DNA of 64,000 nucleotides from Candidatus Latescibacterota bacterium (GCA_965204725.1 OZ242005.1:3200001-3264000), one strand, 5' to 3'; shown: positions 1 through 64,000, counted from the stretch's first letter. Notes: generated by a model not told the origin, from the letters alone. Program-made: numbers and translations.

Positions 1-1863
1 ACGGCGACCTCCTCGCCCTACACCATCGGGAATATGTGGGCGATGAGCGGGATGGCGTATGAGGTGCGGGTGGCCGCGGTCCATGCCCACGGGCAATCCG
101 AGTGGTCGGCCCCGGTTTCGATGACAGCCCCCGTGCTGCAAGCGGCTCCGGCCGATGCGATTGGCGGCTTCTCGTCCCCGTTGGTGGGACAACTCATAGC
201 CGTTGACTTGCACAGCCAGCGTCCATTTGCGAACAGGTCGCCGTGGCATTGGTTCATTTTTAGCGCGGACGGGTTGGATCGCAAGGTATTGCCGTGGCGT
301 CCCGATCGACCGTCTTGGCGGTATTTCATGGAGCCGGCCATGGAAGGGAAGCGCCTGTCGGTTCAGGTTGACTATGACAAAGAGGGGGTGTCGTACTCTG
401 CGATGGCGAGGTTGGGCGTCGTCGGGGCCGCCCGGGTGCTGACGACGCACTTGTATGATCTGCAATCGTCGTGGGTTTGGCTCCAGTGGGAAGGCATCAG
501 TGGTGGGGCTATCTCGCCGTTGGGCAACGATTTGCTCGTGGCAACGCCGCACGGGCGACTCGCACTGGTGCGGCCCACTGGGGAGGTGGCGCATCTCAAA
601 GGGAACGTGCCGATGAATCGGGCCAAACTCCTCGCGCACCCGGACAAAGACAAGCTCCGCTATGACCGGTTTCGAGTGGCCGACATTTTGTTGAAACGGC
701 ATTCGGCCGGGCGGTATGAACTGTTTGTGACGCATCACTATTTCACCGGGGCGTGTATGCGGTTCCGGCTGTCCGCGACGACGCTTTTGCAACAAGGCGA
801 GCGCGTTTCGGTGTCGTCGGAATGGAGAACGATATTTGATGCAGAGCCGTGCGTGAGTGCCGCATCAACCGGCGAGGGCGGCCGGATGTTGACGGATGGC
901 CCCGACCACTTGTTGGTCGTAATTGGAACTCATGGTCGAGAAGAATACGCTCAAGATCTGGCCTCGCACTTGGGCAAGCTCGTCCGCGTTGAAATCGCGA
1001 CCGGCCGGGCGGCGACGCTGGTCTCGGGCCTTCGCAATCCGCAGGGGCTGACCCGGGATGCGGCCGGCCACTTGTGGGAAACCGAGCACGGACCGCAAGG
1101 CGGCGATGAACTCAACGTGCTGGTCGCAGGCGGCAATTACGGTTGGCCGCAGGTTACGTACGGCGTTGAGCGTGAAAGAAAGGTCAAGGTGTCCCGCGCC
1201 GGAGAGGTGGGGCTACACGATGGCTTTGCAAAGCCCGTTTTCGCGTGGGTTCCGGCCATTGGCATCTCCAGCGTCGTCGTCAATGACGAGCGGTTGTTCC
1301 CGCTGTGGAGAGACGATTTGCTGATCGGTTCGCTTATAGGCCACGCGCTCTATCGAGTCCGGCGCGATGGCACGGAGGTGCAGTACGTCGAGCGCATTGA
1401 GGTGGGCAACCGGATTCGGGATCTCGCGCAAATGCCGGATCGCCGGATCGCGCTGTTGGCCGATGGGGGACTGGTCCATTTTCTGAGCCGGTCCTACGCC
1501 CACTGCGCCGATGAATCGAAGAGGGACCGCAACGTCTATGCGATCGACTGCCCGGATACGGTGGAGACCGTCGCGGCGACCGGTGCTCAGCTATACGGCG
1601 CGCATTGCAGCGGTTGTCACAGCCTGAATGCCGAGAAACACGGCATTGGTCCGCACCTCGTCGGGGTGCTGGGGCGGCGGGCGGGCGCGGTCAGCGGCTA
1701 CCTGTTCTCAGACGCGCTCCGCTCGCTGGACATGGTGTGGACGCCAGCCGACTTGGAACGATTTCTCGCCGATCCGAGGGCGTTTGCCCCGGGCACATCC
1801 AAGGAGTCGTTGGACCTCACTCAAGCGGAAGCCCGCGCCATCGCCGACTTCATCGGGGACTAG
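1..1863 (+). CDS. FN3 + PQQ-dependent sugar dehydrogenase (GSDH beta-propeller) + C-terminal class I cytochrome c; 5' end lies outside the window
   Basis: Frame is open from base 1. FN3 tail YEVRVAAV..GQSEWS; GSDH motifs GLRNPQG, EHGPQGGDELN, GGNYGWP, RIRD; heme motif CSGCH followed by cytochrome c2-like GPHLVGVLGRRAG. Confidence 0.85.
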   Translation, partial: TATSSPYTIGNMWAMSGMAYEVRVAAVHAHGQSEWSAPVSMTAPVLQAAPADAIGGFSSPLVGQLIAVDLHSQRPFANRSPWHWFIFSADGLDRKVLPWRPDRPSWRYFMEPAMEGKRLSVQVDYDKEGVSYSAMARLGVVGAARVLTTHLYDLQSSWVWLQWEGISGGAISPLGNDLLVATPHGRLALVRPTGEVAHLKGNVPMNRAKLLAHPDKDKLRYDRFRVADILLKRHSAGRYELFVTHHYFTGACMRFRLSATTLLQQGERVSVSSEWRTIFDAEPCVSAASTGEGGRMLTDGPDHLLVVIGTHGREEYAQDLASHLGKLVRVEIATGRAATLVSGLRNPQGLTRDAAGHLWETEHGPQGGDELNVLVAGGNYGWPQVTYGVERERKVKVSRAGEVGLHDGFAKPVFAWVPAIGISSVVVNDERLFPLWRDDLLIGSLIGHALYRVRRDGTEVQYVERIEVGNRIRDLAQMPDRRIALLADGGLVHFLSRSYAHCADESKRDRNVYAIDCPDTVETVAATGAQLYGAHCSGCHSLNAEKHGIGPHLVGVLGRRAGAVSGYLFSDALRSLDMVWTPADLERFLADPRAFAPGTSKESLDLTQAEARAIADFIGD

Positions 1864-1908
1864 GCCAAGCCGCTTGCTGGGGCGTTTTTGTTCGTTAGGG
1901 ACTTACGC

Positions 1909-3756
1909 ATGTACCTCTTTGGAACGACAGTGGCTGATAGTTGTCGTAAATTATTGAAAAACAATGATTTACCCCCCCCTCGAAAAATTCGCTTCCGAAT
2001 TTCAACGCTTGCTCTTTTGCTCATGCTGTTGGCTGCCGCTGGCTGCATGTACGTCAAAAGAACCCCCGACATTGAGTTCCCTACGCTCGGTAGGCCAACC
2101 GAAGTCGCCGTTGGTGCTTCCAACAGACGCCTGACCGTCGCTTGGCGCGAAGTCCCCGACGCGACGAGTTACAAGATCGCTGTCAGACCAAAAGACGAAC
2201 TCGTCCCTGCATGGCGCGAACACACGTCGCCCTCCTCGCCCTATACCATCGCAGATATGTGGGCGATGGGCGGGATGGCGTATGAGGTGCGGATGGCCGC
2301 GGTCAGTGCCGACAGACAATCCGAGTGGTCGGCTCCGGTTTCGATAACAGCCCCCGCGCTGCAAGCGGCCCCGGCCGATGCGATTGGCGGCTTCTGGTCC
2401 CCGGTGGTGGGACAACCCATAGCCGTTGGCGTGGGCAGCCAGTATCCACTTGAGAACCGGTCGCCGTGGCACTGGTTTATTTCCAGCGCGGACGGGTCTG
2501 ATCGCAAGGTATTGCCGAGGCTTCAGCATGCAAAGACTTGGCAGCATTTCATGGAGGCCTCAATGGAAGGGAAGCGCCTGTCGGTTCAGGTTGACTACGA
2601 CAAAGAGGGCGTGTCATACTCCGCGACAGCGGTGTTGGGCATCGTCGGTGACGCCCGGACGCTGACGACGCACTTGTATGATCTGCAATCGTCGTGGGTC
2701 TGGCTCCGCTGGGATCGCACCAGTGGTGGGGCCATCGCACCGTTGGGCAACGACTTGCTCGTGGCAACGCCACACGGGCAGTTCGATCTGGTGCGGCCAA
2801 CCGGGGAGGTGGCGCATCTCGAAGGGAATGTGCCGATGAATCGGGCCGAACTCCTCGCGCACCCGGACAAAGAAAATTTCCGCTTGAACGTGTTTCGAGT
2901 GGCCGACATTTTGTTGAAACGGCATTCGGCGGGGCGGTATGAACTGTTTGTGACGCATCACTATTTCACCGGTGAGTGCTGCCGGTTCCGGTTGTCCGCT
3001 ACGACGCTTCGGCAACAAGGTGCGACCGTTTCGGTATCGCCAGCATGGAGAACGATATTGGATGCAGAGCCGTGCGTGAGCCTCGCATCCAATCTAACCC
3101 TAGCGGGCGGCCGGATGTTGATGGACGGTCCCGACCACTTGTTGGTCGTAATTGGAACTCATAATCAAAATTACGCTCAAGACCTGGCCTCGCACTTGGG
3201 CAAGCTCGTCCGCGTCGAAATCGAGACCGGCAACACCGAGGTACTGGCCCGTGGCCTTCGCAATCCGCAGGGGCTGACCCGGGATGCGGCCGGCCGCTTG
3301 TGGGAAACCGAGCATGGGCCGCGAGGCGGCGATGAACTCAATGTGCTGGAACCGGGCGGCAACTACGGCTGGCCGCAGGTTTCCTATGGCGTCGAGTATG
3401 GAAACAAGGTCAACGTGCCCCACGCCGCAGAGGTGGGTCGTCACGACGGCTTCACAAAGCCCGTTTTCGCGTGGGTGCCGTCCATCGGCATCTCCAGCGT
3501 CATCGTCAATGACGAGCACTTGTTCCCGCTGTGGAAAGACGATTTGCTAATCGGTTCGCTTGCAGGCCACGCGCTCTTTCGCGTCCGGCGCGACGGTACG
3601 GCTGTGCAATACGTCGAGCGCATTGAGGTGGGCAACCGAATCCGGGATCTCGCGCAAATGCCGGATAGCCGGATCGCGCTGTTGGTCGATGGGGGCCGGG
3701 TCCATTTCCTGAGCCGATCCGACGCCGGCTGCGACGATGAGGCGAAGTGGGACTGA
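1909..3756 (+). CDS. Putative lipoprotein: FN3 + PQQ-dependent sugar dehydrogenase; paralogue of the upstream gene without cytochrome c
   Basis: Hydrophobic stretch plus lipobox-like LLAAAGC; complete FN3; same GSDH motifs. Similarity to copy 1 ends at GCDDEAKWD*. Start is uncertain (1888, 1909 or 2023). Confidence 0.8.
   Translation: MYLFGTTVADSCRKLLKNNDLPPPRKIRFRISTLALLLMLLAAAGCMYVKRTPDIEFPTLGRPTEVAVGASNRRLTVAWREVPDATSYKIAVRPKDELVPAWREHTSPSSPYTIADMWAMGGMAYEVRMAAVSADRQSEWSAPVSITAPALQAAPADAIGGFWSPVVGQPIAVGVGSQYPLENRSPWHWFISSADGSDRKVLPRLQHAKTWQHFMEASMEGKRLSVQVDYDKEGVSYSATAVLGIVGDARTLTTHLYDLQSSWVWLRWDRTSGGAIAPLGNDLLVATPHGQFDLVRPTGEVAHLEGNVPMNRAELLAHPDKENFRLNVFRVADILLKRHSAGRYELFVTHHYFTGECCRFRLSATTLRQQGATVSVSPAWRTILDAEPCVSLASNLTLAGGRMLMDGPDHLLVVIGTHNQNYAQDLASHLGKLVRVEIETGNTEVLARGLRNPQGLTRDAAGRLWETEHGPRGGDELNVLEPGGNYGWPQVSYGVEYGNKVNVPHAAEVGRHDGFTKPVFAWVPSIGISSVIVNDEHLFPLWKDDLLIGSLAGHALFRVRRDGTAVQYVERIEVGNRIRDLAQMPDSRIALLVDGGRVHFLSRSDAGCDDEAKWD
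1947..1971. promoter_or_regulatory. Spaced palindrome TAAAT-N15-ATTTA (recurring motif, copy 1)
   Basis: TAAATTATTGAAAAACAATGATTTA; same architecture at 3879, 44891 and 61938. Confidence 0.5.
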
Positions 3757-3826
3757 AGCTCATAATGGGTTTATTTGGAGTCGCTTGAGCGCGGCTTTTC
3801 GCTTCGTTCAAAATAGCGAACATCGC

Positions 3827-3855
3827 TTGACATTCCTCCTAGCGCACCCTATATT
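3827..3855 (+). promoter_or_regulatory. Sigma70-type promoter of the ilvC-leu operon
   Basis: TTGACA (3827-3832), 17 bp spacer, TATATT (3850-3855). Confidence 0.8.
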
Positions 3856-3878
3856 GAAAATTTCTCTAAATTGAAAGC

Positions 3879-3903
3879 TAACTGCTTGGATTACTTAGGT
3901 TTA
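3879..3903. promoter_or_regulatory. Spaced palindrome TAACT-N15-GTTTA (recurring motif, copy 2, imperfect)
   Basis: Lies between the promoter and the leader-peptide ATG. Confidence 0.4.
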
Positions 3904-4011
3904 ATGCCCATGAGTGCGCCGTTGCTGTCCGCGCGTATTTTCCGCCCGACGCCAGTGCGGCCGCACCTCCGACTTCTCCTCGACCTACTTATTATTGGCC
4001 GGCCGGTCTAG
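3904..4011 (+). CDS. Branched-chain amino acid attenuation leader peptide (35 aa)
   Basis: MPMSAPLLSARIFRPTPVRPHLRLLLDLLIIGRPV*; cluster of Leu/Ile codons (CTC CGA CTT CTC CTC GAC CTA CTT ATT ATT) directly upstream of ilvC. Confidence 0.75.
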   Translation: MPMSAPLLSARIFRPTPVRPHLRLLLDLLIIGRPV

Positions 4012-4134
4012 TAGGCTTCGCTCCTCGTTTCACTTTTGACAGCCCAATTAACGGACGAAGCCGCTGAACGCGCAGGCTGTCAGCCAACTATGTCCATAAA
4101 ACAATCTCAACGCCCTCAGTGAAGGAGGATTTTC

Positions 4135-5127
4135 ATGCAAATGTACTACGACAACGACGCCAATCTCGATCTGCTCTCGGATAAGACCGTAGCCGTCATC
4201 GGCTATGGCAGCCAAGGCCACGCGCATTCGCTCAACCTTGCGGAAAGCGGCGTCGAGGTGGTGGTGGGCCTGCGCGCAGGTAGCCAGCGACGCGCTGAGG
4301 CCGAAGCCGCCGGGCTGGAGGTAGCCGATGTGGCCGAGGCCAGCCAGCGGGGCGATATCGTGGTGATCCTGATCAACGACGAGGTCCAAAAGGCCGTGTA
4401 CGAAGCCGATGTTCGCCCCCAGCTCAAAGCGGGCAACGCCCTCGCCTTTGCCCACGGATTTAACATCCACTTTGGGCAGGTGGTACCGCCGGCCGACGTC
4501 GATGTGTTCATGGTCGCGCCCAAAGGGCCGGGGCACTTGGTGCGCCGAGTGTACCAGCAGGGGGGAGGAGTGCCGGGCCTGTTGGCCATTTACCAAGACG
4601 CCACCGGCCGAGCGCACGAGGTCGGCTTGGCCTATGCCAAGGGGATTGGCTGCGGCCGGGCCGGAGTCATTGAGACGACCTTCCGCGAAGAAACCGAGAC
4701 CGACTTGTTCGGCGAGCAGGTCGTGCTGTGCGGCGGTTTGACCGAGCTAATCCGCGCGGGGTTTGACACGCTCGTCGAGGCTGGCTACCAGCCCGAGGTC
4801 GCTTATTTCGAGTGCCTACACGAGGTCAAGCTGATCGTCGATCTGATCTACGAGGGCGGCATTGCCAACATGCGCTCGTCGATTTCGGATACTGCGGAGT
4901 TTGGCGACTTGACGCGCGGGCGTCGGGTGATAACCGAGCAGACGCGGGCGGCGATGAAGCAAATTCTCGCCGACGTGCAAAACGGCCATTTTGCGCGGGA
5001 ATGGCTGGCCGAAAACCAAGTGGGCCGCCCGGTGTACAATGCGGTCAAGCGCCGCGATTCCGAGCACCTGATTGAGACCGTTGGCACCCGGCTGCGGGCG
5101 ATGATGAGTTGGTTGGACGACAAATAG
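4135..5127 (+). CDS. ilvC: Ketol-acid reductoisomerase
   Basis: [27 protein letters not shown] motifs; SD AAGGAGG. Confidence 0.97.
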
Positions 5128-5159
5128 GAAATAGGACAATCCAAAAGGAGGTAAGCGCG

Positions 5160-5363
5160 ATGGATCCCCTACTTAGCGAGTTGAGTTCCGATCCCGACCT
5201 TGGGTCGGTAGGCGGTCTCTACCCGGCTGGAGGGGGCTGTCTGCCGCTGGTACCACCTCATCCGGCCAGCTTAGGAAAGAGCACATCATGGCGAATGCAA
5301 ATCGCGTATATATTTTTGACACCACCCTGCGGGATGCCGAGCAGACGCCCGGTGCCTCGCTGA
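5160..5363 (+). promoter_or_regulatory. Putative regulatory uORF/structured leader overlapping the leuA start out of frame
   Basis: Strong SD AAAGGAGGT before ATG 5160; begins MDPLL (CTA CTT); hairpin CCGACC-TTG-GGTCGG. Confidence 0.4.
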
Positions 5364-6823
5364 CGGTCCGAGAAAAGCTCGAAGTCGCCCACCAGTTGGC
5401 GCGGCTGCGCGTCGATATTATCGAGGCCGGCTTTCCGGTGTCCTCCAACGAGGACTTTGAGGCCGTGCGCCGCATTGGGCAGGAAGTTGCAGGGCCGGTA
5501 ATCTGCGGGCTAGCCCGCGCCGTGCCCGAAGACATTGACCGAGCCGGCGCGGCGCTCCAAGGCGCGCACCGGCCGCGGATTCACACCTTCATCGGCACAT
5601 CGGACATTCACCTCGCCGGCCAGTTGCGCAAGGGCCGCGAAGAGGTGCTAAAAATGGCGGTGGCAGCGGTGGAGCAAGCCAAGTCGTACTGCGACGACGT
5701 CGAGTTTTCGCCCATGGACGCCGCGCGCACCGAGCCTAATTACCTCAACGAGGTCATCGCGGCGACGATTGCGGCCGGGGCCACGACGATCAACATTCCA
5801 GACACAGTAGGTTATGCCGTGCCCGAAGAGTTTGGGGCCCTGATTGCCCAGATCCTCGCCGAGGTGCCCAACAGCGGCGACGCCATTATCAGCGTCCACT
5901 GCCACGACGATTTGGGCATGTCGGTAATCAACACGCTCTCCGCAATCAAAAACGGCGCCCGCCAAGCCGAATGCACGATCAACGGCTTGGGCGAGCGGGC
6001 CGGCAATGCCTCGCTAGAGGAAATCGTCATGGCCTTAAAGACGCGCCAAGACTACTTCGGCTTTGACACCGAGGTGATCACCGAGGAAATCGTCCCCACG
6101 AGCCGGTTGGTCAGCCGCTTGATGGGAATCGCGGTCCAGCCCAATAAGGCCATCGTCGGCGCCAATGCCTTCGCGCACAGCTCGGGCATCCATCAGGATG
6201 GAGTGCTCAAGCAGCGCGACACCTTTGAGATCATGGAGCCGAAAGACGTCGGGCTAGACGATACCGAGATCGTGCTGACGGCGCGCTCGGGACGCGCTGC
6301 GTTGCGCCACCGGCTGGAGGTCTTGGGCTACAGATTGAACAAAGAGGAACTGGACAAGGTGTACGAGGACTTCGTCGCGTTGGCCGACAAGAAGAAGGAG
6401 GTTTTCGACGAAGACCTGATTGAGATCGTCGGCGACTCGGACGAAACGACCGCGTACTACGAGCTCCAGTACTTGCACTCGGTCAGCGGCACGGGTACGG
6501 TGCCCTCGGCCACGGTCCGCATGCGCCTCGGCGACGAGACGGTCCAGCAGTCGTCTTGGGGCGACGGCCCGGTCGATGCGGCGTATGCGGCCATTGACTT
6601 GGCCTGCGGCACGGACGCCCGGCTCGACGGCTACGCCATCCGCGCCATTACCTCCGGCAGCCAAGCACTGGGCGAGGTAACGGTGCATCTGTCGGATAAC
6701 GGCAAAAAGGCGCGGGGCCGGGGCGTTTCAACCGACGTCATTGAGGCCAGTGCGAGGGCTTATGTAGATGCGCTGAACCGCTTGGCGGTAAAGGGCACCA
6801 AAGAAGCACTCCAGACCGTATAG
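5288..6823 (+). CDS. leuA: 2-isopropylmalate synthase
   Basis: DTTLRDAEQ, HCHDDLG, GERAGNA, HSSGIHQDG; C-terminal regulatory domain with GDGPVDA. Confidence 0.96.
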   Translation: MANANRVYIFDTTLRDAEQTPGASLTVREKLEVAHQLARLRVDIIEAGFPVSSNEDFEAVRRIGQEVAGPVICGLARAVPEDIDRAGAALQGAHRPRIHTFIGTSDIHLAGQLRKGREEVLKMAVAAVEQAKSYCDDVEFSPMDAARTEPNYLNEVIAATIAAGATTINIPDTVGYAVPEEFGALIAQILAEVPNSGDAIISVHCHDDLGMSVINTLSAIKNGARQAECTINGLGERAGNASLEEIVMALKTRQDYFGFDTEVITEEIVPTSRLVSRLMGIAVQPNKAIVGANAFAHSSGIHQDGVLKQRDTFEIMEPKDVGLDDTEIVLTARSGRAALRHRLEVLGYRLNKEELDKVYEDFVALADKKKEVFDEDLIEIVGDSDETTAYYELQYLHSVSGTGTVPSATVRMRLGDETVQQSSWGDGPVDAAYAAIDLACGTDARLDGYAIRAITSGSQALGEVTVHLSDNGKKARGRGVSTDVIEASARAYVDALNRLAVKGTKEALQTV

Positions 6824-6840
6824 ATTTTGCTTATGAGGCG

Positions 6841-6894
6841 TCGTTCCCGCGAAAGAACGTCACCCCGTGCCCCGACACGGGGCGGGAATCCAGT
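6841..6894. repeat. Composite REP-like palindrome
   Basis: Outer TTCCCGC...GCGGGAATCCAG enclosing an inner CCCCGTG...CACGGGG hairpin; related copies at 50616 and 51703. Confidence 0.7.
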
Positions 6895-6932
6895 CTTGAA
6901 TGATGTAGGATTGCTATAGAGGAGACTTGGAG

Positions 6933-8330
6933 ATGGGTAAGACTCTGTTGCACAAGGTTTGGGACGCGCACACCGTGCGCGTGCTACCCTCTGGGCAGAC
7001 GCAGTTATTCGTTGGCTTGCACTTGGTCCACGAGGTGACCAGCCCTCAAGCCTTTGCGATGCTGCGGGAGCGCGGCCTCACCGTCCGCTTCCCGGAGCGC
7101 ACCTTTGCCACGGTGGATCACATCGTGCCCACAGACTTGGTGCAGCGGCCTTTTATCGACGACTTAGCCGAAGAGATGATGGACGCGATTGAGCAGAATG
7201 CGGCCGAGTTCGAGATCCCGCTGTTCAACATTGACGATCGACGCCAAGGGGTGGTCCACGTCATCGGCCCGGAATTGGGGCTGACCCAGCCGGGCATGAC
7301 CATTGCGTGCGGCGACAGCCACACTTCGACGCACGGGGCCTTTGGCGCGGTGGCCTTTGGCATTGGCACCAGCCAAGTCCGCGACGTGCTCGCGACCCAA
7401 TGCTTGGCCTTGGATCCGCTCAAGGTGCGGCGGATCGAAATCAGCGGTGCGCTGAGCGAAGGGGTGTACGCCAAGGACGTCATTTTGCACCTCATCGGTC
7501 GGCTCGGGGTCAAGGGCGGCGTTGGCTACGGGTATGAGTACGGCGGCTCGGTCGTTGAGGCCATGTCCATTGAAGAGCGGATGACGGTGTGCAACATGTC
7601 GATTGAGGGCGGCGCCCGGGTCGGGTACGTCAATCCAGACCAGACGACGTACGATTATCTCAAGGGGCGGCCGCACGCGCCGAGCCGCTTTGAGCCGGCG
7701 GTCACATGGTGGGAATCCATGGCCTCGGACGCCGACGCCGAGTACGACGACGTAGTCCACGTAGAAGGGGCGGACATCGGCCCGACCGTGACTTGGGGCA
7801 TCACGCCGGGCCAGTCGGTCGGCATTGATCAGGCCCTGCCCCCGCTCGCCGCTTTTGCCGACGCCGAGCGGCCTAGTGTGCAGGAGGCCTTCGCCTATAT
7901 GGACTTTGAGCCGGGCCAAAAGATAGCCGGCACCAAGGTCGATGTGGCCTTTATCGGCTCCTGTACCAACGGCCGGCTCTCGGATCTGCGCGAGGCCGCC
8001 CGAGTGGCCCGCGGGCGCAAGGTGGCCCCCGGCGTCCGGGCACTGGTGGTGCCCGGGTCGCAGCAAGTCCGCGCCGAGGCCGAGGCCGAGGGGCTGCACG
8101 AGGTCTTTGCGGAGGCCGGGTTTGAGTGGCGGGGAGCAGGCTGCTCCATGTGCTTGGCGATGAACCCCGACAAACTCCAAGGCCGCGAGCTGTGCGCCTC
8201 GTCGTCCAACCGCAATTTCAAGGGCCGGCAGGGCAGCCCCACTGGCCGCACCCTGCTGATGAGTCCGGCGATGGTCGCAGCCGCGGCCGTGGCCGGCGAA
8301 GTGGCGGATGTGCGGGCGTTGGTCGGATAG
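6933..8330 (+). CDS. leuC: 3-isopropylmalate dehydratase large subunit
   Basis: [40 protein letters not shown]. Confidence 0.97.
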
Positions 8331-8379
8331 GGGCCATTTTGGAACTTGTCAAAACGGACCGACGCAAAGGAGATACTTA

Positions 8380-8631
8380 ATGAACGAATCGGCGATCCGG
8401 CTACATATTGAGCCATTGGCCGAAGGCGGCTTTCTTGCCACGAGTCCCGATGTCTCGGGCTTGGTTGCGGAAGGACGTAGCGTCACCGAGGCGGTCGAGA
8501 TTGCACAGGGTCTCGTACGCAAAATCGCAGAGTCGTGTATTGAACACGGGGACCCACTTCCTCGCGCATTGGCGATTTTTCCCGAGGGTAGCACCGAAAT
8601 TGATCTGTTGGTACCTGTCAGTGTGCCATAA
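8380..8631 (+). CDS. hicB: HicB-family antitoxin
   Basis: IEPLAEGGFLATSPDVSGLVAEGRSVTEA...GDPLP pattern; SD AAGGAG; stop overlaps the hicA start (TAATG). Confidence 0.85.
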   Translation: MNESAIRLHIEPLAEGGFLATSPDVSGLVAEGRSVTEAVEIAQGLVRKIAESCIEHGDPLPRALAIFPEGSTEIDLLVPVSVP

Positions 8632-8858
8632 TGAGTCGGCTTGCCGGGTTCAAGTATCGAGATGTCGCTCGGCGATTGCGACGTTTTGGTTATGCGTTTG
8701 ACCGTCCGGGGCCGGGTAGTCACGAAGTTTGGCGTCATGTGCAGACGGGTCGGAAAGTTACTGTGCCTCGTCACACTAGAGATATGGCGGAAGGAACGCT
8801 TCGCGCCATTCTTCGAGAGGCCCGAATTGACGTCGACGATTTTCTCAGGGCTCGTTAG
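8631..8858 (+). CDS. hicA: HicA-family mRNA interferase toxin
   Basis: 75 aa; GSHEVW, VTVPRH, GTLRAILREA motifs. Confidence 0.9.
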   Translation: MSRLAGFKYRDVARRLRRFGYAFDRPGPGSHEVWRHVQTGRKVTVPRHTRDMAEGTLRAILREARIDVDDFLRAR

Positions 8859-8900
8859 ATAGTTGCGTGGACTTGTTAAAGCAATCATTAAGGGGACACC

Positions 8901-9494
8901 ATGGAAAATTCGAGTGTGATTAAGACAATAGCTGGGTGCGGCGTGGTGGTGCGCGGCGCGGACATCGACACTGACCGCATCATCCCGGCTCGCTTTTTGC
9001 GGACGGTGACCTTTGACGATTTGGGGTCCCATGCCTTTGAGGATGATCGTGCGGCTGGCGAGCATCCTTTTGACCAAGCGCGCTTTCAAGGGGCGTCCAT
9101 CCTGTTGGCCAACGCCAATTTTGGCTGCGGCTCTTCGCGCGAACACGCGCCGCAGGCCCTGATGCGCTGGGGCATCAAGGGCTTTGTCGCCGAGTCCTTT
9201 GCCGAGATTTTCTTTGGCAACTGCATCGCCCTGGGGCTGCCCTGTGTGCGGCTGGCGGCCGAGGACATGCAGGCGCTGATGGCGGCCGTCGAGGGCGATC
9301 CCGCGCAGGAAATCACTATCGATCTCGAAACGCGGACGGTCCGCTACATCGGCGGCGAGCAAGCGGCCGAGATCGCCGATGGCCCGCGCGAGCAGTTTCT
9401 CAAGGGGAGTTGGGACTCGCTGGGCCAGCTTTTGGCCGCTGACGACCAGATTGAGAGCACCACGCGGAAGCTGCCGTATATGGCGGGGTTCTGA
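8901..9494 (+). CDS. leuD: 3-isopropylmalate dehydratase small subunit
   Basis: DIDTDRIIPARFL, NFGCGSSREHAP, SFAEIFFGN. Confidence 0.97.
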   Translation: MENSSVIKTIAGCGVVVRGADIDTDRIIPARFLRTVTFDDLGSHAFEDDRAAGEHPFDQARFQGASILLANANFGCGSSREHAPQALMRWGIKGFVAESFAEIFFGNCIALGLPCVRLAAEDMQALMAAVEGDPAQEITIDLETRTVRYIGGEQAAEIADGPREQFLKGSWDSLGQLLAADDQIESTTRKLPYMAGF

Positions 9495-9507
9495 GGGAGG
9501 CGATGAG

Positions 9508-9756
9508 ATGGGACACATCAAAGTAAATGGACGGAAAATTACCAACCCATTCGCCCGGGTGCTGATACCGACGACCGCTTTGCTGGTTTTGGCTTTTGTC
9601 GCGGCGGTCGCCATCTGCGGGCTTCTAATCGCGATCGGGTTGGTGTTCGCGGTGTTGGCCCTCGCAGTCGGCTTGGTGTTGCTATACGCCGCGGTTCGAG
9701 CCGTGGTCACAGCACGGCACTATTTTGCCAATTGGAACGAGAATAGGAGGAGGTAA
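9508..9756 (+). CDS. Small membrane protein of unknown function (82 aa)
   Basis: SD GGAGG before ATG 9508; long hydrophobic segment consistent with about two TM helices. Confidence 0.65.
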   Translation: MGHIKVNGRKITNPFARVLIPTTALLVLAFVAAVAICGLLIAIGLVFAVLALAVGLVLLYAAVRAVVTARHYFANWNENRRR

Positions 9757-9759
9757 TAA

Positions 9760-10818
9760 TTGCACAAAATCGCCGTAGTACCCGGAGATGGAACCGGCCC
9801 CGAAGTCGTGGCCGAGGGGCTGAAGGCCCTCAACGCCGTGGCCCGCAAGACGGGCTTTCAGTACGAGACCGCAGAATTTGACTTTGGCGGCGACCGCTAC
9901 TTGCGGACCGGCGAGCTTTTGCCCGACTCGGCGGTTGACGAGTTGCGGCAGTTCGATGCCATTTACTTGGGGGCCATCGGCCACCCGGACGTGAAGCCAG
10001 GCCCCCTCGAAAAGGGCATCCTGTTGAAGCTGCGCTTTGAGCTCGACCAGTACATCAACCTGCGCCCGGTCAAGCTCTACCCCAATGTGCCGACGCCGAT
10101 TAAGGACAAGGGGCCGGCCGACATCGACTTTGTGGTGGTGCGCGAAAACACCGAGGGGATCTACACCGGGGCCGGCGGCTTCTTCAAAAAGGGGACGCCC
10201 GACGAAATCGCCGTGCAGGAGTCGATCAACACGCGCAAAGGCGTCGAGCGCTGCCTGCGCTACGCCTTTGAGTACACCCAGCGGCGCGACAAGGACAACA
10301 CCTTGACGCTGTGCGGCAAGACCAACGTGCTAACCTATGCCTTCGACCTGTGGGAGCGGGCGTTCCACGAAGTCGGCGCGGCCGACTACCCCGCCATCAA
10401 GCGCGACTACGCCCACGTGGATGCGATCTGCATGTGGATGGTCAAAAATCCCGAGTGGTTTGACGTGGTGGTCACCGACAACATATTCGGCGACATCATC
10501 ACCGATTTGGGTGCGATGATCCAAGGGGGGATGGGCATTGCCGCCGGCGGCAACATCAACCCGGAAGGCGTGTCCATGTTCGAGCCGATTGGCGGATCGG
10601 CCCCCAAGTACACCGGCCAGAACATCATCAACCCGCTGGCCGCCATCGGTGCCTGCCAGCTCATGCTCGACACGCTCGGCGAGCGCGAGAGCGCGGGCAT
10701 TTTGGAGGACGCCATCGTCTCGACGCTGGCCCAGCTCGACGATCTGGGCGCGGGCAGGATGGGGTATTCCACTGCGGAGGTAGGCGATCTGGTAGCGCAG
10801 GCCGTTGCAGACGCCTGA
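9760..10818 (+). CDS. leuB: 3-isopropylmalate dehydrogenase
   Basis: GDGTGPEV, NLRP, VRENTEG, DNIFGDIITD, FEPIGGSAP; SD AGGAGG with TTG start. Confidence 0.93.
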   Translation: MHKIAVVPGDGTGPEVVAEGLKALNAVARKTGFQYETAEFDFGGDRYLRTGELLPDSAVDELRQFDAIYLGAIGHPDVKPGPLEKGILLKLRFELDQYINLRPVKLYPNVPTPIKDKGPADIDFVVVRENTEGIYTGAGGFFKKGTPDEIAVQESINTRKGVERCLRYAFEYTQRRDKDNTLTLCGKTNVLTYAFDLWERAFHEVGAADYPAIKRDYAHVDAICMWMVKNPEWFDVVVTDNIFGDIITDLGAMIQGGMGIAAGGNINPEGVSMFEPIGGSAPKYTGQNIINPLAAIGACQLMLDTLGERESAGILEDAIVSTLAQLDDLGAGRMGYSTAEVGDLVAQAVADA

Positions 10819-10831
10819 GGAAAGCGACGCC

Positions 10832-12427
10832 ATGCACATCGAAGTCTATGACTCCACCCTGCGGGACGGTGCCCAAGCCGAGGGCATTTCCTATTCGCTG
10901 GAGGACAAGCTGCTCATAGCTCGGCGGCTCGACGCGCTCGGGGTTGACTACATCGAGGGGGGCTGGCCCAATCCCACTAATCCCAAGGATCTGGCCTTTT
11001 TTCAGGAGGTTGAGAAGCAGGGCCTGAAGGCGCAGGTGACCGCCTTTGGCAGTACGCGCCGGGCCGGCGTGGCCCCGGAGGACGACGCGACCTTGAACAC
11101 GCTCCTCAAGGCCGAGACCCGCAGCATCTGCATTTTTGGCAAGAGCTGGACTCTGCACGTCGTCGAGGTGCTCAAGACGACCCTCGAAGAAAATTTGCGG
11201 CTGATCGAAGACTCGGTGGGGCACCTTGTGGCGCGTGGGCGCGAGGTGATTTACGACGCCGAGCATTTCTTCGATGGCTACTGCGCCGACCCAGACTACG
11301 CAATCGCCACGCTGGGCGCGGCCGAGCGGGGCGGGGCGCGTTTACTCGTGCTCTGCGACACCAACGGCGGCCGGCTGCCGAGCGAGATCGGCCGCATCGT
11401 CGCCGCGACCCGGGACGCCGTGGGGCTGCCGTTGGGCATTCACACCCACAACGACGCCGGCATGGCCGAGGCCAACACCGTGGCCGCGGTTGAGCAGGGG
11501 GCCGTCCAGATCCAAGGCACGTTCAACGGGTATGGCGAGCGTTGCGGCAACGCCAACCTGTGTACGGTGATCCCAACGGTGGAGCTCAAGCTCGGCAAGC
11601 ACCTGATCGGCCGCGAGCACCTTGCGGAGTTGATGGACTTCTCCCGCTTCTTGAGCGAGATCGCCAACGTGTACCACGACCACCGCCAGCCTTATGTCGG
11701 CGAGAGCGCGTTCGCCCACAAGGGGGGCGTCCACATCGACGCCATGATCAAGAACCCGCGCTGCTACGAACACACCGATCCGGCCGCCACGGGCAACGAG
11801 CGGCGGTTCTTGGTCTCAGACCAAGCGGGCGGGGCGACGATAGTCAGCAAGCTCCAGCGGTTTTTGCCCGAGCTAGAGAAGCGGGATCCGCTGGTGGGGC
11901 AGGTCTTGGAGCGGGTCAAGCGGTTGGAACACGAGGGCTATCAGTTCGAGGCGGCCGAGGGGTCGTTTGAGCTGCTGGCGCGCCGAGTTCAGGGCACGTA
12001 CGAGGACGCATTCACCCTGATCAACTTCCGCACGATCAACCGCAGGACCGGGGAGCACGCGGAAGAAGCCGAGGCCATTGTCAAGGTCGCCATCGGCGAT
12101 GCGGAGTACCATACGGTCGCTGGCGGCGATGGCCCGGTCAACGCGCTCGACCAAGCGCTGCGCAAGGCACTGGAGCAGAAGTTTCCCGCGCTCAAGCAGG
12201 TGCATTTGGAGGACTACAAGGTGCGGGTGTTGTCGAGCGGGGACGGGACCGCGGCCAAGGTGCGGGTGCTGATTGAGTCCTCGGACGGCAAGGATGTGTG
12301 GGGGACGGTGGGGGTTTCGGAGAATGTAATTGAGGCGAGCTGGATCGCGCTGGCCGACAGCTTGCACTACAAGTTGATGAAAGACTCATTAGCGGGGAGC
12401 CTTTGTGCGCGCCGGCCGAGCCGGTAG
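10832..12427 (+). CDS. cimA: Citramalate synthase
   Basis: DSTLRDGAQAEG, GKSW, DAEHFFDG, AFAHKGGVH, GYQFEAAEGSF, DYKVR, WGTVGVSENVIEAS. Confidence 0.9.
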   Translation: MHIEVYDSTLRDGAQAEGISYSLEDKLLIARRLDALGVDYIEGGWPNPTNPKDLAFFQEVEKQGLKAQVTAFGSTRRAGVAPEDDATLNTLLKAETRSICIFGKSWTLHVVEVLKTTLEENLRLIEDSVGHLVARGREVIYDAEHFFDGYCADPDYAIATLGAAERGGARLLVLCDTNGGRLPSEIGRIVAATRDAVGLPLGIHTHNDAGMAEANTVAAVEQGAVQIQGTFNGYGERCGNANLCTVIPTVELKLGKHLIGREHLAELMDFSRFLSEIANVYHDHRQPYVGESAFAHKGGVHIDAMIKNPRCYEHTDPAATGNERRFLVSDQAGGATIVSKLQRFLPELEKRDPLVGQVLERVKRLEHEGYQFEAAEGSFELLARRVQGTYEDAFTLINFRTINRRTGEHAEEAEAIVKVAIGDAEYHTVAGGDGPVNALDQALRKALEQKFPALKQVHLEDYKVRVLSSGDGTAAKVRVLIESSDGKDVWGTVGVSENVIEASWIALADSLHYKLMKDSLAGSLCARRPSR

Positions 12428-12453
12428 CGGAAATACGCAAAGGCGAGCGAACC

Positions 12454-14088
12454 TTGAGCCCAAAACCCACATCTGTTCAATACAACGATTGGCACCAAGT
12501 TGAAGTAGAGCCGCTGGAGACGTTCGCGCCCACCCTGCCGATTAGCGTGATCATCCCGTCCTACCAAACGCCGGCCGAGACGCTGGCGCGAACCTTGGCG
12601 GCGCTCGAAGGCCAGACCTATCCGCGGGAGTTGTTCGAGGTGATCATCGTGGACGACAGGTCGGACCCGCCGCTGGAGTGCATCCCCTCGACGCCGCTGG
12701 ATGTCAAAGTGCTGCGCTTGGATCGTGATGTCGCGCGCGCGCGAAACAACGCCGCGCGCGCGCGAAACAACGCCGCGCGCGCGCGAAACAACGCCGCGCG
12801 CGCGCGAAACAACGCCGCGCGCGCGCGAAACAACGCCGCGCGCGCGCGAAACAACGCCGCGCGCGCGGCGGCCCACGACATTCTGCTCTTCTTCGACGAC
12901 GACATACTTCCCGAGGCGGGCTATATGATGGCGCACGCCCGCTGGCACCACGCCGTATCCGACGCCCTGACCGGCGGACCCGTCGCGCACGTGGCGATAG
13001 ACGGCATCCATGCGGAGACGATCCGGCACCGGCCGGGATCGTTGGAGGCGCTGTTTTCAGACCGGTCGGCCGACCCGCCCTTATCGACCGGCCTCATGGC
13101 CAGAACCAACAATCTGACGTCGCGGGCCGACGATCTGTTTAGGGCGATAGCCGCCGGAGCCTTTGGGATTGGCAAGGATTTCTACTGGTCGGTGGGTGGG
13201 TTCGACGAATCGTTCACGCGGTATGGAGGGGAGGACACCGAGTTTTTCTACCGGGCTTATACTCGCGGGGGACTGCTGGTGCCGGTCCAGAGTGCCCTCG
13301 CTTGGCACCAAGGCCGCCGGAATGAGGATAGAGACGCCAAGAATCGCAGCAGTCGGCTCCAGCACGGGAAAGCAGTGCATCTGATCGCCCACCCCAGCTA
13401 CCGCGGCAACAGTCCCGGCCGCATCTTCACGGTGCCCCAGTATGTGGTGACCGTTGATGGGCGTCAGTGCCGGACCGATCAAGTCATCCGAGCCGTCGTG
13501 AACCTTTTGGCCGACCGAGTGCATGACTTGGTGGTCCGAGTCGAAACGGACGCGAGTGGCGACGACGAGCGGCTGGAGCGGCTGGAGGAGGCGTTTGGGC
13601 CGGACCCTCGGGTGCGCGTCGCTCCCACCCGTTCCGCCCTTGACGAGTTTCCGGTGTCGCCGTTCTACGTCGAGCTTCCCGCCGCGGCGTTCGCCCGGGG
13701 CTTGGTGCATCGCTTGCGCGTCCGGCTGAAAGACGCGGTGCTCGCCACCTCAGAGCTATCCGACGGGACCACGGTGTCCATCGTCCGCTCATGGGCGGTT
13801 CACCGGGCGCGTCGCACCGGGAAAAGCCCGGCCGACTTCGGAGCGGTGCGGGCGATACCCGCTACGGTGCTGAGGCTCAAGGCGGCAGGCGTCGCGGAGG
13901 GCGACGCGGCCGAGGAGCCCGTTGACTACCCCACCAACAGGGAGCGCCTGCGCGACCAGATGCGAGACATCCGCTGCTCTAGGGGGATTTGGGCGTTCTG
14001 CAAGTGGATGATCGACATGGTCCGGTGGAGGGCGCTCAACAAGTGGCAGGCGGTTCGTTGGCGTCTCCGGCGGGTGACACGGAACTAG
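12454..14088 (+). CDS. GT2 glycosyltransferase, chondroitin/hyaluronan synthase N-domain-like (copy 1)
   Basis: SVIIP, EVIIVDD, FFDDD (DxD), GGFDESF..YGGEDTEF, WHQ. TTG start chosen by homology to paralogues. Confidence 0.85.
   Translation: MSPKPTSVQYNDWHQVEVEPLETFAPTLPISVIIPSYQTPAETLARTLAALEGQTYPRELFEVIIVDDRSDPPLECIPSTPLDVKVLRLDRDVARARNNAARARNNAARARNNAARARNNAARARNNAARARNNAARAAAHDILLFFDDDILPEAGYMMAHARWHHAVSDALTGGPVAHVAIDGIHAETIRHRPGSLEALFSDRSADPPLSTGLMARTNNLTSRADDLFRAIAAGAFGIGKDFYWSVGGFDESFTRYGGEDTEFFYRAYTRGGLLVPVQSALAWHQGRRNEDRDAKNRSSRLQHGKAVHLIAHPSYRGNSPGRIFTVPQYVVTVDGRQCRTDQVIRAVVNLLADRVHDLVVRVETDASGDDERLERLEEAFGPDPRVRVAPTRSALDEFPVSPFYVELPAAAFARGLVHRLRVRLKDAVLATSELSDGTTVSIVRSWAVHRARRTGKSPADFGAVRAIPATVLRLKAAGVAEGDAAEEPVDYPTNRERLRDQMRDIRCSRGIWAFCKWMIDMVRWRALNKWQAVRWRLRRVTRN
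12733..12858 (+). repeat. Six exact 21-bp tandem repeats (GCGCGCGCGCGAAACAACGCC) encoding (ARARNNA)6
   Basis: Directly visible; in frame within GT2 copy 1. Confidence 0.95.
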
Positions 14089-14092
14089 TGCG

Positions 14093-15598
14093 TTGAGTCC
14101 GCAACCGAACTCAGTCTGGTACAACAACTGGTGCGAAGTGCCGGTCGCGTCGTCAGAGACGTTCGCGCCCACCCTGCCCGTCAGCGTTATCGTCTCGTAC
14201 TACGACGCCCCCCAAGCGCTGGAGTTGACGCTGGCGTCCCTTGAAGGACAGACGTACCCGCGCCATCTCTTTGAGGTCGTTGTCGTGGACGACGGTTCGC
14301 CGACGCCGCTGACGCCGCCCCGGTCAACGCCCCTCGACATCAAGGTGGTGCATCAAGCGGACTGCGGCTTCGGGCTAGCGAGGGGCCGAAACACCGGGGT
14401 TCGGGCGGCCGCCCACGACATCCTCCTCTTTCTCGATGGCGACCTACTGGCCGAAGCCGGTTGGATAGAGGCCCACGCCCGCTGGCACCACGCCGTATCC
14501 GACGCCCTGACCGCCGGCTTTCACGCCAACGTGGCGGTCGAAGGCATTGACGCGGAGGCCATTCGGCGGCGGACCGGATCGCTTGAGGAGCTATTCTCCG
14601 GTCGGCCGACGGAGCCGCCGTGGGTAGAACGCCATATCAGAATGACCAACGATTTGACCTCGTGCGACGATGACCTGTTCAGAATGGTGGGTGGGGGAAA
14701 CTGCGGGATCCGCCGGGATTTCTACGAGTTAGTGGGCGGGTACGACGAGTCCTTCACCGGATGGGGAGCAGAGGATGTCGAGTTCGCCTACCGGGCCTAC
14801 ACCCGAGGCGGGCTGCTGGTGCCGGTCCGGGACGCCTTCGCATGGCATCAGGGTCTCCAGAAGGAAGGCTGGGCCGCCAAGTGGAAGAGCGGCGAACCCC
14901 AGCACGCAAAGGCCGCCCACTTGATTGCCCACCGCCGGTTCCGCTGCGCCTCGCCGGGGCGAACCTTCGCGGTGCCCCAGTACGTAGTGACCATCGAGCG
15001 AGAGCGGGAAGGGCTGCCGGCCGACCAACTCTTTGAGGCCGCGGTGAAAATTTTGGCCGACCGGGAGCATGACTTGGTGGTGAGAGTCGAGATAGAGGAC
15101 GACGACGACGGCTTTGAGTGGCTCCGGCAACAGTTGGGGCCGGACCCGCGAGTGCGCGTCGGGCCAGCGGGGTCGAGCCTCGACGAATTTTCAGCGGCCT
15201 CGTTCCACGTCGCGCTTCCCGCCTCCGTCCCATTCGCCGTCAACTTGGTGCATCGCCTGCGCGAAACGCTAGGCGACGCGGTGATCGCCCGGGCGACCCT
15301 CCCCGGCGGCCAGACGGTGTCGATTGCCCGGGCGTGGGCACTCCATCGGGTGCGCCGCACCGGGAAAAGCATCGCCGACTTTGGCGACGAGGTGACGGTT
15401 TCCCCCAAGAAGGTGGGTCTCGGAGGTCGCAGCCGCGGCGGCGTCAGCGGCGAAGCGGTGCGGACGACGTTTTGGAGCGGCCCCTCGAAGATGGCATGGC
15501 TGCGCGTCGAAGCGAGGAGCATAGACAGCCCGGCGCGAGCGTGGTGGTTCTTGAAATGGCTGGTGCGCGGCTTAGTGCGATGGGGCCGCCGCTCGTAG
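14093..15598 (+). CDS. GT2 glycosyltransferase, chondroitin/hyaluronan synthase N-domain-like (copy 2)
   Basis: VVDDGS, HQADCGFGLARGRN, FLDGD, GGYDESFTGWGAEDVEF, WHQ. Confidence 0.88.
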   Translation: MSPQPNSVWYNNWCEVPVASSETFAPTLPVSVIVSYYDAPQALELTLASLEGQTYPRHLFEVVVVDDGSPTPLTPPRSTPLDIKVVHQADCGFGLARGRNTGVRAAAHDILLFLDGDLLAEAGWIEAHARWHHAVSDALTAGFHANVAVEGIDAEAIRRRTGSLEELFSGRPTEPPWVERHIRMTNDLTSCDDDLFRMVGGGNCGIRRDFYELVGGYDESFTGWGAEDVEFAYRAYTRGGLLVPVRDAFAWHQGLQKEGWAAKWKSGEPQHAKAAHLIAHRRFRCASPGRTFAVPQYVVTIEREREGLPADQLFEAAVKILADREHDLVVRVEIEDDDDGFEWLRQQLGPDPRVRVGPAGSSLDEFSAASFHVALPASVPFAVNLVHRLRETLGDAVIARATLPGGQTVSIARAWALHRVRRTGKSIADFGDEVTVSPKKVGLGGRSRGGVSGEAVRTTFWSGPSKMAWLRVEARSIDSPARAWWFLKWLVRGLVRWGRRS

Positions 15599-15620
15599 CG
15601 CACGGTCTAAGTACGCGACG

Positions 15621-15753
15621 CTTACGTTGAGTCCGCCTTTTCTGCTGTTGCCGATGAATCCGGGATGTTCAACACGCCCAAAGTGGGTTTTCGGACAGCT
15701 TCTTACGTTGAGTTCGCCTTTTCTGCTTCTGCTGTTGCCGCTACATCCGGGAT
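15621..15753. repeat. Two imperfect ~46-52 bp direct repeats (CTTACGTTGAGT.CGCCTTTTCTGCT...CCGGGAT)
   Basis: Copies start at 15621 and 15702. Confidence 0.8.
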
Positions 15754-15797
15754 CGAGGGCGTCCCGCCCTCGACGAGGGCAAGATGCCCTCGATCCT
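15728..15797. repeat. 70-bp dispersed REP-like element with twin GAGGGC..GCCCTC hairpins (copy 1)
   Basis: One mismatch against 60023-60092. Confidence 0.9.
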
Positions 15798-15851
15798 TTA
15801 AGGTAAGGATAGCGACAAGGTGTTCCCCGAATTAGCCTACAGGTGCTCTCG

Positions 15852-17228
15852 ATGAACCGCACTAATGCAGCAGCAGCGGCGGGCGGTTCCGCGTGGACCC
15901 GCTTCTTAGACAGGGTGCGGGCCATTCGACGCCCCGGCGGGGCCTCGGCGTTCCTGCGCTGGTTGAACGCCGTGCGGCGGCGGGAGACCAACAAGCGGCG
16001 GGTGGCTTGGTGGCATCTCCAAAGCGCGATGCGGAGCCGCTGGATACGCGCCCAATCGTGGCGGGCGAGTTCGGTTCCCGCCTTCGACCTCGGCGGCTAC
16101 AACCCGATTGGCTGGAAGCGCGACGTAGGGAGCGAGGTGGCGGCGTTGGGGCCGCTGGAGCGGCTGCCGCCCGACGTCGAGGCCCATCGCGTCGTTCATC
16201 GGCGCGACCTGCGCCGGTTGCGCCGAATCCACCACCTCGAAGACACCTCGGCGTTCCATTCCAGCGTCGTTGCGCGAGCAGGCGACTTGGCTCGCTTGGC
16301 CGCGCTGGGCGTGGTCATCCATCTGGCGGACGGAGACCAGCGGCTTCTCCCGTTGCTCGGCGACGATTTCTATCGGCTGGCGACCTCAAACGCGCACGGC
16401 CTCAACGCCGACGCCCGGGAGTTGCTCAGCGTCGGGCTGCGCCGCGCCGCTTTGCGAGAGCATTCGTCTTGGGCACGGGGGAAAGAGCTGCCCTTGGTGT
16501 CCATCCTGCTGGCGACTAAGCGCCCCGCGTTTTTGCCGTGGGCACTCGCCAATGCGGCGAGACAAACCTATCCCAAGGCGGAGTTGATCTTGGTGCTGCA
16601 CGGCGAGGGCTTTGCCGATGTGGAGCGGCAGGTTGCCGAATTGCCGCTCCCGGCAAAGGTGCTGCGGATGCCTGCGAGCGAACCCCTCGGCGCGGTGCTC
16701 AACGCCGCGACCGCCGCAGCGAGCGGGACGCTGCTGACCAAAATGGACGACGACGATGTGTACGGCGTCGATCACCTGTGGGACTTGGTCCTGGCGCGGG
16801 AGTACTCGGGGGCGCAGCTAGTGGGCAAGTGGCTGGAGTTCGTCTATCTGGCTGCCGCCAACCGCACCATTCGCTGGTTCAACGGGTGCGGTGAGCGCTA
16901 CCAGACGTCGGCCTTGGCCGGGGGTACGCTGCTCATTTCCCGCCGCGACTTGGACGGCGTCGGCGGTTGGCGAAAGGTGCCGAGCGGCGTTGATGCGGCA
17001 CTGGCCGAAGATGTCCTGCGAGCCGGCGGGCGCGTTTACCGCACCCACGCGACCGGCTTCATGCTGGTTCGGCATGGCTGCCGCCATACTTGGAGCGACC
17101 CAGACGGTGCCGACGACGCCCTGCTCGCCAAGGCCGACCGCGTCTGGTGCGGCTTCCAACCGGCCCGGGCGGCCATTGAGGAGCCGAACCTTGGGCATCC
17201 GGCCTTGGCCGGTGAGCAGTGTTCTTAG
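15852..17228 (+). CDS. Glycosyltransferase with C-terminal GT-A/GT2 domain
   Basis: PLVSILLATKRP, QTYP..ELILVLHG, LGAVLN, TKMDDDDVYG, GVD..L. Confidence 0.8.
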   Translation: MNRTNAAAAAGGSAWTRFLDRVRAIRRPGGASAFLRWLNAVRRRETNKRRVAWWHLQSAMRSRWIRAQSWRASSVPAFDLGGYNPIGWKRDVGSEVAALGPLERLPPDVEAHRVVHRRDLRRLRRIHHLEDTSAFHSSVVARAGDLARLAALGVVIHLADGDQRLLPLLGDDFYRLATSNAHGLNADARELLSVGLRRAALREHSSWARGKELPLVSILLATKRPAFLPWALANAARQTYPKAELILVLHGEGFADVERQVAELPLPAKVLRMPASEPLGAVLNAATAAASGTLLTKMDDDDVYGVDHLWDLVLAREYSGAQLVGKWLEFVYLAAANRTIRWFNGCGERYQTSALAGGTLLISRRDLDGVGGWRKVPSGVDAALAEDVLRAGGRVYRTHATGFMLVRHGCRHTWSDPDGADDALLAKADRVWCGFQPARAAIEEPNLGHPALAGEQCS

Positions 17229-17253
17229 AAGCGCGTGGGCAGGAGGACGAGCT

Positions 17254-18867
17254 ATGGACCAACCCCTGCGGAATTCGCCGCTTCCGCTGGCGCTGCTGCT
17301 GCTGGGGCTGTCAACGGTATTCTTTTTTGGCAACGACCGGGGCCACTTCTACCGGCCCGGTCACCACAATGCCACAACCGCGAATACCATGGGGATCGTC
17401 GCGAACCTATCCCCAGAGCATACCTTCCTCGGATTCTTTTATCGAACCGTCGATGACGACAACACTCCGACGTACAGGCTGTACAATCGCTTTCCGATTG
17501 GCGGCTATGGGCTGATAAAGCTGGCGACGTGGCCGGTGGGCGACAGCCTGTCGGCGCGGCTTTGGGCGGCGCGGCTTTTCATGCTGGCCTTTTTCGCGGC
17601 CGCGGCCATCTTGGCCTACCTGTCCCTCAGTCGGCTCATCGCCAACCCATGGATCGCCCTAACCGCGACGCTGCTAGCTTTCGCTTCCTACTACTGCCTG
17701 TATTACAACGATGCCGTCAACCCCGAAGTGTCAATGAGCCTGTTCGGGGTATTACTGACCTTTCACGGCATGGTGATTTTCGAGCACGAGGGACGCTTCC
17801 GACAACTGCCGGTCAAGGGGTGCGTCGCCCTGCTGCTGGGCTGGCACGTGTACGCCCTGCTGCTGCCGTTTATCGTGCTCCGCTTGGGGAGCGAACTGAT
17901 CCGGTTGCGGTTGCGCGCCGGCCTCCGCTATCTATCGCCGCTTAGCAACCGCTATATCATACTTGGCGTCGTCTGCTTGCTGTTCGGAGGGGCTGTCTTG
18001 GCTTTCAATCTCATCAACGAAAGCCAATACTTGGCGCTGAACGCGGAGAAAACCCAGATGGAAAACCCCACGTTCCAGTCGATTCTGCGGCGCGTAGGGG
18101 TTGATGATTCGGATTTTTACGCCACCTATGCGGCCACCGCTTGGCCGTCTTTCCTGAAGAGGCAATTTCTAGCCATCGCCCGCATGAGCCTGCCCTACGC
18201 TTGGTCTGGCTACGCCCAAGCGCTGGGCGAATCCGCCCAAGGGCCGTTGAAGCTGCTGGCCGTCGTCTTGGGAATCACCGCGTCCGGCGCGTTGCTGATT
18301 GGCCTGCGGTTGGTTCGCCATAAAATCCTGCTGGCGACCTTGGTGCTGTACGGGTTCTGCTGGGGGCTGTCGATGCGCTATCACACCGCCTTCCACGATT
18401 TTGAGAGCGTCCACTACATCGGCATTCCGCTGGTCTTGTTCTCGCTGGTTTTGCTGTTCATCCGCAAGCGGTGGGGCGACCGCGTCGTGGTTGGCTTGGC
18501 GGTTGCCGCGCTCTTGGTGTTCGGCCTTTCGAGCGCGGATATGAGCCGCGTGGGCAACGACGCCCAAGCCGCCGCGCTGCAAAAAACGCTGCTCAGGGAT
18601 TTTGCCGCGATTCGCGCCCAGATCCCGCCGGGCGGGCGGGTTTTCGTTCCTATATCGAGCTCTTGGAAGGCGGACTCCACGTTTGCTGGGGTGCGGCGCG
18701 CCTTGAGTTACTATCTCGCCGGAAGAATTATTATATATAATGAGCCGCCCGGAAGGCGTCGCTTTGCCGACTGGGTCATCGCGCCCCAGCGCGTGGAGAC
18801 GGATGGGCTGCTCACGCCCGATAATCGGCTGAGGTTCCTGTACGAGCGGGACGCGCTGAGTGAGTGA
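17254..18867 (+). CDS. Polytopic membrane protein, GT-C/ArnT-PMT-like
   Basis: SD AGGAGG before ATG 17254; many TM segments; YNRFPIG loop and a C-terminal soluble domain typical of GT-C folds. Confidence 0.6.
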   Translation: MDQPLRNSPLPLALLLLGLSTVFFFGNDRGHFYRPGHHNATTANTMGIVANLSPEHTFLGFFYRTVDDDNTPTYRLYNRFPIGGYGLIKLATWPVGDSLSARLWAARLFMLAFFAAAAILAYLSLSRLIANPWIALTATLLAFASYYCLYYNDAVNPEVSMSLFGVLLTFHGMVIFEHEGRFRQLPVKGCVALLLGWHVYALLLPFIVLRLGSELIRLRLRAGLRYLSPLSNRYIILGVVCLLFGGAVLAFNLINESQYLALNAEKTQMENPTFQSILRRVGVDDSDFYATYAATAWPSFLKRQFLAIARMSLPYAWSGYAQALGESAQGPLKLLAVVLGITASGALLIGLRLVRHKILLATLVLYGFCWGLSMRYHTAFHDFESVHYIGIPLVLFSLVLLFIRKRWGDRVVVGLAVAALLVFGLSSADMSRVGNDAQAAALQKTLLRDFAAIRAQIPPGGRVFVPISSSWKADSTFAGVRRALSYYLAGRIIIYNEPPGRRRFADWVIAPQRVETDGLLTPDNRLRFLYERDALSE

Positions 18868-19688
18868 TGCTGATGAGCAGACTGAAACAACTACACGCAA
18901 TTTGCGCGAACCCGCTCGTCGTCCGGGACCTCGCCGGTGCGTTGGGGCGCGGCGCGTTTGGCGTGGCGCGGCGCATGGCGTACACCGCGGTGCGCTCGCC
19001 GGACCTGACGGCGGAAAAGGTCGTCTCCCGAAAATACCGCTGCCTCTGGCTTTGCAATCCCAAGGTGGCGTCGCGGAGCATCATAGCGGTGCTGCGCGAT
19101 GCAGACCCCGATGCTGAAATCATTGAAGGCGCGAGCGTCGCCCAAGTGTACGCCATGTACCCAGCCGTGAAGGATTACTTCAGTTTCGCGTTCATCCGGC
19201 ATCCTTTTGACCGGGCACTTTCGCTGTATGCGGAAATGCGCTTCTTCCGCACGCGCTTTGACGGAGCGAATCGTTGCCGCAAAGAGGAGCGCCAACGGTT
19301 CCTCGCCAACGCGTTCTTTGGGCTGGCGGAGGTGAAGAGCTTCGACGACTACTGCCGCTGGCTGAACACGCCTTACGGTTCGGATGCGTTCGCGAACTGC
19401 CACTTTCTGTCCCAGCATCGGCAAATATGCCTTTTAGATGACCGCCGGCCCGATTTCATTGGCCGCCTCGAGAACATAGCCCGCGACTTGGAGCGAGTCG
19501 CCGAGCACTTGGGGATGCCGCTGCCGACGCTGCCGATGCTGAACACGATGGCGGGATGGCAACCGCGGTCGCCGCAAGCGTTGCAAGCCGCCCGGGCGGA
19601 GATGAGCGCGCTCTTGACCGAGCAGAACAGGGCGTTGCTCAGCAAGCGGTATGCGGGCGATTTGGAACTGGGGGGCTATTCGCCGTGA
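18867..19688 (+). CDS. Sulfotransferase family 2 protein
   Basis: 5'-PSB motif NPKVASRSI; 3'-PB motif FIRHPFDRALSLY; HFLSQ; DFIGRLE; YAGDLE. Confidence 0.88.
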   Translation: MLMSRLKQLHAICANPLVVRDLAGALGRGAFGVARRMAYTAVRSPDLTAEKVVSRKYRCLWLCNPKVASRSIIAVLRDADPDAEIIEGASVAQVYAMYPAVKDYFSFAFIRHPFDRALSLYAEMRFFRTRFDGANRCRKEERQRFLANAFFGLAEVKSFDDYCRWLNTPYGSDAFANCHFLSQHRQICLLDDRRPDFIGRLENIARDLERVAEHLGMPLPTLPMLNTMAGWQPRSPQALQAARAEMSALLTEQNRALLSKRYAGDLELGGYSP

Positions 19689-20479
19689 CTGGACGCGCAA
19701 AAAGCCCACCCCTGAAAACACTGGCCAAAAAGGTGCTCAGGCGGGTTCACCTGTATAAACAGGCCGCTCGCATGCACGGCCGGGTCCGCTTGGCCTTGCG
19801 CGATCTGCGCCGCATCGACAGCCGCATCGCGGCGCGCTACCTCGCGGAGGCGAGCGATCCCAAGCTCCACATCGGCTGCGGCGACAACCTGCTCGACGGC
19901 TGGCTAAACTCCGATCTGCACCCCCGCTCTAAAAGCGTTCTGCGGCTGGATGTGACGCGCCCGTTTCCCTTTGCGGACGACACCTTCACCCACGCTTACA
20001 GCGAGCATCTGCTCGGCTCGATTACCTTTCGCGCGACGATGGCCATGCTGAGCGAGTGCTTTCGCGTGCTCGCGCCGGGCGGCAAGCTGCGCATCACGAC
20101 CTTCGACTTGGCCTTTCTGATCGATCTGTACCGGCGGGAACGCTCTGAGCTGGAGGAGCAGTACCTCAAGTGGGCCGCCGATACTCGCTTGCAACGGCGC
20201 GAGGACAGCCCGCACCGCGCATTGCAGGAGCGAGCGAGCGGGCCGCTTGCGGAGACCGGCTTTTTGGTCAATCACACCCTGCATTCGGAGTGGGGTCTGT
20301 TCGTGTACGACGAGCCGATCTTGCGCTGTGTATTTGAGAGCGCCGGGTTCCAAAACGTAGTGAGGTGCGACCTGAACCAGAGCGAGGATGCCGCGCTTTG
20401 TGGCTTGGCCAACGAGGGGCGGCTGCCGGATGGCTTTCTACGGCTGGAATCCGTCACGCTCGAAGGAAGCAAGCCATGA
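19685..20479 (+). CDS. Class I SAM-dependent methyltransferase
   Basis: KLHIGCG, DVTRPFPF, YSEH, RVLAPGGKLRI; GTG start overlaps the upstream stop. Confidence 0.85.
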   Translation: MTGRAKSPPLKTLAKKVLRRVHLYKQAARMHGRVRLALRDLRRIDSRIAARYLAEASDPKLHIGCGDNLLDGWLNSDLHPRSKSVLRLDVTRPFPFADDTFTHAYSEHLLGSITFRATMAMLSECFRVLAPGGKLRITTFDLAFLIDLYRRERSELEEQYLKWAADTRLQRREDSPHRALQERASGPLAETGFLVNHTLHSEWGLFVYDEPILRCVFESAGFQNVVRCDLNQSEDAALCGLANEGRLPDGFLRLESVTLEGSKP

Positions 20480-22200
20480 GGTGGCACTGGATTGTGCTAG
20501 GTGCGGGGCTGGTCGGTTGGTTGCTCGTCGCCTACGGCTGGGTTCCGGTGCTGCTCGAAGCCGGGTATCGGCAGGAAAGCATCGACTCGATCAATGAACT
20601 CTTCCCCGGCCGGGCGAAAAACCCGTTTGCGAATTACCTCGACCGCTGGCACGAAATGGCGCGGCTGGGTACGCTCTGGTGCGTGGTCCTCGTCGGTGCC
20701 GGCCTGTTCGGGCGTCGGATCTGGATGAGCGTTCCGCGATTCTTTGAACGCACTGTCGGCGCTGCGACGCCTGGGACGCTCGGGGCGATCCGCGCTTGGA
20801 CGTGCGCCATCCTGTTCCTCGATACGCTTCGCTACGACTTGGCGAGTACGACGCTGCTTCCCGCCGAGATGATCCGGCCGATGGGCCTGATGCGCCTGAT
20901 GCACTGGCTGCCCCTCGGGTATGACGCCTTCCTCGCGGCCCCGATGGCACTCTGGGCGTTCCAGTACGGCACGATGCTGCTGCTCCTATTCGGCGTCCTC
21001 GGACTGGGTACGCGGATTGTCGTGCCAGCCGCCGCGATCTGCCACCTCATGGTGGGCGGGATCGGGCGGGAGTATTCGTTTTTCTATCACGGCGGCCTAA
21101 TCCCGTGGTACGTGCTGGTCGTGCTCGCCTTTACCCGCTGCGACCAAGGCTGGTCCATCGACCGGCTCTGGCGCGTCGCCCGCCGACGCCCTGTGCCGCC
21201 AGTGAATCAGCCCACCGCGGAGTGCGGCTGGGCGCGGTATGCAGTGTGGACGACCATTGCCATGCCGTACGTGATGGCTGGTTGCAGCAAGCTATACGAC
21301 TCGGGTCTAGGGTGGGTCGCGGCCGACAACGTGCGCGCCCATCTGCTGCGGCCCAACTTAAAGATGCCGTACGAGGACAGCAACGTATTGGACTCCATCT
21401 TGCAGGCCCCGGACCTCCTAATCGTCCTGCAGGGCGTGGTTGCGATAGGCACGGAGCTGGCCTTCGGCCTCGTGCTGGTGTCCCGGCGCGCCCGCTTGGT
21501 GCTGCCCGCCATGATGGTGCTGGTCCACATCGGGATCGCGGTCTTACAGAAGATCGTATTCCCCGATCTAATAATGCTGCTGTTGGTGTTCTACGACTGG
21601 CGGCCGTTGGGCCGGGCCGTGAGGCGATGGTTCCCGGCCCCGGTGCGAATGGAGTGCTCGCTCCCCCCAAGCGACGCTGCACCCACGCACCGACGAGGCG
21701 CGCTTGTCGTCCTGGTGATCGCGGCAGTGGCCGCGTCCGTCTGGACCGCCGGCCTCAGCTTCTATCCGCTCACGCCGTTGGACATGTTCAGCAAGCCGGA
21801 GTCGCCGCCCGGCATCGTCGAATACGAGCGAGTGGTCGTCTATTGGGAGGACGGCACCAGCGAGGAGGCCCCGCTTGATGAGTGGTGCCGGTTGACGCCT
21901 ACATTCAGGTTTTGGCCTGTTGAGGTTGCGTTCAAGCACCCGGCGGAGGTGACCCGCCGTCAAGACATCTCTTGGTCGTTTCGGCCGGTGCTCGAAGCGG
22001 CGTTTGAGGGCATGGAAAGGCGGGAGTTGGCCCGGAAGTTCCTAGACGCTGTGGTTCACGCGGCAGACTTACAGACCAAGACGCCGCGCCCGCTGCGCTT
22101 GGAGGTCCAGCTTTGGCGCTGGGATTTTGCCAACGACCCAGACAACCCCGACCGCGGCGTCTTGGTGGACCGATATGTCCACGCCATCAGCCCTTCTTAG
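20476..22200 (+). CDS. HTTM-like (vitamin K-dependent carboxylase-like) membrane protein
   Basis: Multi-TM; LG..R, WSIDR, Y..AG.SKL..SG.GW, EL, HIGI and YPLTP..MFS motifs. Confidence 0.65.
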   Translation: MRWHWIVLGAGLVGWLLVAYGWVPVLLEAGYRQESIDSINELFPGRAKNPFANYLDRWHEMARLGTLWCVVLVGAGLFGRRIWMSVPRFFERTVGAATPGTLGAIRAWTCAILFLDTLRYDLASTTLLPAEMIRPMGLMRLMHWLPLGYDAFLAAPMALWAFQYGTMLLLLFGVLGLGTRIVVPAAAICHLMVGGIGREYSFFYHGGLIPWYVLVVLAFTRCDQGWSIDRLWRVARRRPVPPVNQPTAECGWARYAVWTTIAMPYVMAGCSKLYDSGLGWVAADNVRAHLLRPNLKMPYEDSNVLDSILQAPDLLIVLQGVVAIGTELAFGLVLVSRRARLVLPAMMVLVHIGIAVLQKIVFPDLIMLLLVFYDWRPLGRAVRRWFPAPVRMECSLPPSDAAPTHRRGALVVLVIAAVAASVWTAGLSFYPLTPLDMFSKPESPPGIVEYERVVVYWEDGTSEEAPLDEWCRLTPTFRFWPVEVAFKHPAEVTRRQDISWSFRPVLEAAFEGMERRELARKFLDAVVHAADLQTKTPRPLRLEVQLWRWDFANDPDNPDRGVLVDRYVHAISPS

Positions 22201-22204
22201 CCCA

Positions 22205-23755
22205 ATGAATTCCGTTTGGTATAACGACTGGCGGCAGGTCGAGGTGACGCCGCTTGATGCGTTCGCGCCCACTCGGCCCGTCAGCGTGGTAATCCCGTAC
22301 TACCAGACGACCGCCGACCCGTACTACCAAAAGTCCGCCGCGACGCTGGCGCGGACCCTCGCGACGCTCGAAGGCCAAACCTACCCGAGGGAGATGTTTG
22401 AGGTGATCCTCGTTGACGACGGCTCTGAGCCGCCGCTGAAGCGGCCTCCCTCGACGAGGCTTGACGTGAAGGTCATACGGCGGGAGCGGCGCGTATTCGG
22501 GCGTGCCTTGATGCGCGCCACCCACAGTCAGGCGATGAACGCCGGCGCTCGGGCCGCGACCCACGACATCTTGCTCTTCCTCAACAGCGTCATGCTGGTC
22601 GAGGCGAACTGGATGGCGGCGCACGCCCGCTGGCACCACGCTATCTCCGACGCCCTGACCGTGGGGATTCGCGCCTACGTAGATGTGAACGGCCTCGACG
22701 CGGCGACCATTCGGCAGCGGCCCGGATCGCTGAACGAACTGCTTGCAGGCCGGCCGATGGACCCGCCCTTGTACGAAGGCTACATGGCCAAAACCAACGA
22801 TCTGACTTCGCGGGCCGATGATCCATTTCAGGTGGTGGTCGGGGGAAACTTGGGGATGAGCAAGGGGTTTTACTGGTCGGTGGGTGGGGCCGACGAATCG
22901 TTCACGTACTGGGGATTAGAGGATGTCGAACTCGGCTACCGGGCTTATACGCACGGCGGGCTGCTGGTGCCCGTCCGGGACTCCTTGTCCTATCGCCAAG
23001 GCCGCTGGAATGAGGACCGCGACGCCAAGCACCGCAGTACTCAAATCCAAGAGGGAATAGCGGCTCACCGGATCGCCCACCCTTGGTACCGCGGCAACCG
23101 GCCCGGTCGAATTTTCGCGGTGCCCCAGTACGTGGTGACCGTCGATGGGGGGCGATGCCCGGTCGGCCAAATAGTCCGGGTGGTCGGCAACATCCTGACT
23201 GACCGCGTACGCGATCTGCTAGTGCGAATCGAAATGCAGGCGAGCGACGACGATGAAGAGCGGCTGGCCCGGCTCCAAGCGGAGTTTGGCCCGGACCCGC
23301 GCGTACGTGTCGCGCCCACGCCCACCGCCCTCGACGAATTCCCCGCGTCGCCGTTCCACGTCACCCTGCCCGCGGCCGTGGTCGCCAAGGACTTGGTGCA
23401 TCGGCTGCGGTCCAAGCTCGGAGACGCGGTTCACGCGGCATCGGTGCTCCCCGACGGGTCGGGCAGGGTATCGATCACCCGGTCGTGGGCACTCCATCGG
23501 GCGCGGCGCACCGGAAAAAGGGTCGCCGACTTCGGCGAAGCGCGGGCGATACCCGCCGCCGCGTTAAAGATCGCGGTCGCTGACCCGGCCGAGGATGTGG
23601 CCCGCGTCGGTAGAGCGGAGGCCGTGAACCACTCAGCCCAGTGGAGACGCTTGCGCGCCCGGCTGGGGGCCATCACCCACCCCGGCGAGGTGGGGCCGTT
23701 CCTCAAGTGGCTGGCCGGTTCGGTTTGGCGGCGGGTCGGCGGGAGGCCGCGGTGA
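22205..23755 (+). CDS. GT2 glycosyltransferase-like protein (copy 3; DxD replaced by NSV)
   Basis: Full-length paralogue of copies 1 and 2; VDDGS and WGLEDVELGYR retained. Alternative start at 22175. Confidence 0.82.
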   Translation: MNSVWYNDWRQVEVTPLDAFAPTRPVSVVIPYYQTTADPYYQKSAATLARTLATLEGQTYPREMFEVILVDDGSEPPLKRPPSTRLDVKVIRRERRVFGRALMRATHSQAMNAGARAATHDILLFLNSVMLVEANWMAAHARWHHAISDALTVGIRAYVDVNGLDAATIRQRPGSLNELLAGRPMDPPLYEGYMAKTNDLTSRADDPFQVVVGGNLGMSKGFYWSVGGADESFTYWGLEDVELGYRAYTHGGLLVPVRDSLSYRQGRWNEDRDAKHRSTQIQEGIAAHRIAHPWYRGNRPGRIFAVPQYVVTVDGGRCPVGQIVRVVGNILTDRVRDLLVRIEMQASDDDEERLARLQAEFGPDPRVRVAPTPTALDEFPASPFHVTLPAAVVAKDLVHRLRSKLGDAVHAASVLPDGSGRVSITRSWALHRARRTGKRVADFGEARAIPAAALKIAVADPAEDVARVGRAEAVNHSAQWRRLRARLGAITHPGEVGPFLKWLAGSVWRRVGGRPR

Positions 23756-23759
23756 TCTC

Positions 23760-24824
23760 GTGGCTGTTTCAGGACGACGCGTTCTGAGAATGGGACTCAT
23801 GGGCAGAAAAACGACGTGGGACCTGCTTTATCGCAGCGGTCTCTCGGCCGCCATCGGCCATCGGTACGCCGGCATCGGCTCCATCTTCGCGTTCCACCGC
23901 GTCGTGCCCGAGGTGTCGGCCCATCTGAATGGAGAGCTGTATGTCAGCGTCCAATTCTTGGAAGACTGGCTGGCCGCGCTACACAAGGCCGGCGTCGAGG
24001 TGATTTCCATGAGCGACGCTGTCGAGCGCGTGGCCGATCCGGGCCGCCCTTCCTCCGGGCCGCCCTTCGTCGTCGTCACCTTTGACGACGGATACGCCGA
24101 CAACCTCGCGTATGCCCTGCCGGTATTGGAGCGGTATCAAGCACCGTTCACCGTGCATGTCACAACGGCGTTGGTGGAGGGCAGCGGCTACTTGTGGTGG
24201 CTCGGCCTAGAGCACGTGCTGCGGAGGAACGAGGCGGTTGAGGTTCCGCCGATGGAGAGACGGTTCACGGCCGCGTCTATCGAGGAAAAGGCGTACGCCA
24301 TCGCGCAAGTGGAGCGTTGGGTCTGGGCGGATGTCGCGCAGCGTGCGCCGATGCTGCGCGAGGTGTTCAAACGGTACGGCGTGTCCCTGAGCGCAGTGAC
24401 GAAGGAGGCCGGATTGTCGAGGGAGCAGTTGCGCGAACTCGGCGGTCACCCTTTGGCGACCATCGGCGGTCATACTACCGACCACCCCGATTTGACGAGC
24501 CTCAGCCCATTGCAGGCGTCCCGTGAAATGTCCGATAACAAGACCTTTCTCGAAAACCTCTGCGGGTGCCCGGTCGATCACTTTGCCTATCCCTACGGCG
24601 TTGGCGGAGCGCGGGAGGCGACCTTGGCTGGGAAAGCCGGTTTTAAGACAGCCGTCACCAACAAGCAGGGTTGTCTATTCCCGGACCATCGAGACCACCG
24701 CTTGTTGTTGCCGCGCCACCTATGCCTAGGTTCTAGAATGTGGTTGAGCTTCGCGCATGCCCAGCGGCACGGCGCACGGCATTTTATTGACAGCCGCGGC
24801 CGAGGTCCGGTGGTCGCGCTTTGA
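23760..24824 (+). CDS. Polysaccharide deacetylase (CE4/NodB)
   Basis: FHRV, TFDDGY, GGHTTDHP, FAYPYG. Confidence 0.9.
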   Translation: MAVSGRRVLRMGLMGRKTTWDLLYRSGLSAAIGHRYAGIGSIFAFHRVVPEVSAHLNGELYVSVQFLEDWLAALHKAGVEVISMSDAVERVADPGRPSSGPPFVVVTFDDGYADNLAYALPVLERYQAPFTVHVTTALVEGSGYLWWLGLEHVLRRNEAVEVPPMERRFTAASIEEKAYAIAQVERWVWADVAQRAPMLREVFKRYGVSLSAVTKEAGLSREQLRELGGHPLATIGGHTTDHPDLTSLSPLQASREMSDNKTFLENLCGCPVDHFAYPYGVGGAREATLAGKAGFKTAVTNKQGCLFPDHRDHRLLLPRHLCLGSRMWLSFAHAQRHGARHFIDSRGRGPVVAL

Positions 24825-26188
24825 TTCGCGTTCAGGTCAGGTCCCTAATTGCGTGGCTGCTCCCGGCTTCGGAGCAGCGCGTAGTGCGGCATGCTTTATG
24901 GATATACGCCATAAGGGCGGTACACATCTTGGGCGGCTTGGTGACGCTACCCCTATCCGTCCGGATCCTCGGCGCGGAAGGATTTGGCGTCCTGACCGTC
25001 ATCATCGCCGTTGCTCGCCTCATCTACGGACTGGCTTCTACGTCGGGCGGCGAAGTCATTACAACTTTCGTGATGCGGAGCGTGGCCGAAGGCCGGTCTG
25101 AGGCCGCGTCCATATTTCGTTTTGCCCTAATCGCCTCTGTGGGGCTGAGTTTTGTTGCCTACGCCGTCATTGCCGTCCTGACCTTCACGGCCGGTAGCCT
25201 GCTGGAGATTGACCCAGCATACCGACACCTAATGCTCCTGTATGGCATGGTCGGCCTCTTGACGGCTGTGAATAGAGAATCGCAGGCAGTGCTGCGCTTG
25301 GCCGACCGCCTGCAACTCGGACTGGGCGTCATCGTAGTCGTTACTTTGGGTCGGATCGGCCTCCTTGTGGCGGTATGGCTGACCGGGGGCGGGATCATGG
25401 AGGTCGTTTTGGTATATGTCGCCGTGTCGGCCGTGAACGGGTTGGGGATGTTCGCCGTTGCTACGGCGTCGGCACCGCGGGCCGGCTTGGCCGGCTTCTG
25501 GCGCTCGACGTCGATCAAAGTCCCGCCGGAAGTGGTGCGGTTCTACGCTGGAAGGTACTGGGAGGCAGGCATCAATACGGTGTTGATGAATAATCTGGAT
25601 GTCCTCTTGCTGGCGCGGTTCGCGGACTCGGCCGACGTGGGGCTGTACGGCGCGGCGCGGCGGCTCGTGAACATGGTACGAGATTCAATCGTGCCGGTAC
25701 GCGCCGGGGCGACGCTTGAGTACAGCCGACTGTGGTACTCGGAACGGGGCGCAGAGCTGCGCCGCGTCGTGCTCAGCACCACCGTCTTGTCATGCGCGTT
25801 GTTCGCCGCTGGATTCGGGCTGCTGGCCCTCTTTCGAGAGCCGATCATTCGACTTTTCTTAGGCGGTGAGTTCGCCGGCGTGGCCCCGCTGCTGCTGATT
25901 TCGATTCTGGGGACGCTCAACATCGCCCCCGCGTTTATATCGTTGCCGGCCGCGGTGGGGCGCGTTGGTCCGATCATCCTGTCGGCAACCGTGAGATTGG
26001 CCGTTTTTCTTGCCGCTATGCTGTGGATGGTGCCCGAACACGGCGCGGAGGGAATGGCTTGGGCCAGAACGATATCCGGCTTGGTCGGCCTCCTCATTAT
26101 CACCTCGTTTGCCATCTCGATACTGCGGCAGAGTTACCGGCTGCGCCACGACATTGAGCAGGCAACGACTCAGCAGCCCGGCACATAG
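24821..26188 (+). CDS. Wzx/MOP-family oligosaccharide flippase
   Basis: About 12-14 TM segments; LGAEGFG, D.LLL....SADVGLYGAA. Confidence 0.85.
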   Translation: MIRVQVRSLIAWLLPASEQRVVRHALWIYAIRAVHILGGLVTLPLSVRILGAEGFGVLTVIIAVARLIYGLASTSGGEVITTFVMRSVAEGRSEAASIFRFALIASVGLSFVAYAVIAVLTFTAGSLLEIDPAYRHLMLLYGMVGLLTAVNRESQAVLRLADRLQLGLGVIVVVTLGRIGLLVAVWLTGGGIMEVVLVYVAVSAVNGLGMFAVATASAPRAGLAGFWRSTSIKVPPEVVRFYAGRYWEAGINTVLMNNLDVLLLARFADSADVGLYGAARRLVNMVRDSIVPVRAGATLEYSRLWYSERGAELRRVVLSTTVLSCALFAAGFGLLALFREPIIRLFLGGEFAGVAPLLLISILGTLNIAPAFISLPAAVGRVGPIILSATVRLAVFLAAMLWMVPEHGAEGMAWARTISGLVGLLIITSFAISILRQSYRLRHDIEQATTQQPGT

Positions 26189-26223
26189 CAAGGCCGATAC
26201 GGCCAGCGAAACGAGGTTCAGTC

Positions 26224-27774
26224 ATGCAAGCTCGACGCAAACTACCCATCGGCATTCAAACCTTCCGCGAGATTCGCGAGGACAACTGCTACTACGTCGA
26301 TAAGACCGCCTTCATCCGGCGGCTGGTGGACGAAGGCAAGCACCACTTTCTCTCCCGTCCGCGTCGGTTCGGCAAGAGTCTCCTGATTGATACCCTCAAG
26401 GAACTGTTCGAGGGCAACGCGCCGCTGTTTGAGGGGTTGGCCATTTACGACCACTGGGACTGGTCGGTTCGCTACCCGGTCGTGCGGCTGAGCTTCGGCG
26501 GCGGCAACTTCAAGGAGCCGAACTACCTGCACACGAATCTGATGGCGCAATTGGACGCTGTCGAGCGCCGAACTCAGGTGGTTTCCGAATACGCTACGGG
26601 ACCAGAGCGTTTTGCCCATCTGCTTGAAGCGTTGCACGATCAGACTGGGCAGCCCGTCGCGGTGCTGGTCGATGAATACGACAAGCCCATTCTCGATGCG
26701 CTGGAGGAGCCGGCGGTCGCCCGCGCCAACCGCGACTTTTTGCGTGGGCTCTACGGCGTCATCAAGGATAGCGACGCGCATGTCAAGTTCACCTTGCTGA
26801 CTGGGGTGAGCAAATTCTCCAAGGTCAGCTTGTTTTCGGGGCTTAACAATCTCAGAGACATCACCCTAGACCCGCGCTATTCGGCTATCTGCGGCTACAC
26901 GGATGCGGACTTGGACCGGGTGTTCGCGCCGGAACTTCCCGGCTTGGATCGGGACGCGATTCGCGCTTGGTACAACGGCTACAACTGGCTGGGCGACGAG
27001 AAGGTGTACAACCCCTTCGACATCCTGCTGCTGTTCGATCACCGTCGGTTCGGTGCGTACTGGTTCGAGACGGGTACGCCGACGTTTCTGCTCGACATGC
27101 TGGTCGAGCGCGGCGTTGGTTCTTTGGCACTCGACGGGATGCGCGGCGGCGACGCGCTGCTTTCGACCTTCGACGTCGATCACATTGCGACCGAGGCGCT
27201 GCTGTTCCAAACCGGCTACCTGACCATCCAAGCCGAAGAAGACCGCGGCGGCCACCGCTTCTACCGCTTGGGCTATCCCAACCGCGAGGTGCGGCAGAGC
27301 CTGAACGAGTGTCTGCTCAACCGCTTGGCCGAAGACCCCTCGCGCCAAGTCCAGCACAGCATCCGCTTATACGACCTGCTGCTGGTCAACGACTTCGCGG
27401 GCTTGGAGGAGCTATTGCAGGCGTTTTTCGCCGGCATTCCCTACCAGTGGCATATCAAAAACAACATCGCCGACTACGAGGGGTACTACGCCAGCGTGTT
27501 CTATTCGTACTTTGCGTCGTTGGGGTTGGACCTGACGGTGGAGGACAGCAGCAGTCGGGGTCGTTTGGACTTGGCGTTGGTATTCAACGGCCATGTGTAT
27601 CTGTTTGAGTTCAAGGTGGAGGAGGCCGCTTCGTCTGGTGCGGGTTTGGCTCAGTTGCGGGATCGGGGGTATTCGGCCAAGTATGGCGGTTTGGGCTGGC
27701 CAATTTACCTGATTGGGGTGTCGTTCAGCAAGACGACCCGCAACGTGGCCGCCTTTGAGGTGGAGCAGGCGTGA
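26224..27774 (+). CDS. AAA-ATPase-like + PD-(D/E)XK nuclease (DUF1703/PDDEXK_9 type), copy 1
   Basis: LPIGIQTF, YYVDKT, Walker A RPRRFGKS, Walker B LVDEYDKP, C-terminal GRLDL...YLFEFK. Confidence 0.9.
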   Translation: MQARRKLPIGIQTFREIREDNCYYVDKTAFIRRLVDEGKHHFLSRPRRFGKSLLIDTLKELFEGNAPLFEGLAIYDHWDWSVRYPVVRLSFGGGNFKEPNYLHTNLMAQLDAVERRTQVVSEYATGPERFAHLLEALHDQTGQPVAVLVDEYDKPILDALEEPAVARANRDFLRGLYGVIKDSDAHVKFTLLTGVSKFSKVSLFSGLNNLRDITLDPRYSAICGYTDADLDRVFAPELPGLDRDAIRAWYNGYNWLGDEKVYNPFDILLLFDHRRFGAYWFETGTPTFLLDMLVERGVGSLALDGMRGGDALLSTFDVDHIATEALLFQTGYLTIQAEEDRGGHRFYRLGYPNREVRQSLNECLLNRLAEDPSRQVQHSIRLYDLLLVNDFAGLEELLQAFFAGIPYQWHIKNNIADYEGYYASVFYSYFASLGLDLTVEDSSSRGRLDLALVFNGHVYLFEFKVEEAASSGAGLAQLRDRGYSAKYGGLGWPIYLIGVSFSKTTRNVAAFEVEQA

Positions 27775-27832
27775 GGCGCGAACCGCTCGAAACGGCCGTC
27801 ATTCATTTTTTAACCCAACGAGGAGATTACCC

Positions 27833-28582
27833 ATGGACCAACCGAACAACGAGTACGACGCTATTGCGGAAGCCTATAAAGCCTCCAAACAACTGTCCTT
27901 TCGGAAGTACATTGAGGAATATACGCTCTTTGCGATCTTGGGCGATATTCGCGGGGCAACGGTCTTGGACTTGGCCTGTGGCGAGGGGTTTTACACCCGC
28001 AAGCTCAAGCACGCCGGGGCGCGAGCCATCACCGGCGTCGATATTTCCGCGAAAATGGTCGAGTTGGCCAAACGCGAAGAACGCAGCCGGCCCTTGGGCT
28101 GCAAGTACCTGCAGCAGGACGTGGCCGAGCTCGAACTGGCTGAACAGGTCAATCTCGTGGTGGCCATGTATCTGTTGAACTACGCCAAGACGCGTGCGGA
28201 ACTGCTCCGCTTGGTCGAGGTGGCATACAAGGGCCTGCAACCGGGGGGCCGCTTTGTCGGGTTCAACGACAATGTCCAGCATGTTCCCACCGGCCTCCAG
28301 TCTTTTGCCCAATACGGATTTGCCAAAGAATGCACCGCAGCTCCTCGCGAAGGCGATGCCATTGTGTATAGAATGACCAATGAGGATGGTACGCAGTTTG
28401 CGTTTGAGAATTACTTTCTCAAACCAGAGACGTATCAATGGGCCTTTCAAAAAGCGGGGTTTGTCGATTTTCAATGGGTCGGTCCCCATTTGCATCCCTC
28501 TCAGCAGCGCGATCCGTTTTGGGATGCCTTTATGGCGCGTCCCCCAATAATCGGCTTTAGCGCGTCGAAGCCCATAGGCTGA
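27833..28582 (+). CDS. Class I SAM methyltransferase, ToxA-like small-molecule type
   Basis: YD.I..., VLDLACGEG, GVDIS.KM, YLLNYA, AGF..F.W, FWD.F; SD GAGGAG. Confidence 0.8.
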   Translation: MDQPNNEYDAIAEAYKASKQLSFRKYIEEYTLFAILGDIRGATVLDLACGEGFYTRKLKHAGARAITGVDISAKMVELAKREERSRPLGCKYLQQDVAELELAEQVNLVVAMYLLNYAKTRAELLRLVEVAYKGLQPGGRFVGFNDNVQHVPTGLQSFAQYGFAKECTAAPREGDAIVYRMTNEDGTQFAFENYFLKPETYQWAFQKAGFVDFQWVGPHLHPSQQRDPFWDAFMARPPIIGFSASKPIG

Positions 28583-28685
28583 CGGGAGTACGCCCCGAGC
28601 CGCTCGGTCACGCGAAGATAGATTCTCCAAAAAGAAAGGCGTATAATCGAGTCAACGCCGCCCTGTCAAGGAAGGAGGTTCAGCC

Positions 28686-30236
28686 ATGAAAGCCAAGCGG
28701 AAACTGCCCATCGGCATTCAAACCTTCCGCGAGATTCGCGAGGACAACTGCTACTACGTCGATAAGACCGCCTTCATCCGGCGACTAGTGGACGAAGGCA
28801 AGCACTACTTCCTCTCCCGCCCGCGTCGGTTCGGCAAGAGCCTCTTGGTCGATACGCTCAAGGAGCTGTTCGAGGGCAACGCGCCGCTGTTTGAGGGGCT
28901 GGCTATTTATGACCACTGGGACTGGTCGGTTCGCTATCCGGTGGTACGACTTGACTTCAGCAGCGGAAACTACGTGGAGCCGGGCTATCTACAGACCAAT
29001 CTGATGGCGCAATTGGCCGCGATTGAACGCCGGGCTCAAGTAGCTTGCGAGCAGACCACTGCGCCGGAACGTCTCGCCCATCTGATCGAGGTGCTGCACG
29101 AGCAGACCGGGCAGCGGGTGGCCATTTTGGTCGATGAATACGACAAGCCGATCTTGGATGCGCTGGAGGAGCCGGCCGTTGCCCGCGCCAACCGCAACTT
29201 TCTGCGCGGGCTGTATGCGACGATTAAGTTCGCCGACGCGCACGTCAAGTTCACCTTGCTGACCGGGGTGAGCAAATTTTCCAAGGTCAGCTTGTTTTCG
29301 GGGCTCAACAATCTCAGGGACATCACCATAGCTCCGCGTTACTCGGCTATCTGCGGCTACACGGATGCGGACTTGGACGCTGTGTTCGCGCCGGAGTTGC
29401 CCGGCTTGGATCGGGACGCGATCCGCGCTTGGTACAACGGCTACAACTGGCTGGGCGACGAGAAGGTGTACAACCCCTTCGACATTCTCCTGCTGTTTGC
29501 CGAGCGCAAGTTCGGTGCGTACTGGTTCGAGACGGGTACGCCGACGTTTCTGCTTGAGACACTGGTGGAGCGCGGCGTTGGTTCTTTGGCACTCGACGGG
29601 ATGCGCGGTGGTGACGCGCTGCTTTCGACCTTCGACGTGGATCACATTGCGACCGAGGCGCTGTTGTTCCAAACCGGCTACCTGACCATCCAAGCCGAAG
29701 AAGACCGCGGCGGCCACCGCTTCTACCGCTTGGGCTATCCCAACCGCGAGGTGCGGCAGAGCCTGAACGAGTGCCTGCTCAACCGCTTGGCCGAAGACCC
29801 CTCGCGCCAAGTGCAGCACAGCATCCGCTTGTACGACCTGCTGCTGGTCAACGACTTTGCGGGCTTGGAGGAGCTATTGCAGGCGTTTTTCGCCGGCATC
29901 CCCTATCAGTGGCACATCAAAAACAACATCGCCGATTACGAGGGGTACTACGCCAGCGTGTTCTACTCCTACTTTGCGTCGTTGGGGTTGGACCTGACGG
30001 TGGAGGACAGCAGCAGTCGCGGTCGTTTGGACTTGGCGTTGGTTTTCAACAGCCACGTGTATCTGTTTGAGTTCAAGGTGGTGGAGGCCGCTTCGTCTGG
30101 CGCGGGACTGGCTCAGTTGCGGGAACGAGAGTATGCGGCCAAGTATGGCGATTTGGGTTGGCCGATTTACCTGATCGGGGTATCGTTCAGCAAAAAGACC
30201 CGCAACGTGGCCGCCTTTGAGGTGGAGCAGGCGTGA
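28686..30236 (+). CDS. AAA-ATPase-like + PD-(D/E)XK nuclease, copy 2
   Basis: Same motifs as copy 1; SD AAGGAGGT; TATAAT at 28642-28647 upstream. Confidence 0.9.
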   Translation: MKAKRKLPIGIQTFREIREDNCYYVDKTAFIRRLVDEGKHYFLSRPRRFGKSLLVDTLKELFEGNAPLFEGLAIYDHWDWSVRYPVVRLDFSSGNYVEPGYLQTNLMAQLAAIERRAQVACEQTTAPERLAHLIEVLHEQTGQRVAILVDEYDKPILDALEEPAVARANRNFLRGLYATIKFADAHVKFTLLTGVSKFSKVSLFSGLNNLRDITIAPRYSAICGYTDADLDAVFAPELPGLDRDAIRAWYNGYNWLGDEKVYNPFDILLLFAERKFGAYWFETGTPTFLLETLVERGVGSLALDGMRGGDALLSTFDVDHIATEALLFQTGYLTIQAEEDRGGHRFYRLGYPNREVRQSLNECLLNRLAEDPSRQVQHSIRLYDLLLVNDFAGLEELLQAFFAGIPYQWHIKNNIADYEGYYASVFYSYFASLGLDLTVEDSSSRGRLDLALVFNSHVYLFEFKVVEAASSGAGLAQLREREYAAKYGDLGWPIYLIGVSFSKKTRNVAAFEVEQA

Positions 30237-30382
30237 GGATTGTGTGCGTGGTACTAATGACGACCGGAAGGGTATTGAATACGACTTCACAACCCGGATA
30301 CGGTCCTTTACGTTCTAGCCGAGTCCACGCCAGACCCGTTGGTTGAGGTGAACGGGTGCGTCGCCTCGGAAAGGAGTGGGAC

Positions 30383-31939
30383 ATGCAGGCCAAGCGGAAA
30401 CTACCCATCGGCATTCAGACTTTCCGCGAGATTCGCGAGGACAACTGCTACTACGTCGATAAGACCGCCTTCATCCGGCGGCTGGTGGACGAAGGCAAGC
30501 ACTACTTTCTCTCTCGCCCGCGTCGGTTTGGCAAGAGCCTCTTGGTTGATACGCTCAAGGAGCTGTTCGAGGGCAGTGAGGAACTGTTCGAGGGGCTAGC
30601 CATCCACGACGGCTGGGACTGGTCGGTTCGCTATCCGGTGGTACGGCTCGACTTTAGCAGCGGAAACTACATGGAGCCGGACTACCTGCAGACCAATCTG
30701 ATGGAGCAATTGACCGCCATTGAACGTCGGGAGCAGGTGACCGCCGAGTACGCGACAGCACCGGGACGTTTTGCCCATCTGATCGAGGTGCTGCACGAGC
30801 AGACCGGGCAGCGGGTGGCCATCTTGGTCGATGAATACGACAAGCCGATCTTGGACGCGCTGGAGGAGCCGGCCGTTGCCCGCGCCAACCGCAACTTTCT
30901 GCGCGGGCTGTATGCGACGATTAAGTTCGCCGACGCGCACGTCAAGTTCACCTTGCTGACCGGGGTGAGCAAATTTTCCAAGGTCAGCTTGTTTTCGGGG
31001 CTCAACAATCTCAGGGACATCACCCTCGCTCCGCGTTACTCGGCTATCTGCGGCTACACGGATGCGGACTTGGACCGGGTGTTCGCGCCGGAGTTGCCCG
31101 GCTTGGACCGGGACGCGATTCGCGCTTGGTACAACGGCTACAACTGGCTGGGCGACGAGAAGGTGTACAACCCCTTTGACATTCTCCTGTTGTTTGCCGA
31201 GCGCAAGTTCGGTGCGTACTGGTTCGAGACGGGTACGCCGACGTTTCTGCTTGAGACACTGGTGGAGCGTGGCGTCAGCACCTTGGCACTTGACGGGATG
31301 CGCGGGGGCGACGAGTTGCTTTCGACCTTCGACGTCGATCACATTGCCCCCGAGGCGCTGTTGTTCCAGACCGGCTACCTGACGATTCAAGGCGAAGAAG
31401 ACCTCGGTGGGGAAATGTACTATCAACTAGGCTATCCCAACCGCGAGGTGCGGCAAAGTCTCAACCGGAGTTTGCTCAATCATTTGGCGGACAACCCGTC
31501 GCATGGGACGACGTGCAGTGCCCAGCTATACAAACTGCTGCTGGTCAACGACTTTGCGGGCTTGGAGGAGCTATTGCAGGCGTTTTTCGCCGGCATCCCC
31601 TATCAGTGGCATACCAAAAACAACATCGCCGATTACGAGGGGTACTACGCCAGCGTGTTCTATTCGTACTTTGCGTCGTTGGGGTTGGACCTGACGGTGG
31701 AGGACAGCAGCAGTCGGGGTCGCTTGGACTTGGCGTTGGTGTTCAACCGCCACGTGTATCTGTTTGAGTTCAAGGTGGAGGAGAACGCTTCGTCTGGCGC
31801 GGGACTGGCTCAGTTGCGGGAACGAGAGTATGCGGCCAAGTATGGCGGTTTGGGCTGGCCGATTTACCTGATTGGGGTGTCGTTCAGCAAAAAGACCCGC
31901 AATGTGGTTGCCTTTGAGGTGGAGCAGGCGGAGGATTGA
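30383..31939 (+). CDS. AAA-ATPase-like + PD-(D/E)XK nuclease, copy 3
   Basis: Same motifs; SD AAGGAG; loss of one T at the stop extends the protein by ED. Confidence 0.9.
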   Translation: MQAKRKLPIGIQTFREIREDNCYYVDKTAFIRRLVDEGKHYFLSRPRRFGKSLLVDTLKELFEGSEELFEGLAIHDGWDWSVRYPVVRLDFSSGNYMEPDYLQTNLMEQLTAIERREQVTAEYATAPGRFAHLIEVLHEQTGQRVAILVDEYDKPILDALEEPAVARANRNFLRGLYATIKFADAHVKFTLLTGVSKFSKVSLFSGLNNLRDITLAPRYSAICGYTDADLDRVFAPELPGLDRDAIRAWYNGYNWLGDEKVYNPFDILLLFAERKFGAYWFETGTPTFLLETLVERGVSTLALDGMRGGDELLSTFDVDHIAPEALLFQTGYLTIQGEEDLGGEMYYQLGYPNREVRQSLNRSLLNHLADNPSHGTTCSAQLYKLLLVNDFAGLEELLQAFFAGIPYQWHTKNNIADYEGYYASVFYSYFASLGLDLTVEDSSSRGRLDLALVFNRHVYLFEFKVEENASSGAGLAQLREREYAAKYGGLGWPIYLIGVSFSKKTRNVVAFEVEQAED

Positions 31940-31997
31940 GACGCAACGGAAAAGGGCACCTACCGTGCCTATAACGCATAAGAAACAGAGGTCGGAC

Positions 31998-33548
31998 ATG
32001 CAGGCCAAGCGAAAACTACCCATCGGCATTCAGACCTTCCGCAAAATTCGCGAGGACAACTGCTACTACGTTGACAAGACCGCCTTCATCCGGCGACTGG
32101 TGGACGAAGGCACCCATTACTTCCTGTCTCGCCCGCGTCGGTTCGGCAAGAGCCTCTTGGTCGATACGCTCAAGGAGTTGTTCGAGGGCAGTGAGGAACT
32201 GTTCGAGGGGCTAGCCATCCACGACGGCTGGGACTGGTCGGTTCGCTATCCGGTGGTACGACTTGACTTTAGCAGCGGAAACTACGTGGAGCCGGGCTAT
32301 CTACAGACCAATCTGATGGCGCAATTGGCCGCGATTGAACGCCGGGCTCAAGTAGCTTGCGAGCAGACCACTGCGCCGGAACGTCTCGCCCATCTGATCG
32401 AGGTGCTGCACGAGCAAACCGGGCAGCGGGTGGTCGTGCTGGTTGATGAATACGACAAGCCGATCTTGGATGCGCTGGAGGAGCCGGCCGTTGCCCGCGC
32501 CAACCGCAACTTTCTGCGCGGGCTGTATGCGACGATTAAGTTCGCCGACGCGCACGTCAAGTTCACTCTGCTGACGGGGGTGAGCAAATTCTCCAAGGTC
32601 AGCTTGTTTTCGGGGCTTAACAACCTCACCGACATCACCCTCGCTCCGCGTTACTCGGCTATCTGCGGCTACACGGATGCGGCCTTGGATCGGGTGTTCG
32701 CGCCGGAGTTGCCCGGCTTGGACCGGGACGCGATTCGCGCTTGGTACAACGGCTACAACTGGCTGGGCGACGAGAAGGTGTACAACCCCTTCGACATCCT
32801 GCTGCTGTTCTTCAATCGCAAGTTCGGTGCGTACTGGTTCGAGACGGGTACGCCGACGTTTCTGCTTGAGACGCTGGTGACTCGCGGCGTCAGCACCTTG
32901 GCACTTGACGGGATGCGCGGCGGCGACGAGTTGCTTTCGACCTTCGACGTGGAGCACATTGCGACCGAGGCGCTGTTGTTCCAGACTGGCTACCTGACGA
33001 TTCAAGGTGAAGAAGACCTCGGTGGGGAAACGTACTACCAACTAGGCTATCCCAACCGCGAGGTGCGGCAAAGTCTCAACCGGAGTTTGCTCAATCATTT
33101 GGCGGACAACCCGTCGCATGGGACGACGTGCAGTGCCCAGCTATACAAACTGCTGCTGGTCAACGACTTTGCGGGCTTGGAGGAGCTATTGCAGGCGTTT
33201 TTCGCCGGCATCCCCTATCAGTGGCATACCAAAAACAACATCGCCGATTACGAGGGGTACTACGCCAGCGTGTTCTATTCGTACTTTGCGTCGTTGGGGT
33301 TGGACCTGACGGTGGAGGACAGCAGCAGTCGGGGTCGCTTGGACTTGGCGTTGGTGTTCAACCGCCACGTGTATCTGTTTGAGTTCAAGGTGGAGGAGGC
33401 CGCTTCGTCTGGCGCGGGACTGGCTCAGTTGCGAGAACGAGAGTATGCGGCCAAGTATGGCGGTTTGGGTTGGCCGATTTACCTGATCGGGGTGTCGTTC
33501 AGCAAGACGACCCGCAACGTGGCCGCCTTTGAGGTGGAGCAGGGGTGA
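31998..33548 (+). CDS. AAA-ATPase-like + PD-(D/E)XK nuclease, copy 4
   Basis: Same motifs; SD GAGGT. Confidence 0.9.
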   Translation: MQAKRKLPIGIQTFRKIREDNCYYVDKTAFIRRLVDEGTHYFLSRPRRFGKSLLVDTLKELFEGSEELFEGLAIHDGWDWSVRYPVVRLDFSSGNYVEPGYLQTNLMAQLAAIERRAQVACEQTTAPERLAHLIEVLHEQTGQRVVVLVDEYDKPILDALEEPAVARANRNFLRGLYATIKFADAHVKFTLLTGVSKFSKVSLFSGLNNLTDITLAPRYSAICGYTDAALDRVFAPELPGLDRDAIRAWYNGYNWLGDEKVYNPFDILLLFFNRKFGAYWFETGTPTFLLETLVTRGVSTLALDGMRGGDELLSTFDVEHIATEALLFQTGYLTIQGEEDLGGETYYQLGYPNREVRQSLNRSLLNHLADNPSHGTTCSAQLYKLLLVNDFAGLEELLQAFFAGIPYQWHTKNNIADYEGYYASVFYSYFASLGLDLTVEDSSSRGRLDLALVFNRHVYLFEFKVEEAASSGAGLAQLREREYAAKYGGLGWPIYLIGVSFSKTTRNVAAFEVEQG

Positions 33549-33593
33549 AGATTGTTATCGCACCGCTACAAACAATGGACCGGCATCAAGCCC

Positions 33594-33701
33594 AAAGTTG
33601 TCGAACGCGGTGCGTTCTCCCGCGGCGACACGGCCACCTCGCGGCTGTTAGATGGCTTCGCCGTTGAGGTGACGGCCCTGTTCGAGTACGCCAAGGGATA
33701 G
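33594..33701 (+). pseudogene. C-terminal remnant of a Uma2/DUF820 endonuclease
   Basis: KVVERGAFSRGDTATSRLLDGFAVEVTALFEYAKG* resembles the Uma2 C-terminus (G....S.LL.GF.V.V..LF). Confidence 0.55.
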
Positions 33702-33713
33702 GATATTGAACCC

Positions 33714-33806
33714 GACTTAGAATCGGCTGTCGCTCAACCCCGTATGACGTTTGACGGATACGATCTTTATCCCACTATTATAGAAAAGGCGGCAGCCTTA
33801 TGTTTT
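33714..33806 (+). pseudogene. Fragment of a Fic/Doc (death-on-curing) toxin
   Basis: LESAVAQPRMTFDGYDLYPTIIEKAAALCF is the segment that precedes the HPF.DGNKR motif, which is missing here. Confidence 0.75.
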
Positions 33807-33821
33807 ACCAGAGGAGGAAAA

Positions 33822-35015
33822 ATGAGAATTATAGAGGGTGGAGGGGTCACCGCGCCGAGTGGGTATCGGGCTGCTGGCATCCAGACTGGCGTCAAAGAAT
33901 CGGGCGCGAAGGATTTGGCGCTGGTGTACTCGACGCGCCCGGCCAGTGCCGCCGCGGTGTACACCACCAACAAGGTACAGGGCGCACCGATTGCCATCGA
34001 CCGCGAGCACCTCGCCGACGGCAAGGCGCGGGCGGTCATTCTCAACAGCGGCAATGCCAATGTCTGCAACGGCCATGTCGGCTTGGACCACGCCCGGCGG
34101 ATGTGTGCCCGGACGGCAAGCGAACTGGGCCTGCAAACCGAAGAAGTGCTAGTCTGCTCTACCGGCTTGATCGGCGTACCCCTGCCGATTGCCCAGATCG
34201 AAGCAGGCATCCCGCGGCTCGTCGCCGCGCTGTCCGAAGAAGGCGGAGGAGATGCGGCCGAGGCGATCCTGACCACGGACACCGTGCCGAAAAGCTGCGC
34301 TGTCGAGGTCGAGTTGGAAGCGGGCCGGGCCGTAGTTGGGGCGATGGCCAAAGGAGCCGCGATGATTGCCCCCAATATGGCGACGATGCTGTCGGTGGTG
34401 ACCACGGACGCGACAGTGCCCAGCGGCCCCTTGCAGGAACTGCTGTCGCAGGCCATCCAGCGCACGTTCAACTGCATCACCGTAGATGGCGACATGAGCA
34501 CGAGCGACACGGTGATCCTGATGGCCAACGGCGCGGCGGAAGAGTTGAGCGAGCGCGATTGCGCGGGCCTCTACGAGGGCATTGAATGCGTCTGTCGGCA
34601 GATGGCCCAAGCGATTGCGCGCGACGCCGAGGGGTCGTCCAAGCTAATCACCATCGCGGTGCGCGGGGCCGCGACCCAAGCCGAGGCGAGACAGGTCGGC
34701 ATCGCGGTGGCCAACTCGAGCTTGGTGAAGACCGCTGCGTTCGGCAACGACCCGAACTGGGGGCGCATTCTGTGTGCGATGGGGTACGCCGGCGTGGATT
34801 TCGACCCCGCGAGGGTGCGCGTGGCGCTGTGCGGCACCGACATCTACGGCAACGGCGCAGGTCTTGCCTACGATGCGAGCAAACTGAGCGCGGCCATGCA
34901 GGCCGAAGAAATGGCCATTGACATCGACCTAGCCATGGGATCGGCCGCCGCTGAGATTTTCACCTGCGATCTGACGTACGAGTACGTGCGCCTGAACGCC
35001 GAATACACCACTTGA
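33822..35015 (+). CDS. argJ: Ornithine acetyltransferase / N-acetylglutamate synthase
   Basis: NSGNAN, STG.IG, TTDT, KGAAMIAPNMATML, DGDMST, DPNWGRI; SD GAGGAGG before ATG 33822. Confidence 0.95.
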   Translation: MRIIEGGGVTAPSGYRAAGIQTGVKESGAKDLALVYSTRPASAAAVYTTNKVQGAPIAIDREHLADGKARAVILNSGNANVCNGHVGLDHARRMCARTASELGLQTEEVLVCSTGLIGVPLPIAQIEAGIPRLVAALSEEGGGDAAEAILTTDTVPKSCAVEVELEAGRAVVGAMAKGAAMIAPNMATMLSVVTTDATVPSGPLQELLSQAIQRTFNCITVDGDMSTSDTVILMANGAAEELSERDCAGLYEGIECVCRQMAQAIARDAEGSSKLITIAVRGAATQAEARQVGIAVANSSLVKTAAFGNDPNWGRILCAMGYAGVDFDPARVRVALCGTDIYGNGAGLAYDASKLSAAMQAEEMAIDIDLAMGSAAAEIFTCDLTYEYVRLNAEYTT

Positions 35016-35023
35016 GGACCACC

Positions 35024-36205
35024 ATGCCACTTTCGCACCATGTTCAGCGCGTCCAGCCATCGGTCACCATGCAGATTTCGGCCCGCGCCGCGGCCATGCA
35101 GCGCGCCGGTATCGACGTGATTTCCCTATCGGCGGGCGAGCCGGACTTCGATACGCCGCAAAACATCAAAGACGCCGGCATCCGCGCCATTGCCGAGGGC
35201 TTTACCAAGTACACCACCCCGGGGTCGGGGATCGTGGAGCTCAAGGAGGCCATCTGCCGCAAATTCGAGCGCGACAACGGCTTGGTTTATACAACCGATG
35301 AAGTGATCGTCAACAATGGCGCCAAGCACTCGCTCTTTTTGGCGGTGGCGGCACTGGTCAACCCCGGCGACGAGGTCATTATCCCCACGCCCTATTGGGT
35401 GACCTACCGGGAGCAGCCGCGGCTGGTAGGAGGCGAGCCGGTGATCGTCGAGACCCAAGCCGCCAACGGCCTCAAGCTCACCGCGGACGAGTTCCGCGCC
35501 GCCATCACGCCCCGCACCCGGATGCTCTTTTTGTGCTCGCCGTCCAATCCCAGCGGCGCGGTGTACACCCGCGAGGAGCTAAAAGCCCTCGCGGCCGTGG
35601 CTGTTGAGCACGAGGTCTATGTGCTCAGCGACGAGATTTACGAGAAGCTGATCTACGACGGGGCCGAGCACCACTCGATCGCCGCCTGCGGCCCGGAGGC
35701 CAAAAAACTCAGCATTGTGGTCAATGGGGTATCTAAGGCGTATTCAATGACGGGCTGGCGCATCGGCTACACGGGTGCCAGCGAGGAGATCATCGCCGGA
35801 ATGAACAAGGTGCAAAGCCAAGAGGTGTCGCACCCTTCGTCGATGGCGCAGAAAGCGGCCGTTGAGGCCCTCAATGGCCCGCAGGAGTCGGTCGAGGAAA
35901 TGCGCCGGGCCTTTGATGTGCGGCGGCACTACATGGTCGAGCGTCTCAACGCCATAGAGGGGGTGGAATGCGCGTTGCCGCAGGGGGCTTTTTACGCCTA
36001 TCCCGATGTGGCCGCGTACTACGGCAGCCAAGTCCGCGACTCAGTGGCATTGTGCGAGTACGTGCTCGAGGAGGGCAAGGTGGCCTGTGTACCGGGTGCG
36101 GGCTTTGGGACCGCCGAGCACATCCGGCTTTCCTACGCGACCGCCATGGAGCAAATTGAGCGCGCCATGGACCGGGTCGAAGATATTTTTGGGCGTCTCT
36201 ATTGA
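35024..36205 (+). CDS. Class I PLP aminotransferase (aspartate aminotransferase-like)
   Basis: GEPDF, SPSNPSG, SDEIY, SKAYSMTGWRIG. Confidence 0.92.
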   Translation: MPLSHHVQRVQPSVTMQISARAAAMQRAGIDVISLSAGEPDFDTPQNIKDAGIRAIAEGFTKYTTPGSGIVELKEAICRKFERDNGLVYTTDEVIVNNGAKHSLFLAVAALVNPGDEVIIPTPYWVTYREQPRLVGGEPVIVETQAANGLKLTADEFRAAITPRTRMLFLCSPSNPSGAVYTREELKALAAVAVEHEVYVLSDEIYEKLIYDGAEHHSIAACGPEAKKLSIVVNGVSKAYSMTGWRIGYTGASEEIIAGMNKVQSQEVSHPSSMAQKAAVEALNGPQESVEEMRRAFDVRRHYMVERLNAIEGVECALPQGAFYAYPDVAAYYGSQVRDSVALCEYVLEEGKVACVPGAGFGTAEHIRLSYATAMEQIERAMDRVEDIFGRLY

Positions 36206-36252
36206 GAATGCAGGGGCGTCGCATCACCAGCCAAACCTAGGGAGTTTATCCG

Positions 36253-37215
36253 GTGAACAACAGTGGATTTTACCTCGATTTTGAACGCGATCTCGTCGAG
36301 CTAGAAAAGAAAATCGACGACCTAAAGAGCCAAGCCGAGACCAATGGCTTGAATTTGGACGAGGGGGTGCAGAAGCTCGAAGCGCAGGCCGCAAAGAAGC
36401 GCCGAGAGATCTACACCAATCTCAGCCCTTGGCAGCGGGTGCAAATCGCCCGGCACCCGCACCGCCCGTACGCGCTCGATTACGTCGAGCGAATGCTCAC
36501 CGACTTCACCGAGCTCCACGGCGACCGCCTCTTTGCCGACGACGCCTCCATCATCGGCGGCCCGGCGCGGCTGGGCGACACATCGGTCATGGTCCTTGGC
36601 ATCCAGAATGGACGCAACCTCGAAGAGCGGCAAAAGCGCAACTTCGGCATGCCGCATCCAGAAGGGTATCGCAAGGCCCGACGCCTGATGCAAATGGCGG
36701 CCAAGTTCAAATTGCCGGTCTTGACCTTGGTCGATACCTCGGGTGCCTATCCCGGAATCGAGGCCGAGGAGCGGGGCCAAGCCGAGGCCATTGCCCGCAA
36801 CCTCTACGAAATGTCACATCTGTCGGTGCCCATCGTCGTCGCCATCATCGGCCAAGCCTTCAGCGGCGGGGCCATTGGCATCACGGTCGGCGACCGGATC
36901 CTGATGCTGGAACATGCGTGTTATTCGGTGATTGTGCCGGAGAGCTGCTCGACTATTCTGTTCAAGGTGCGCGAGCGCAGAGAGGAGGCGGCCGAGGCAC
37001 TCAAGCTCACGGCCACCGACTTAGAAAAGCAGGGGATCATCGACCGCATCGTGCCCGAGCCGTTGGGCGGCGCCCATCGCGACTGGGACGAAGCCGCGGC
37101 CACCCTCAAGCGCTACGTGCAAGATGCCCTAGCCGAGCTCCAGCCCCTCGCTCCCGAGGAACTGGTAGCCCGGCGGCAGGACAAGTTCGCGGCCATGGCG
37201 CGGTTTGAGGAATAG
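36253..37215 (+). CDS. accA: Acetyl-CoA carboxylase carboxyltransferase alpha
   Basis: [47 protein letters not shown]. Confidence 0.96.
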
Positions 37216-37225
37216 GGCGCGGGGA

Positions 37226-38059
37226 TCAGGCGCGCCGCAAGCGGTCGAAGAGCCGCTCTAAGCGGTCGAAGACGAGGCGAATCATGTCTTCGTCCCAATC
37301 GCCGTCAATGTTGATCTGGAGCGTGGACTGGAGGGTCTCTAGGTACGCTCGCTGGGTCTCGGTTAGGGGGCGTTCCTGCTGGGGACGCTCCGAGCGTTCG
37401 GAGTTGATGCGTTTGGCGCGTCCGTCGCGCCCGGGGCGCTCCTTGGGAGCGGGCGCAGGTTCGCGAGTGCTGCGATCCTCTTGTGGCGCGGTTGCGGCGG
37501 GGCGTTCGTTTTGCGGCCCGGCTTCGGCGGATGCCGCTTCTCGTTGCGGTGCGCTAGGGGTGCCGAAATCGGCTTCGGCGATGAGGTATTTGAAAAACAT
37601 CTTCATCTTGTTGGCCGAATCGCGCCCCATGCCGGTGCGGTTGCGGAAGTAATCGACAATCGCGTCGTCGCTCATGTTGCCGTCGGTCTGTTCCCACTCT
37701 GGCAATAGCTCCTTATAGAGGCCGCGGATTATTTCGGCAATCGCGAACCGGCGCGTCTCATGCGGGACTAGCCGCAAGAGTAAGTCCGTGGGCTTTTGGT
37801 TGCGGTCGGTCAAGTTCATGGATTCAATGCCGCGCAAAAAGCGGTGAATCATTGACGGGGTGCGAATAATCGGCCGCACGTAGTCGCGGTTGACTTGGTC
37901 GGGGATTTTGCTCTCCAGCCGCGAGAGGAACCGCTCGAACTGCACCTTGGTAATGTAGGGAAACCAAGCCCGGTCCTGCCGGCCGCCGTTTTCCTCCGAT
38001 GCCTCTTCCACTGTCGTCTCAGCGGCGTCTTGGCGTACTTCTTCCATTGTCGTCTCCAT
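37226..38059 (-). CDS. Hypothetical protein with possible DUF5343-like N-terminal domain
   Basis: PYIT..QF..FL......P..V.RDY pattern, low-complexity linker and a helical C-terminus. Start at 38059 or 38047. Confidence 0.6.
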   Translation of the reverse strand: METTMEEVRQDAAETTVEEASEENGGRQDRAWFPYITKVQFERFLSRLESKIPDQVNRDYVRPIIRTPSMIHRFLRGIESMNLTDRNQKPTDLLLRLVPHETRRFAIAEIIRGLYKELLPEWEQTDGNMSDDAIVDYFRNRTGMGRDSANKMKMFFKYLIAEADFGTPSAPQREAASAEAGPQNERPAATAPQEDRSTREPAPAPKERPGRDGRAKRINSERSERPQQERPLTETQRAYLETLQSTLQINIDGDWDEDMIRLVFDRLERLFDRLRRA

Positions 38060-38084
38060 TTGATAAGTTGATATGTCTCCGGGG

Positions 38085-38444
38085 TTAGGGCTGCGAGGCA
38101 AACTCGGCCGTTACAACGGCGGAGATGCCACCGCGCACATTGAAGTCGCCCGCCACAGTCATGCGCCGCGGCGCACAGGCGGCCACCAAATCGTCGAGAA
38201 TGGCGTTCGTGACCGCTTCGTAGTAAGCACCCTCTTGGCGAAAGGACCACAGATAGAGCTTGAGCGATTTGAGCTCAATGCAATGCTGGTCGGGCACGTA
38301 GCGGATGTGGATGGTGCCGAAATCTGGTTGCCCGGTTACGGGACATATCGAAGTGAATTCCGGACACTCTAGCTCGATTGTGTAGTCGCGGTCCGGATGG
38401 GGATTGGCAAAAACCGCTAGGCTTTTGCTCGGCTCGGTAGCCAT
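38085..38444 (-). CDS. queF: NADPH-dependent 7-cyano-7-deazaguanine reductase (type I)
   Basis: [27 protein letters not shown]. Confidence 0.95.
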
Positions 38445-38509
38445 GAAAATTTTGTCTCCTGAGGGCCTAGAATAGCCAAAGCTAAGATAAGGCCAAACGG
38501 GTGCTTTGG

Positions 38510-40093
38510 CTATGCCACGACAAAGCACTCAATGACGTTGGCGGTGATGCGCGAGACGGTCTCGTCCACGAGAATCGAGGCCGGATACGTGATGGAGCCC
38601 ACGGAAAAAACCGCGCCGCCGCTCGCCGTCTCGTAGTGGATGATTTCCGCGCCGCCGCGGTCCGGGTTGATTCCACGGGCGATGACTTCGACGCCGGGGG
38701 GCGAAAAGGGGGAGGTCTTGTCGGTTTCGTGGCCGGAGGCGCCGCCGGGTATCCGCTCGTGCAGGCTGGCTGCGCCGAAGGCGTCGCCGGTTGTGACGCC
38801 CGTGCCGGCGAAAATCCAGTGGTCGGCGTCGAGGACTTGGTACGGCGCGGCCGTCATAATGCCCGGATGGGTAAAGACCACGCCGAGCAGGTTGGCCTCG
38901 GACTCGTTGTACTGGTGAAAGCGGCTCTCGTGGCCTTTGGCCCGTTGTACGCGGGTGTCGCCGTTTTTAACCTTCATCGTCTGCTCGTCAATCAGCTCCA
39001 CCTCGCAGTTGAGGCCGTTGCCTCCCAAGTACATGAGTTTGCCACCGCGCTCGCGCACCCATGCCTTGACTCCGTAGTACATCTTGCGCGACCAGTACTC
39101 GGGATGGGTGGTGATGATGAGGACTTTGTACTGGTCGAGGTCGAGTTGGTCAAAGTGCAACTGGGTCTCGGCGTACAGGTCGTAGGCAAAGCCCTCGCGC
39201 TCTAGCCAGCCGAGAAATCGCCACTCGGCCGGGGCGACGTGACAGGCGGCGCGGCCCGCAATGGGGTCGGTGACCTCAATGTCTGCGGGGATGTGGTTGA
39301 TCGGCTCGGGCCGGTCGAAGGAGAGCGGGGCGTAGTCCTCGGCGTCGTAGTTGACGTGTTCGGGGTCGGTGTAGCGCTTCAGTTCTAGGCGGGCGTTGAT
39401 CGTCGGCGTGGGCGGGAAGCGGTCGGGGTGGATGTAGTTGGAGCGTCCACCAAAATTGTTGTACGCGTTCCAGTTGATGTTGGCGGCGAGGACCGCGATG
39501 TCCGCGCTGGGGGCGGCCGGGGCGACGATCCAAGGAAAGGAGAAGAACGCGCCGGACTCGCCGCGGGCGTGGAAGTAGTAGAGGCCAGAGCGTTCCGGCG
39601 CGGCGACGAACTGTTTGTGGGAGGGGCTGGTATAACCAAACTTGTTCCACGTCACCCCAGTCTGCACGTAGTCGCCGTCCGGGGTAATCTGCATGGTGGC
39701 GCGCGGTCCGTGCTCGTCGAACCAGCCCAGCGGGCGGATGTGCTCTTTTTCCCAGCCGTAACGCCACAGGTCGAGTCGGTAGGCTTCGAGCGAGTGGACG
39801 CGAAACTCGGATTGTTCGCCCGCTTTGACCCATTTGGGCCAGGCGTAGCCGAGCAGCTGATGAGCGAGTAGGCGGAAGTGGTGGGGTCGGTCGGGGTGGA
39901 TGTTGACCGGCACGCGCTTGGGGCCGAAGCCGTCTTTTTGCAAGGTCGCTGTGTAGGGGCCGGGAGGGATGTCGGCGAAGACCTCCCCGGTGGCCCGCGA
40001 GCGGGTTTCGATGTGCAGGTTCTCGTTGGCGAGTTCGATCTGCACATCGTGCAGGGCGATGTATCGTTCGTCGCTGACGTAGCCGATTAGCAT
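38510..40093 (-). CDS. N,N-dimethylformamidase large-subunit family protein with N-terminal carboxypeptidase-regulatory-like domain
   Basis: [46 protein letters not shown]. Confidence 0.75.
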
Positions 40094-40171
40094 GAGTTAG
40101 CTCCTTGGTAAGTGGGTATAAGGGGATCTACGCGGGGATACAAAGGGGCGGCGGGAACGGACCCCTGACCC

Positions 40172-40840
40172 CTAATCGCTGCAATCGGCATAGGGTAAGG
40201 GGTCGTCGGCACCGGCCCGGCGAAAGCCGGCGCGGCGCACGCGGCAGCTCGCGCAGCGACCGCAGGCGATTTCTTCGCGCTGATAGCAGGACCAAGTCAG
40301 GTGCAGGGGGGCTGTGAGCGCTAGGCCGCAGCGGATGATGGCGGCTTTGTCCCAGTCTATGAGCGGGGTCTGGAGGCGCACTTGGGTTTGCGGGCCGGTT
40401 CCAGCGGCGACCATGCGCTCGTAAGCGGCGAAAAACTCCCGGCGGCAGTCCGGGTATTGGCTCTCTGCTTGGTGGGCACCGATGTAGATGTTGGCGGCAC
40501 CAAGGACCTCGGCCCAAGCCACGGCCACGCCGAGCAAGTTGGCGTTGCGGAAGGGGACATAGGTCGTGGGCAGGTCGGCTGTGGGCCCGTCTTCGGGCAT
40601 GGGCTGGGTCGCATCGATCAAGCTGGAGCCGCCGATCTGGCGCATGTACTCGAGGTCCACCACGAGGCGGGTCGCCACCTGAAAGTGATCGGCGAGGGCG
40701 GAAAAGGCCGTGAATTCGCGGCCTTCGGTGCGCTGGCGATAGTGCGCGTGGAGAAAGGCCAGTGGGCCACGGCGGGCGGCAATGGCCGCGGCGACGCAGG
40801 AGTCAAGCCCCCCGCTGACGAGGACGATTGCGAGACTCAA
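40172..40840 (-). CDS. queC: 7-cyano-7-deazaguanine synthase
   Basis: SGGLDS, TYVPFRN, YPDCR, TWSCY, CGRCASC; TTG start overlaps the upstream stop. Confidence 0.93.
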   Translation of the reverse strand: MSLAIVLVSGGLDSCVAAAIAARRGPLAFLHAHYRQRTEGREFTAFSALADHFQVATRLVVDLEYMRQIGGSSLIDATQPMPEDGPTADLPTTYVPFRNANLLGVAVAWAEVLGAANIYIGAHQAESQYPDCRREFFAAYERMVAAGTGPQTQVRLQTPLIDWDKAAIIRCGLALTAPLHLTWSCYQREEIACGRCASCRVRRAGFRRAGADDPLPYADCSD

Positions 40841-42006
40841 AGCAAGAGGACGACTTCGTTTTGGATGGGGGTCGTAACTTCCGGTCCGTTCTCTGGATCC
40901 ATGTACACATTGACTTCGAGCCGCACGCCAAACTCCGGCAGGTACGCCCCCGGCTCTACGGAAAAGCCCGTGCCCGGTAGGATTGACCGCGCATCGTGGG
41001 TCTCCAAGTCGTCGAGATTCGCGCCCAGCGCGTGGATGCTCGGCCCCGGGCCGAGACTGTGCCCGGTGCGGTGGACGAACTGCTCGCCTAAGCCGTGCTT
41101 GGTCATCACTTGGCGCGCCACGCGGTCGAGCTGCCAGCCTTGCAACACGTCGCCGGCGCGCCACGCGGCATTGAGCCGCGCCAGCACTTGATCGCGCGCT
41201 TCGCGCACAGCGGCAAAGACCTCGGCGTGCGCCGCTGGCACGTGCGGCCCGGCAAAGGCGACCCAAGTGATGTCGCCGAACACGTGCTGCTCGCCGGGGT
41301 GGCGCGCCCACAGGTCGATGAGGACCCAAGCACCCGGCTCAATGGCCGCGGCCGTGTCGGCCTGCGGTTCGTAGTGCGGATTGCCGCTGTTGCGATTGAC
41401 GCCGACGATCGGCGGATGCCCTATGTCGAGGCCGCGCCGCTCCAACTCGGCGACGATGAAAGCCTGAACGTCGAATTCGGTGAGGCCGGTGTGGAGCCGG
41501 TGGCGTATATAATCAAAGGCCGCGTCCTTGACTGCGGCCACTTGGCGGCAGGCGTCGCGGTGCGAGGCGAGCGCGTCCGCGCTCCACGTGGCCAAGGCGA
41601 CTTGGCACAGATTGGCCGAAGGGACCACCTCGGGGCCGAGGGATCGCACCAGATCTAAGGTTCCGCCATCGACCCAAGACACCGTGGGCAACGCGCCCCC
41701 GGGCCAGTACTCCATGGCCACCCGCGCCACCCCTCCCACCGCATGGCGCAACAGGGCATGCAGTTGTTTCCAACTAGCGTAATGCGCGATCTCCACGCCC
41801 AGCCCAGCGAGGGCCTCCGGCTCAACCGCCGAGCCGAACAGGCGCGGTGCGCCCGCCGCTGGCACGATGAGAAAGACTCGCCGGGTCGTTTGCCGGCGCT
41901 GGCCCAAAAGCTGCCACAAGACCGGATTGCCGCCGCGAAAATCGCACACCAACCAAGCACCGATCCCCTCCTGCTGCATATAGGCTTGTATTTTTTGTAA
42001 GTCCAT
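40837..42006 (-). CDS. M24 family (Xaa-Pro) metallopeptidase
   Basis: PHYEP, LIDLW, DITW, HRTGHS, FSVEPG.Y, GVRLE. Confidence 0.9.
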   Translation of the reverse strand: MDLQKIQAYMQQEGIGAWLVCDFRGGNPVLWQLLGQRRQTTRRVFLIVPAAGAPRLFGSAVEPEALAGLGVEIAHYASWKQLHALLRHAVGGVARVAMEYWPGGALPTVSWVDGGTLDLVRSLGPEVVPSANLCQVALATWSADALASHRDACRQVAAVKDAAFDYIRHRLHTGLTEFDVQAFIVAELERRGLDIGHPPIVGVNRNSGNPHYEPQADTAAAIEPGAWVLIDLWARHPGEQHVFGDITWVAFAGPHVPAAHAEVFAAVREARDQVLARLNAAWRAGDVLQGWQLDRVARQVMTKHGLGEQFVHRTGHSLGPGPSIHALGANLDDLETHDARSILPGTGFSVEPGAYLPEFGVRLEVNVYMDPENGPEVTTPIQNEVVLLL

Positions 42007-42028
42007 AATGAAAGGCTCCTCGGCTCGC

Positions 42029-44767
42029 TCAATCCTGTGCGGCAAACAACCTCTGTAGGTGCTCGCCCGTGTGGGAACCGGCCGCGTGGGCCACTTCCTC
42101 GGGGCGGCCGCAAGCCATGAGCGCCCCGCCAGCGTGCCCGCCTTCTGGCCCTAGGTCGATGACCCAGTCGGCGGCCGCAATGAATTCGAGGTGGTGTTCA
42201 ACCACCACGACGGTATTGCCTTCGTCAACTAAGCGCTGCAAGAGCGCGAGCAGCAAGCGCACATCCTCCAAGTGCAGGCCCACGGTCGGCTCGTCGAGTA
42301 TGTAGAGCGCGTGATCTTGGCGCGAGCGGCCCAGTTCGGCCGCCAGCTTGACCCGCTGTGCCTCGCCGCCGGAGAAACTAGTGGCCGGTTGGCCGAGGTG
42401 CAAATACCCCAAGCCCACTTCCGAGAGGGTCGCTAGCCGCTGCGCTACTTGGGGGACGGGCGCAAAAAACGCGCTCGCCGCGGCCACGCTCATCTCCAGC
42501 ACTTCGGCGATGTGGTGCTGGCGGTAGCGCACGTCCAAGACCTCGCCGCGGTAGCGTCGTCCACTGCAAGCGCGGCAGATGGCTTCGAGATCGTCTGACG
42601 CACCGCGGCCCTTGCACAGGTCGCAAGCACCCTCCGGGGCGTTGAAGCTGAAGTGCCCCGGTCGGTAGCCCCGCAGGCGAGCTTCGGGCAGCTCGGCAAA
42701 CAGGCGGCGAATCGGCGCGAGCACCCCGGTATAGGTTGCCGCATTCGAGCGCGCGGAGCGGCCGATGGGCCGCTGATCAACCGCCACGACGCGCGCGATC
42801 TGTTCAACCCCAGTGCAAGTGCTGTAAGGCAGGGGTCGCCGCTGAGCGCCGTGCAGTTTGGCCGCCAAGAGCGGGTGCAGGGTGTGGCTGACCAGCGAGC
42901 TTTTGCCCGACCCGGAAACCCCGGTCACGCAGGTCAAGGTCCCCAACGGCCATTGCACGTCGAGTTGGCGCAAGTTGTGGCCGCGGGCACCAGCCAGCGC
43001 CAACCACCCCTGCGGCCGACGCGCCCAGGTGCGCGGCAATTGCAACGCCCCGCGCAGGTAGCGTCCGGTCAGCGACTCGGTCGCGGCGACCTCGCCCGGA
43101 GTGCCCTCGGCCACGACCTGCCCGCCGGCGATCCCCGCGCCCGGCCCCATATCGACCAGCCAGTCGGCCCCGCGCAAGAGTGCTGCGTCGTGTTCTATGA
43201 GGAACACGGAGTTCCCGGCGTCGCGCAGTGCCCGCAGCGCGTCTAAGATCTGGGCGGCGTCGCGGGCGTGCAAACCGGCACTGGGTTCGTCGAGCACATA
43301 GAGCATCTGCGTGGTGCCCGACGACAGGGCGGACCCGAGGCGCAGCCGCTGAAACTCGCCGCTCGACAAGGTGTCGGCGCGGCGGTTCAGTTGTAAGTAC
43401 TCCAGCCCCAACTCGTGCAACAGGCTCAGCCGGCGGCTAATTTGAGCGCGGATGGCCTCGCCCATGGGGGCTGTAGCCTCGGGGAAATCGAGGTTCCCAA
43501 GCCACTCGGCCGCCGCGACCACCGCACACTCGCCGACCGCAGCAATCGACGCCCCGCCCAGTTCAACCGCGAGGGCTTCGGGCCGCAAGCGCGCTCCGCC
43601 ACAGCTAGCGCACGGGACATCGTCGAGGCGTTCCTCTAGCCAAGTCAATTCCTCGCCTTGGGCTTTCGCGCCGACGCGCTCCAGCCAGCGCTCCAGCCCG
43701 ATAAACCGCCCCCGCCGCCCCTCGCCGCGCCATAGCCGGGTGGCCGCTTGGCCGGCCCAGTCGCCCACGGGCTGTTCGAGATTGACCTGATGCCGCCGGC
43801 AGAAGGCTTGCAGGCGGTCGCGCAAATCGCCGTGCCCAAAGTCGTGCCACAGCGGACCCAAGGCCCCTTCGAGCGTGGCCCGTCCAGCGGCAAAGACCTG
43901 CTCGTAGTTCAAGCCACTCTGCACCCCGAGGCCTCGACACGCCGCGCAGGCCCCGGCCGCGCTATTAAAGGAAAACAGCGCGGGTTCTAGGGCCGGGAAG
44001 GGCGCACCACAGGCCGAACACGCCGGCCGCACCGAAAAAACCAGATCGCTTCCGGTGCCGCGGGCCGAGAGTACCACTTGGCCGTCGCCGACTTCCAAAG
44101 CCGCTTGCAGCGAGCCCGGCAACCGGCGCGTGATGCCCCTTTTGACGACGAGGCGATCGACGACTATGGACAGGTGCTGGGCACAGGCGATGTGTGCGGG
44201 CGCGACTTCTTCGAGCAGCAGGTCTCGTCCGTCGAGGCGCAGATGGCGGTAGCCGGCGCGATCGACTGCGGCGAGGACCTGCTCGGGCGTTTCGTCTGCC
44301 CGCTGGCGGCGCGGCGCGAGAATCATCAGGCGGGTCCCGTCTGGCAGGCTCCTAGCCGCTTCGCTCGCTTCCTCAAAGCGATGCGTCTGTACGCGCCCAC
44401 CACAGGCGAGGCAGCCGGGCCGACCGACGCGGGCAAAGAGCAGGCGCAACAGCTCGTACAGGCCGGATAGGGTGGCGACCGTGGCGCGCGGACTCGGGCG
44501 GCCGGCCCCCCCGGCCAGCGCGAGGGCCGGGGCCAAGCCGTCGATGCGGCCGGCCTTGGGCACGCGCAAGGTGCGCCAGCCGCCGCCTTGGTCCAGCGCC
44601 GCGAGAAAGCGCCGGCGGGCCTCGGCGTAAATCGTGTCCAATACGAGCGAAGTCTTGCCCGACCCGGACGGGCCGCTGACGGCCACAATGGATTCGTGGG
44701 GCAGGTCCAAAGAGACGCCGCGCAGGTTGTGTTCGCAGGCTTCGCGGACGACTAAAGTCGGCTGCAT
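42029..44767 (-). CDS. uvrA: UvrA-family ABC ATPase (divergent)
   Basis: EHNL, GPSGSGKTS, FSFNS, LSSGE, DEPS.GLH, GVSGSGKSS, FSGGEAQR, DLGPEGG; zinc-finger CxxC pairs. Confidence 0.85.
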   Translation of the reverse strand: MQPTLVVREACEHNLRGVSLDLPHESIVAVSGPSGSGKTSLVLDTIYAEARRRFLAALDQGGGWRTLRVPKAGRIDGLAPALALAGGAGRPSPRATVATLSGLYELLRLLFARVGRPGCLACGGRVQTHRFEEASEAARSLPDGTRLMILAPRRQRADETPEQVLAAVDRAGYRHLRLDGRDLLLEEVAPAHIACAQHLSIVVDRLVVKRGITRRLPGSLQAALEVGDGQVVLSARGTGSDLVFSVRPACSACGAPFPALEPALFSFNSAAGACAACRGLGVQSGLNYEQVFAAGRATLEGALGPLWHDFGHGDLRDRLQAFCRRHQVNLEQPVGDWAGQAATRLWRGEGRRGRFIGLERWLERVGAKAQGEELTWLEERLDDVPCASCGGARLRPEALAVELGGASIAAVGECAVVAAAEWLGNLDFPEATAPMGEAIRAQISRRLSLLHELGLEYLQLNRRADTLSSGEFQRLRLGSALSSGTTQMLYVLDEPSAGLHARDAAQILDALRALRDAGNSVFLIEHDAALLRGADWLVDMGPGAGIAGGQVVAEGTPGEVAATESLTGRYLRGALQLPRTWARRPQGWLALAGARGHNLRQLDVQWPLGTLTCVTGVSGSGKSSLVSHTLHPLLAAKLHGAQRRPLPYSTCTGVEQIARVVAVDQRPIGRSARSNAATYTGVLAPIRRLFAELPEARLRGYRPGHFSFNAPEGACDLCKGRGASDDLEAICRACSGRRYRGEVLDVRYRQHHIAEVLEMSVAAASAFFAPVPQVAQRLATLSEVGLGYLHLGQPATSFSGGEAQRVKLAAELGRSRQDHALYILDEPTVGLHLEDVRLLLALLQRLVDEGNTVVVVEHHLEFIAAADWVIDLGPEGGHAGGALMACGRPEEVAHAAGSHTGEHLQRLFAAQD

Positions 44768-44862
44768 TGCGCTCGCCTATTCGCGCATTTTAAGAAAGAC
44801 ATGGGTGCATAAAGCATAGGGGTTGGGTGTTGTACACTCCGAGAAGCAGACCGGCACTAACA

Positions 44863-44891
44863 TTGACGCTAAATCGCTTTGTATGTATATT
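44863..44891 (+). promoter_or_regulatory. Sigma70-type promoter of the TolC-MlaC-MMPL operon
   Basis: TTGACG, 17 bp spacer, TATATT. Confidence 0.7.
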
Positions 44892-44915
44892 AACTTAACT
44901 ATTTTTAATAAGTTA
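44891..44915. promoter_or_regulatory. Perfect spaced palindrome TAACT-N15-AGTTA (recurring motif, copy 3)
   Basis: Overlaps the end of the -10 box and the predicted +1, an operator-like position. Confidence 0.55.
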
Positions 44916-44920
44916 TAAAA

Positions 44921-46348
44921 ATGTACGGACCCGCGTTACCACCGCGAATTCCGCCTCTTCCGCCGCTGAGATTTCCCACTGGCATGCAAATTTGCGCCCC
45001 CTTGTGGCTAGGGGTTTGGGGCCTTGCTATATGCTGGCTCGTCCCGCCGGCCCGCGCCCAAATACCCGATAAGCACTGGACGCTGACCGAGCTTATCGAC
45101 CGCGCCTTAGACCACGACGCCGAGGTTGCGAGCAGCCGCTGGCAGGTTGAGTCGGCCACGGCCCGCCGGCGCCAAGCCGCGGCCGCCAAGTTTTTCCCCC
45201 GCCTGCGCCTTGACAGCGAAAGCGGCCTAGTCCCAGATGCTATGGGCAATGTGTTCAACCCGCCCGCCGATACCACTGGAATCCCGTCCTTGGGGCCGTT
45301 TGTGCGCGCTGAGTTGCAGTTTGTGCAGCCGCTCTATCCCTTTAGCCTCGGTCGCCACCTCGACGAGGCCGCCACCCGAGGGGTGGATGTGGAGCAGTCC
45401 GAGTTGTCGCAGACTCGGCTGGACGTGGCCTTTGCAGTCAAGGAGCTGTACTACGGGCTGCTGTTGGCCCAAGACCTCAGCGCCTTGGCGCAGCGCGTCA
45501 GTGAGGAACTGGACCGCAGGGTCGAGGAGTTAGACGACGCCCTCGCGCTTGCGCCGTCCGACCGCTACAAGTTGCGGCTGGCCCAGCTCGACTTGGGCGA
45601 GCAGCAGCGCATGGTCGGCGACCAATTGGCCTTGGCGCGGGCGGCACTCGCTTGGCGCACGGGCCTGCCCCGCGACGCGCCCCTGCTGCTGCGGGCCGAA
45701 GGACTCGCGCCGGTAGCGGCCTCGGTTCCGCCCTTAGACGAGTTGGCTGCCCAGGCCCTCGGCCAGCGACCGGAATGGCGCAAGCTGCAAGCGGGCCTCG
45801 CCGCCAAACACGCCCTCGCGCAAGCGGCCCGCGCCGCGTACCAGCCCCAAGTATTCATCGGCGGCGGCTTGCGCTACGCCGTGGCCCCGGGGCGCACCGA
45901 TCAGCGGAACCCATTTGTCAAAGATGAGTTCAACTTTTTTAATGGCGGCGTCTTCATCGGAGTGCGGCAATCCTTGGAATGGCACTTGTTGGCAGCAGAT
46001 TTAGATCGGGCACGCGCTGAATACCGCGCCCTCGAAGTGCGCGTCCCGGGCGCGGAGGAGGGAATTCGCTTAGATGTCCACCGCGCCTACTTGGACTATC
46101 GCCGCGCCGACCGCGACTTGCAAGGGGCTCGCCAGAGCCGCCAACTGGCCCGGCAGTGGCTGCGAGAAGCCCGCGACGATTTTGAGTTCGACCCGCAGAC
46201 CATCGGCGAATTGATCGCCGCCTTTGAGGCTTGGGCCCGCCGCGAGCAAGGCTATGGCGAAGCCCTATACGACTTTAACATCAGCGTCGCCCGCCTCGAA
46301 AAAGCCACGGGCGGGCTCGAATTGATTCCCCGCGATGAAACTCCTTAG
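44921..46348 (+). CDS. TolC-family outer membrane factor
   Basis: Signal peptide; two OEP helical repeats (FFPRL, QPLY, VKELYYGLL, RPE, YQPQV). Alternative start at 44984. Confidence 0.8.
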   Translation: MYGPALPPRIPPLPPLRFPTGMQICAPLWLGVWGLAICWLVPPARAQIPDKHWTLTELIDRALDHDAEVASSRWQVESATARRRQAAAAKFFPRLRLDSESGLVPDAMGNVFNPPADTTGIPSLGPFVRAELQFVQPLYPFSLGRHLDEAATRGVDVEQSELSQTRLDVAFAVKELYYGLLLAQDLSALAQRVSEELDRRVEELDDALALAPSDRYKLRLAQLDLGEQQRMVGDQLALARAALAWRTGLPRDAPLLLRAEGLAPVAASVPPLDELAAQALGQRPEWRKLQAGLAAKHALAQAARAAYQPQVFIGGGLRYAVAPGRTDQRNPFVKDEFNFFNGGVFIGVRQSLEWHLLAADLDRARAEYRALEVRVPGAEEGIRLDVHRAYLDYRRADRDLQGARQSRQLARQWLREARDDFEFDPQTIGELIAAFEAWARREQGYGEALYDFNISVARLEKATGGLELIPRDETP

Positions 46349-47612
46349 CGCGGTCCTGCTGTTGGCTTTGGCCAGCCACGGCGACAGCGGGGCCGACGCG
46401 GCGGGGCCGACGCGGGCCGTGGCGCGGCTGAACGCGCTGCTGGCGTCGCCCAACCGCGAGTGCGCCGGCTGGGCCTACCGCCTCGTGAGCGAGCACTTGG
46501 CCTTGGACGAGTTCTCCGCGGCGACTTTTGGCGACTACACTGAAAAGTCGCTGAAGGCCTACCGGAGCCTGCTCTCCGTTCCGCGCTTTACGCGCCTCGT
46601 TGAGCACTATCGCGGCCGGCTCATGCGGGCCTTTCAGCACCGCCTCCGCGCCGACTTGGCCGCCCAGCTCGCTGCCCCGGACTTGCGCGGCGTGCGCTTG
46701 GATAGCCTCGCAGTGCATGGCCAGCGGGCACGGGCGCAGCTTCGCGCGTTGTTTGACGCTCGGGCGCTCGACATGGAGGCCGATTTGATTTTCGCCAACG
46801 GGACTTGGAAAATCGCCGAGCTGACGATCGATGGCCGGGCCGTCTCCAGCCACTATCGGCGGCGCTATCAGTCCCTGATCAACAGCGGCCATTCTCCGCC
46901 AGTGATGGAAGCCCAGCTCGCCGAGCGCGAGTTTGTCGTCCTCGAGGACTTCGCCGCTACGTGGGACGGGTCGCAGCCGCTGGAGTGGGGGCCGTGGAAG
47001 AAAAAGGACCGCCACAAACCCGTGCTCTATCGCGTCGAGGGCCGCCCGCGGCGCTACATGGCCGCTCGCGATTCGAGCCACTCGGTGATCGTGGGAAAAT
47101 TCGCCCACTGGAATCCCCGCGAGTACCCGATTATGACTTGGTGTTGGCGGGCCGCGGCCCTGCCGCTGGGCGGCAACGAGTTCCTCGACGACGCCAACGA
47201 CAGCGCGGCCGGCGTGTACGTCATCTTCTCCAAGAATTGGCTGGGGGTTCCCAAACAGCTCAAATACGTGTGGAGCACGACCTTGCCCGAAGGCACGGTG
47301 GGGAGGCGCGACAAGATATTCCGGCCTTGGTTCTTCGTCGTCGAAAGCGGCGCGACCAACTTGGGCAAGTGGACCTTTGAGGTGGTTGACTTGGAGAAGC
47401 ACCACCGAGAAAAGCTCGGCGGTCGCCCGGCCGCGCGCACCATCGGCCTAGGGTTGCTGACAGACGCCAACTCAACCCGCTCGTACGCCGAAGCGTACTA
47501 CGCCGATCTGCGAGTCTGGACGCGCCAAGCCTTTGACGGCGGCCGCGTCGTCAACTACTGCGGCGGACTTCCCGTCCCCAACGGCGCGTACGCAGAGGAG
47601 AATTCGCAATGA
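46335..47612 (+). CDS. Periplasmic MlaC-like + DUF3047 fusion protein
   Basis: Signal peptide; WKIAELTIDG...YRRRY (MlaC-like); PIMTWCWR, DSAAGVYVIF, LKYVWS, VVESG, LLTDANST (DUF3047). Confidence 0.7.
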   Translation: MKLLSAVLLLALASHGDSGADAAGPTRAVARLNALLASPNRECAGWAYRLVSEHLALDEFSAATFGDYTEKSLKAYRSLLSVPRFTRLVEHYRGRLMRAFQHRLRADLAAQLAAPDLRGVRLDSLAVHGQRARAQLRALFDARALDMEADLIFANGTWKIAELTIDGRAVSSHYRRRYQSLINSGHSPPVMEAQLAEREFVVLEDFAATWDGSQPLEWGPWKKKDRHKPVLYRVEGRPRRYMAARDSSHSVIVGKFAHWNPREYPIMTWCWRAAALPLGGNEFLDDANDSAAGVYVIFSKNWLGVPKQLKYVWSTTLPEGTVGRRDKIFRPWFFVVESGATNLGKWTFEVVDLEKHHREKLGGRPAARTIGLGLLTDANSTRSYAEAYYADLRVWTRQAFDGGRVVNYCGGLPVPNGAYAEENSQ

Positions 47613-48211
47613 AAATGGTATGGTGCGCCGCGTGGGGTGCCCTTTGCGCGATCGCGGCCAGCGCGGCCGCAGCGGACGACCCCATCGCCTTCCTCAAAAG
47701 CCACGACGCCGAGGTGCAAGCCATCCTCGCCCAAGCGCCGGCCGACTCGCTGCCCCCGGCCATGCGGGAAGAACTCAAAAAGCACATCAATGCGGCCTTT
47801 GACTTCCGGGAATTGAGCCGCCTCGCCTTGGGCGATCACTGGGAAAAACGCTCCCCAAAAGAGCGCGACCACTTCGCCGCAACCTTCAGCAGCATCATCC
47901 GCGAGCAGAATTTTGCCAGCTTCTCCCGCTACTACCGAGAGGGCGAGATCCGCTACGAGTCGGCCGAGGTGCAAGGCGATGCAGCCGTCGTCCAAGCGCT
48001 GGTACCCGTGCGGCGCGAGCAAATAGCGATCGAGTACAAGCTCCATCGGGTGGAGGGTTTGTGGCGGATATACGACTTGGTCATCGACGGCGTCAGCACG
48101 GCCGAGGGCAACAGGCGGCGCTATGCCCGCTACATCGAGAAAAATGGCTACGAGAAGCTAATCGTCCAGCTCGACAAGCAGTTGGCCCGCCTGCGCCAAA
48201 CCCGGGATTGA
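47609..48211 (+). CDS. MlaC/Ttg2D/HpnM-family lipid-binding periplasmic protein
   Basis: FDFRELSRLALG.HW, IEYKL, WRIYDLVIDGVS. Confidence 0.88.
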   Translation: MKMVWCAAWGALCAIAASAAAADDPIAFLKSHDAEVQAILAQAPADSLPPAMREELKKHINAAFDFRELSRLALGDHWEKRSPKERDHFAATFSSIIREQNFASFSRYYREGEIRYESAEVQGDAAVVQALVPVRREQIAIEYKLHRVEGLWRIYDLVIDGVSTAEGNRRRYARYIEKNGYEKLIVQLDKQLARLRQTRD

Positions 48212-48220
48212 GCCGCCGCC

Positions 48221-50614
48221 ATGCCCATAAGCCACCAGCGCTTGGTCCGCTACATCTACCACCACTACATCGGCATAATCGCGCTGGCCACAGTGCTGTC
48301 GGTATTTGCCGGGTTTTTCGCCGCCAAGCTGGCCGCCAACATCAAGACCGACTTCGCCGACCTCCTGTCCGACGAGTACGTCAGCGTTAGCGAACTCAAC
48401 CGCATCAAGGCCCGCATCGGCGGCATCGGCCCGCTGATGGTCGTCATTACCAGCGCCGACTTGGGCGCGGCCGTTTCCTTCATGCAGGTCTTGGCCGATT
48501 CGCTCGAACACAGCCCGCTCGTCAGCTCGGTCAGCCGCTTTGACAGCAAAAAGGAGCTCCTCGAAAAAAACCGGCTCCTCTACATGGACTTAGCGGACCT
48601 GCAAGAAATCAACCGCCGCCTCGACGAGCACATAGACCTGCAAAAGCTCAAGCAGTCGCCGCTCTACTTCGCCTTTGACGACGAAGAAGAACAGGGGCTC
48701 GATTTTTCGGATATCGAGGCCAAGTACCAGCAGGATGGCGCGGCGGACGCGGTCGCAGAGCAATATCGCCGGTACGTCCTCACGCGCGAGGGCAACGGCG
48801 TTATCCTGCGGCTCTATCCGGCCGGGCTGACCACGGATGTTGTCTTCTCCCAAGCCCTGATCGACCATCTCGACCAGACCATTGCCGCCATTGGCCCGGA
48901 GCGCTTCCACCCCAGCATCGAATGCGTGTACAAGGGCAGTTTCCAAAATAGCGCCAACCAGTTCACGATCATTGTGCGCGACCTCAAGTCAACGGCCTTG
49001 TACAGCATCGTCGGCGTGCTCCTGCTCATCACGCTATTCTTCCGCCAAGTAGTTGGCTCGCTCTTCATCACCTTGCCGTTGCTGATGAGCCTGACTTGGA
49101 CTTTTGGCGTCACCTACTTGGCCATCGGTAGCCTCAACATGATCACCGTGGGGCTTTTCGCCATCCTCTTTGGGCTGGGCATCGACTTTGGCATTCACAT
49201 TTTTGCCCGCTACCGAGAGGCCCGCCGCCGCGGCATGGACCTCGAACAGGCCCTGACCGTGACCGTCCGCCACACGGGCAAGGCCCTGACGACGACGGCA
49301 CTTACTACCTCGGTCGCCTTCTATTCGCTGCTGTTGACGGATTTTAAGGGGTTCTCGGAGTTTGGCTTTATCGTGGGCACCGGCATCCTGTTCTCGCTGG
49401 TGGCCATGGTGGCGATATGCCCGGCCTTCATCGTCCTCGCCGAGCGCCTGCGCTGGATCATCCCGATCCGCAAGCGAAGCGTCCTGTGGCGCACTGGTCG
49501 CTATCCAAAGCCTTGGATCACCTTGCTGATGGGTGCCGCGATCACTGGGTACTCGCTGTACTACTTTGGCGATTTGGAATTTGAATACGATTTCAGCAAG
49601 CTCAAGCCCAAGCCGCTGCCTACCATCAACAAGGGCAGCCTGCCCCAGAGCCTCAAGGAAGGCCGCTCGCCGGCCATCGTCTTGACCGAAAGCTACGACG
49701 AGGCCATGGAGGTGGTGCGCACGGTCGAGCGCATCAAGGCCGCCCACGGGGACTCCTCCACGGTCCTCAACGTCAAGAGCGTGTACTCCGCGCTGCCGCA
49801 AGCCCAAGACGACAAGCTGGCGCTCATCGCCGACATGCGCGCCGTGCTCGACCGGGAAGAGGGTCTGTTCAGCGAGAGCGAGCGGGCCAAACTCGATTCG
49901 CTGCGCCCGTACCTCGACGTGGAGAAGCTAACGCTCTACGACCTGCCCGCAGACTTGACCAACGAGTTCAAGGACAAGGACGGCCGCATTCTCAACTTCG
50001 TGGCGATCAACGCCGCGGTCGAGCTCAAAGACGGGAAAGACGCCATCCGCTTTGCCGAGGAAATCAGCCGCATCGAAACGCCGACGGGCACGACCTATAT
50101 CGCCTCTAGCTCGCACATCATCGTCGCCGAAATGCTCAAGGTCATGCTCAAAGACAGTTCCCTCGCCGTGATCCTCACGCTCGCGGTCGTCGCGGTGGTG
50201 CTGCTCATCGACCTGCGGAGTTTGGTCGATGCCCTGCTGGTGCTCACGCCGCTTTTGAACGCCTTGGTGTGGGTCGTGGGCTTCATGTACGTGTTTGACA
50301 TCAAGCTCAATCTCTACAACATGGTGGCCTTTCCGACCATTATCGGCATGGGCATTGACAACGGCGTCCACATCTTCCACCGCTATCAAGAAGTCGGCCG
50401 CGGCTCGCTGCGCTTGGTGTTGCGCACAACCGGAGTCGCGCTGTTGGCTACGTCGCTGACGACGATGGTCGGCTTCTCGGGGCTGGTGCCGGCCATCCAT
50501 CCGGCCCTCACGTCGATTGGCGTGCTCTCGCTGGTGGGCTTGGGGTCTTGTTTTATCACCTCCGTCACCCTGCTGCCGGCCCTGTTGCAAGTCCGCGAGC
50601 ACCGCGCTTCCTGA
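48221..50614 (+). CDS. MMPL/HpnN-like RND transporter
   Basis: Two repeats of 1+5 TM; GLGIDFGIH and GMGIDNGVH motifs. Confidence 0.9.
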   Translation: MPISHQRLVRYIYHHYIGIIALATVLSVFAGFFAAKLAANIKTDFADLLSDEYVSVSELNRIKARIGGIGPLMVVITSADLGAAVSFMQVLADSLEHSPLVSSVSRFDSKKELLEKNRLLYMDLADLQEINRRLDEHIDLQKLKQSPLYFAFDDEEEQGLDFSDIEAKYQQDGAADAVAEQYRRYVLTREGNGVILRLYPAGLTTDVVFSQALIDHLDQTIAAIGPERFHPSIECVYKGSFQNSANQFTIIVRDLKSTALYSIVGVLLLITLFFRQVVGSLFITLPLLMSLTWTFGVTYLAIGSLNMITVGLFAILFGLGIDFGIHIFARYREARRRGMDLEQALTVTVRHTGKALTTTALTTSVAFYSLLLTDFKGFSEFGFIVGTGILFSLVAMVAICPAFIVLAERLRWIIPIRKRSVLWRTGRYPKPWITLLMGAAITGYSLYYFGDLEFEYDFSKLKPKPLPTINKGSLPQSLKEGRSPAIVLTESYDEAMEVVRTVERIKAAHGDSSTVLNVKSVYSALPQAQDDKLALIADMRAVLDREEGLFSESERAKLDSLRPYLDVEKLTLYDLPADLTNEFKDKDGRILNFVAINAAVELKDGKDAIRFAEEISRIETPTGTTYIASSSHIIVAEMLKVMLKDSSLAVILTLAVVAVVLLIDLRSLVDALLVLTPLLNALVWVVGFMYVFDIKLNLYNMVAFPTIIGMGIDNGVHIFHRYQEVGRGSLRLVLRTTGVALLATSLTTMVGFSGLVPAIHPALTSIGVLSLVGLGSCFITSVTLLPALLQVREHRAS

Positions 50615-50615
50615 C

Positions 50616-50639
50616 GACAGTCACCCCGTGCCCTGACAC
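50616..50639 (+). repeat. Left inverted repeat (partial REP) abutting the rpn stop
   Basis: GACAGTCACCCCGTGCCCTGACAC, compared with the reverse complement of 51719-51741, GACCGTCCCCCGTGCCCCGACAC. Confidence 0.75.
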
Positions 50640-50929
50640 TACTCGGCTTGGTCTAACAGGCGTCTAAAGGCGTCAAGGCTGGGCACCTGTACGGCCGCCC
50701 GAAGCAACTGCTTGAGACGCGGCACATCGGCGGTTTCTCCAATGCGGACGGCCAACGGATCTGACGCAGCCAGCCCAAAGCGAATCTCTAGCACTTCGAG
50801 CAGAGCTTCAATGGCGCCTTCTCGGCCGCCTCGCTCAATGCCTTGCTCGATGCCCTGTTCAATCCCCTGCTTAATGCCCTGCTCAATGCCCTTTTCCGTG
50901 AAATACTGCACTACTGACGACTCGTACAT
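50639..50929 (-). CDS. Putative in-frame small product (RpnS-like, 96 aa)
   Basis: Internal SD GAGGAGGAG-ACC-ATG (EEETM) just before the GIEQ repeats. Confidence 0.6.
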   Translation of the reverse strand: MYESSVVQYFTEKGIEQGIKQGIEQGIEQGIERGGREGAIEALLEVLEIRFGLAASDPLAVRIGETADVPRLKQLLRAAVQVPSLDAFRRLLDQAE

Positions 50930-51562
50930 GGTCTCCTCCTCGATGATGGTCATAATCGTCTCTAAGTTATACACCAACCCACTTAACATCGCAAGATCGG
51001 CCAGATAGTTGGCTTTGCGGCTCTCGTCCATCGGCACCTGTTGCGCCCGATTCACACACTGGCGCAACCAGCCCTCGGCATCTATGCCCACCGGCTGCTG
51101 CATCAGCGGCGCAAACGGCAGCAAGCCCGAAGGCCCCGCGGCGAGGATGCGTTGGCCGTCGATCTCGATCAGCCGGATGACCTTGTATTGGACTAAGACG
51201 CGGTAGCCGCGTCGCTCTTGGACATAGTGCCCCGGATCATTCCGGCCGGCGTCTGGACGGAGATAGATGACGTTGGAATAGATCGGCCGGCGATGTTGCT
51301 CGATGCCGCGTCCGATATAGCCGGCCATGCGGAGGGGCATGGGCGGGTTGCTGTCGGTGGTTTGGAATTCGTGGTGGATCAATGCCTTCTGGTCGCCAAT
51401 TTTGACGCGAATGAGGCTGTCGGTGCGGTGGGTTTCGACGGTGGTTTGCTCGGTATCGACGACGCCGAGGATTTGGATGTCGTCTTGTTGGAGGGCGAAG
51501 CGGGCGAAGTCGTGGGGGTAAGTGTGGATGAGGTGTTTGGCGATGGTGTCGAATTCGGCCAT
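50639..51562 (-). CDS. Rpn/YhgA-like PD-(D/E)XK nuclease
   Basis: FD..AK.L, RTDSL, HHEFQT, MPLRM..Y, GIEQ repeats, DUF4351-like tail (LEIRFG). Confidence 0.85.
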   Translation of the reverse strand: MAEFDTIAKHLIHTYPHDFARFALQQDDIQILGVVDTEQTTVETHRTDSLIRVKIGDQKALIHHEFQTTDSNPPMPLRMAGYIGRGIEQHRRPIYSNVIYLRPDAGRNDPGHYVQERRGYRVLVQYKVIRLIEIDGQRILAAGPSGLLPFAPLMQQPVGIDAEGWLRQCVNRAQQVPMDESRKANYLADLAMLSGLVYNLETIMTIIEEETMYESSVVQYFTEKGIEQGIKQGIEQGIEQGIERGGREGAIEALLEVLEIRFGLAASDPLAVRIGETADVPRLKQLLRAAVQVPSLDAFRRLLDQAE

Positions 51563-51702
51563 GGGTCCTGCCTTGGTTGCGGGTGGGGGTGGGGGTGGTA
51601 TGTGCAACAGGCAAGAATCGTGCCACGGCGGCGGCTCAGAGGGAAGGGGCGTGGATCGGCAACGTGGGCGTGTAGCGAAAAGGGGACAGGGGTGGGGCGT
51701 TG

Positions 51703-51741
51703 ACTGGATTCCCGGCCCGTGTCGGGGCACGGGGGACGGTC
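51703..51741 (-). repeat. Right inverted repeat; REP copy related to 6841-6894
   Basis: Reverse complement reads GACCGTCCCCCGTGCCCCGACACGGGCCGGGAATCCAGT. Confidence 0.8.
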
Positions 51742-53826
51742 TTGCGCGGCCTGACGATTGAGGCGGGCGAGATCAGCGGCACAACCACTGTGTCCGTAAC
51801 CCCCCTTGCGGGCGGCGACAAAAAGATCGGCCTGACCGCGCTGAAAAGCCCGGTCAAGAATGATGACGACGAGGACGTCACGGTCACCACGACCGTCGTC
51901 ACCCTGAAAGACGGGGACCCGGCAGCGGCTCCAGCGGGTCTTGCTTTCGACGAGGACATCGATGTCGTCTCCACCGTGTTTGAATACGTCGTCGGCACGA
52001 CCATCGAGCCTTATGTCCTGCCCGCGGCCACCCGCGGCATTGGCGACAAGACCTACAGCGTGTCCGCCACCCTGCCCGCCGGTCTGGTGTTCGACGCGGA
52101 GACGCGCACCCTGTCGGGCACGCCGCTGACAGCGGGCGACGCCACCGTCGTGTACACGGTCATCGACAGTGCCCCGGACGAAGTCAACACCGCCGTCCTC
52201 AGCCTGACCTTTGAGATCGGTACGGCCCCGCCCGCCACCGTGCGCGTCGCCAGCATCACCTCGACCCATTCCTCAATACGCGAGAACGGCGAGACGACCT
52301 CCATCCTCCTAACGGCAACGTTGGCCGCTCCTTCAGCCAAAGCCGAGACCATCCTCTTCACGATTGCCGCTCCCAGCACGGGGACGCCAGCCGTGCGCGA
52401 CGCCGATTACACCGCCGTCATCGGCGGCTCCGTCGTCATCGCCGAGGGCGAAACACAGGGTCGGACGCTGCTAACCCTCACCCCCCTCGACAACGAGGAG
52501 GTCGATGGCAACAAGTACTTAGGCGCGCAAGCCTCCGCCTCCGGCGGCTCCGCCCAAACCGACATCAAAATCGCCGACGACGAGACGCCCAGTACGGCCC
52601 TGCCGCTGGAGGTAACGCCGCACACCCTCAGCGAGGACGCTGGCGTGACGCAACTGACCGTCACCGCCATGCTCGACGGCAAAGCCCTCGACGCCGCTTC
52701 GACCGTAACCCTTTCCATTGACCCAGAATCGGCTGCCACCCGCGATTTAGACTATTCCGCGTTGTACAACCCCTCGCTAGTCATCCCGGCCGGTTCCACC
52801 TCCGGTTCCCTCACGTTCCTGCTCGACCCAACGGCTGACAACGAGGACGAAGGCAACGAGACGATCACCCTAATCGGCACTGCTGAGGGCCTAACGAGTG
52901 CCTCCGCCCACATCACGCTCGCCGACGCTGGCGTTGAGCCCCCGCTTCCCCCGGAAGCCACCCCTCTCGCCTTCGCCGACGGCACTGCGGTCGAGGACCA
53001 AGAGTACACCGCCGGTACGGAGATCAGCGCTATGGAACTCCCAGCGGCAGTTGGCGGTGTCGGCGATATAGCCTATAGCGTCTCCGACCTGCCTTCCGGC
53101 CTGTCCTTTGACGCTGCCACCCGCACCCTTTCCGGCATCCCCGACGCCGCCACCGACGAACCTGTCGAAATCACGTACACCGCCGCCGACGGCACCGGCG
53201 CCACCGCCTCGTTGACCTTCTCCATCACAGTCAACGCCACCCTAACCTTCGACCTCGTATTCTTCGGCGCCGGCAAGCTAGTCCCAACCGCTTCCGACGA
53301 CGGTGCTTCCATCCCCGAGTTCATCTCCGGCCAGCCGGTCAATGCCTTCTCGCTGCCTTCAGCCACCGGCGGGACCGATCCGCTGACCTACACCCTTTCA
53401 CCAGAGTTACCGGCGGGCCTGTCGTTTGACGCTGCCACCCGGACGATTTCCGGTACGCCGCAAGCCGAAGGCTCCCCCCTCTACATCTACACAGTGACGG
53501 ACGCCCTCGGCACGAGCGTAGCGATGCAACTTCAGACGCGCCCAGCCGCGTTTTCGCTGGCGAGCAACTATCCGAACCCCTTCAACCCGGCGACGACGAT
53601 CCAATACGCGCTGCCGCAAGCGGCAGACGTGCAGTTGACTGTCTATAATGTCGTCGGTCAGGTCGTGCGGACGTTGGTGGCTGAGCATCAGAGTGCCGGA
53701 CGCTATCTAGTGGCGTGGGACGCGACTGATGACAGCGGCCACAGCTTATCGGCGGGAATTTACTTCTACCGATTGCAGGCGGGCGGCGAGTTCCACGCGG
53801 TCAAAAAGATGCTGTTGCTCAAGTAA
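51739..53826 (+). pseudogene. 5'-truncated large surface protein: He_PIG/Calx-beta-like Ig repeats + FlgD-Ig/T9SS-A-like sorting domain
   Basis: LP.GL.FDA.TRT.SG.P three times; NYPNPFNP...GIYFYRL..KKMLLLK; no signal peptide or SD; the ORF begins mid-domain at the REP boundary. Confidence 0.7.
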
Positions 53827-53856
53827 GCAAGCATCCACCGCGAGTTAGTGAAATGA

Positions 53857-53877
53857 GGCCTCTCTAAGACAGAGGCC
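53857..53877. terminator. Hairpin between convergent genes
   Basis: GGCCTCT-CTAAGAC-AGAGGCC; no clear U-tract. Confidence 0.35.
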
Positions 53878-53938
53878 CCAAATCGTTATCGGTTCCTGTC
53901 TGGTCTAACAGAGGATAACCACAGGGTAAACGACGTAT

Positions 53939-54412
53939 TCAGGGTTTAGAGATAGACTCGAGACAGTCAATCAACTCTTGAGGGGCTCCGAATTTTCTAG
54001 CAATCATCAGAGCCATCTCGCCAGCGTCATTTTTGACCGTTACATCGGCTAGCTTACCGGAAATACAGATACTAAGCGGATCTCTGCCGACCAAGAAACA
54101 CACAATATCAGTAGCACCTTTCTGGGCGGCCATCATCAGGGGAGTCCAGCCAGCCAGACCTTTTCGATTTACATCGGCACCCCTACAGCTTGCTAATAGA
54201 GAAACCATAGGTAAAAAACCGATATGGGCAGCTTTCATCAAAGCGGTAAAGCCCTCGCTGTTTGGAGCGTTGACGTCTATTCCGGCCTCAATAAATAGAC
54301 GCACAACATCTTCATTGTGTTTTTCTACGCACTTAACGAAACAATCCGATGAAAACGGAATCCCCCTTTTCTGTAGCTCGAGGCGGGCCGCTTGCTGATT
54401 TGATGCATTCAT
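53939..54412 (-). CDS. Ankyrin repeat protein (157 aa)
   Basis: GIDVNA...GFTALMKAA, GADVN...GWTPLMMAA, GEMALMIA; SD AAGGAG; visibly lower GC than its neighbours. Confidence 0.88.
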   Translation of the reverse strand: MNASNQQAARLELQKRGIPFSSDCFVKCVEKHNEDVVRLFIEAGIDVNAPNSEGFTALMKAAHIGFLPMVSLLASCRGADVNRKGLAGWTPLMMAAQKGATDIVCFLVGRDPLSICISGKLADVTVKNDAGEMALMIARKFGAPQELIDCLESISKP

Positions 54413-54531
54413 CTGCTCAACTCCTTGCGTTGAATGTTGAATTAAACACAAGGCCGATCCGCGCCAACGGACCGGCCTTTTCCCCAGAGGGCCTTTCGCT
54501 ATATTTTGATAAGCATTGATGGGCAAAAAAA

Positions 54532-54607
54532 TGGAGCGAGAGACGGGACTCGAACCCGCGACAACCACGTTGGCAACGTGGAGCTCTACCAACTGAGCTA
54601 CTCTCGC
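54532..54607 (-). tRNA. tRNA-Gly(GCC)
   Basis: GCGAGAG acceptor stem, D arm AGCTCAGTTGGTAGAGC, anticodon arm CCACG-TTGCCAA-CGTGG, GGTTCGAGTCC, CCA end; 76 nt. Confidence 0.97.
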
Positions 54608-54641
54608 TCGAAACTCGAAAACTACTCGCTATGGGAGGAAA

Positions 54642-54670
54642 AATATAACGATGCCCCGAATAAGCGTCAA
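54642..54670 (-). promoter_or_regulatory. Sigma70-type promoter of tRNA-Gly
   Basis: Minus strand TTGACG, 17 bp spacer, TATATT. Confidence 0.75.
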
Positions 54671-57600
54671 GGTGCGCCAAGCCCTATTGCCTTGCGTCGC
54701 GGCCCTCTGGGGAGTGGCCTGTGAGCAGGGGCCGCCCGAGGAGCCGCCAGCTTGGCCCCCCAAAGCGCGCTGGCACAACAATCAGGGCGTGGTCTATATG
54801 GATCAACACAACTACACGCGCGGTCGGGAGGAGTTTGACCGCTCCCTCGCCTTGGCCCCGGACTACGCTCGGGCGCGGGCCAATTTAGGCATTGCGTACT
54901 ACGCGCTCGGCAAGTACGACAGCGCCGCCACGGCCCTGCAAACCGCCCTCGCCACCGACCCCGAGCTCCTCCACGCCAACTACGCGCTGGGCCTGATTTA
55001 CAACGCCCAAGGCCGGGAGCACGACAAAGCGCTGGCCGCCTTGCAAAAGGTCGCGGCCGCCGACCGCGACGACCCCCACGTGCGCTACTACATGGGGCAG
55101 ATGCGGGCCAAGCTAAACGAGGGCGAGGCCGCCATCGCCGACTTTGAGGAGGCCATCCGCCTCGATCCCTACAATGTGTCGGCGTACTATGGGCTGGCCA
55201 ATGTGTACCGCCGGCTCGGGCGCGACGAGGAGTGGAAAAGCACCTTGGAGCACTTCAACCAGCTCAGCCAAGCCGGTCACCAAGGCGTTTCTTCGTCCTA
55301 TCAGGGGCAGGGCAAATACGCCGAGGCCGTTGCCGACGCCAGCGGCGGCGATCCGAGTAAGGACGACGTGGCCGGGCCGTTCGCATTTGCCGCGGCTGGC
55401 CCGGCGGCTGGTCCGGTGCGCTTTGCCGCTCTGGGCGACTTTGACGCGGATGGCCGGCCGGATGTCTTGGCCGGGGCCGATGGCTTGCACCTGTACGCCA
55501 GCGACCCGGCGGCCGTGCTCACCGCTCCGGCCGTGCCCGATGGCTTTGCTCCGACGGGCGCGATTGCCGGCGACCTCGACAACGACGGGACCACCGACTT
55601 GGTCCTCAGCGGCGCGGGCGGAACCCTCCTCTACCGAGCGGTCGACGGCCAATGGGCGGCCGGCGAAGACCTGTCGGTCGCCTCGGCCCGGGTCGCGCTA
55701 GGGGATGCCGATCACGACGGCGATCTCGACCTGCTGGTGCTCGGCCCGCGCGTCTCGCTGCTGGCCAATGACGGAAAGGCCCAGTTCGCCGCGACCGGCC
55801 AACCGGCCGGCGGGGTCGCGGCCGACCGCGCTGCATTTTCCGACCTCGACAACGACCGCGACGTGGATGTGGTCCTCCTCGCGGCCGAGGGCCTGCAAGT
55901 CCACACCAACAATCGCGACGGCACGTTCTCGGAAATAGCCGGTGCCTTGGGCTTGGGTGCGGTGCAGGGCGCGGGCTTGGCCGTGGAGGACTTCAACCAA
56001 GACGGCTATATGGATTTGGCCATCGCGGCTGGCGACGTCGTTGAGACGCACACCAACCAAGCCGGCCGCGCCTTCGTCCGGGCCGAGACGGCGGTTGCGT
56101 CCGGCGGGCAGGCGTTGCTTGCCGCCGATTTCGACAACGATGGCGACCTCGACCTGCTCGCCGGCGCGCCCGAGCGGCTGCAACCGCTCGCCTACAGCGG
56201 AGGCCAGTTTCAGCCGCAATCCCCGCTCGACGAGCCGGGTGGCGGCGCGCTCGTGGCCGATTTTAACGGCGATGGCCGGGTGGATATTTGGGCGGGTGGC
56301 CGGGTGCTGCACAACCAAAGCGAGGGAGGGCATTGGATCGAAATTGCCGCCGCCGGCCTCAACAGCAATCGCGACGGCGTGGGGGCCAAGGTGGAGGTCA
56401 AAACCACGCACCGCCTCCAGAAGCGCGAGATTCGCAGCGAAGGGTACGCCGGCGTCCTCCACTTCGGCTTGGCGCAGAGCGACTCGGTCGAATTTATTCG
56501 CATCCTCTGGCCCGGGGGCGTGCGCCAGACCGAATTGGCCACCGCCGCCGGACAGCGGCTGGCCCTGACCGAGCTCGACCGCAAGGGCACCTCGTGCCCC
56601 ATTCTCTACGCTTGGGACGGCGAGCGTTATCGCTTTGTCACCGACATTCTCGGGGGGGCCATTATTGGCTACTTGACCGCCCCGGGCCAGTACTACCAGC
56701 CCGACACCGACGAGTGCGTGCGCTTGGGGCCGCTCGCGCCCAAAGACGGCCACTATGTCTTGCAGCTAGCCAATCAGCTAGAGGAAATCATTTACGTCGA
56801 TGCCCTCGAACTGGTGGCCGTCGATCATCCGCCCGAGTTCGACGTATATCCCAACGAGCGCCTGCTCTCCGCTCCGCCCTATCCAGAATTCAAGCTATAT
56901 CCCCTGCGGGCGTTGCGCCCGCCGGTGGCCGCCCGCGATCACCGGGGGGTAGATGTGTTGGCCGCCCTGCAAGCGATCGACGACGAGTGGTATGATGGAT
57001 TCGCTCGGCTCGATATACACGGCTATGCCGAAGCCCACGCGCTAGAGCTAAACTTGGGCGACCTGTCCGAATTCGCCCATCCGGTCTTGCTCGGCTACGG
57101 GTGGGTTGATTACGCGCATTCGACCGCCAATTGGAGCGCGGCGCAGCGCGGCTGGTCGCTGCAGCCGCCGCGCCTGTCCGTAGCCGATGGCAAGGGGGGG
57201 TGGGTCGAAGTCAGCGCGGATATGGGACGCCCGGCCGGCCTGCCCAAACACGCGCTCTTCGACTTGGCCGGCCTGTTCCCGTCCGACGACTACCGGCTGC
57301 GGATCGAAACCAATACCGCGCTCTATTGGGACCAACTTCTGGTGGGCGACGCAGCGGATGTGCCCCTCGCGGTCCACCGCATCCAGCCGGCGCGGAGCAA
57401 CCTCCACTGGCGCGGCTACCCGGCGCACACGGCTATCAAGGGGACCTTTGCCTTTCGCTATCACTACGATCAATTGGCGTTAGAAGCGCCTTGGGGCACC
57501 CACGCCGGGGCCTTCACGCGCTTAGGCCCGGTGGAGGAGCTGGTCGAGGACATTGACGACCGCTTCGTCATCATGTTCCACGGCGACGAGCTGACCGTTG

Positions 57601-57839
57601 AGTTTGCCGCCTTGCCGCCGCCCGCGCCCGGGCTGGTGCGCTCGTTCTTGCTGTACGCCGACGGCTTTGGCAAAGACATGGACCTGCACTCGGCGCACTC
57701 GCTAACGGTCGGGCCGCTCCCCTTTCACGGCATGTCCGGCTACCCGTACCCCGCGCACGAACACTACCCGCAGACGAGCGCCCACCTAGAGTACTTGCAG
57801 GAATACAACACGCGCAGGGTCAAAGGCTACTATGAATAA
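54651..57839 (+). CDS. Lipoprotein with TPRs, FG-GAP/VCBS repeats, ASPIC/UnbV domain and conserved C-terminal domain
   Basis: Lipobox GVAC; TPRs; many D.DNDG..DL repeats; NRDGVGAKV..LHFGL..WPGG; SCP.LYAWDG. Start may be GTG 54672. Confidence 0.85.
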   Translation: MPRISVKVRQALLPCVAALWGVACEQGPPEEPPAWPPKARWHNNQGVVYMDQHNYTRGREEFDRSLALAPDYARARANLGIAYYALGKYDSAATALQTALATDPELLHANYALGLIYNAQGREHDKALAALQKVAAADRDDPHVRYYMGQMRAKLNEGEAAIADFEEAIRLDPYNVSAYYGLANVYRRLGRDEEWKSTLEHFNQLSQAGHQGVSSSYQGQGKYAEAVADASGGDPSKDDVAGPFAFAAAGPAAGPVRFAALGDFDADGRPDVLAGADGLHLYASDPAAVLTAPAVPDGFAPTGAIAGDLDNDGTTDLVLSGAGGTLLYRAVDGQWAAGEDLSVASARVALGDADHDGDLDLLVLGPRVSLLANDGKAQFAATGQPAGGVAADRAAFSDLDNDRDVDVVLLAAEGLQVHTNNRDGTFSEIAGALGLGAVQGAGLAVEDFNQDGYMDLAIAAGDVVETHTNQAGRAFVRAETAVASGGQALLAADFDNDGDLDLLAGAPERLQPLAYSGGQFQPQSPLDEPGGGALVADFNGDGRVDIWAGGRVLHNQSEGGHWIEIAAAGLNSNRDGVGAKVEVKTTHRLQKREIRSEGYAGVLHFGLAQSDSVEFIRILWPGGVRQTELATAAGQRLALTELDRKGTSCPILYAWDGERYRFVTDILGGAIIGYLTAPGQYYQPDTDECVRLGPLAPKDGHYVLQLANQLEEIIYVDALELVAVDHPPEFDVYPNERLLSAPPYPEFKLYPLRALRPPVAARDHRGVDVLAALQAIDDEWYDGFARLDIHGYAEAHALELNLGDLSEFAHPVLLGYGWVDYAHSTANWSAAQRGWSLQPPRLSVADGKGGWVEVSADMGRPAGLPKHALFDLAGLFPSDDYRLRIETNTALYWDQLLVGDAADVPLAVHRIQPARSNLHWRGYPAHTAIKGTFAFRYHYDQLALEAPWGTHAGAFTRLGPVEELVEDIDDRFVIMFHGDELTVEFAALPPPAPGLVRSFLLYADGFGKDMDLHSAHSLTVGPLPFHGMSGYPYPAHEHYPQTSAHLEYLQEYNTRRVKGYYE

Positions 57840-59997
57840 ATGGCTGCGAGATGAGGTGATAGAAAGAGCAAGACGCGCGCTTCGTCGCCCAGTGCTCAAG
57901 CGGCTGCTGCTCTACGCCGCGTGCTTTTTTGCCTTGTACGCGGTTGTCGGCGTGAGTGCCTATTTGATCTTCAACGACAATTTGCCCGACATCGACGCTT
58001 GGAGCTTCCGGCCCAAACGGGTCACCAATGTGTATTCGGCCGACGGCCGCCTCTTGCAGGATTTCCTCGAGGAAAACCGCGAAATCGTCACCTACGAGGA
58101 AGTCCCCGCGTCTATGTGGGCCGCTCTCCTCGCGACTGAGGACCGGCGTTTCTTCTCGCATTGGGGCATCGATCTCTACCGCATCCCCGGATCGCTGCTG
58201 GCCAACCTCAAGGACCGCCGCCTCGTCGGTCAGGGGGCCAGTACGCTCACCCAGCAACTCGCCCGCAATATCTTCGCCGAAGTTGGCACGCAGCGCAGCA
58301 GCGCCTCCTTTGCGGACGTGGTGGCCACGTACGCGCGCAAGATCCGCGAACAAATCACCGCCGTCTTAATCGAGCGCCTGTACACCAAGCCCGAGATAAT
58401 GACCATGTACCTCAACACGGTCTATTTCGGCCACGGGGCCTACGGGGTTAAGGCGGCGGCGCGCCTGTACTTTGACAGCGAAGTCGATCAGCTCGCGCTC
58501 CAAGAGAACGCCCTGCTCGTCGGGCTGCTACAGAGGCCCAATGCGTACAGCCCCCTGCGCCACCCCGACCGCGCCCGCAAGCGCCGCAACGTGGTGCTGT
58601 ATAGCATGGCCGCCAACGGCGCGATTACTGCGGCCGAGCGCGATTCCCTGTGCGACGAACCCATCGCCGCCCGCAAACGCCGCCGCGAGGAGACTTATGG
58701 CTTGGCCCCGTATTTTGTCGAGTACGTCCGCCAGCAGATGCAGCGCGAGTTTGGCATGGCAATCTATCGCGAGGGCTTTGTGGTCCACACCACCCTCGAC
58801 TCGCGCTTACAGCAAATCGCCGAAAAACACTTTGCCGTTGAAATAAGCAAGGTGCAGAAAAAGGTGGATCAGCACCTGGCGGCCGTGGGCGCGACCCCGG
58901 GGATGCGCGACTCGGCCGTAGTCCAAGCCGCCTTCGTGGCCATGGACCCGGCCACCGGCCACATCTTGGCCATGATTGGGGGCCGCGACTTCGGCCGCAG
59001 CAAATTCAACCGCGCTACCCAAGCCAAGCGGCAGCCGGGGTCTGCGTTCAAGCCCTTTGTGTACACGGCCGCCATCGACAACAATCGCTTTGCGGTGGAC
59101 GTACTCGACGACAACGCCTTTACGCTGTGGGACCACAAACGCGAACAGTTTTGGGACCCGGAAAACTACGACAAGAAGTTCAAGGGGCCGATGACGTTGC
59201 GCGACGGGCTGAAACAGTCGCGCAACCTCATCTCCATTAAGCTGGCCGACGAACTCGGCCCGCCCCTAATTCGCAGCTATGCCCGCAACATGGGCATATC
59301 CACGCCCATCCAAGCCATCCCCTCCATCGGCGTCGGCACCAGCGAGGTGCAACTGCTTGACTTAGTGGCGGCGTACGCGGTTTTCCCCAACAAGGGTATT
59401 TACGTGGAGCCTATGGCGATCAGCCGCTTGGAGAGGAAGGACGGCGCTGTCTTTTTTGCGCGGGAAAGCGGCCCCAAGCAGGAGGTGCTGCGGCCGGCCG
59501 TGGCCGTGGTTGTCGCGGATATGCTGCGCTCAGTCGTCGATGAAGTCGGCGGCACCGGACGCCGCATCCGCACGAGCTACAACTTCCGGCCCCAAGCGGC
59601 CGGCAAAACCGGCACGACCAACGACTACACGGATGCGTGGTTCATCGGCTTTACGCCTCACCTCGTAGCCGGGGTCTGGGTCGGGATGGACGACCCCGGC
59701 CTGCGTCTGTGGCCCAAGCAGGCCGGCTCTTCGGCGGCCTTGCCTTTGTGGGCGGCGTTTATGAAGGAGGTGTATGAGGCTGTGGAACCCTATCGCAGCC
59801 TGAAAAGCCGCGGGTTTGAGTATCCAGAGGACCTCGTCGTACACCGGGCGGTCTGCAACGACACCCACAAAATCGCCACTCGCTTCTGCCCCGAGCAGCG
59901 CGAGGAGATCTTCATCGCGGGCGAGGTCCTGCCGAGCACATGCCCCCTGCACGGACGGCCCCCAGAGCAGGATCCCGGGCACATCCAGCGGTTTTGA
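57832..59997 (+). CDS. Class A penicillin-binding protein (PBP1A family)
   Basis: EDRRFF.H.G, QGASTLTQQL, YLN; SAFK, SRN, KTGT. Confidence 0.93.
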   Translation: MNKWLRDEVIERARRALRRPVLKRLLLYAACFFALYAVVGVSAYLIFNDNLPDIDAWSFRPKRVTNVYSADGRLLQDFLEENREIVTYEEVPASMWAALLATEDRRFFSHWGIDLYRIPGSLLANLKDRRLVGQGASTLTQQLARNIFAEVGTQRSSASFADVVATYARKIREQITAVLIERLYTKPEIMTMYLNTVYFGHGAYGVKAAARLYFDSEVDQLALQENALLVGLLQRPNAYSPLRHPDRARKRRNVVLYSMAANGAITAAERDSLCDEPIAARKRRREETYGLAPYFVEYVRQQMQREFGMAIYREGFVVHTTLDSRLQQIAEKHFAVEISKVQKKVDQHLAAVGATPGMRDSAVVQAAFVAMDPATGHILAMIGGRDFGRSKFNRATQAKRQPGSAFKPFVYTAAIDNNRFAVDVLDDNAFTLWDHKREQFWDPENYDKKFKGPMTLRDGLKQSRNLISIKLADELGPPLIRSYARNMGISTPIQAIPSIGVGTSEVQLLDLVAAYAVFPNKGIYVEPMAISRLERKDGAVFFARESGPKQEVLRPAVAVVVADMLRSVVDEVGGTGRRIRTSYNFRPQAAGKTGTTNDYTDAWFIGFTPHLVAGVWVGMDDPGLRLWPKQAGSSAALPLWAAFMKEVYEAVEPYRSLKSRGFEYPEDLVVHRAVCNDTHKIATRFCPEQREEIFIAGEVLPSTCPLHGRPPEQDPGHIQRF

Positions 59998-60022
59998 CGA
60001 TCACCCAAGTACGCGACCCCTA

Positions 60023-60092
60023 TCTGCTGTTGCCGCTACGTCCGGGATCGAGGGCGTCCCGCCCTCGACGAGGGCAAGATGCCCTCGATCCT
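60023..60092. repeat. 70-bp dispersed REP-like element (copy 2)
   Basis: Near-identical to 15728-15797; lies between convergent genes. Confidence 0.9.
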
Positions 60093-60128
60093 GAGAAAGC
60101 TGGGGGCTAGTGGCGCGTAGTACGAAGC

Positions 60129-61883
60129 TCACAAAACGAAGAAGATGTAGAACAGCCCGCCGAGAATGCCGGCCGATAGGCCGCGCACAATGGCCTTGTT
60201 TTCTGGTTTGAGGACCGTTTGTTCGACCATGTCGCCCCCCCCTAAGACCTCGTGCAATCCCTTGGACACTAGGTCCGAGCGATAGGCTTGGACGCGGCGG
60301 TCCCAGCGCACGATGCGGTCGGCGGTCGTTTCTATCCTGAGAAAGAGGTCACCATAAGCCTCGCGCCGCTGTTGGTTGCTCCAAAGGAGTAGCCGCCGGG
60401 CCGCTGGCGAGTATATCACCCGCGCCCGGACTAGCCGATAGTACACCACGTCGGCTGGTGCGTCTTCTGGCTGGCGCACGAGCACCTGATAGCCCCGCCG
60501 CTGCAACGTCTCGATCAGGGCGTCCTCAACGACCCAGTTGGCCTCGTTTCTGGGGTCTTCGGCTTGGAGGAAAAGCCGCGTACTGGGGGATAGGGGCAGG
60601 GCATCCATCTGGTGGTCTAAGGCGCGGACAAAGGCTTGGTTGATCAACTGCAAGTCCGTGGGCGTTTGCTGGGCATCGCCTTGAGCTTGGGCCGCTTCCT
60701 TCCACACCACGCGGATTGTGTTCGCCCCGCGCAGGGGAATGAACTCCTCCCGCCCCAAGGGCTTACAGGCACTCGGCCAAGTAAAAGGCCCCGGGCGCTG
60801 CGGCACCGCTTCGAGGGTCACCCGAATCGCCGCGCCCGCGCCCAAGCTATCCAAGCCGCTCACCAGCAGGGTCGGTGCGGCTCCTTCGTCGCTTGGCACG
60901 AGCGTCGCGCCCGGCGGCCCTTCTACCAAGGAGACATCTGAGAACGCCGGCGCGATTTGCAGGCGCACCGCCGCGAGGCCGATGGGGTCGGTGCTCTCGT
61001 TGCGCCATACGCAGGTGACGGCCCCGCGCTTGCCCACCTCCATAAACCCACTCTCCAACGCCATCACCGGCAGCGGGTCCACCTGTACGTGCCGGGTCGC
61101 CAAGGCCACCGGACTCTGACCAGCGACCCGTGCAGTGCCCGCCAAGGGCAGGGGGCCGAGGTGGGCCGAAGACACGCGCGCCGACCAAGAAAGCGTGTCG
61201 GCCTGCCCGGGGGCCAAGCGGCCCTCCCAACGCTGCGGAGCGTCGCCTTCCGGCCAACTCAGTTCCGGCGGCCAGTGCCAGTTCAGTTCTTCTAAGGGCG
61301 GTCCTTCGTCGAGGCGCACAATCGCACGCAAGTCAAAGTGCTCGCCCTGATAGACGCGCTGTGGCTCAATGGACCACGAAATGGCGGGCGGGGGGCGCAC
61401 CGCTAGGTTGAATTCGATCTGGTGGGCCGGAGCACCCTGTGGATCGAGCGAGGAGTAGATGGCCGCGGACCAGCCGATGTTGCCTACCTCGGCAGCGGCT
61501 AGGTCGATGTAGAGCGTGTCGGTGGGTTCGCCAGCCAAAGGGCGCGCCGCATAGTCGATGTGGACGGATGCGACCGCGAGTTGCGCGTGGCCTAGTGCTG
61601 AGCGGGCGTCGTGCAAACGCGCATTGCCGAGGCACTCAAGCTCCGTGCGTACTATGGCTTCGCCATCGCCGGGAAAGTAGTGCAAATAGAGGATGGACTG
61701 CTGATCCAAGGCCGGCCCGGCAATCGCCGGTTGGTCTAGGTGCATACTGAGCGTCGAGCGGGCGCTCGACGGTGCCGCTGCTGCCCACAGCGCGACGACC
61801 ACCCCTAGCCAATAGCTGCCATAACGGCCCGCTCTCTCTCTGCCCTGAAGGCCGCGCCTTCCTGCTGTCCTTCGGGTTGCCAT
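60129..61883 (-). CDS. Hypothetical exported protein with Ig-like domains and C-terminal TM anchor
   Basis: Signal-like N-terminus, beta-rich repeats, hydrophobic C-terminus (GILGGLFYIFFVL). Confidence 0.65.
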   Translation of the reverse strand: MATRRTAGRRGLQGRERAGRYGSYWLGVVVALWAAAAPSSARSTLSMHLDQPAIAGPALDQQSILYLHYFPGDGEAIVRTELECLGNARLHDARSALGHAQLAVASVHIDYAARPLAGEPTDTLYIDLAAAEVGNIGWSAAIYSSLDPQGAPAHQIEFNLAVRPPPAISWSIEPQRVYQGEHFDLRAIVRLDEGPPLEELNWHWPPELSWPEGDAPQRWEGRLAPGQADTLSWSARVSSAHLGPLPLAGTARVAGQSPVALATRHVQVDPLPVMALESGFMEVGKRGAVTCVWRNESTDPIGLAAVRLQIAPAFSDVSLVEGPPGATLVPSDEGAAPTLLVSGLDSLGAGAAIRVTLEAVPQRPGPFTWPSACKPLGREEFIPLRGANTIRVVWKEAAQAQGDAQQTPTDLQLINQAFVRALDHQMDALPLSPSTRLFLQAEDPRNEANWVVEDALIETLQRRGYQVLVRQPEDAPADVVYYRLVRARVIYSPAARRLLLWSNQQRREAYGDLFLRIETTADRIVRWDRRVQAYRSDLVSKGLHEVLGGGDMVEQTVLKPENKAIVRGLSAGILGGLFYIFFVL

Positions 61884-61937
61884 TTGGTTCGCCCTTCGTC
61901 TCAAATTGCCGCGTACTGGCCCGTAGCCAAAAAAGCC

Positions 61938-61962
61938 TAACTTGATTTTTAACTGTAACTTA
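61938..61962. promoter_or_regulatory. Spaced palindrome TAACT-N15-ACTTA (recurring motif, copy 4)
   Basis: Lies in a divergent intergenic region. Confidence 0.5.
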
Positions 61963-62117
61963 CGTCTAGTTCAAGCCTAATGTACGACGCGGGTGCTGTC
62001 AAGGTAGAAGCCCCGGTCTGCATCCTTGGAAAGGCTTGACTGAATCCGTGCGCTCCGCTAGGTTGTACACTAGCTTTAGCTGGCCATCACCCTTACCGGA
62101 CGCACGGATTGGAACGC

Positions 62118-62146
62118 GGCGTGGCCGAAAGGCCGCGCCTCTCTTT
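62118..62146 (+). terminator. GNRA-capped hairpin with pyrimidine tail directly before a start codon
   Basis: GGCGTGGCC-GAAA-GGCCGCGCC-TCTCTTT-ATG. Confidence 0.45.
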
Positions 62147-62803
62147 ATGCTAGACTGGCTATTTCCCGCGCTCTGTGCCCTCGGCGCGCTCGCCCTCGGT
62201 GCATTGTGCGCCCCTATGACCCTTGCCTTGCGCTGTCGGCGCGAGGGCTTGCCCGAGTCTTGGGAATGGGGTGTGCGGCTGTCCTTTTTTTGGGGGGGGC
62301 TAGGATTGGGGCTACGCTGGAAAGCCGAGGGCCTGTCCCTCGCGCCGGTGCTCTGCGGCCAATTCCTACCGTACCCCTTCCTGCCGCTGCGGCCCGCGGT
62401 GAAGCACCGGCAAAGAGCACGGCAAAAGGCCGCGCCCGAGGCCGCGCCCAAAGTCAGCGAGCGGCACTGGAGCACACTCGTGCGCCTGCTGGTCAAGCCC
62501 AGCGTTAGGCTCTTGGCGAGTCTGCCGCGCACCATTCGGCTCAAAAGGCTGCGAATCGAGGGCCGCTTGGGCTTTGCCGACCCGGCCCAAACCGGGCGAA
62601 TCTATGGCTATTTGCAGGCGGTTGCCGCGCACCGAGGAAGGGTCCAGATAAACGTCAGCCCGGATTTCGTGCGCCCGGGGGCCTTTGGCCGTTTGGATTT
62701 GGTCGCCCATCTGTATATGGGCTTGTTCATTTTACTCTTGGGGCGTTTTGGCTGGCAGGTGGCATCTCGTTTGTTAGTCGCGCGCCTCCGACCCGACCAC
62801 TAA
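62147..62803 (+). CDS. DUF2953 (YtfI-like) membrane protein
   Basis: GFADPAQTGRIYG, V.PDF motifs; sits upstream of the ytfJ-like gene. Confidence 0.75.
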   Translation: MLDWLFPALCALGALALGALCAPMTLALRCRREGLPESWEWGVRLSFFWGGLGLGLRWKAEGLSLAPVLCGQFLPYPFLPLRPAVKHRQRARQKAAPEAAPKVSERHWSTLVRLLVKPSVRLLASLPRTIRLKRLRIEGRLGFADPAQTGRIYGYLQAVAAHRGRVQINVSPDFVRPGAFGRLDLVAHLYMGLFILLLGRFGWQVASRLLVARLRPDH

Positions 62804-62829
62804 GCCCAATCTAAGCCGAGGAGCTTTTC

Positions 62830-63204
62830 ATGGCATCGTCTGTAGAATCCCTAGTTGAGCGCGTCCTAGGCGAGTTGCACCGCATCGTGCAAACGGAAAC
62901 CGTCATCGGGCAGCCGTTTCAGGCTGGCGACTTGACCATTATTCCGGTGTCGAAAATATCGTTTGGCTTTGGCGCCGGCGGCGGGCAGGAGGGCAAGGGG
63001 CAGAGCGGGACGGGCGGCGGCGCGAACATCGAACCCATTGCCTTCCTCATCGTCGATGCCGACGGCCGGGTGCAGGTGGCAGCTATCGGCGATCAAGAGG
63101 CCGGTTGGAGTCAGATCATCGGGCTGGTGCCCGAAGCCATCGGCAAGATCAAGAAGTTCGTCCGCAAGAACAAAGACAAAGACGCCGAGGCCGAGCGCGC
63201 CTGA
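62830..63204 (+). CDS. GerW/YtfJ family protein
   Basis: TVIG.P, IIPVSKISFGFGAGG, GGG..IEP.AFL. Confidence 0.88.
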   Translation: MASSVESLVERVLGELHRIVQTETVIGQPFQAGDLTIIPVSKISFGFGAGGGQEGKGQSGTGGGANIEPIAFLIVDADGRVQVAAIGDQEAGWSQIIGLVPEAIGKIKKFVRKNKDKDAEAERA

Positions 63205-63210
63205 GGCCCC

Positions 63211-63732
63211 TCAGTGGTGGTCTTGGCTGGTGGGGAATACCTTGAAGCGCCCGTCTAGCAACAGGTGGGTGTACCAACCGACGATGCAGGCCACAAAGAA
63301 AACCACGTGCCCTTCGAGCAGGGTGTACACGTTGTCCCAAGTAAATTCCCCCATAAAAGCCTGCCGCGCCCGCCAGTATTCGTAGCTCATGCCCAGCAAT
63401 CCCACGGTGATGAACGGACTAATTTTCGAGTGCGTCCAGCCGCGGTGGTGGTCCAAAAGCGGTAGGATGCACAAGATGCCCACGAGCGTCGCCAACTCGT
63501 AGTGCTCGGTCCAGCCCAGATAGAGCAAGGTGCATAAGACGCAGCGGAAGAACCACCGCTGTACTACCGAAGCGGTGTCCAAGTCGGGAAAGAGGGAGAA
63601 AAACAGCGCGGTGCCGCCGACAGCGGCTTGGGTCGTCAGGTCGTCGGGCGCGACCCAGCCCAAGTAGGTCGCGCCCGCCGCGACTCCACCGCCCGCGACG
63701 ACGCCTCCCAAGACATGTCCCTTGAAGTTCAC
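63211..63732 (-). CDS. Membrane metal-dependent hydrolase (YdjM-like)
   Basis: F.GH, LFPDLD, HRGWTHS, GWYTHLLLD. Confidence 0.82.
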   Translation of the reverse strand: MNFKGHVLGGVVAGGGVAAGATYLGWVAPDDLTTQAAVGGTALFFSLFPDLDTASVVQRWFFRCVLCTLLYLGWTEHYELATLVGILCILPLLDHHRGWTHSKISPFITVGLLGMSYEYWRARQAFMGEFTWDNVYTLLEGHVVFFVACIVGWYTHLLLDGRFKVFPTSQDHH

Positions 63733-63736
63733 GCTC

Positions 63737-64000
63737 TCAAGCTCGTTTGGTTTGCTGGTGGTAAAGCTGGCCGCAGGCCGCGTCGATGTCCCGCCCGCGA
63801 CTGTGGCGCACTGTAAACTCGACGCCGCAGCCTTTGAGCACTTGGTAAAACTGCGCTAGACGCTGGCGGGCGGGCCGCCGGAAGCGGGGGTCTGCGGCCG
63901 TTTCGTTGTAGGGTATGAGGTTGATCTTGCAGGGAATGTTGCGGGTCAGTTCGGCTAGCCGCCGGGCGTCCGCGTCCGCATCGGTCAACCCGGCCATGAG
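63737..64000 (-). CDS. rlmN: 23S rRNA/tRNA m2A methyltransferase, C-terminal part (partial)
   Basis: KINLIPYN, RGRDIDAACGQL. Confidence 0.92.
   Translation of the reverse strand, partial: LMAGLTDADADARRLAELTRNIPCKINLIPYNETAADPRFRRPARQRLAQFYQVLKGCGVEFTVRHSRGRDIDAACGQLYHQQTKRA

Follow-up and report, generated by a model that had tools for sequence, protein, structure and literature searches.

The window, meaning the whole 64-kb stretch of DNA analysed here (64,000 nucleotides), contains ten co-oriented ORFs on the + strand that fill positions 12454-26188, mostly overlapping or separated by short gaps, confirming the ten co-oriented and mostly coupled genes of an earlier note on this DNA. The features are listed below, where A type and B type denote two kinds of GT2 glycosyltransferase; in fusion architectures, S denotes a sulfotransferase.

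12454..14088, + strand: GT2a, A-type GT2 paralogue, probably non-catalytic (Pfam, alignments, site tally, exact look-up)
12732..12867, + strand: tandem repeat inside GT2a, 21-bp unit x 6.5, perfect and in frame (TRF)
14093..15598, + strand: GT2b, canonical A-type GT2 (Pfam, PDB search, alignments, site tally)
15599..15851, + strand: spacer between GT2b and GT4th, 253 nt, with direct repeats and a hairpin
15852..17228, + strand: GT4th, B-type GT2, predicted partner of the A type (Pfam; fusions to A in homologues)
17254..18867, + strand: memb, polytopic membrane protein of 537 aa without a Pfam family
18867..19688, + strand: sulfoT, PF03567 (Sulfotransfer_2) sulfotransferase, predicted to be soluble
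19685..20479, + strand: MT, class I SAM-dependent methyltransferase (weak match, start inferred)
20476..22200, + strand: HTTM, HTTM-like polytopic membrane protein
22205..23755, + strand: GT2c, A-type paralogue, predicted pseudo-glycosyltransferase (alignment, site tally, tree)
23760..24824, + strand: CE4, CE4 polysaccharide deacetylase (Pfam, PDB search, motifs)
24821..26188, + strand: Wzx, Wzx-type flippase (Polysacc_synt, MOP family; Pfam)

GT2a and GT2b are 4 nt apart, and 25 nt separate GT4th from memb, which overlaps the sulfotransferase gene. The sulfoT/MT, MT/HTTM and CE4/Wzx pairs each overlap by 4 nt, whereas HTTM/GT2c and GT2c/CE4 have gaps of 4 nt and 4-34 nt, respectively. The spacer between GT2b and GT4th contains two 26-nt direct repeats at 15621-15646 and 15702-15727, where 0 such matches were expected by chance, and a strong hairpin (z -2.3); it is possibly an internal regulatory region. 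Exact look-up showed that the deposited and called starts were identical for six genes, GT4th (15852), memb (17254), sulfoT (18867), HTTM (20476), GT2c (22205) and Wzx (24821). Family alignments favoured 12454 over the deposited start 12403 for GT2a, and 14093 over 14138 for GT2b. Contigs of identical length turn up across the ≥90% clusters for GT2a, GT2b, GT2c, GT4th, memb, sulfoT, HTTM, Wzx and LeuA; as a proxy, this suggests that the whole locus stays beside leuA in a strain population.

The Pfam scan detected Glycos_transf_2 (PF00535) in GT2a (E = 1.7e-13), GT2b (1.9e-17), GT2c (6e-11) and GT4th (1.2e-7), and both GT2b (LDGD) and GT4th (DDDD) combine this domain with the DxD motif of GT2/GT-A enzymes. 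The sulfotransferase matched Sulfotransfer_2 well above the cut-off (9.3e-15, 55.9 bits versus 22), retains the PKxAS and PxxRxxS motifs, in which K64, P111, R114 and S117 are invariant in four of the four aligned sulfotransferases, and has no transmembrane segments by hydrophobicity. In the available part of PMC11625862, the lysine is assigned to the 5'-PSB (PAPS-binding) motif and PxxRxxS to the 3'-PB motif. The sulfotransferase of the earlier note was thus upheld, as were its deacetylase and, weakly, its methyltransferase: MT matched Methyltransf_11 at 2.7e-5 (25.1 bits versus 21.2), and CE4 matched Polysacc_deac_1 (PF01522) at 2.2e-20 (73.3 bits versus 23.1) and PDB entry 6dq3 at 2.9e-11. 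The CE4 translation shows TFDDGY and HTTDH, which we take to be the Asp-Asp and His-x3-His metal/catalytic motifs, and no signal peptide was obvious by eye. The flippase matched Polysacc_synt (PF01943) at 1.3e-9 and PF13440 at 2.4e-7.

The two polytopic proteins were less readily placed. The HTTM protein scored 18.7-19 bits against PF05090, below the cut-off of 27.7, and its profile matched nothing in the PDB; nine of 30 relatives matched PF05090 (best E 5.2e-6), and among 83 relatives four carry PF05090 as a precomputed assignment and 31 are fused to a DCC1-like PF04134 domain. The memb protein has 9 hydrophobic segments, no Pfam match and nothing relevant in a profile search of the PDB. When 36 of its relatives were scanned at E ≤ 5, PMT was matched by 11, Glyco_transf_22 by 3 and PMT_2 by 2, all below threshold (best E 1.8e-4). 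Hence, while most domain labels of the earlier note stood in the Pfam scan, which gives GT2 four times, Sulfotransfer_2, CE4, a flippase and a weak methyltransferase, its 'HTTM' and 'GT-C-like' labels correspond to below-cut-off matches whose backing comes only from relatives. We consider memb a candidate periplasmic polymerase, ligase or glycosyltransferase.

The best PDB match of GT2b was 2z86/2z87, the E. coli K4 chondroitin polymerase KfoC/K4CP (query 30-254, chain residues 94-330, E = 2.8e-21). The matched part is the first GT-A domain (A1), which is GalNAc-transferring according to the available text of PMC7764085. The match to KfoC that the earlier note had made by eye therefore holds for GT2b, whose motif string aligns with that of KfoC; the same string is incomplete in GT2a, which lacks GF, and in GT2c, which lacks D.D and HQ. 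The next-best structural relatives were polypeptide GalNAc-transferases (6.5e-10 and weaker). No rhamnosyl- or galactofuranosyl-transferase was named among the 33 PDB matches of GT2b at E ≤ 1, several of which have generic names, so the affinity to such enzymes on which the earlier note would have abandoned its reading did not appear. GT2b keeps every family-invariant residue and is the sole canonical member of the three A paralogues in the site tally. Its C-terminal region of ~240 aa, ending in a basic amphipathic tail, and the ~210 aa that precede the GT domain of GT4th (~aa 215-420) have no assigned fold, and no GT-A signal was detectable in these roughly 450 aa between the two catalytic domains.

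Homologue searches with GT2b yielded 624 near-length proteins at E ≤ 1e-5 and 410 longer proteins at E ≤ 1e-20. Among the 120 longer matches listed, A and B were fused in 109, as A-B (85), A-B-A-B (12, some of ~2000 aa), A-B-A (3), A-B-S (3), A-A-B (2) and one each of S-A-B, A-B-A-B-B, B-A-B and B-A-A-B. One natural A-B fusion, P0164, shows 65% identity with GT2b and 59% identity with GT4th, and in-frame fusions were present in the genomes at three of four related loci from other phyla (L001, 958 aa; L002, 2009 aa; L004, 1620 aa). A sulfotransferase of the same kind was fused in seven of the 240 homologues among the matches listed, including three A-S proteins among the 120 near-length ones. 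These architectures indicate that GT2b (A) and GT4th (B) represent a conserved module and that the PF03567 sulfotransferase is tied to the glycosyltransferases through A-S, A-B-S and S-A-B fusions.

The four related loci, L001-L004, were compared by tblastn and ORF scans. Sulfotransferase genes adjoin the module at L001, where tblastn matched three places and two ORFs match PF03567, and one does so at L004; none was found by tblastn within 10 kb at the other two of these close loci, L002 and L003. No tblastn match to memb, MT, HTTM, CE4 or Wzx was obtained in L001-L004, indicating that the 'ten-gene system' is lineage-specific and that the conserved core is A, B and S alone. L001 carries an ABC exporter, L004 a Wzy_C-bearing ORF, which showed an hhalign probability of 0.15% against memb, and a Bac_transf gene lies near L002; Bac_transf is also fused in the homologue P0221. 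Distant actinobacterial A+B pairs adjoin teichoic-acid-type genes and an AftA_N GT-C. The A-B(-S) fusions and these lineage-restricted accessory genes, like the paralogue degeneration and variable repeat described below, go beyond the earlier note.

Most likely, the gene cluster is centred on the glycosyltransferase pair and makes a sugar polymer that carries sulfate and other chemical decoration. A sulfated glycan as the product is well supported by the predicted domains and fusions, and we lean towards a further decorated, HexNAc-containing glycan at the surface or outside the cell. In the scheme that we propose for sugars, topology and order of steps, GT2b and GT4th would act as a two-enzyme module at the inner membrane face, alternately adding two different sugars onto a lipid-linked acceptor. 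The soluble sulfotransferase would use PAPS to sulfate the nascent glycan in the cytoplasm, a location suggested by its lack of transmembrane segments and by the A-S and A-B-S fusions. No PAPS-synthesis genes (ATP sulfurylase, APS kinase) were found among the ORFs scanned in the 64-kb window; co-location of such genes with sulfotransferases is called a hallmark of such clusters in the available part of PMC11641403. In the source lineage, the SAM methyltransferase and the CE4 deacetylase would then decorate the glycan, and the Wzx-type protein would flip it across the membrane. The weakly GT-C-like memb and the HTTM-like protein may act outside, speculatively as polymerase or ligase. No initiating phosphoglycosyl transferase, Wzy, PCP, OPX or nucleotide-sugar gene was recognised in the 64-kb window.

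The earlier note had proposed a sulfated, de-N-acetylated and methylated HexNAc glycan with a glycosaminoglycan (GAG)-like, HexNAc-uronate backbone. The sulfotransferase, CE4, methyltransferase and KfoC-A1 likeness agree with the first part, but nothing points to uronic acid or to a backbone in which HexNAc and uronate alternate. If A-B were an alternating co-polymerase like KfoC/pmHAS whose HexNAc-uronate (or HexNAc-Gal) backbone is then sulfated and partly de-N-acetylated, the closeness of GT2b to the A1 domain would be explained, and so would the order of domains, since A precedes B in the 85 A-B and 12 A-B-A-B listed fusions as A1 precedes A2 in KfoC. The multi-domain fused glycosyltransferases and the ABC exporter of L001 also suit polymerising enzymes, and sulfated GAG-like polymers, their genes unknown, are described from Pontiella and granular sludge in the available parts of PMC7356697 and PMC10483923. 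Also in its favour, the GT4th profile reached heparosan synthase B in its N-terminal GT domain (1.8e-4) and, though only at 1.1e-3, the second, GlcA-transferring domain of KfoC (chain 370-472); it fitted generic GT2s better, however (9jma, 1.3e-6; 6p61, 3e-6). Furthermore, the ORF scans of the window and L001-L004 turned up no UDP-sugar dehydrogenase (UDP-glucose, UDP-ManNAc) and no epimerase, and the 450 aa of unassigned regions between the GT domains are unlike KfoC. The window ORFs scanned hold neither genes for making a UDP-uronic acid nor a KpsMT-type ABC exporter and include a Wzx-type flippase instead; together with Wzy_C at L004 and Bac_transf near L002 and in P0221, this points to lipid-linked repeat units and away from a KpsMT-type capsule. 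We therefore regard a sulfated GAG-like polymer as unlikely. The suggested mimicry of host matrix found no support either. For the housekeeping proteins of the window, the closest relatives that bear a label come from environmental MAGs, most of them labelled Gemmatimonadota.

A similarly small probability is given to a target other than a free polysaccharide: the enzymes might act on an S-layer protein or a secreted glycoprotein, on a glycolipid or on a polymer of the cell wall, to which the GT-C-like protein would transfer a sulfated oligosaccharide outside the membrane. The polypeptide GalNAc-transferases among the relatives of GT2b, the weak resemblance of memb relatives to the protein O-mannosyltransferase families PMT and PMT_2, the actinobacterial pairs beside teichoic-acid-type and AftA_N genes, and the absence of chain-length and outer-membrane export genes from the window are consistent with such a target. 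However, the PMT matches were all sub-threshold, with none for the window's own memb, the locus encodes no candidate acceptor protein, and the 2000-aa A-B-A-B fusions suggest repeat-unit or polymer assembly.

The sulfated polymer that we favour would be assembled by only some of the glycosyltransferases. Although PF00535 is present in all 'three GT2s' of the earlier note, and its fourth glycosyltransferase is also a GT2, that description overstates the capacity of the locus because GT2a and GT2c are degenerate. GT2a keeps DDD but carries G68R, and its GFG motif is replaced by the repeat, whose 21-bp unit encodes (ARARNNA)n in frame. The 15 listed members of the 22-member ≥90% cluster have 6, 4, 3, 2 or 0 repeat copies, all observed variants being in frame, and three cluster members are only 387 aa long and start downstream of the repeat; GT2a is probably non-catalytic. 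GT2c has lost the DxD of GT2/GT-A enzymes, with N115 and V117 at sites where 119/120 and 120/120 homologues have D. Further losses include R99, H252, G92 and W251, bringing the missing near-invariant residues to six, and a 24-bp x2 duplication lies at 22294-22340. Among the matches listed, 13 of 14 full-length cluster members are DxD-less, indicating that the loss is old and the gene still uninterrupted. These alignments identify GT2c as a predicted pseudo-glycosyltransferase kept intact across the strain population, and with catalytic or nucleotide-binding residues lost, GT2a and GT2c would be non-catalytic partners at best. That the locus is partly decayed and its ancestral product lost, with GT2a and GT2c as relics and the repeat as neutral slippage in a dead gene, is very unlikely: the lost residues, the freely varying copy number, the 387-aa proteins and the long stem branch of GT2c (0.39) would fit, but ten of ten ORFs are intact, repeat variants stay in frame, the strain identity of GT2c (95.7-97.5%) is in the same range as that of GT2b (96.3-97.9%), its DxD-less state is old yet uninterrupted, and GT2b, GT4th and the sulfotransferase retain all conserved residues in the alignments and site tally.

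Compared with KfoC/K4CP, and by extension pmHAS and PmHS, GT2b aligns with the GalNAc-transferase A1 domain and shares its motifs, and relatives of GT2b likewise have a second GT2 domain downstream in the same polypeptide. In the window, by contrast, A and B are separate genes, B is only generically GT2-like, and unassigned regions of ~240 and ~210 aa intervene. Classical bacterial GAG capsules have no sulfotransferase, whereas this locus has one and lacks KpsMT-type export and a UDP-GlcA gene.

The synechan xss cluster of Synechocystis PCC 6803, as far as described in the available part of PMC8205485, likewise has a Wzx-type flippase and sulfotransferase genes among its glycosyltransferases, with the sulfate presumably added on the cytoplasmic face. 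It differs in having its own Wzy, PCP, regulators and eight separate glycosyltransferases, and that text describes no A-B fused module or KfoC-like glycosyltransferase; cyanobacterial sulfotransferases in general are assigned there to PF00685, PF03567 and PF13469. The available parts of PMC13390465, PMC7356697 and PMC11641403 report sulfotransferase, methyltransferase and GT2 or GT4 genes in Actinoplanes missouriensis wps-1, Pontiella F21 and the Vibrio sp. KMM 8419 CPS, respectively, all with products that are sulfated or predicted so. The Pontiella sulfotransferases were found with PF13469, however, the Vibrio cluster has cysNDC and an ABC transporter, and in all three the glycosyltransferase sets differ and these parts report no A-B or A-B-S fusions. 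The sulfotransferase matched no solved structure by sequence or profile search of the PDB, but it shares its Pfam family, the PSB lysine and PxxRxxS with the animal Sulfotransfer_2 enzymes (chondroitin 4-O-, HNK-1, HS 2-O/6-O). The animal enzymes are Golgi type II proteins, whereas the one encoded here is predicted to be soluble and cytoplasmic.

The glycan locus (12454-26188, + strand) consists of ten ORFs that either overlap by 4 nt or stand a few bases apart, the sole exception being a 253-nt spacer at 15599-15851. Its genes are listed below; A denotes the GT2b type of glycosyltransferase, B the GT4th type and S the PF03567 sulfotransferase of the window type.

12454-14088, + strand, GT2a, glycosyltransferase family 2 (A paralogue)
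14093-15598, + strand, GT2b, glycosyltransferase family 2 (A)
15852-17228, + strand, GT4th, glycosyltransferase family 2 (B)
17254-18867, + strand, membrane protein ('GT-C-like')
18867-19688, + strand, sulfotransferase (S)
19685-20479, + strand, methyltransferase
20476-22200, + strand, HTTM-like protein
22205-23755, + strand, GT2c, glycosyltransferase family 2 (A paralogue)
23760-24824, + strand, CE4 deacetylase
24821-26188, + strand, Wzx flippase

Exact look-up showed that the deposited starts coincide with the predicted ones for GT4th (15852), the membrane protein (17254), the sulfotransferase (18867), the HTTM-like protein (20476), GT2c (22205) and Wzx (24821). Two 26-nt direct repeats lie 81 nt apart within the spacer, which also contains, at approximately 15750-15800, a long perfect hairpin; the folding z-score is -2.3. 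The spacer could be an internal promoter/operator or a small RNA. A separate Sigma-70 promoter scan yielded 1 site versus 2.9 expected.

Family assignments were obtained directly by Pfam searches. The proteins read by eye in the earlier note as three GT2s and another GT are all GT2 proteins, and the labels given there to the sulfotransferase (Sulfotransfer_2, 55.9 bits against a cut-off of 22), the CE4 deacetylase and the Polysacc_synt flippase were likewise confirmed. CE4 also aligned with a solved polysaccharide deacetylase (6dq3, 2.9e-11) in the PDB sequence search. The methyltransferase label holds through a weak Methyltransf_11 match (25.1 bits against 21.2). The HTTM label draws its support from the family: the window protein itself falls below the Pfam cut-off (19 versus 27.7 bits), and PF05090 was matched by 9 of the 30 relatives scanned. 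Among 83 HTTM-like homologues, PF05090 was found in 4, a fusion to a DCC1-like thiol-disulfide oxidoreductase in 31 and a GT4 fusion in 1, and the family profile gave no useful match in the PDB. The 'GT-C-like' membrane protein has nine hydrophobic segments and no Pfam match; a search of 50%-identity representatives gave it 711 relatives at E≤1e-3. In a lenient scan of 36 relatives, PMT (11), Glyco_transf_22 (3) and PMT_2 (2) matches were all sub-threshold, which hints at a GT-C fold and falls short of demonstrating one. Its profile met nothing in the PDB but a spurious RND-transporter segment. Kinship with a Wzy_C protein or with the HTTM family was rejected (hhalign probability 0.15% and 0.14%, respectively).

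The resemblance of the GT2 cores to KfoC, the E. coli K4 chondroitin polymerase, had been proposed by eye, and for GT2b the proposal was right. In a search of all PDB sequences, both KfoC entries (2z86 and 2z87) ranked first with an E-value of 2.8e-21, the alignment spanning query residues 30-254 and chain residues 94-330. The next relatives were polypeptide GalNAc-transferases, from 6.5e-10 downward, and heparosan synthase B at 0.009. Neither rhamnosyl- nor galactofuranosyltransferases, the competing placement in the earlier note, are named among the 33 PDB matches of GT2b at E≤1; several of the 33 have only generic names. The observed kinship is with the N-terminal A1 domain of KfoC; according to a portion of PMC7764085, A1 transfers GalNAc and the second domain, A2, transfers GlcA. 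The B profile aligned best with generic GT2 structures (9jma, 1.3e-6). Its matches to heparosan synthase B (1.8e-4) and to KfoC's second domain (1.1e-3) are too weak for B to be called a glucuronyltransferase. NCBIfam returned only far-sub-threshold names, such as EpsD and MftF. The catalytic domains of A and B are homologous GT-A domains (hhalign probability 94.4%). With this comparison as the positive control, neither the C-terminal region of A (~240 aa) nor the N-terminal region of B (~210 aa) qualified as a degenerate GT-A domain (both <3%).

GT2b belongs to a large, unnamed family: of 8000 scored candidates, 624 reached E≤1e-5. The top 120 show 54-100% identity, mostly 55-61%, and most span 96-100% of the query (20 span 60-94%); one genome often yields several homologues. 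Longer proteins containing A numbered 410 at E≤1e-20, and the architectures of the 120 listed were determined by BLAST against the domains of the window. A and B were found in one polypeptide in 109 of these 120, and this fusion is a direct observation. Precomputed Pfam annotation revealed further fusions among the longer homologues, to GT4 domains or to a Bac_transf initiating transferase, and the 120 listed homologues of near-query length comprised 114 A, 3 A-A and 3 A-S proteins.

Table. Domain architectures of the 120 listed longer homologues (of 410).
A-B: 85
A-B-A-B: 12
A alone: 6
A-A: 4
A-B-A: 3
A-B-S: 3
A-A-B: 2
S-A-B, A-B-A-B-B, B-A-B, B-A-A-B, A-A-A-A: 1 each

In the window, A and B adjoin as separate genes in the same order as in the fusions. 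P0164, a natural A-B fusion of 977 aa, shares 65% identity with GT2b and 59% with GT4th. Among the 600 stretches listed, the genome scan yielded at least four close loci (L001-L004), none of them from the genome of the window itself, a number that under-samples both the spread across taxa and the linkage to sulfotransferases. Three contain in-frame fusion ORFs: one of 958 aa at L001 (Vicinamibacterales MAG), an A-B-A-B of 2009 aa at L002 (Acidimicrobiia MAG) and one of 1620 aa at L004 (gammaproteobacterial MAG). At L003 (Bryobacterales), a solitary A-type GT at 11802-13100 neighbours DDE_3 and HTH_32 transposase fragments, and both B and S genes are missing from the surrounding 10 kb. Distant actinobacterial A+B pairs (~30% and 41-49% identity) are found close to teichoic-acid-type genes. 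The plasmid collection contained nothing matching the locus at ≥60% identity, the best places listed reaching 26-32%.

By its sequence, GT2b is the sole canonical A among the three window paralogues. In 120 family homologues, D115 was conserved in 119, D117 in 120, R99 in 120, H252 in 118, G68 in 119, G92 in 118 and G94 in 120. The degeneration of the other two paralogues can be seen directly. GT2c carries N115, V117, M99, R252, V92 and Y251; 7 aa are inserted in it and 24 bp duplicated. Of the 14 full-length proteins listed in its ≥90% cluster, 13 have the DxD-less state. Between strains paired by proxy, GT2c identity (95.7-97.5%) is similar to that of GT2b (96.3-97.9%). In a quick tree, GT2c has a long stem (0.39) and GT2b lies in a separate, well-supported clade, apart from GT2a and GT2c; the A paralogues of other genomes are likewise split among different subclades.

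GT2a has a G68R substitution, and the sequence RLDRDV(ARARNNA)n stands where the family has RQECRGFGL. The underlying repeat (12732-12867) is a perfect, in-frame 21-bp unit present 6.5 times and including (CG)6; its opposite strand is strongly hairpin-forming and is the source of excess terminator-like sites. We counted copies in 15 listed of the 22 members of the GT2a cluster (≥90% identity).

Table. Repeat copies in 15 listed members of the GT2a cluster.
6 copies: the window alone
4 copies: 2 members
3 copies: 5 members; a further member combines two exact units with a variant one
2 copies: 2 members
0 copies, ancestral motif intact: 1 member
Short forms of 387 aa, starting after the repeat: 3 members

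Because the copy number varies among cluster members, the repeat is a genuine tract that changes in length while staying in frame, and is no artefact of assembly. The ancestral motif is also intact in three more distant orthologues (P0074, P0055 and P0107). When strains were paired by proxy, those with the intact allele showed merely 90.6-90.8% identity in GT2a, against 96.9-97.9% in GT2b. For surface-glycan variation, such a variable in-frame repeat in a GT paralogue is a minor point of interest in its own right.

The sulfotransferase has zero predicted membrane segments, and the PAPS-loop lysine and the PxxRxxS motif, both set out in a section of PMC11625862, are invariant in all four aligned sequences. 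Searches with the single sequence and with a four-sequence profile matched no solved structure in the PDB. The gene adjoins the A-B module in the window; at L001, tblastn matched three places beside the module, where two ORFs reached PF03567, and L004 has one sulfotransferase beside the module. Fusions to A or A-B were found in 7 of the 240 listed homologues. Adjacency in the window, at L001 and at L004, together with the seven fusions, ties the sulfotransferase to the A-B module. No sulfotransferase was detected by tblastn within 10 kb at L002 or L003, indicating that sulfation is a frequent accessory rather than an obligatory part.

The membrane protein, methyltransferase, HTTM-like protein, CE4 and Wzx had no tblastn match in L001-L004. 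The partners at L001 are instead a Caps_synth GT, a GT4 and an ABC exporter; L002 has a Bac_transf gene ~6 kb off, and L004 a Wzy_C protein. We judged by a proxy measure that the ten window genes are kept together in close strains. The 64-kb window contains no genes for PAPS synthesis or nucleotide sugars, nor any for an initiating transferase, chain length or outer-membrane export, and UDP-sugar dehydrogenases or epimerases were absent from the ORFs scanned at L001 (20), L002 (12), L004 (7) and L003 (7 of 25).

Upstream, the same strand carries ilvC, leuA, leuC, leuD and leuB as well as another LeuA-like gene, which ends at 12427. At ≥90% identity, the LeuA cluster has three named members, of which the 2 with a taxon are labelled Gemmatimonadota; the IlvC cluster mates bear the labels Gemmatimonadota (2), Latescibacterota, Handelsmanbacteria and 'bacterium'. 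The source is thus probably an environmental bacterium of that group. Downstream, four tandem AAA-ATPase_like/PDDEXK_9 paralogues (26224-33548) are followed by argJ; 300-nt repeat segments compared in the array share 80-96% DNA identity, and none of the four proteins matched PADLOC. A SAM methyltransferase (27713-28582) resembling PADLOC mad2 (2.4e-15) is inserted behind the first copy. At L001, two homologues of the array proteins (64-66% aa identity) lie ~5-10 kb from the GT module. G+C ranges over 58-68% across the window, with 62-65% in the glycan locus (12000-26000), 58-59% in the array (26000-34000) and 59-64% in the flanks; the contrast between locus and array may reflect different origins. 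On the - strand, a UvrA-like double ABC ATPase (42029-44767; also 1e-68 against PADLOC mad3) and a DUF5343 protein (37226-38101; PADLOC PDC-M34A, 2e-10) are possibly defence-related. Elsewhere in the window we noted two neighbouring glucose/sorbosone dehydrogenase paralogues (34-3756), one carrying cytochrome c at its C-terminus and the other an fn3 domain, a He_PIG/FlgD_ig protein with a Por_Secre_tail (T9SS-type) sorting domain (51700-53826), an ankyrin-repeat protein (53939-54592, - strand) and the sole tRNA (Gly-GCC, 54532-54607, - strand).

From the gene content we infer the sugars, step order and product of the locus. The best-supported product would be a sulfated, methylated, partly de-N-acetylated, HexNAc-containing glycan. 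The A-B pair would assemble it at the cytoplasmic face, sulfation would take place on that side, Wzx would flip the sulfated glycan, and the two polytopic proteins would complete it outside. In its strict sense, the earlier description of the polymer as GAG-like is the less probable reading, there being no sign of uronic acid or of KfoC-type export, and the suggested host mimicry is without support.

Bacterial sulfated polysaccharides are rare and poorly understood. The authors of PMC7356697 state in one passage that no prokaryotic GAG sulfotransferases are known, and those of PMC10483923, in part of their text, that bacterial routes to sulfated GAG-like polymers are poorly known. The setting of the module is known: sulfotransferase-bearing polysaccharide clusters have been reported or predicted, as excerpts of the respective papers describe, for synechan (PMC8205485), Actinoplanes wps-1 (PMC13390465), Pontiella (PMC7356697) and Vibrio CPS (PMC11641403). 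The A-B(-S) modular family itself seems to go undescribed in the literature searched, which left subscription journals mostly outside and is thus weak evidence that the family is undescribed. The locus offers a concrete, testable enzyme set of a chondroitin-polymerase-related GT, a partner GT and a sulfotransferase, and the natural A-B(-S) fusions are ready-made expression candidates that could open enzymatic routes to defined sulfated glycans.

A more far-reaching reading seems to us improbable: the A-B module, frequently repeated as A-B-A-B and in many cases joined to a PF03567 sulfotransferase, would represent a widespread, undescribed class of bacterial modular glycan synthase and supply the unidentified genes behind the sulfated GAG-like polymers chemically detected in environmental biofilms. 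The chondroitin-polymerase-A1-like A would then form an alternating co-polymerase with B, cytoplasmic sulfation would be coupled to polymerisation, and the catalytically dead GT2a and GT2c would persist as partners without activity of their own, one of them tuned by the variable in-frame repeat. Their role in such a co-polymerase would be comparable to that of chondroitin polymerising factor, which is a non-catalytic partner in animals.
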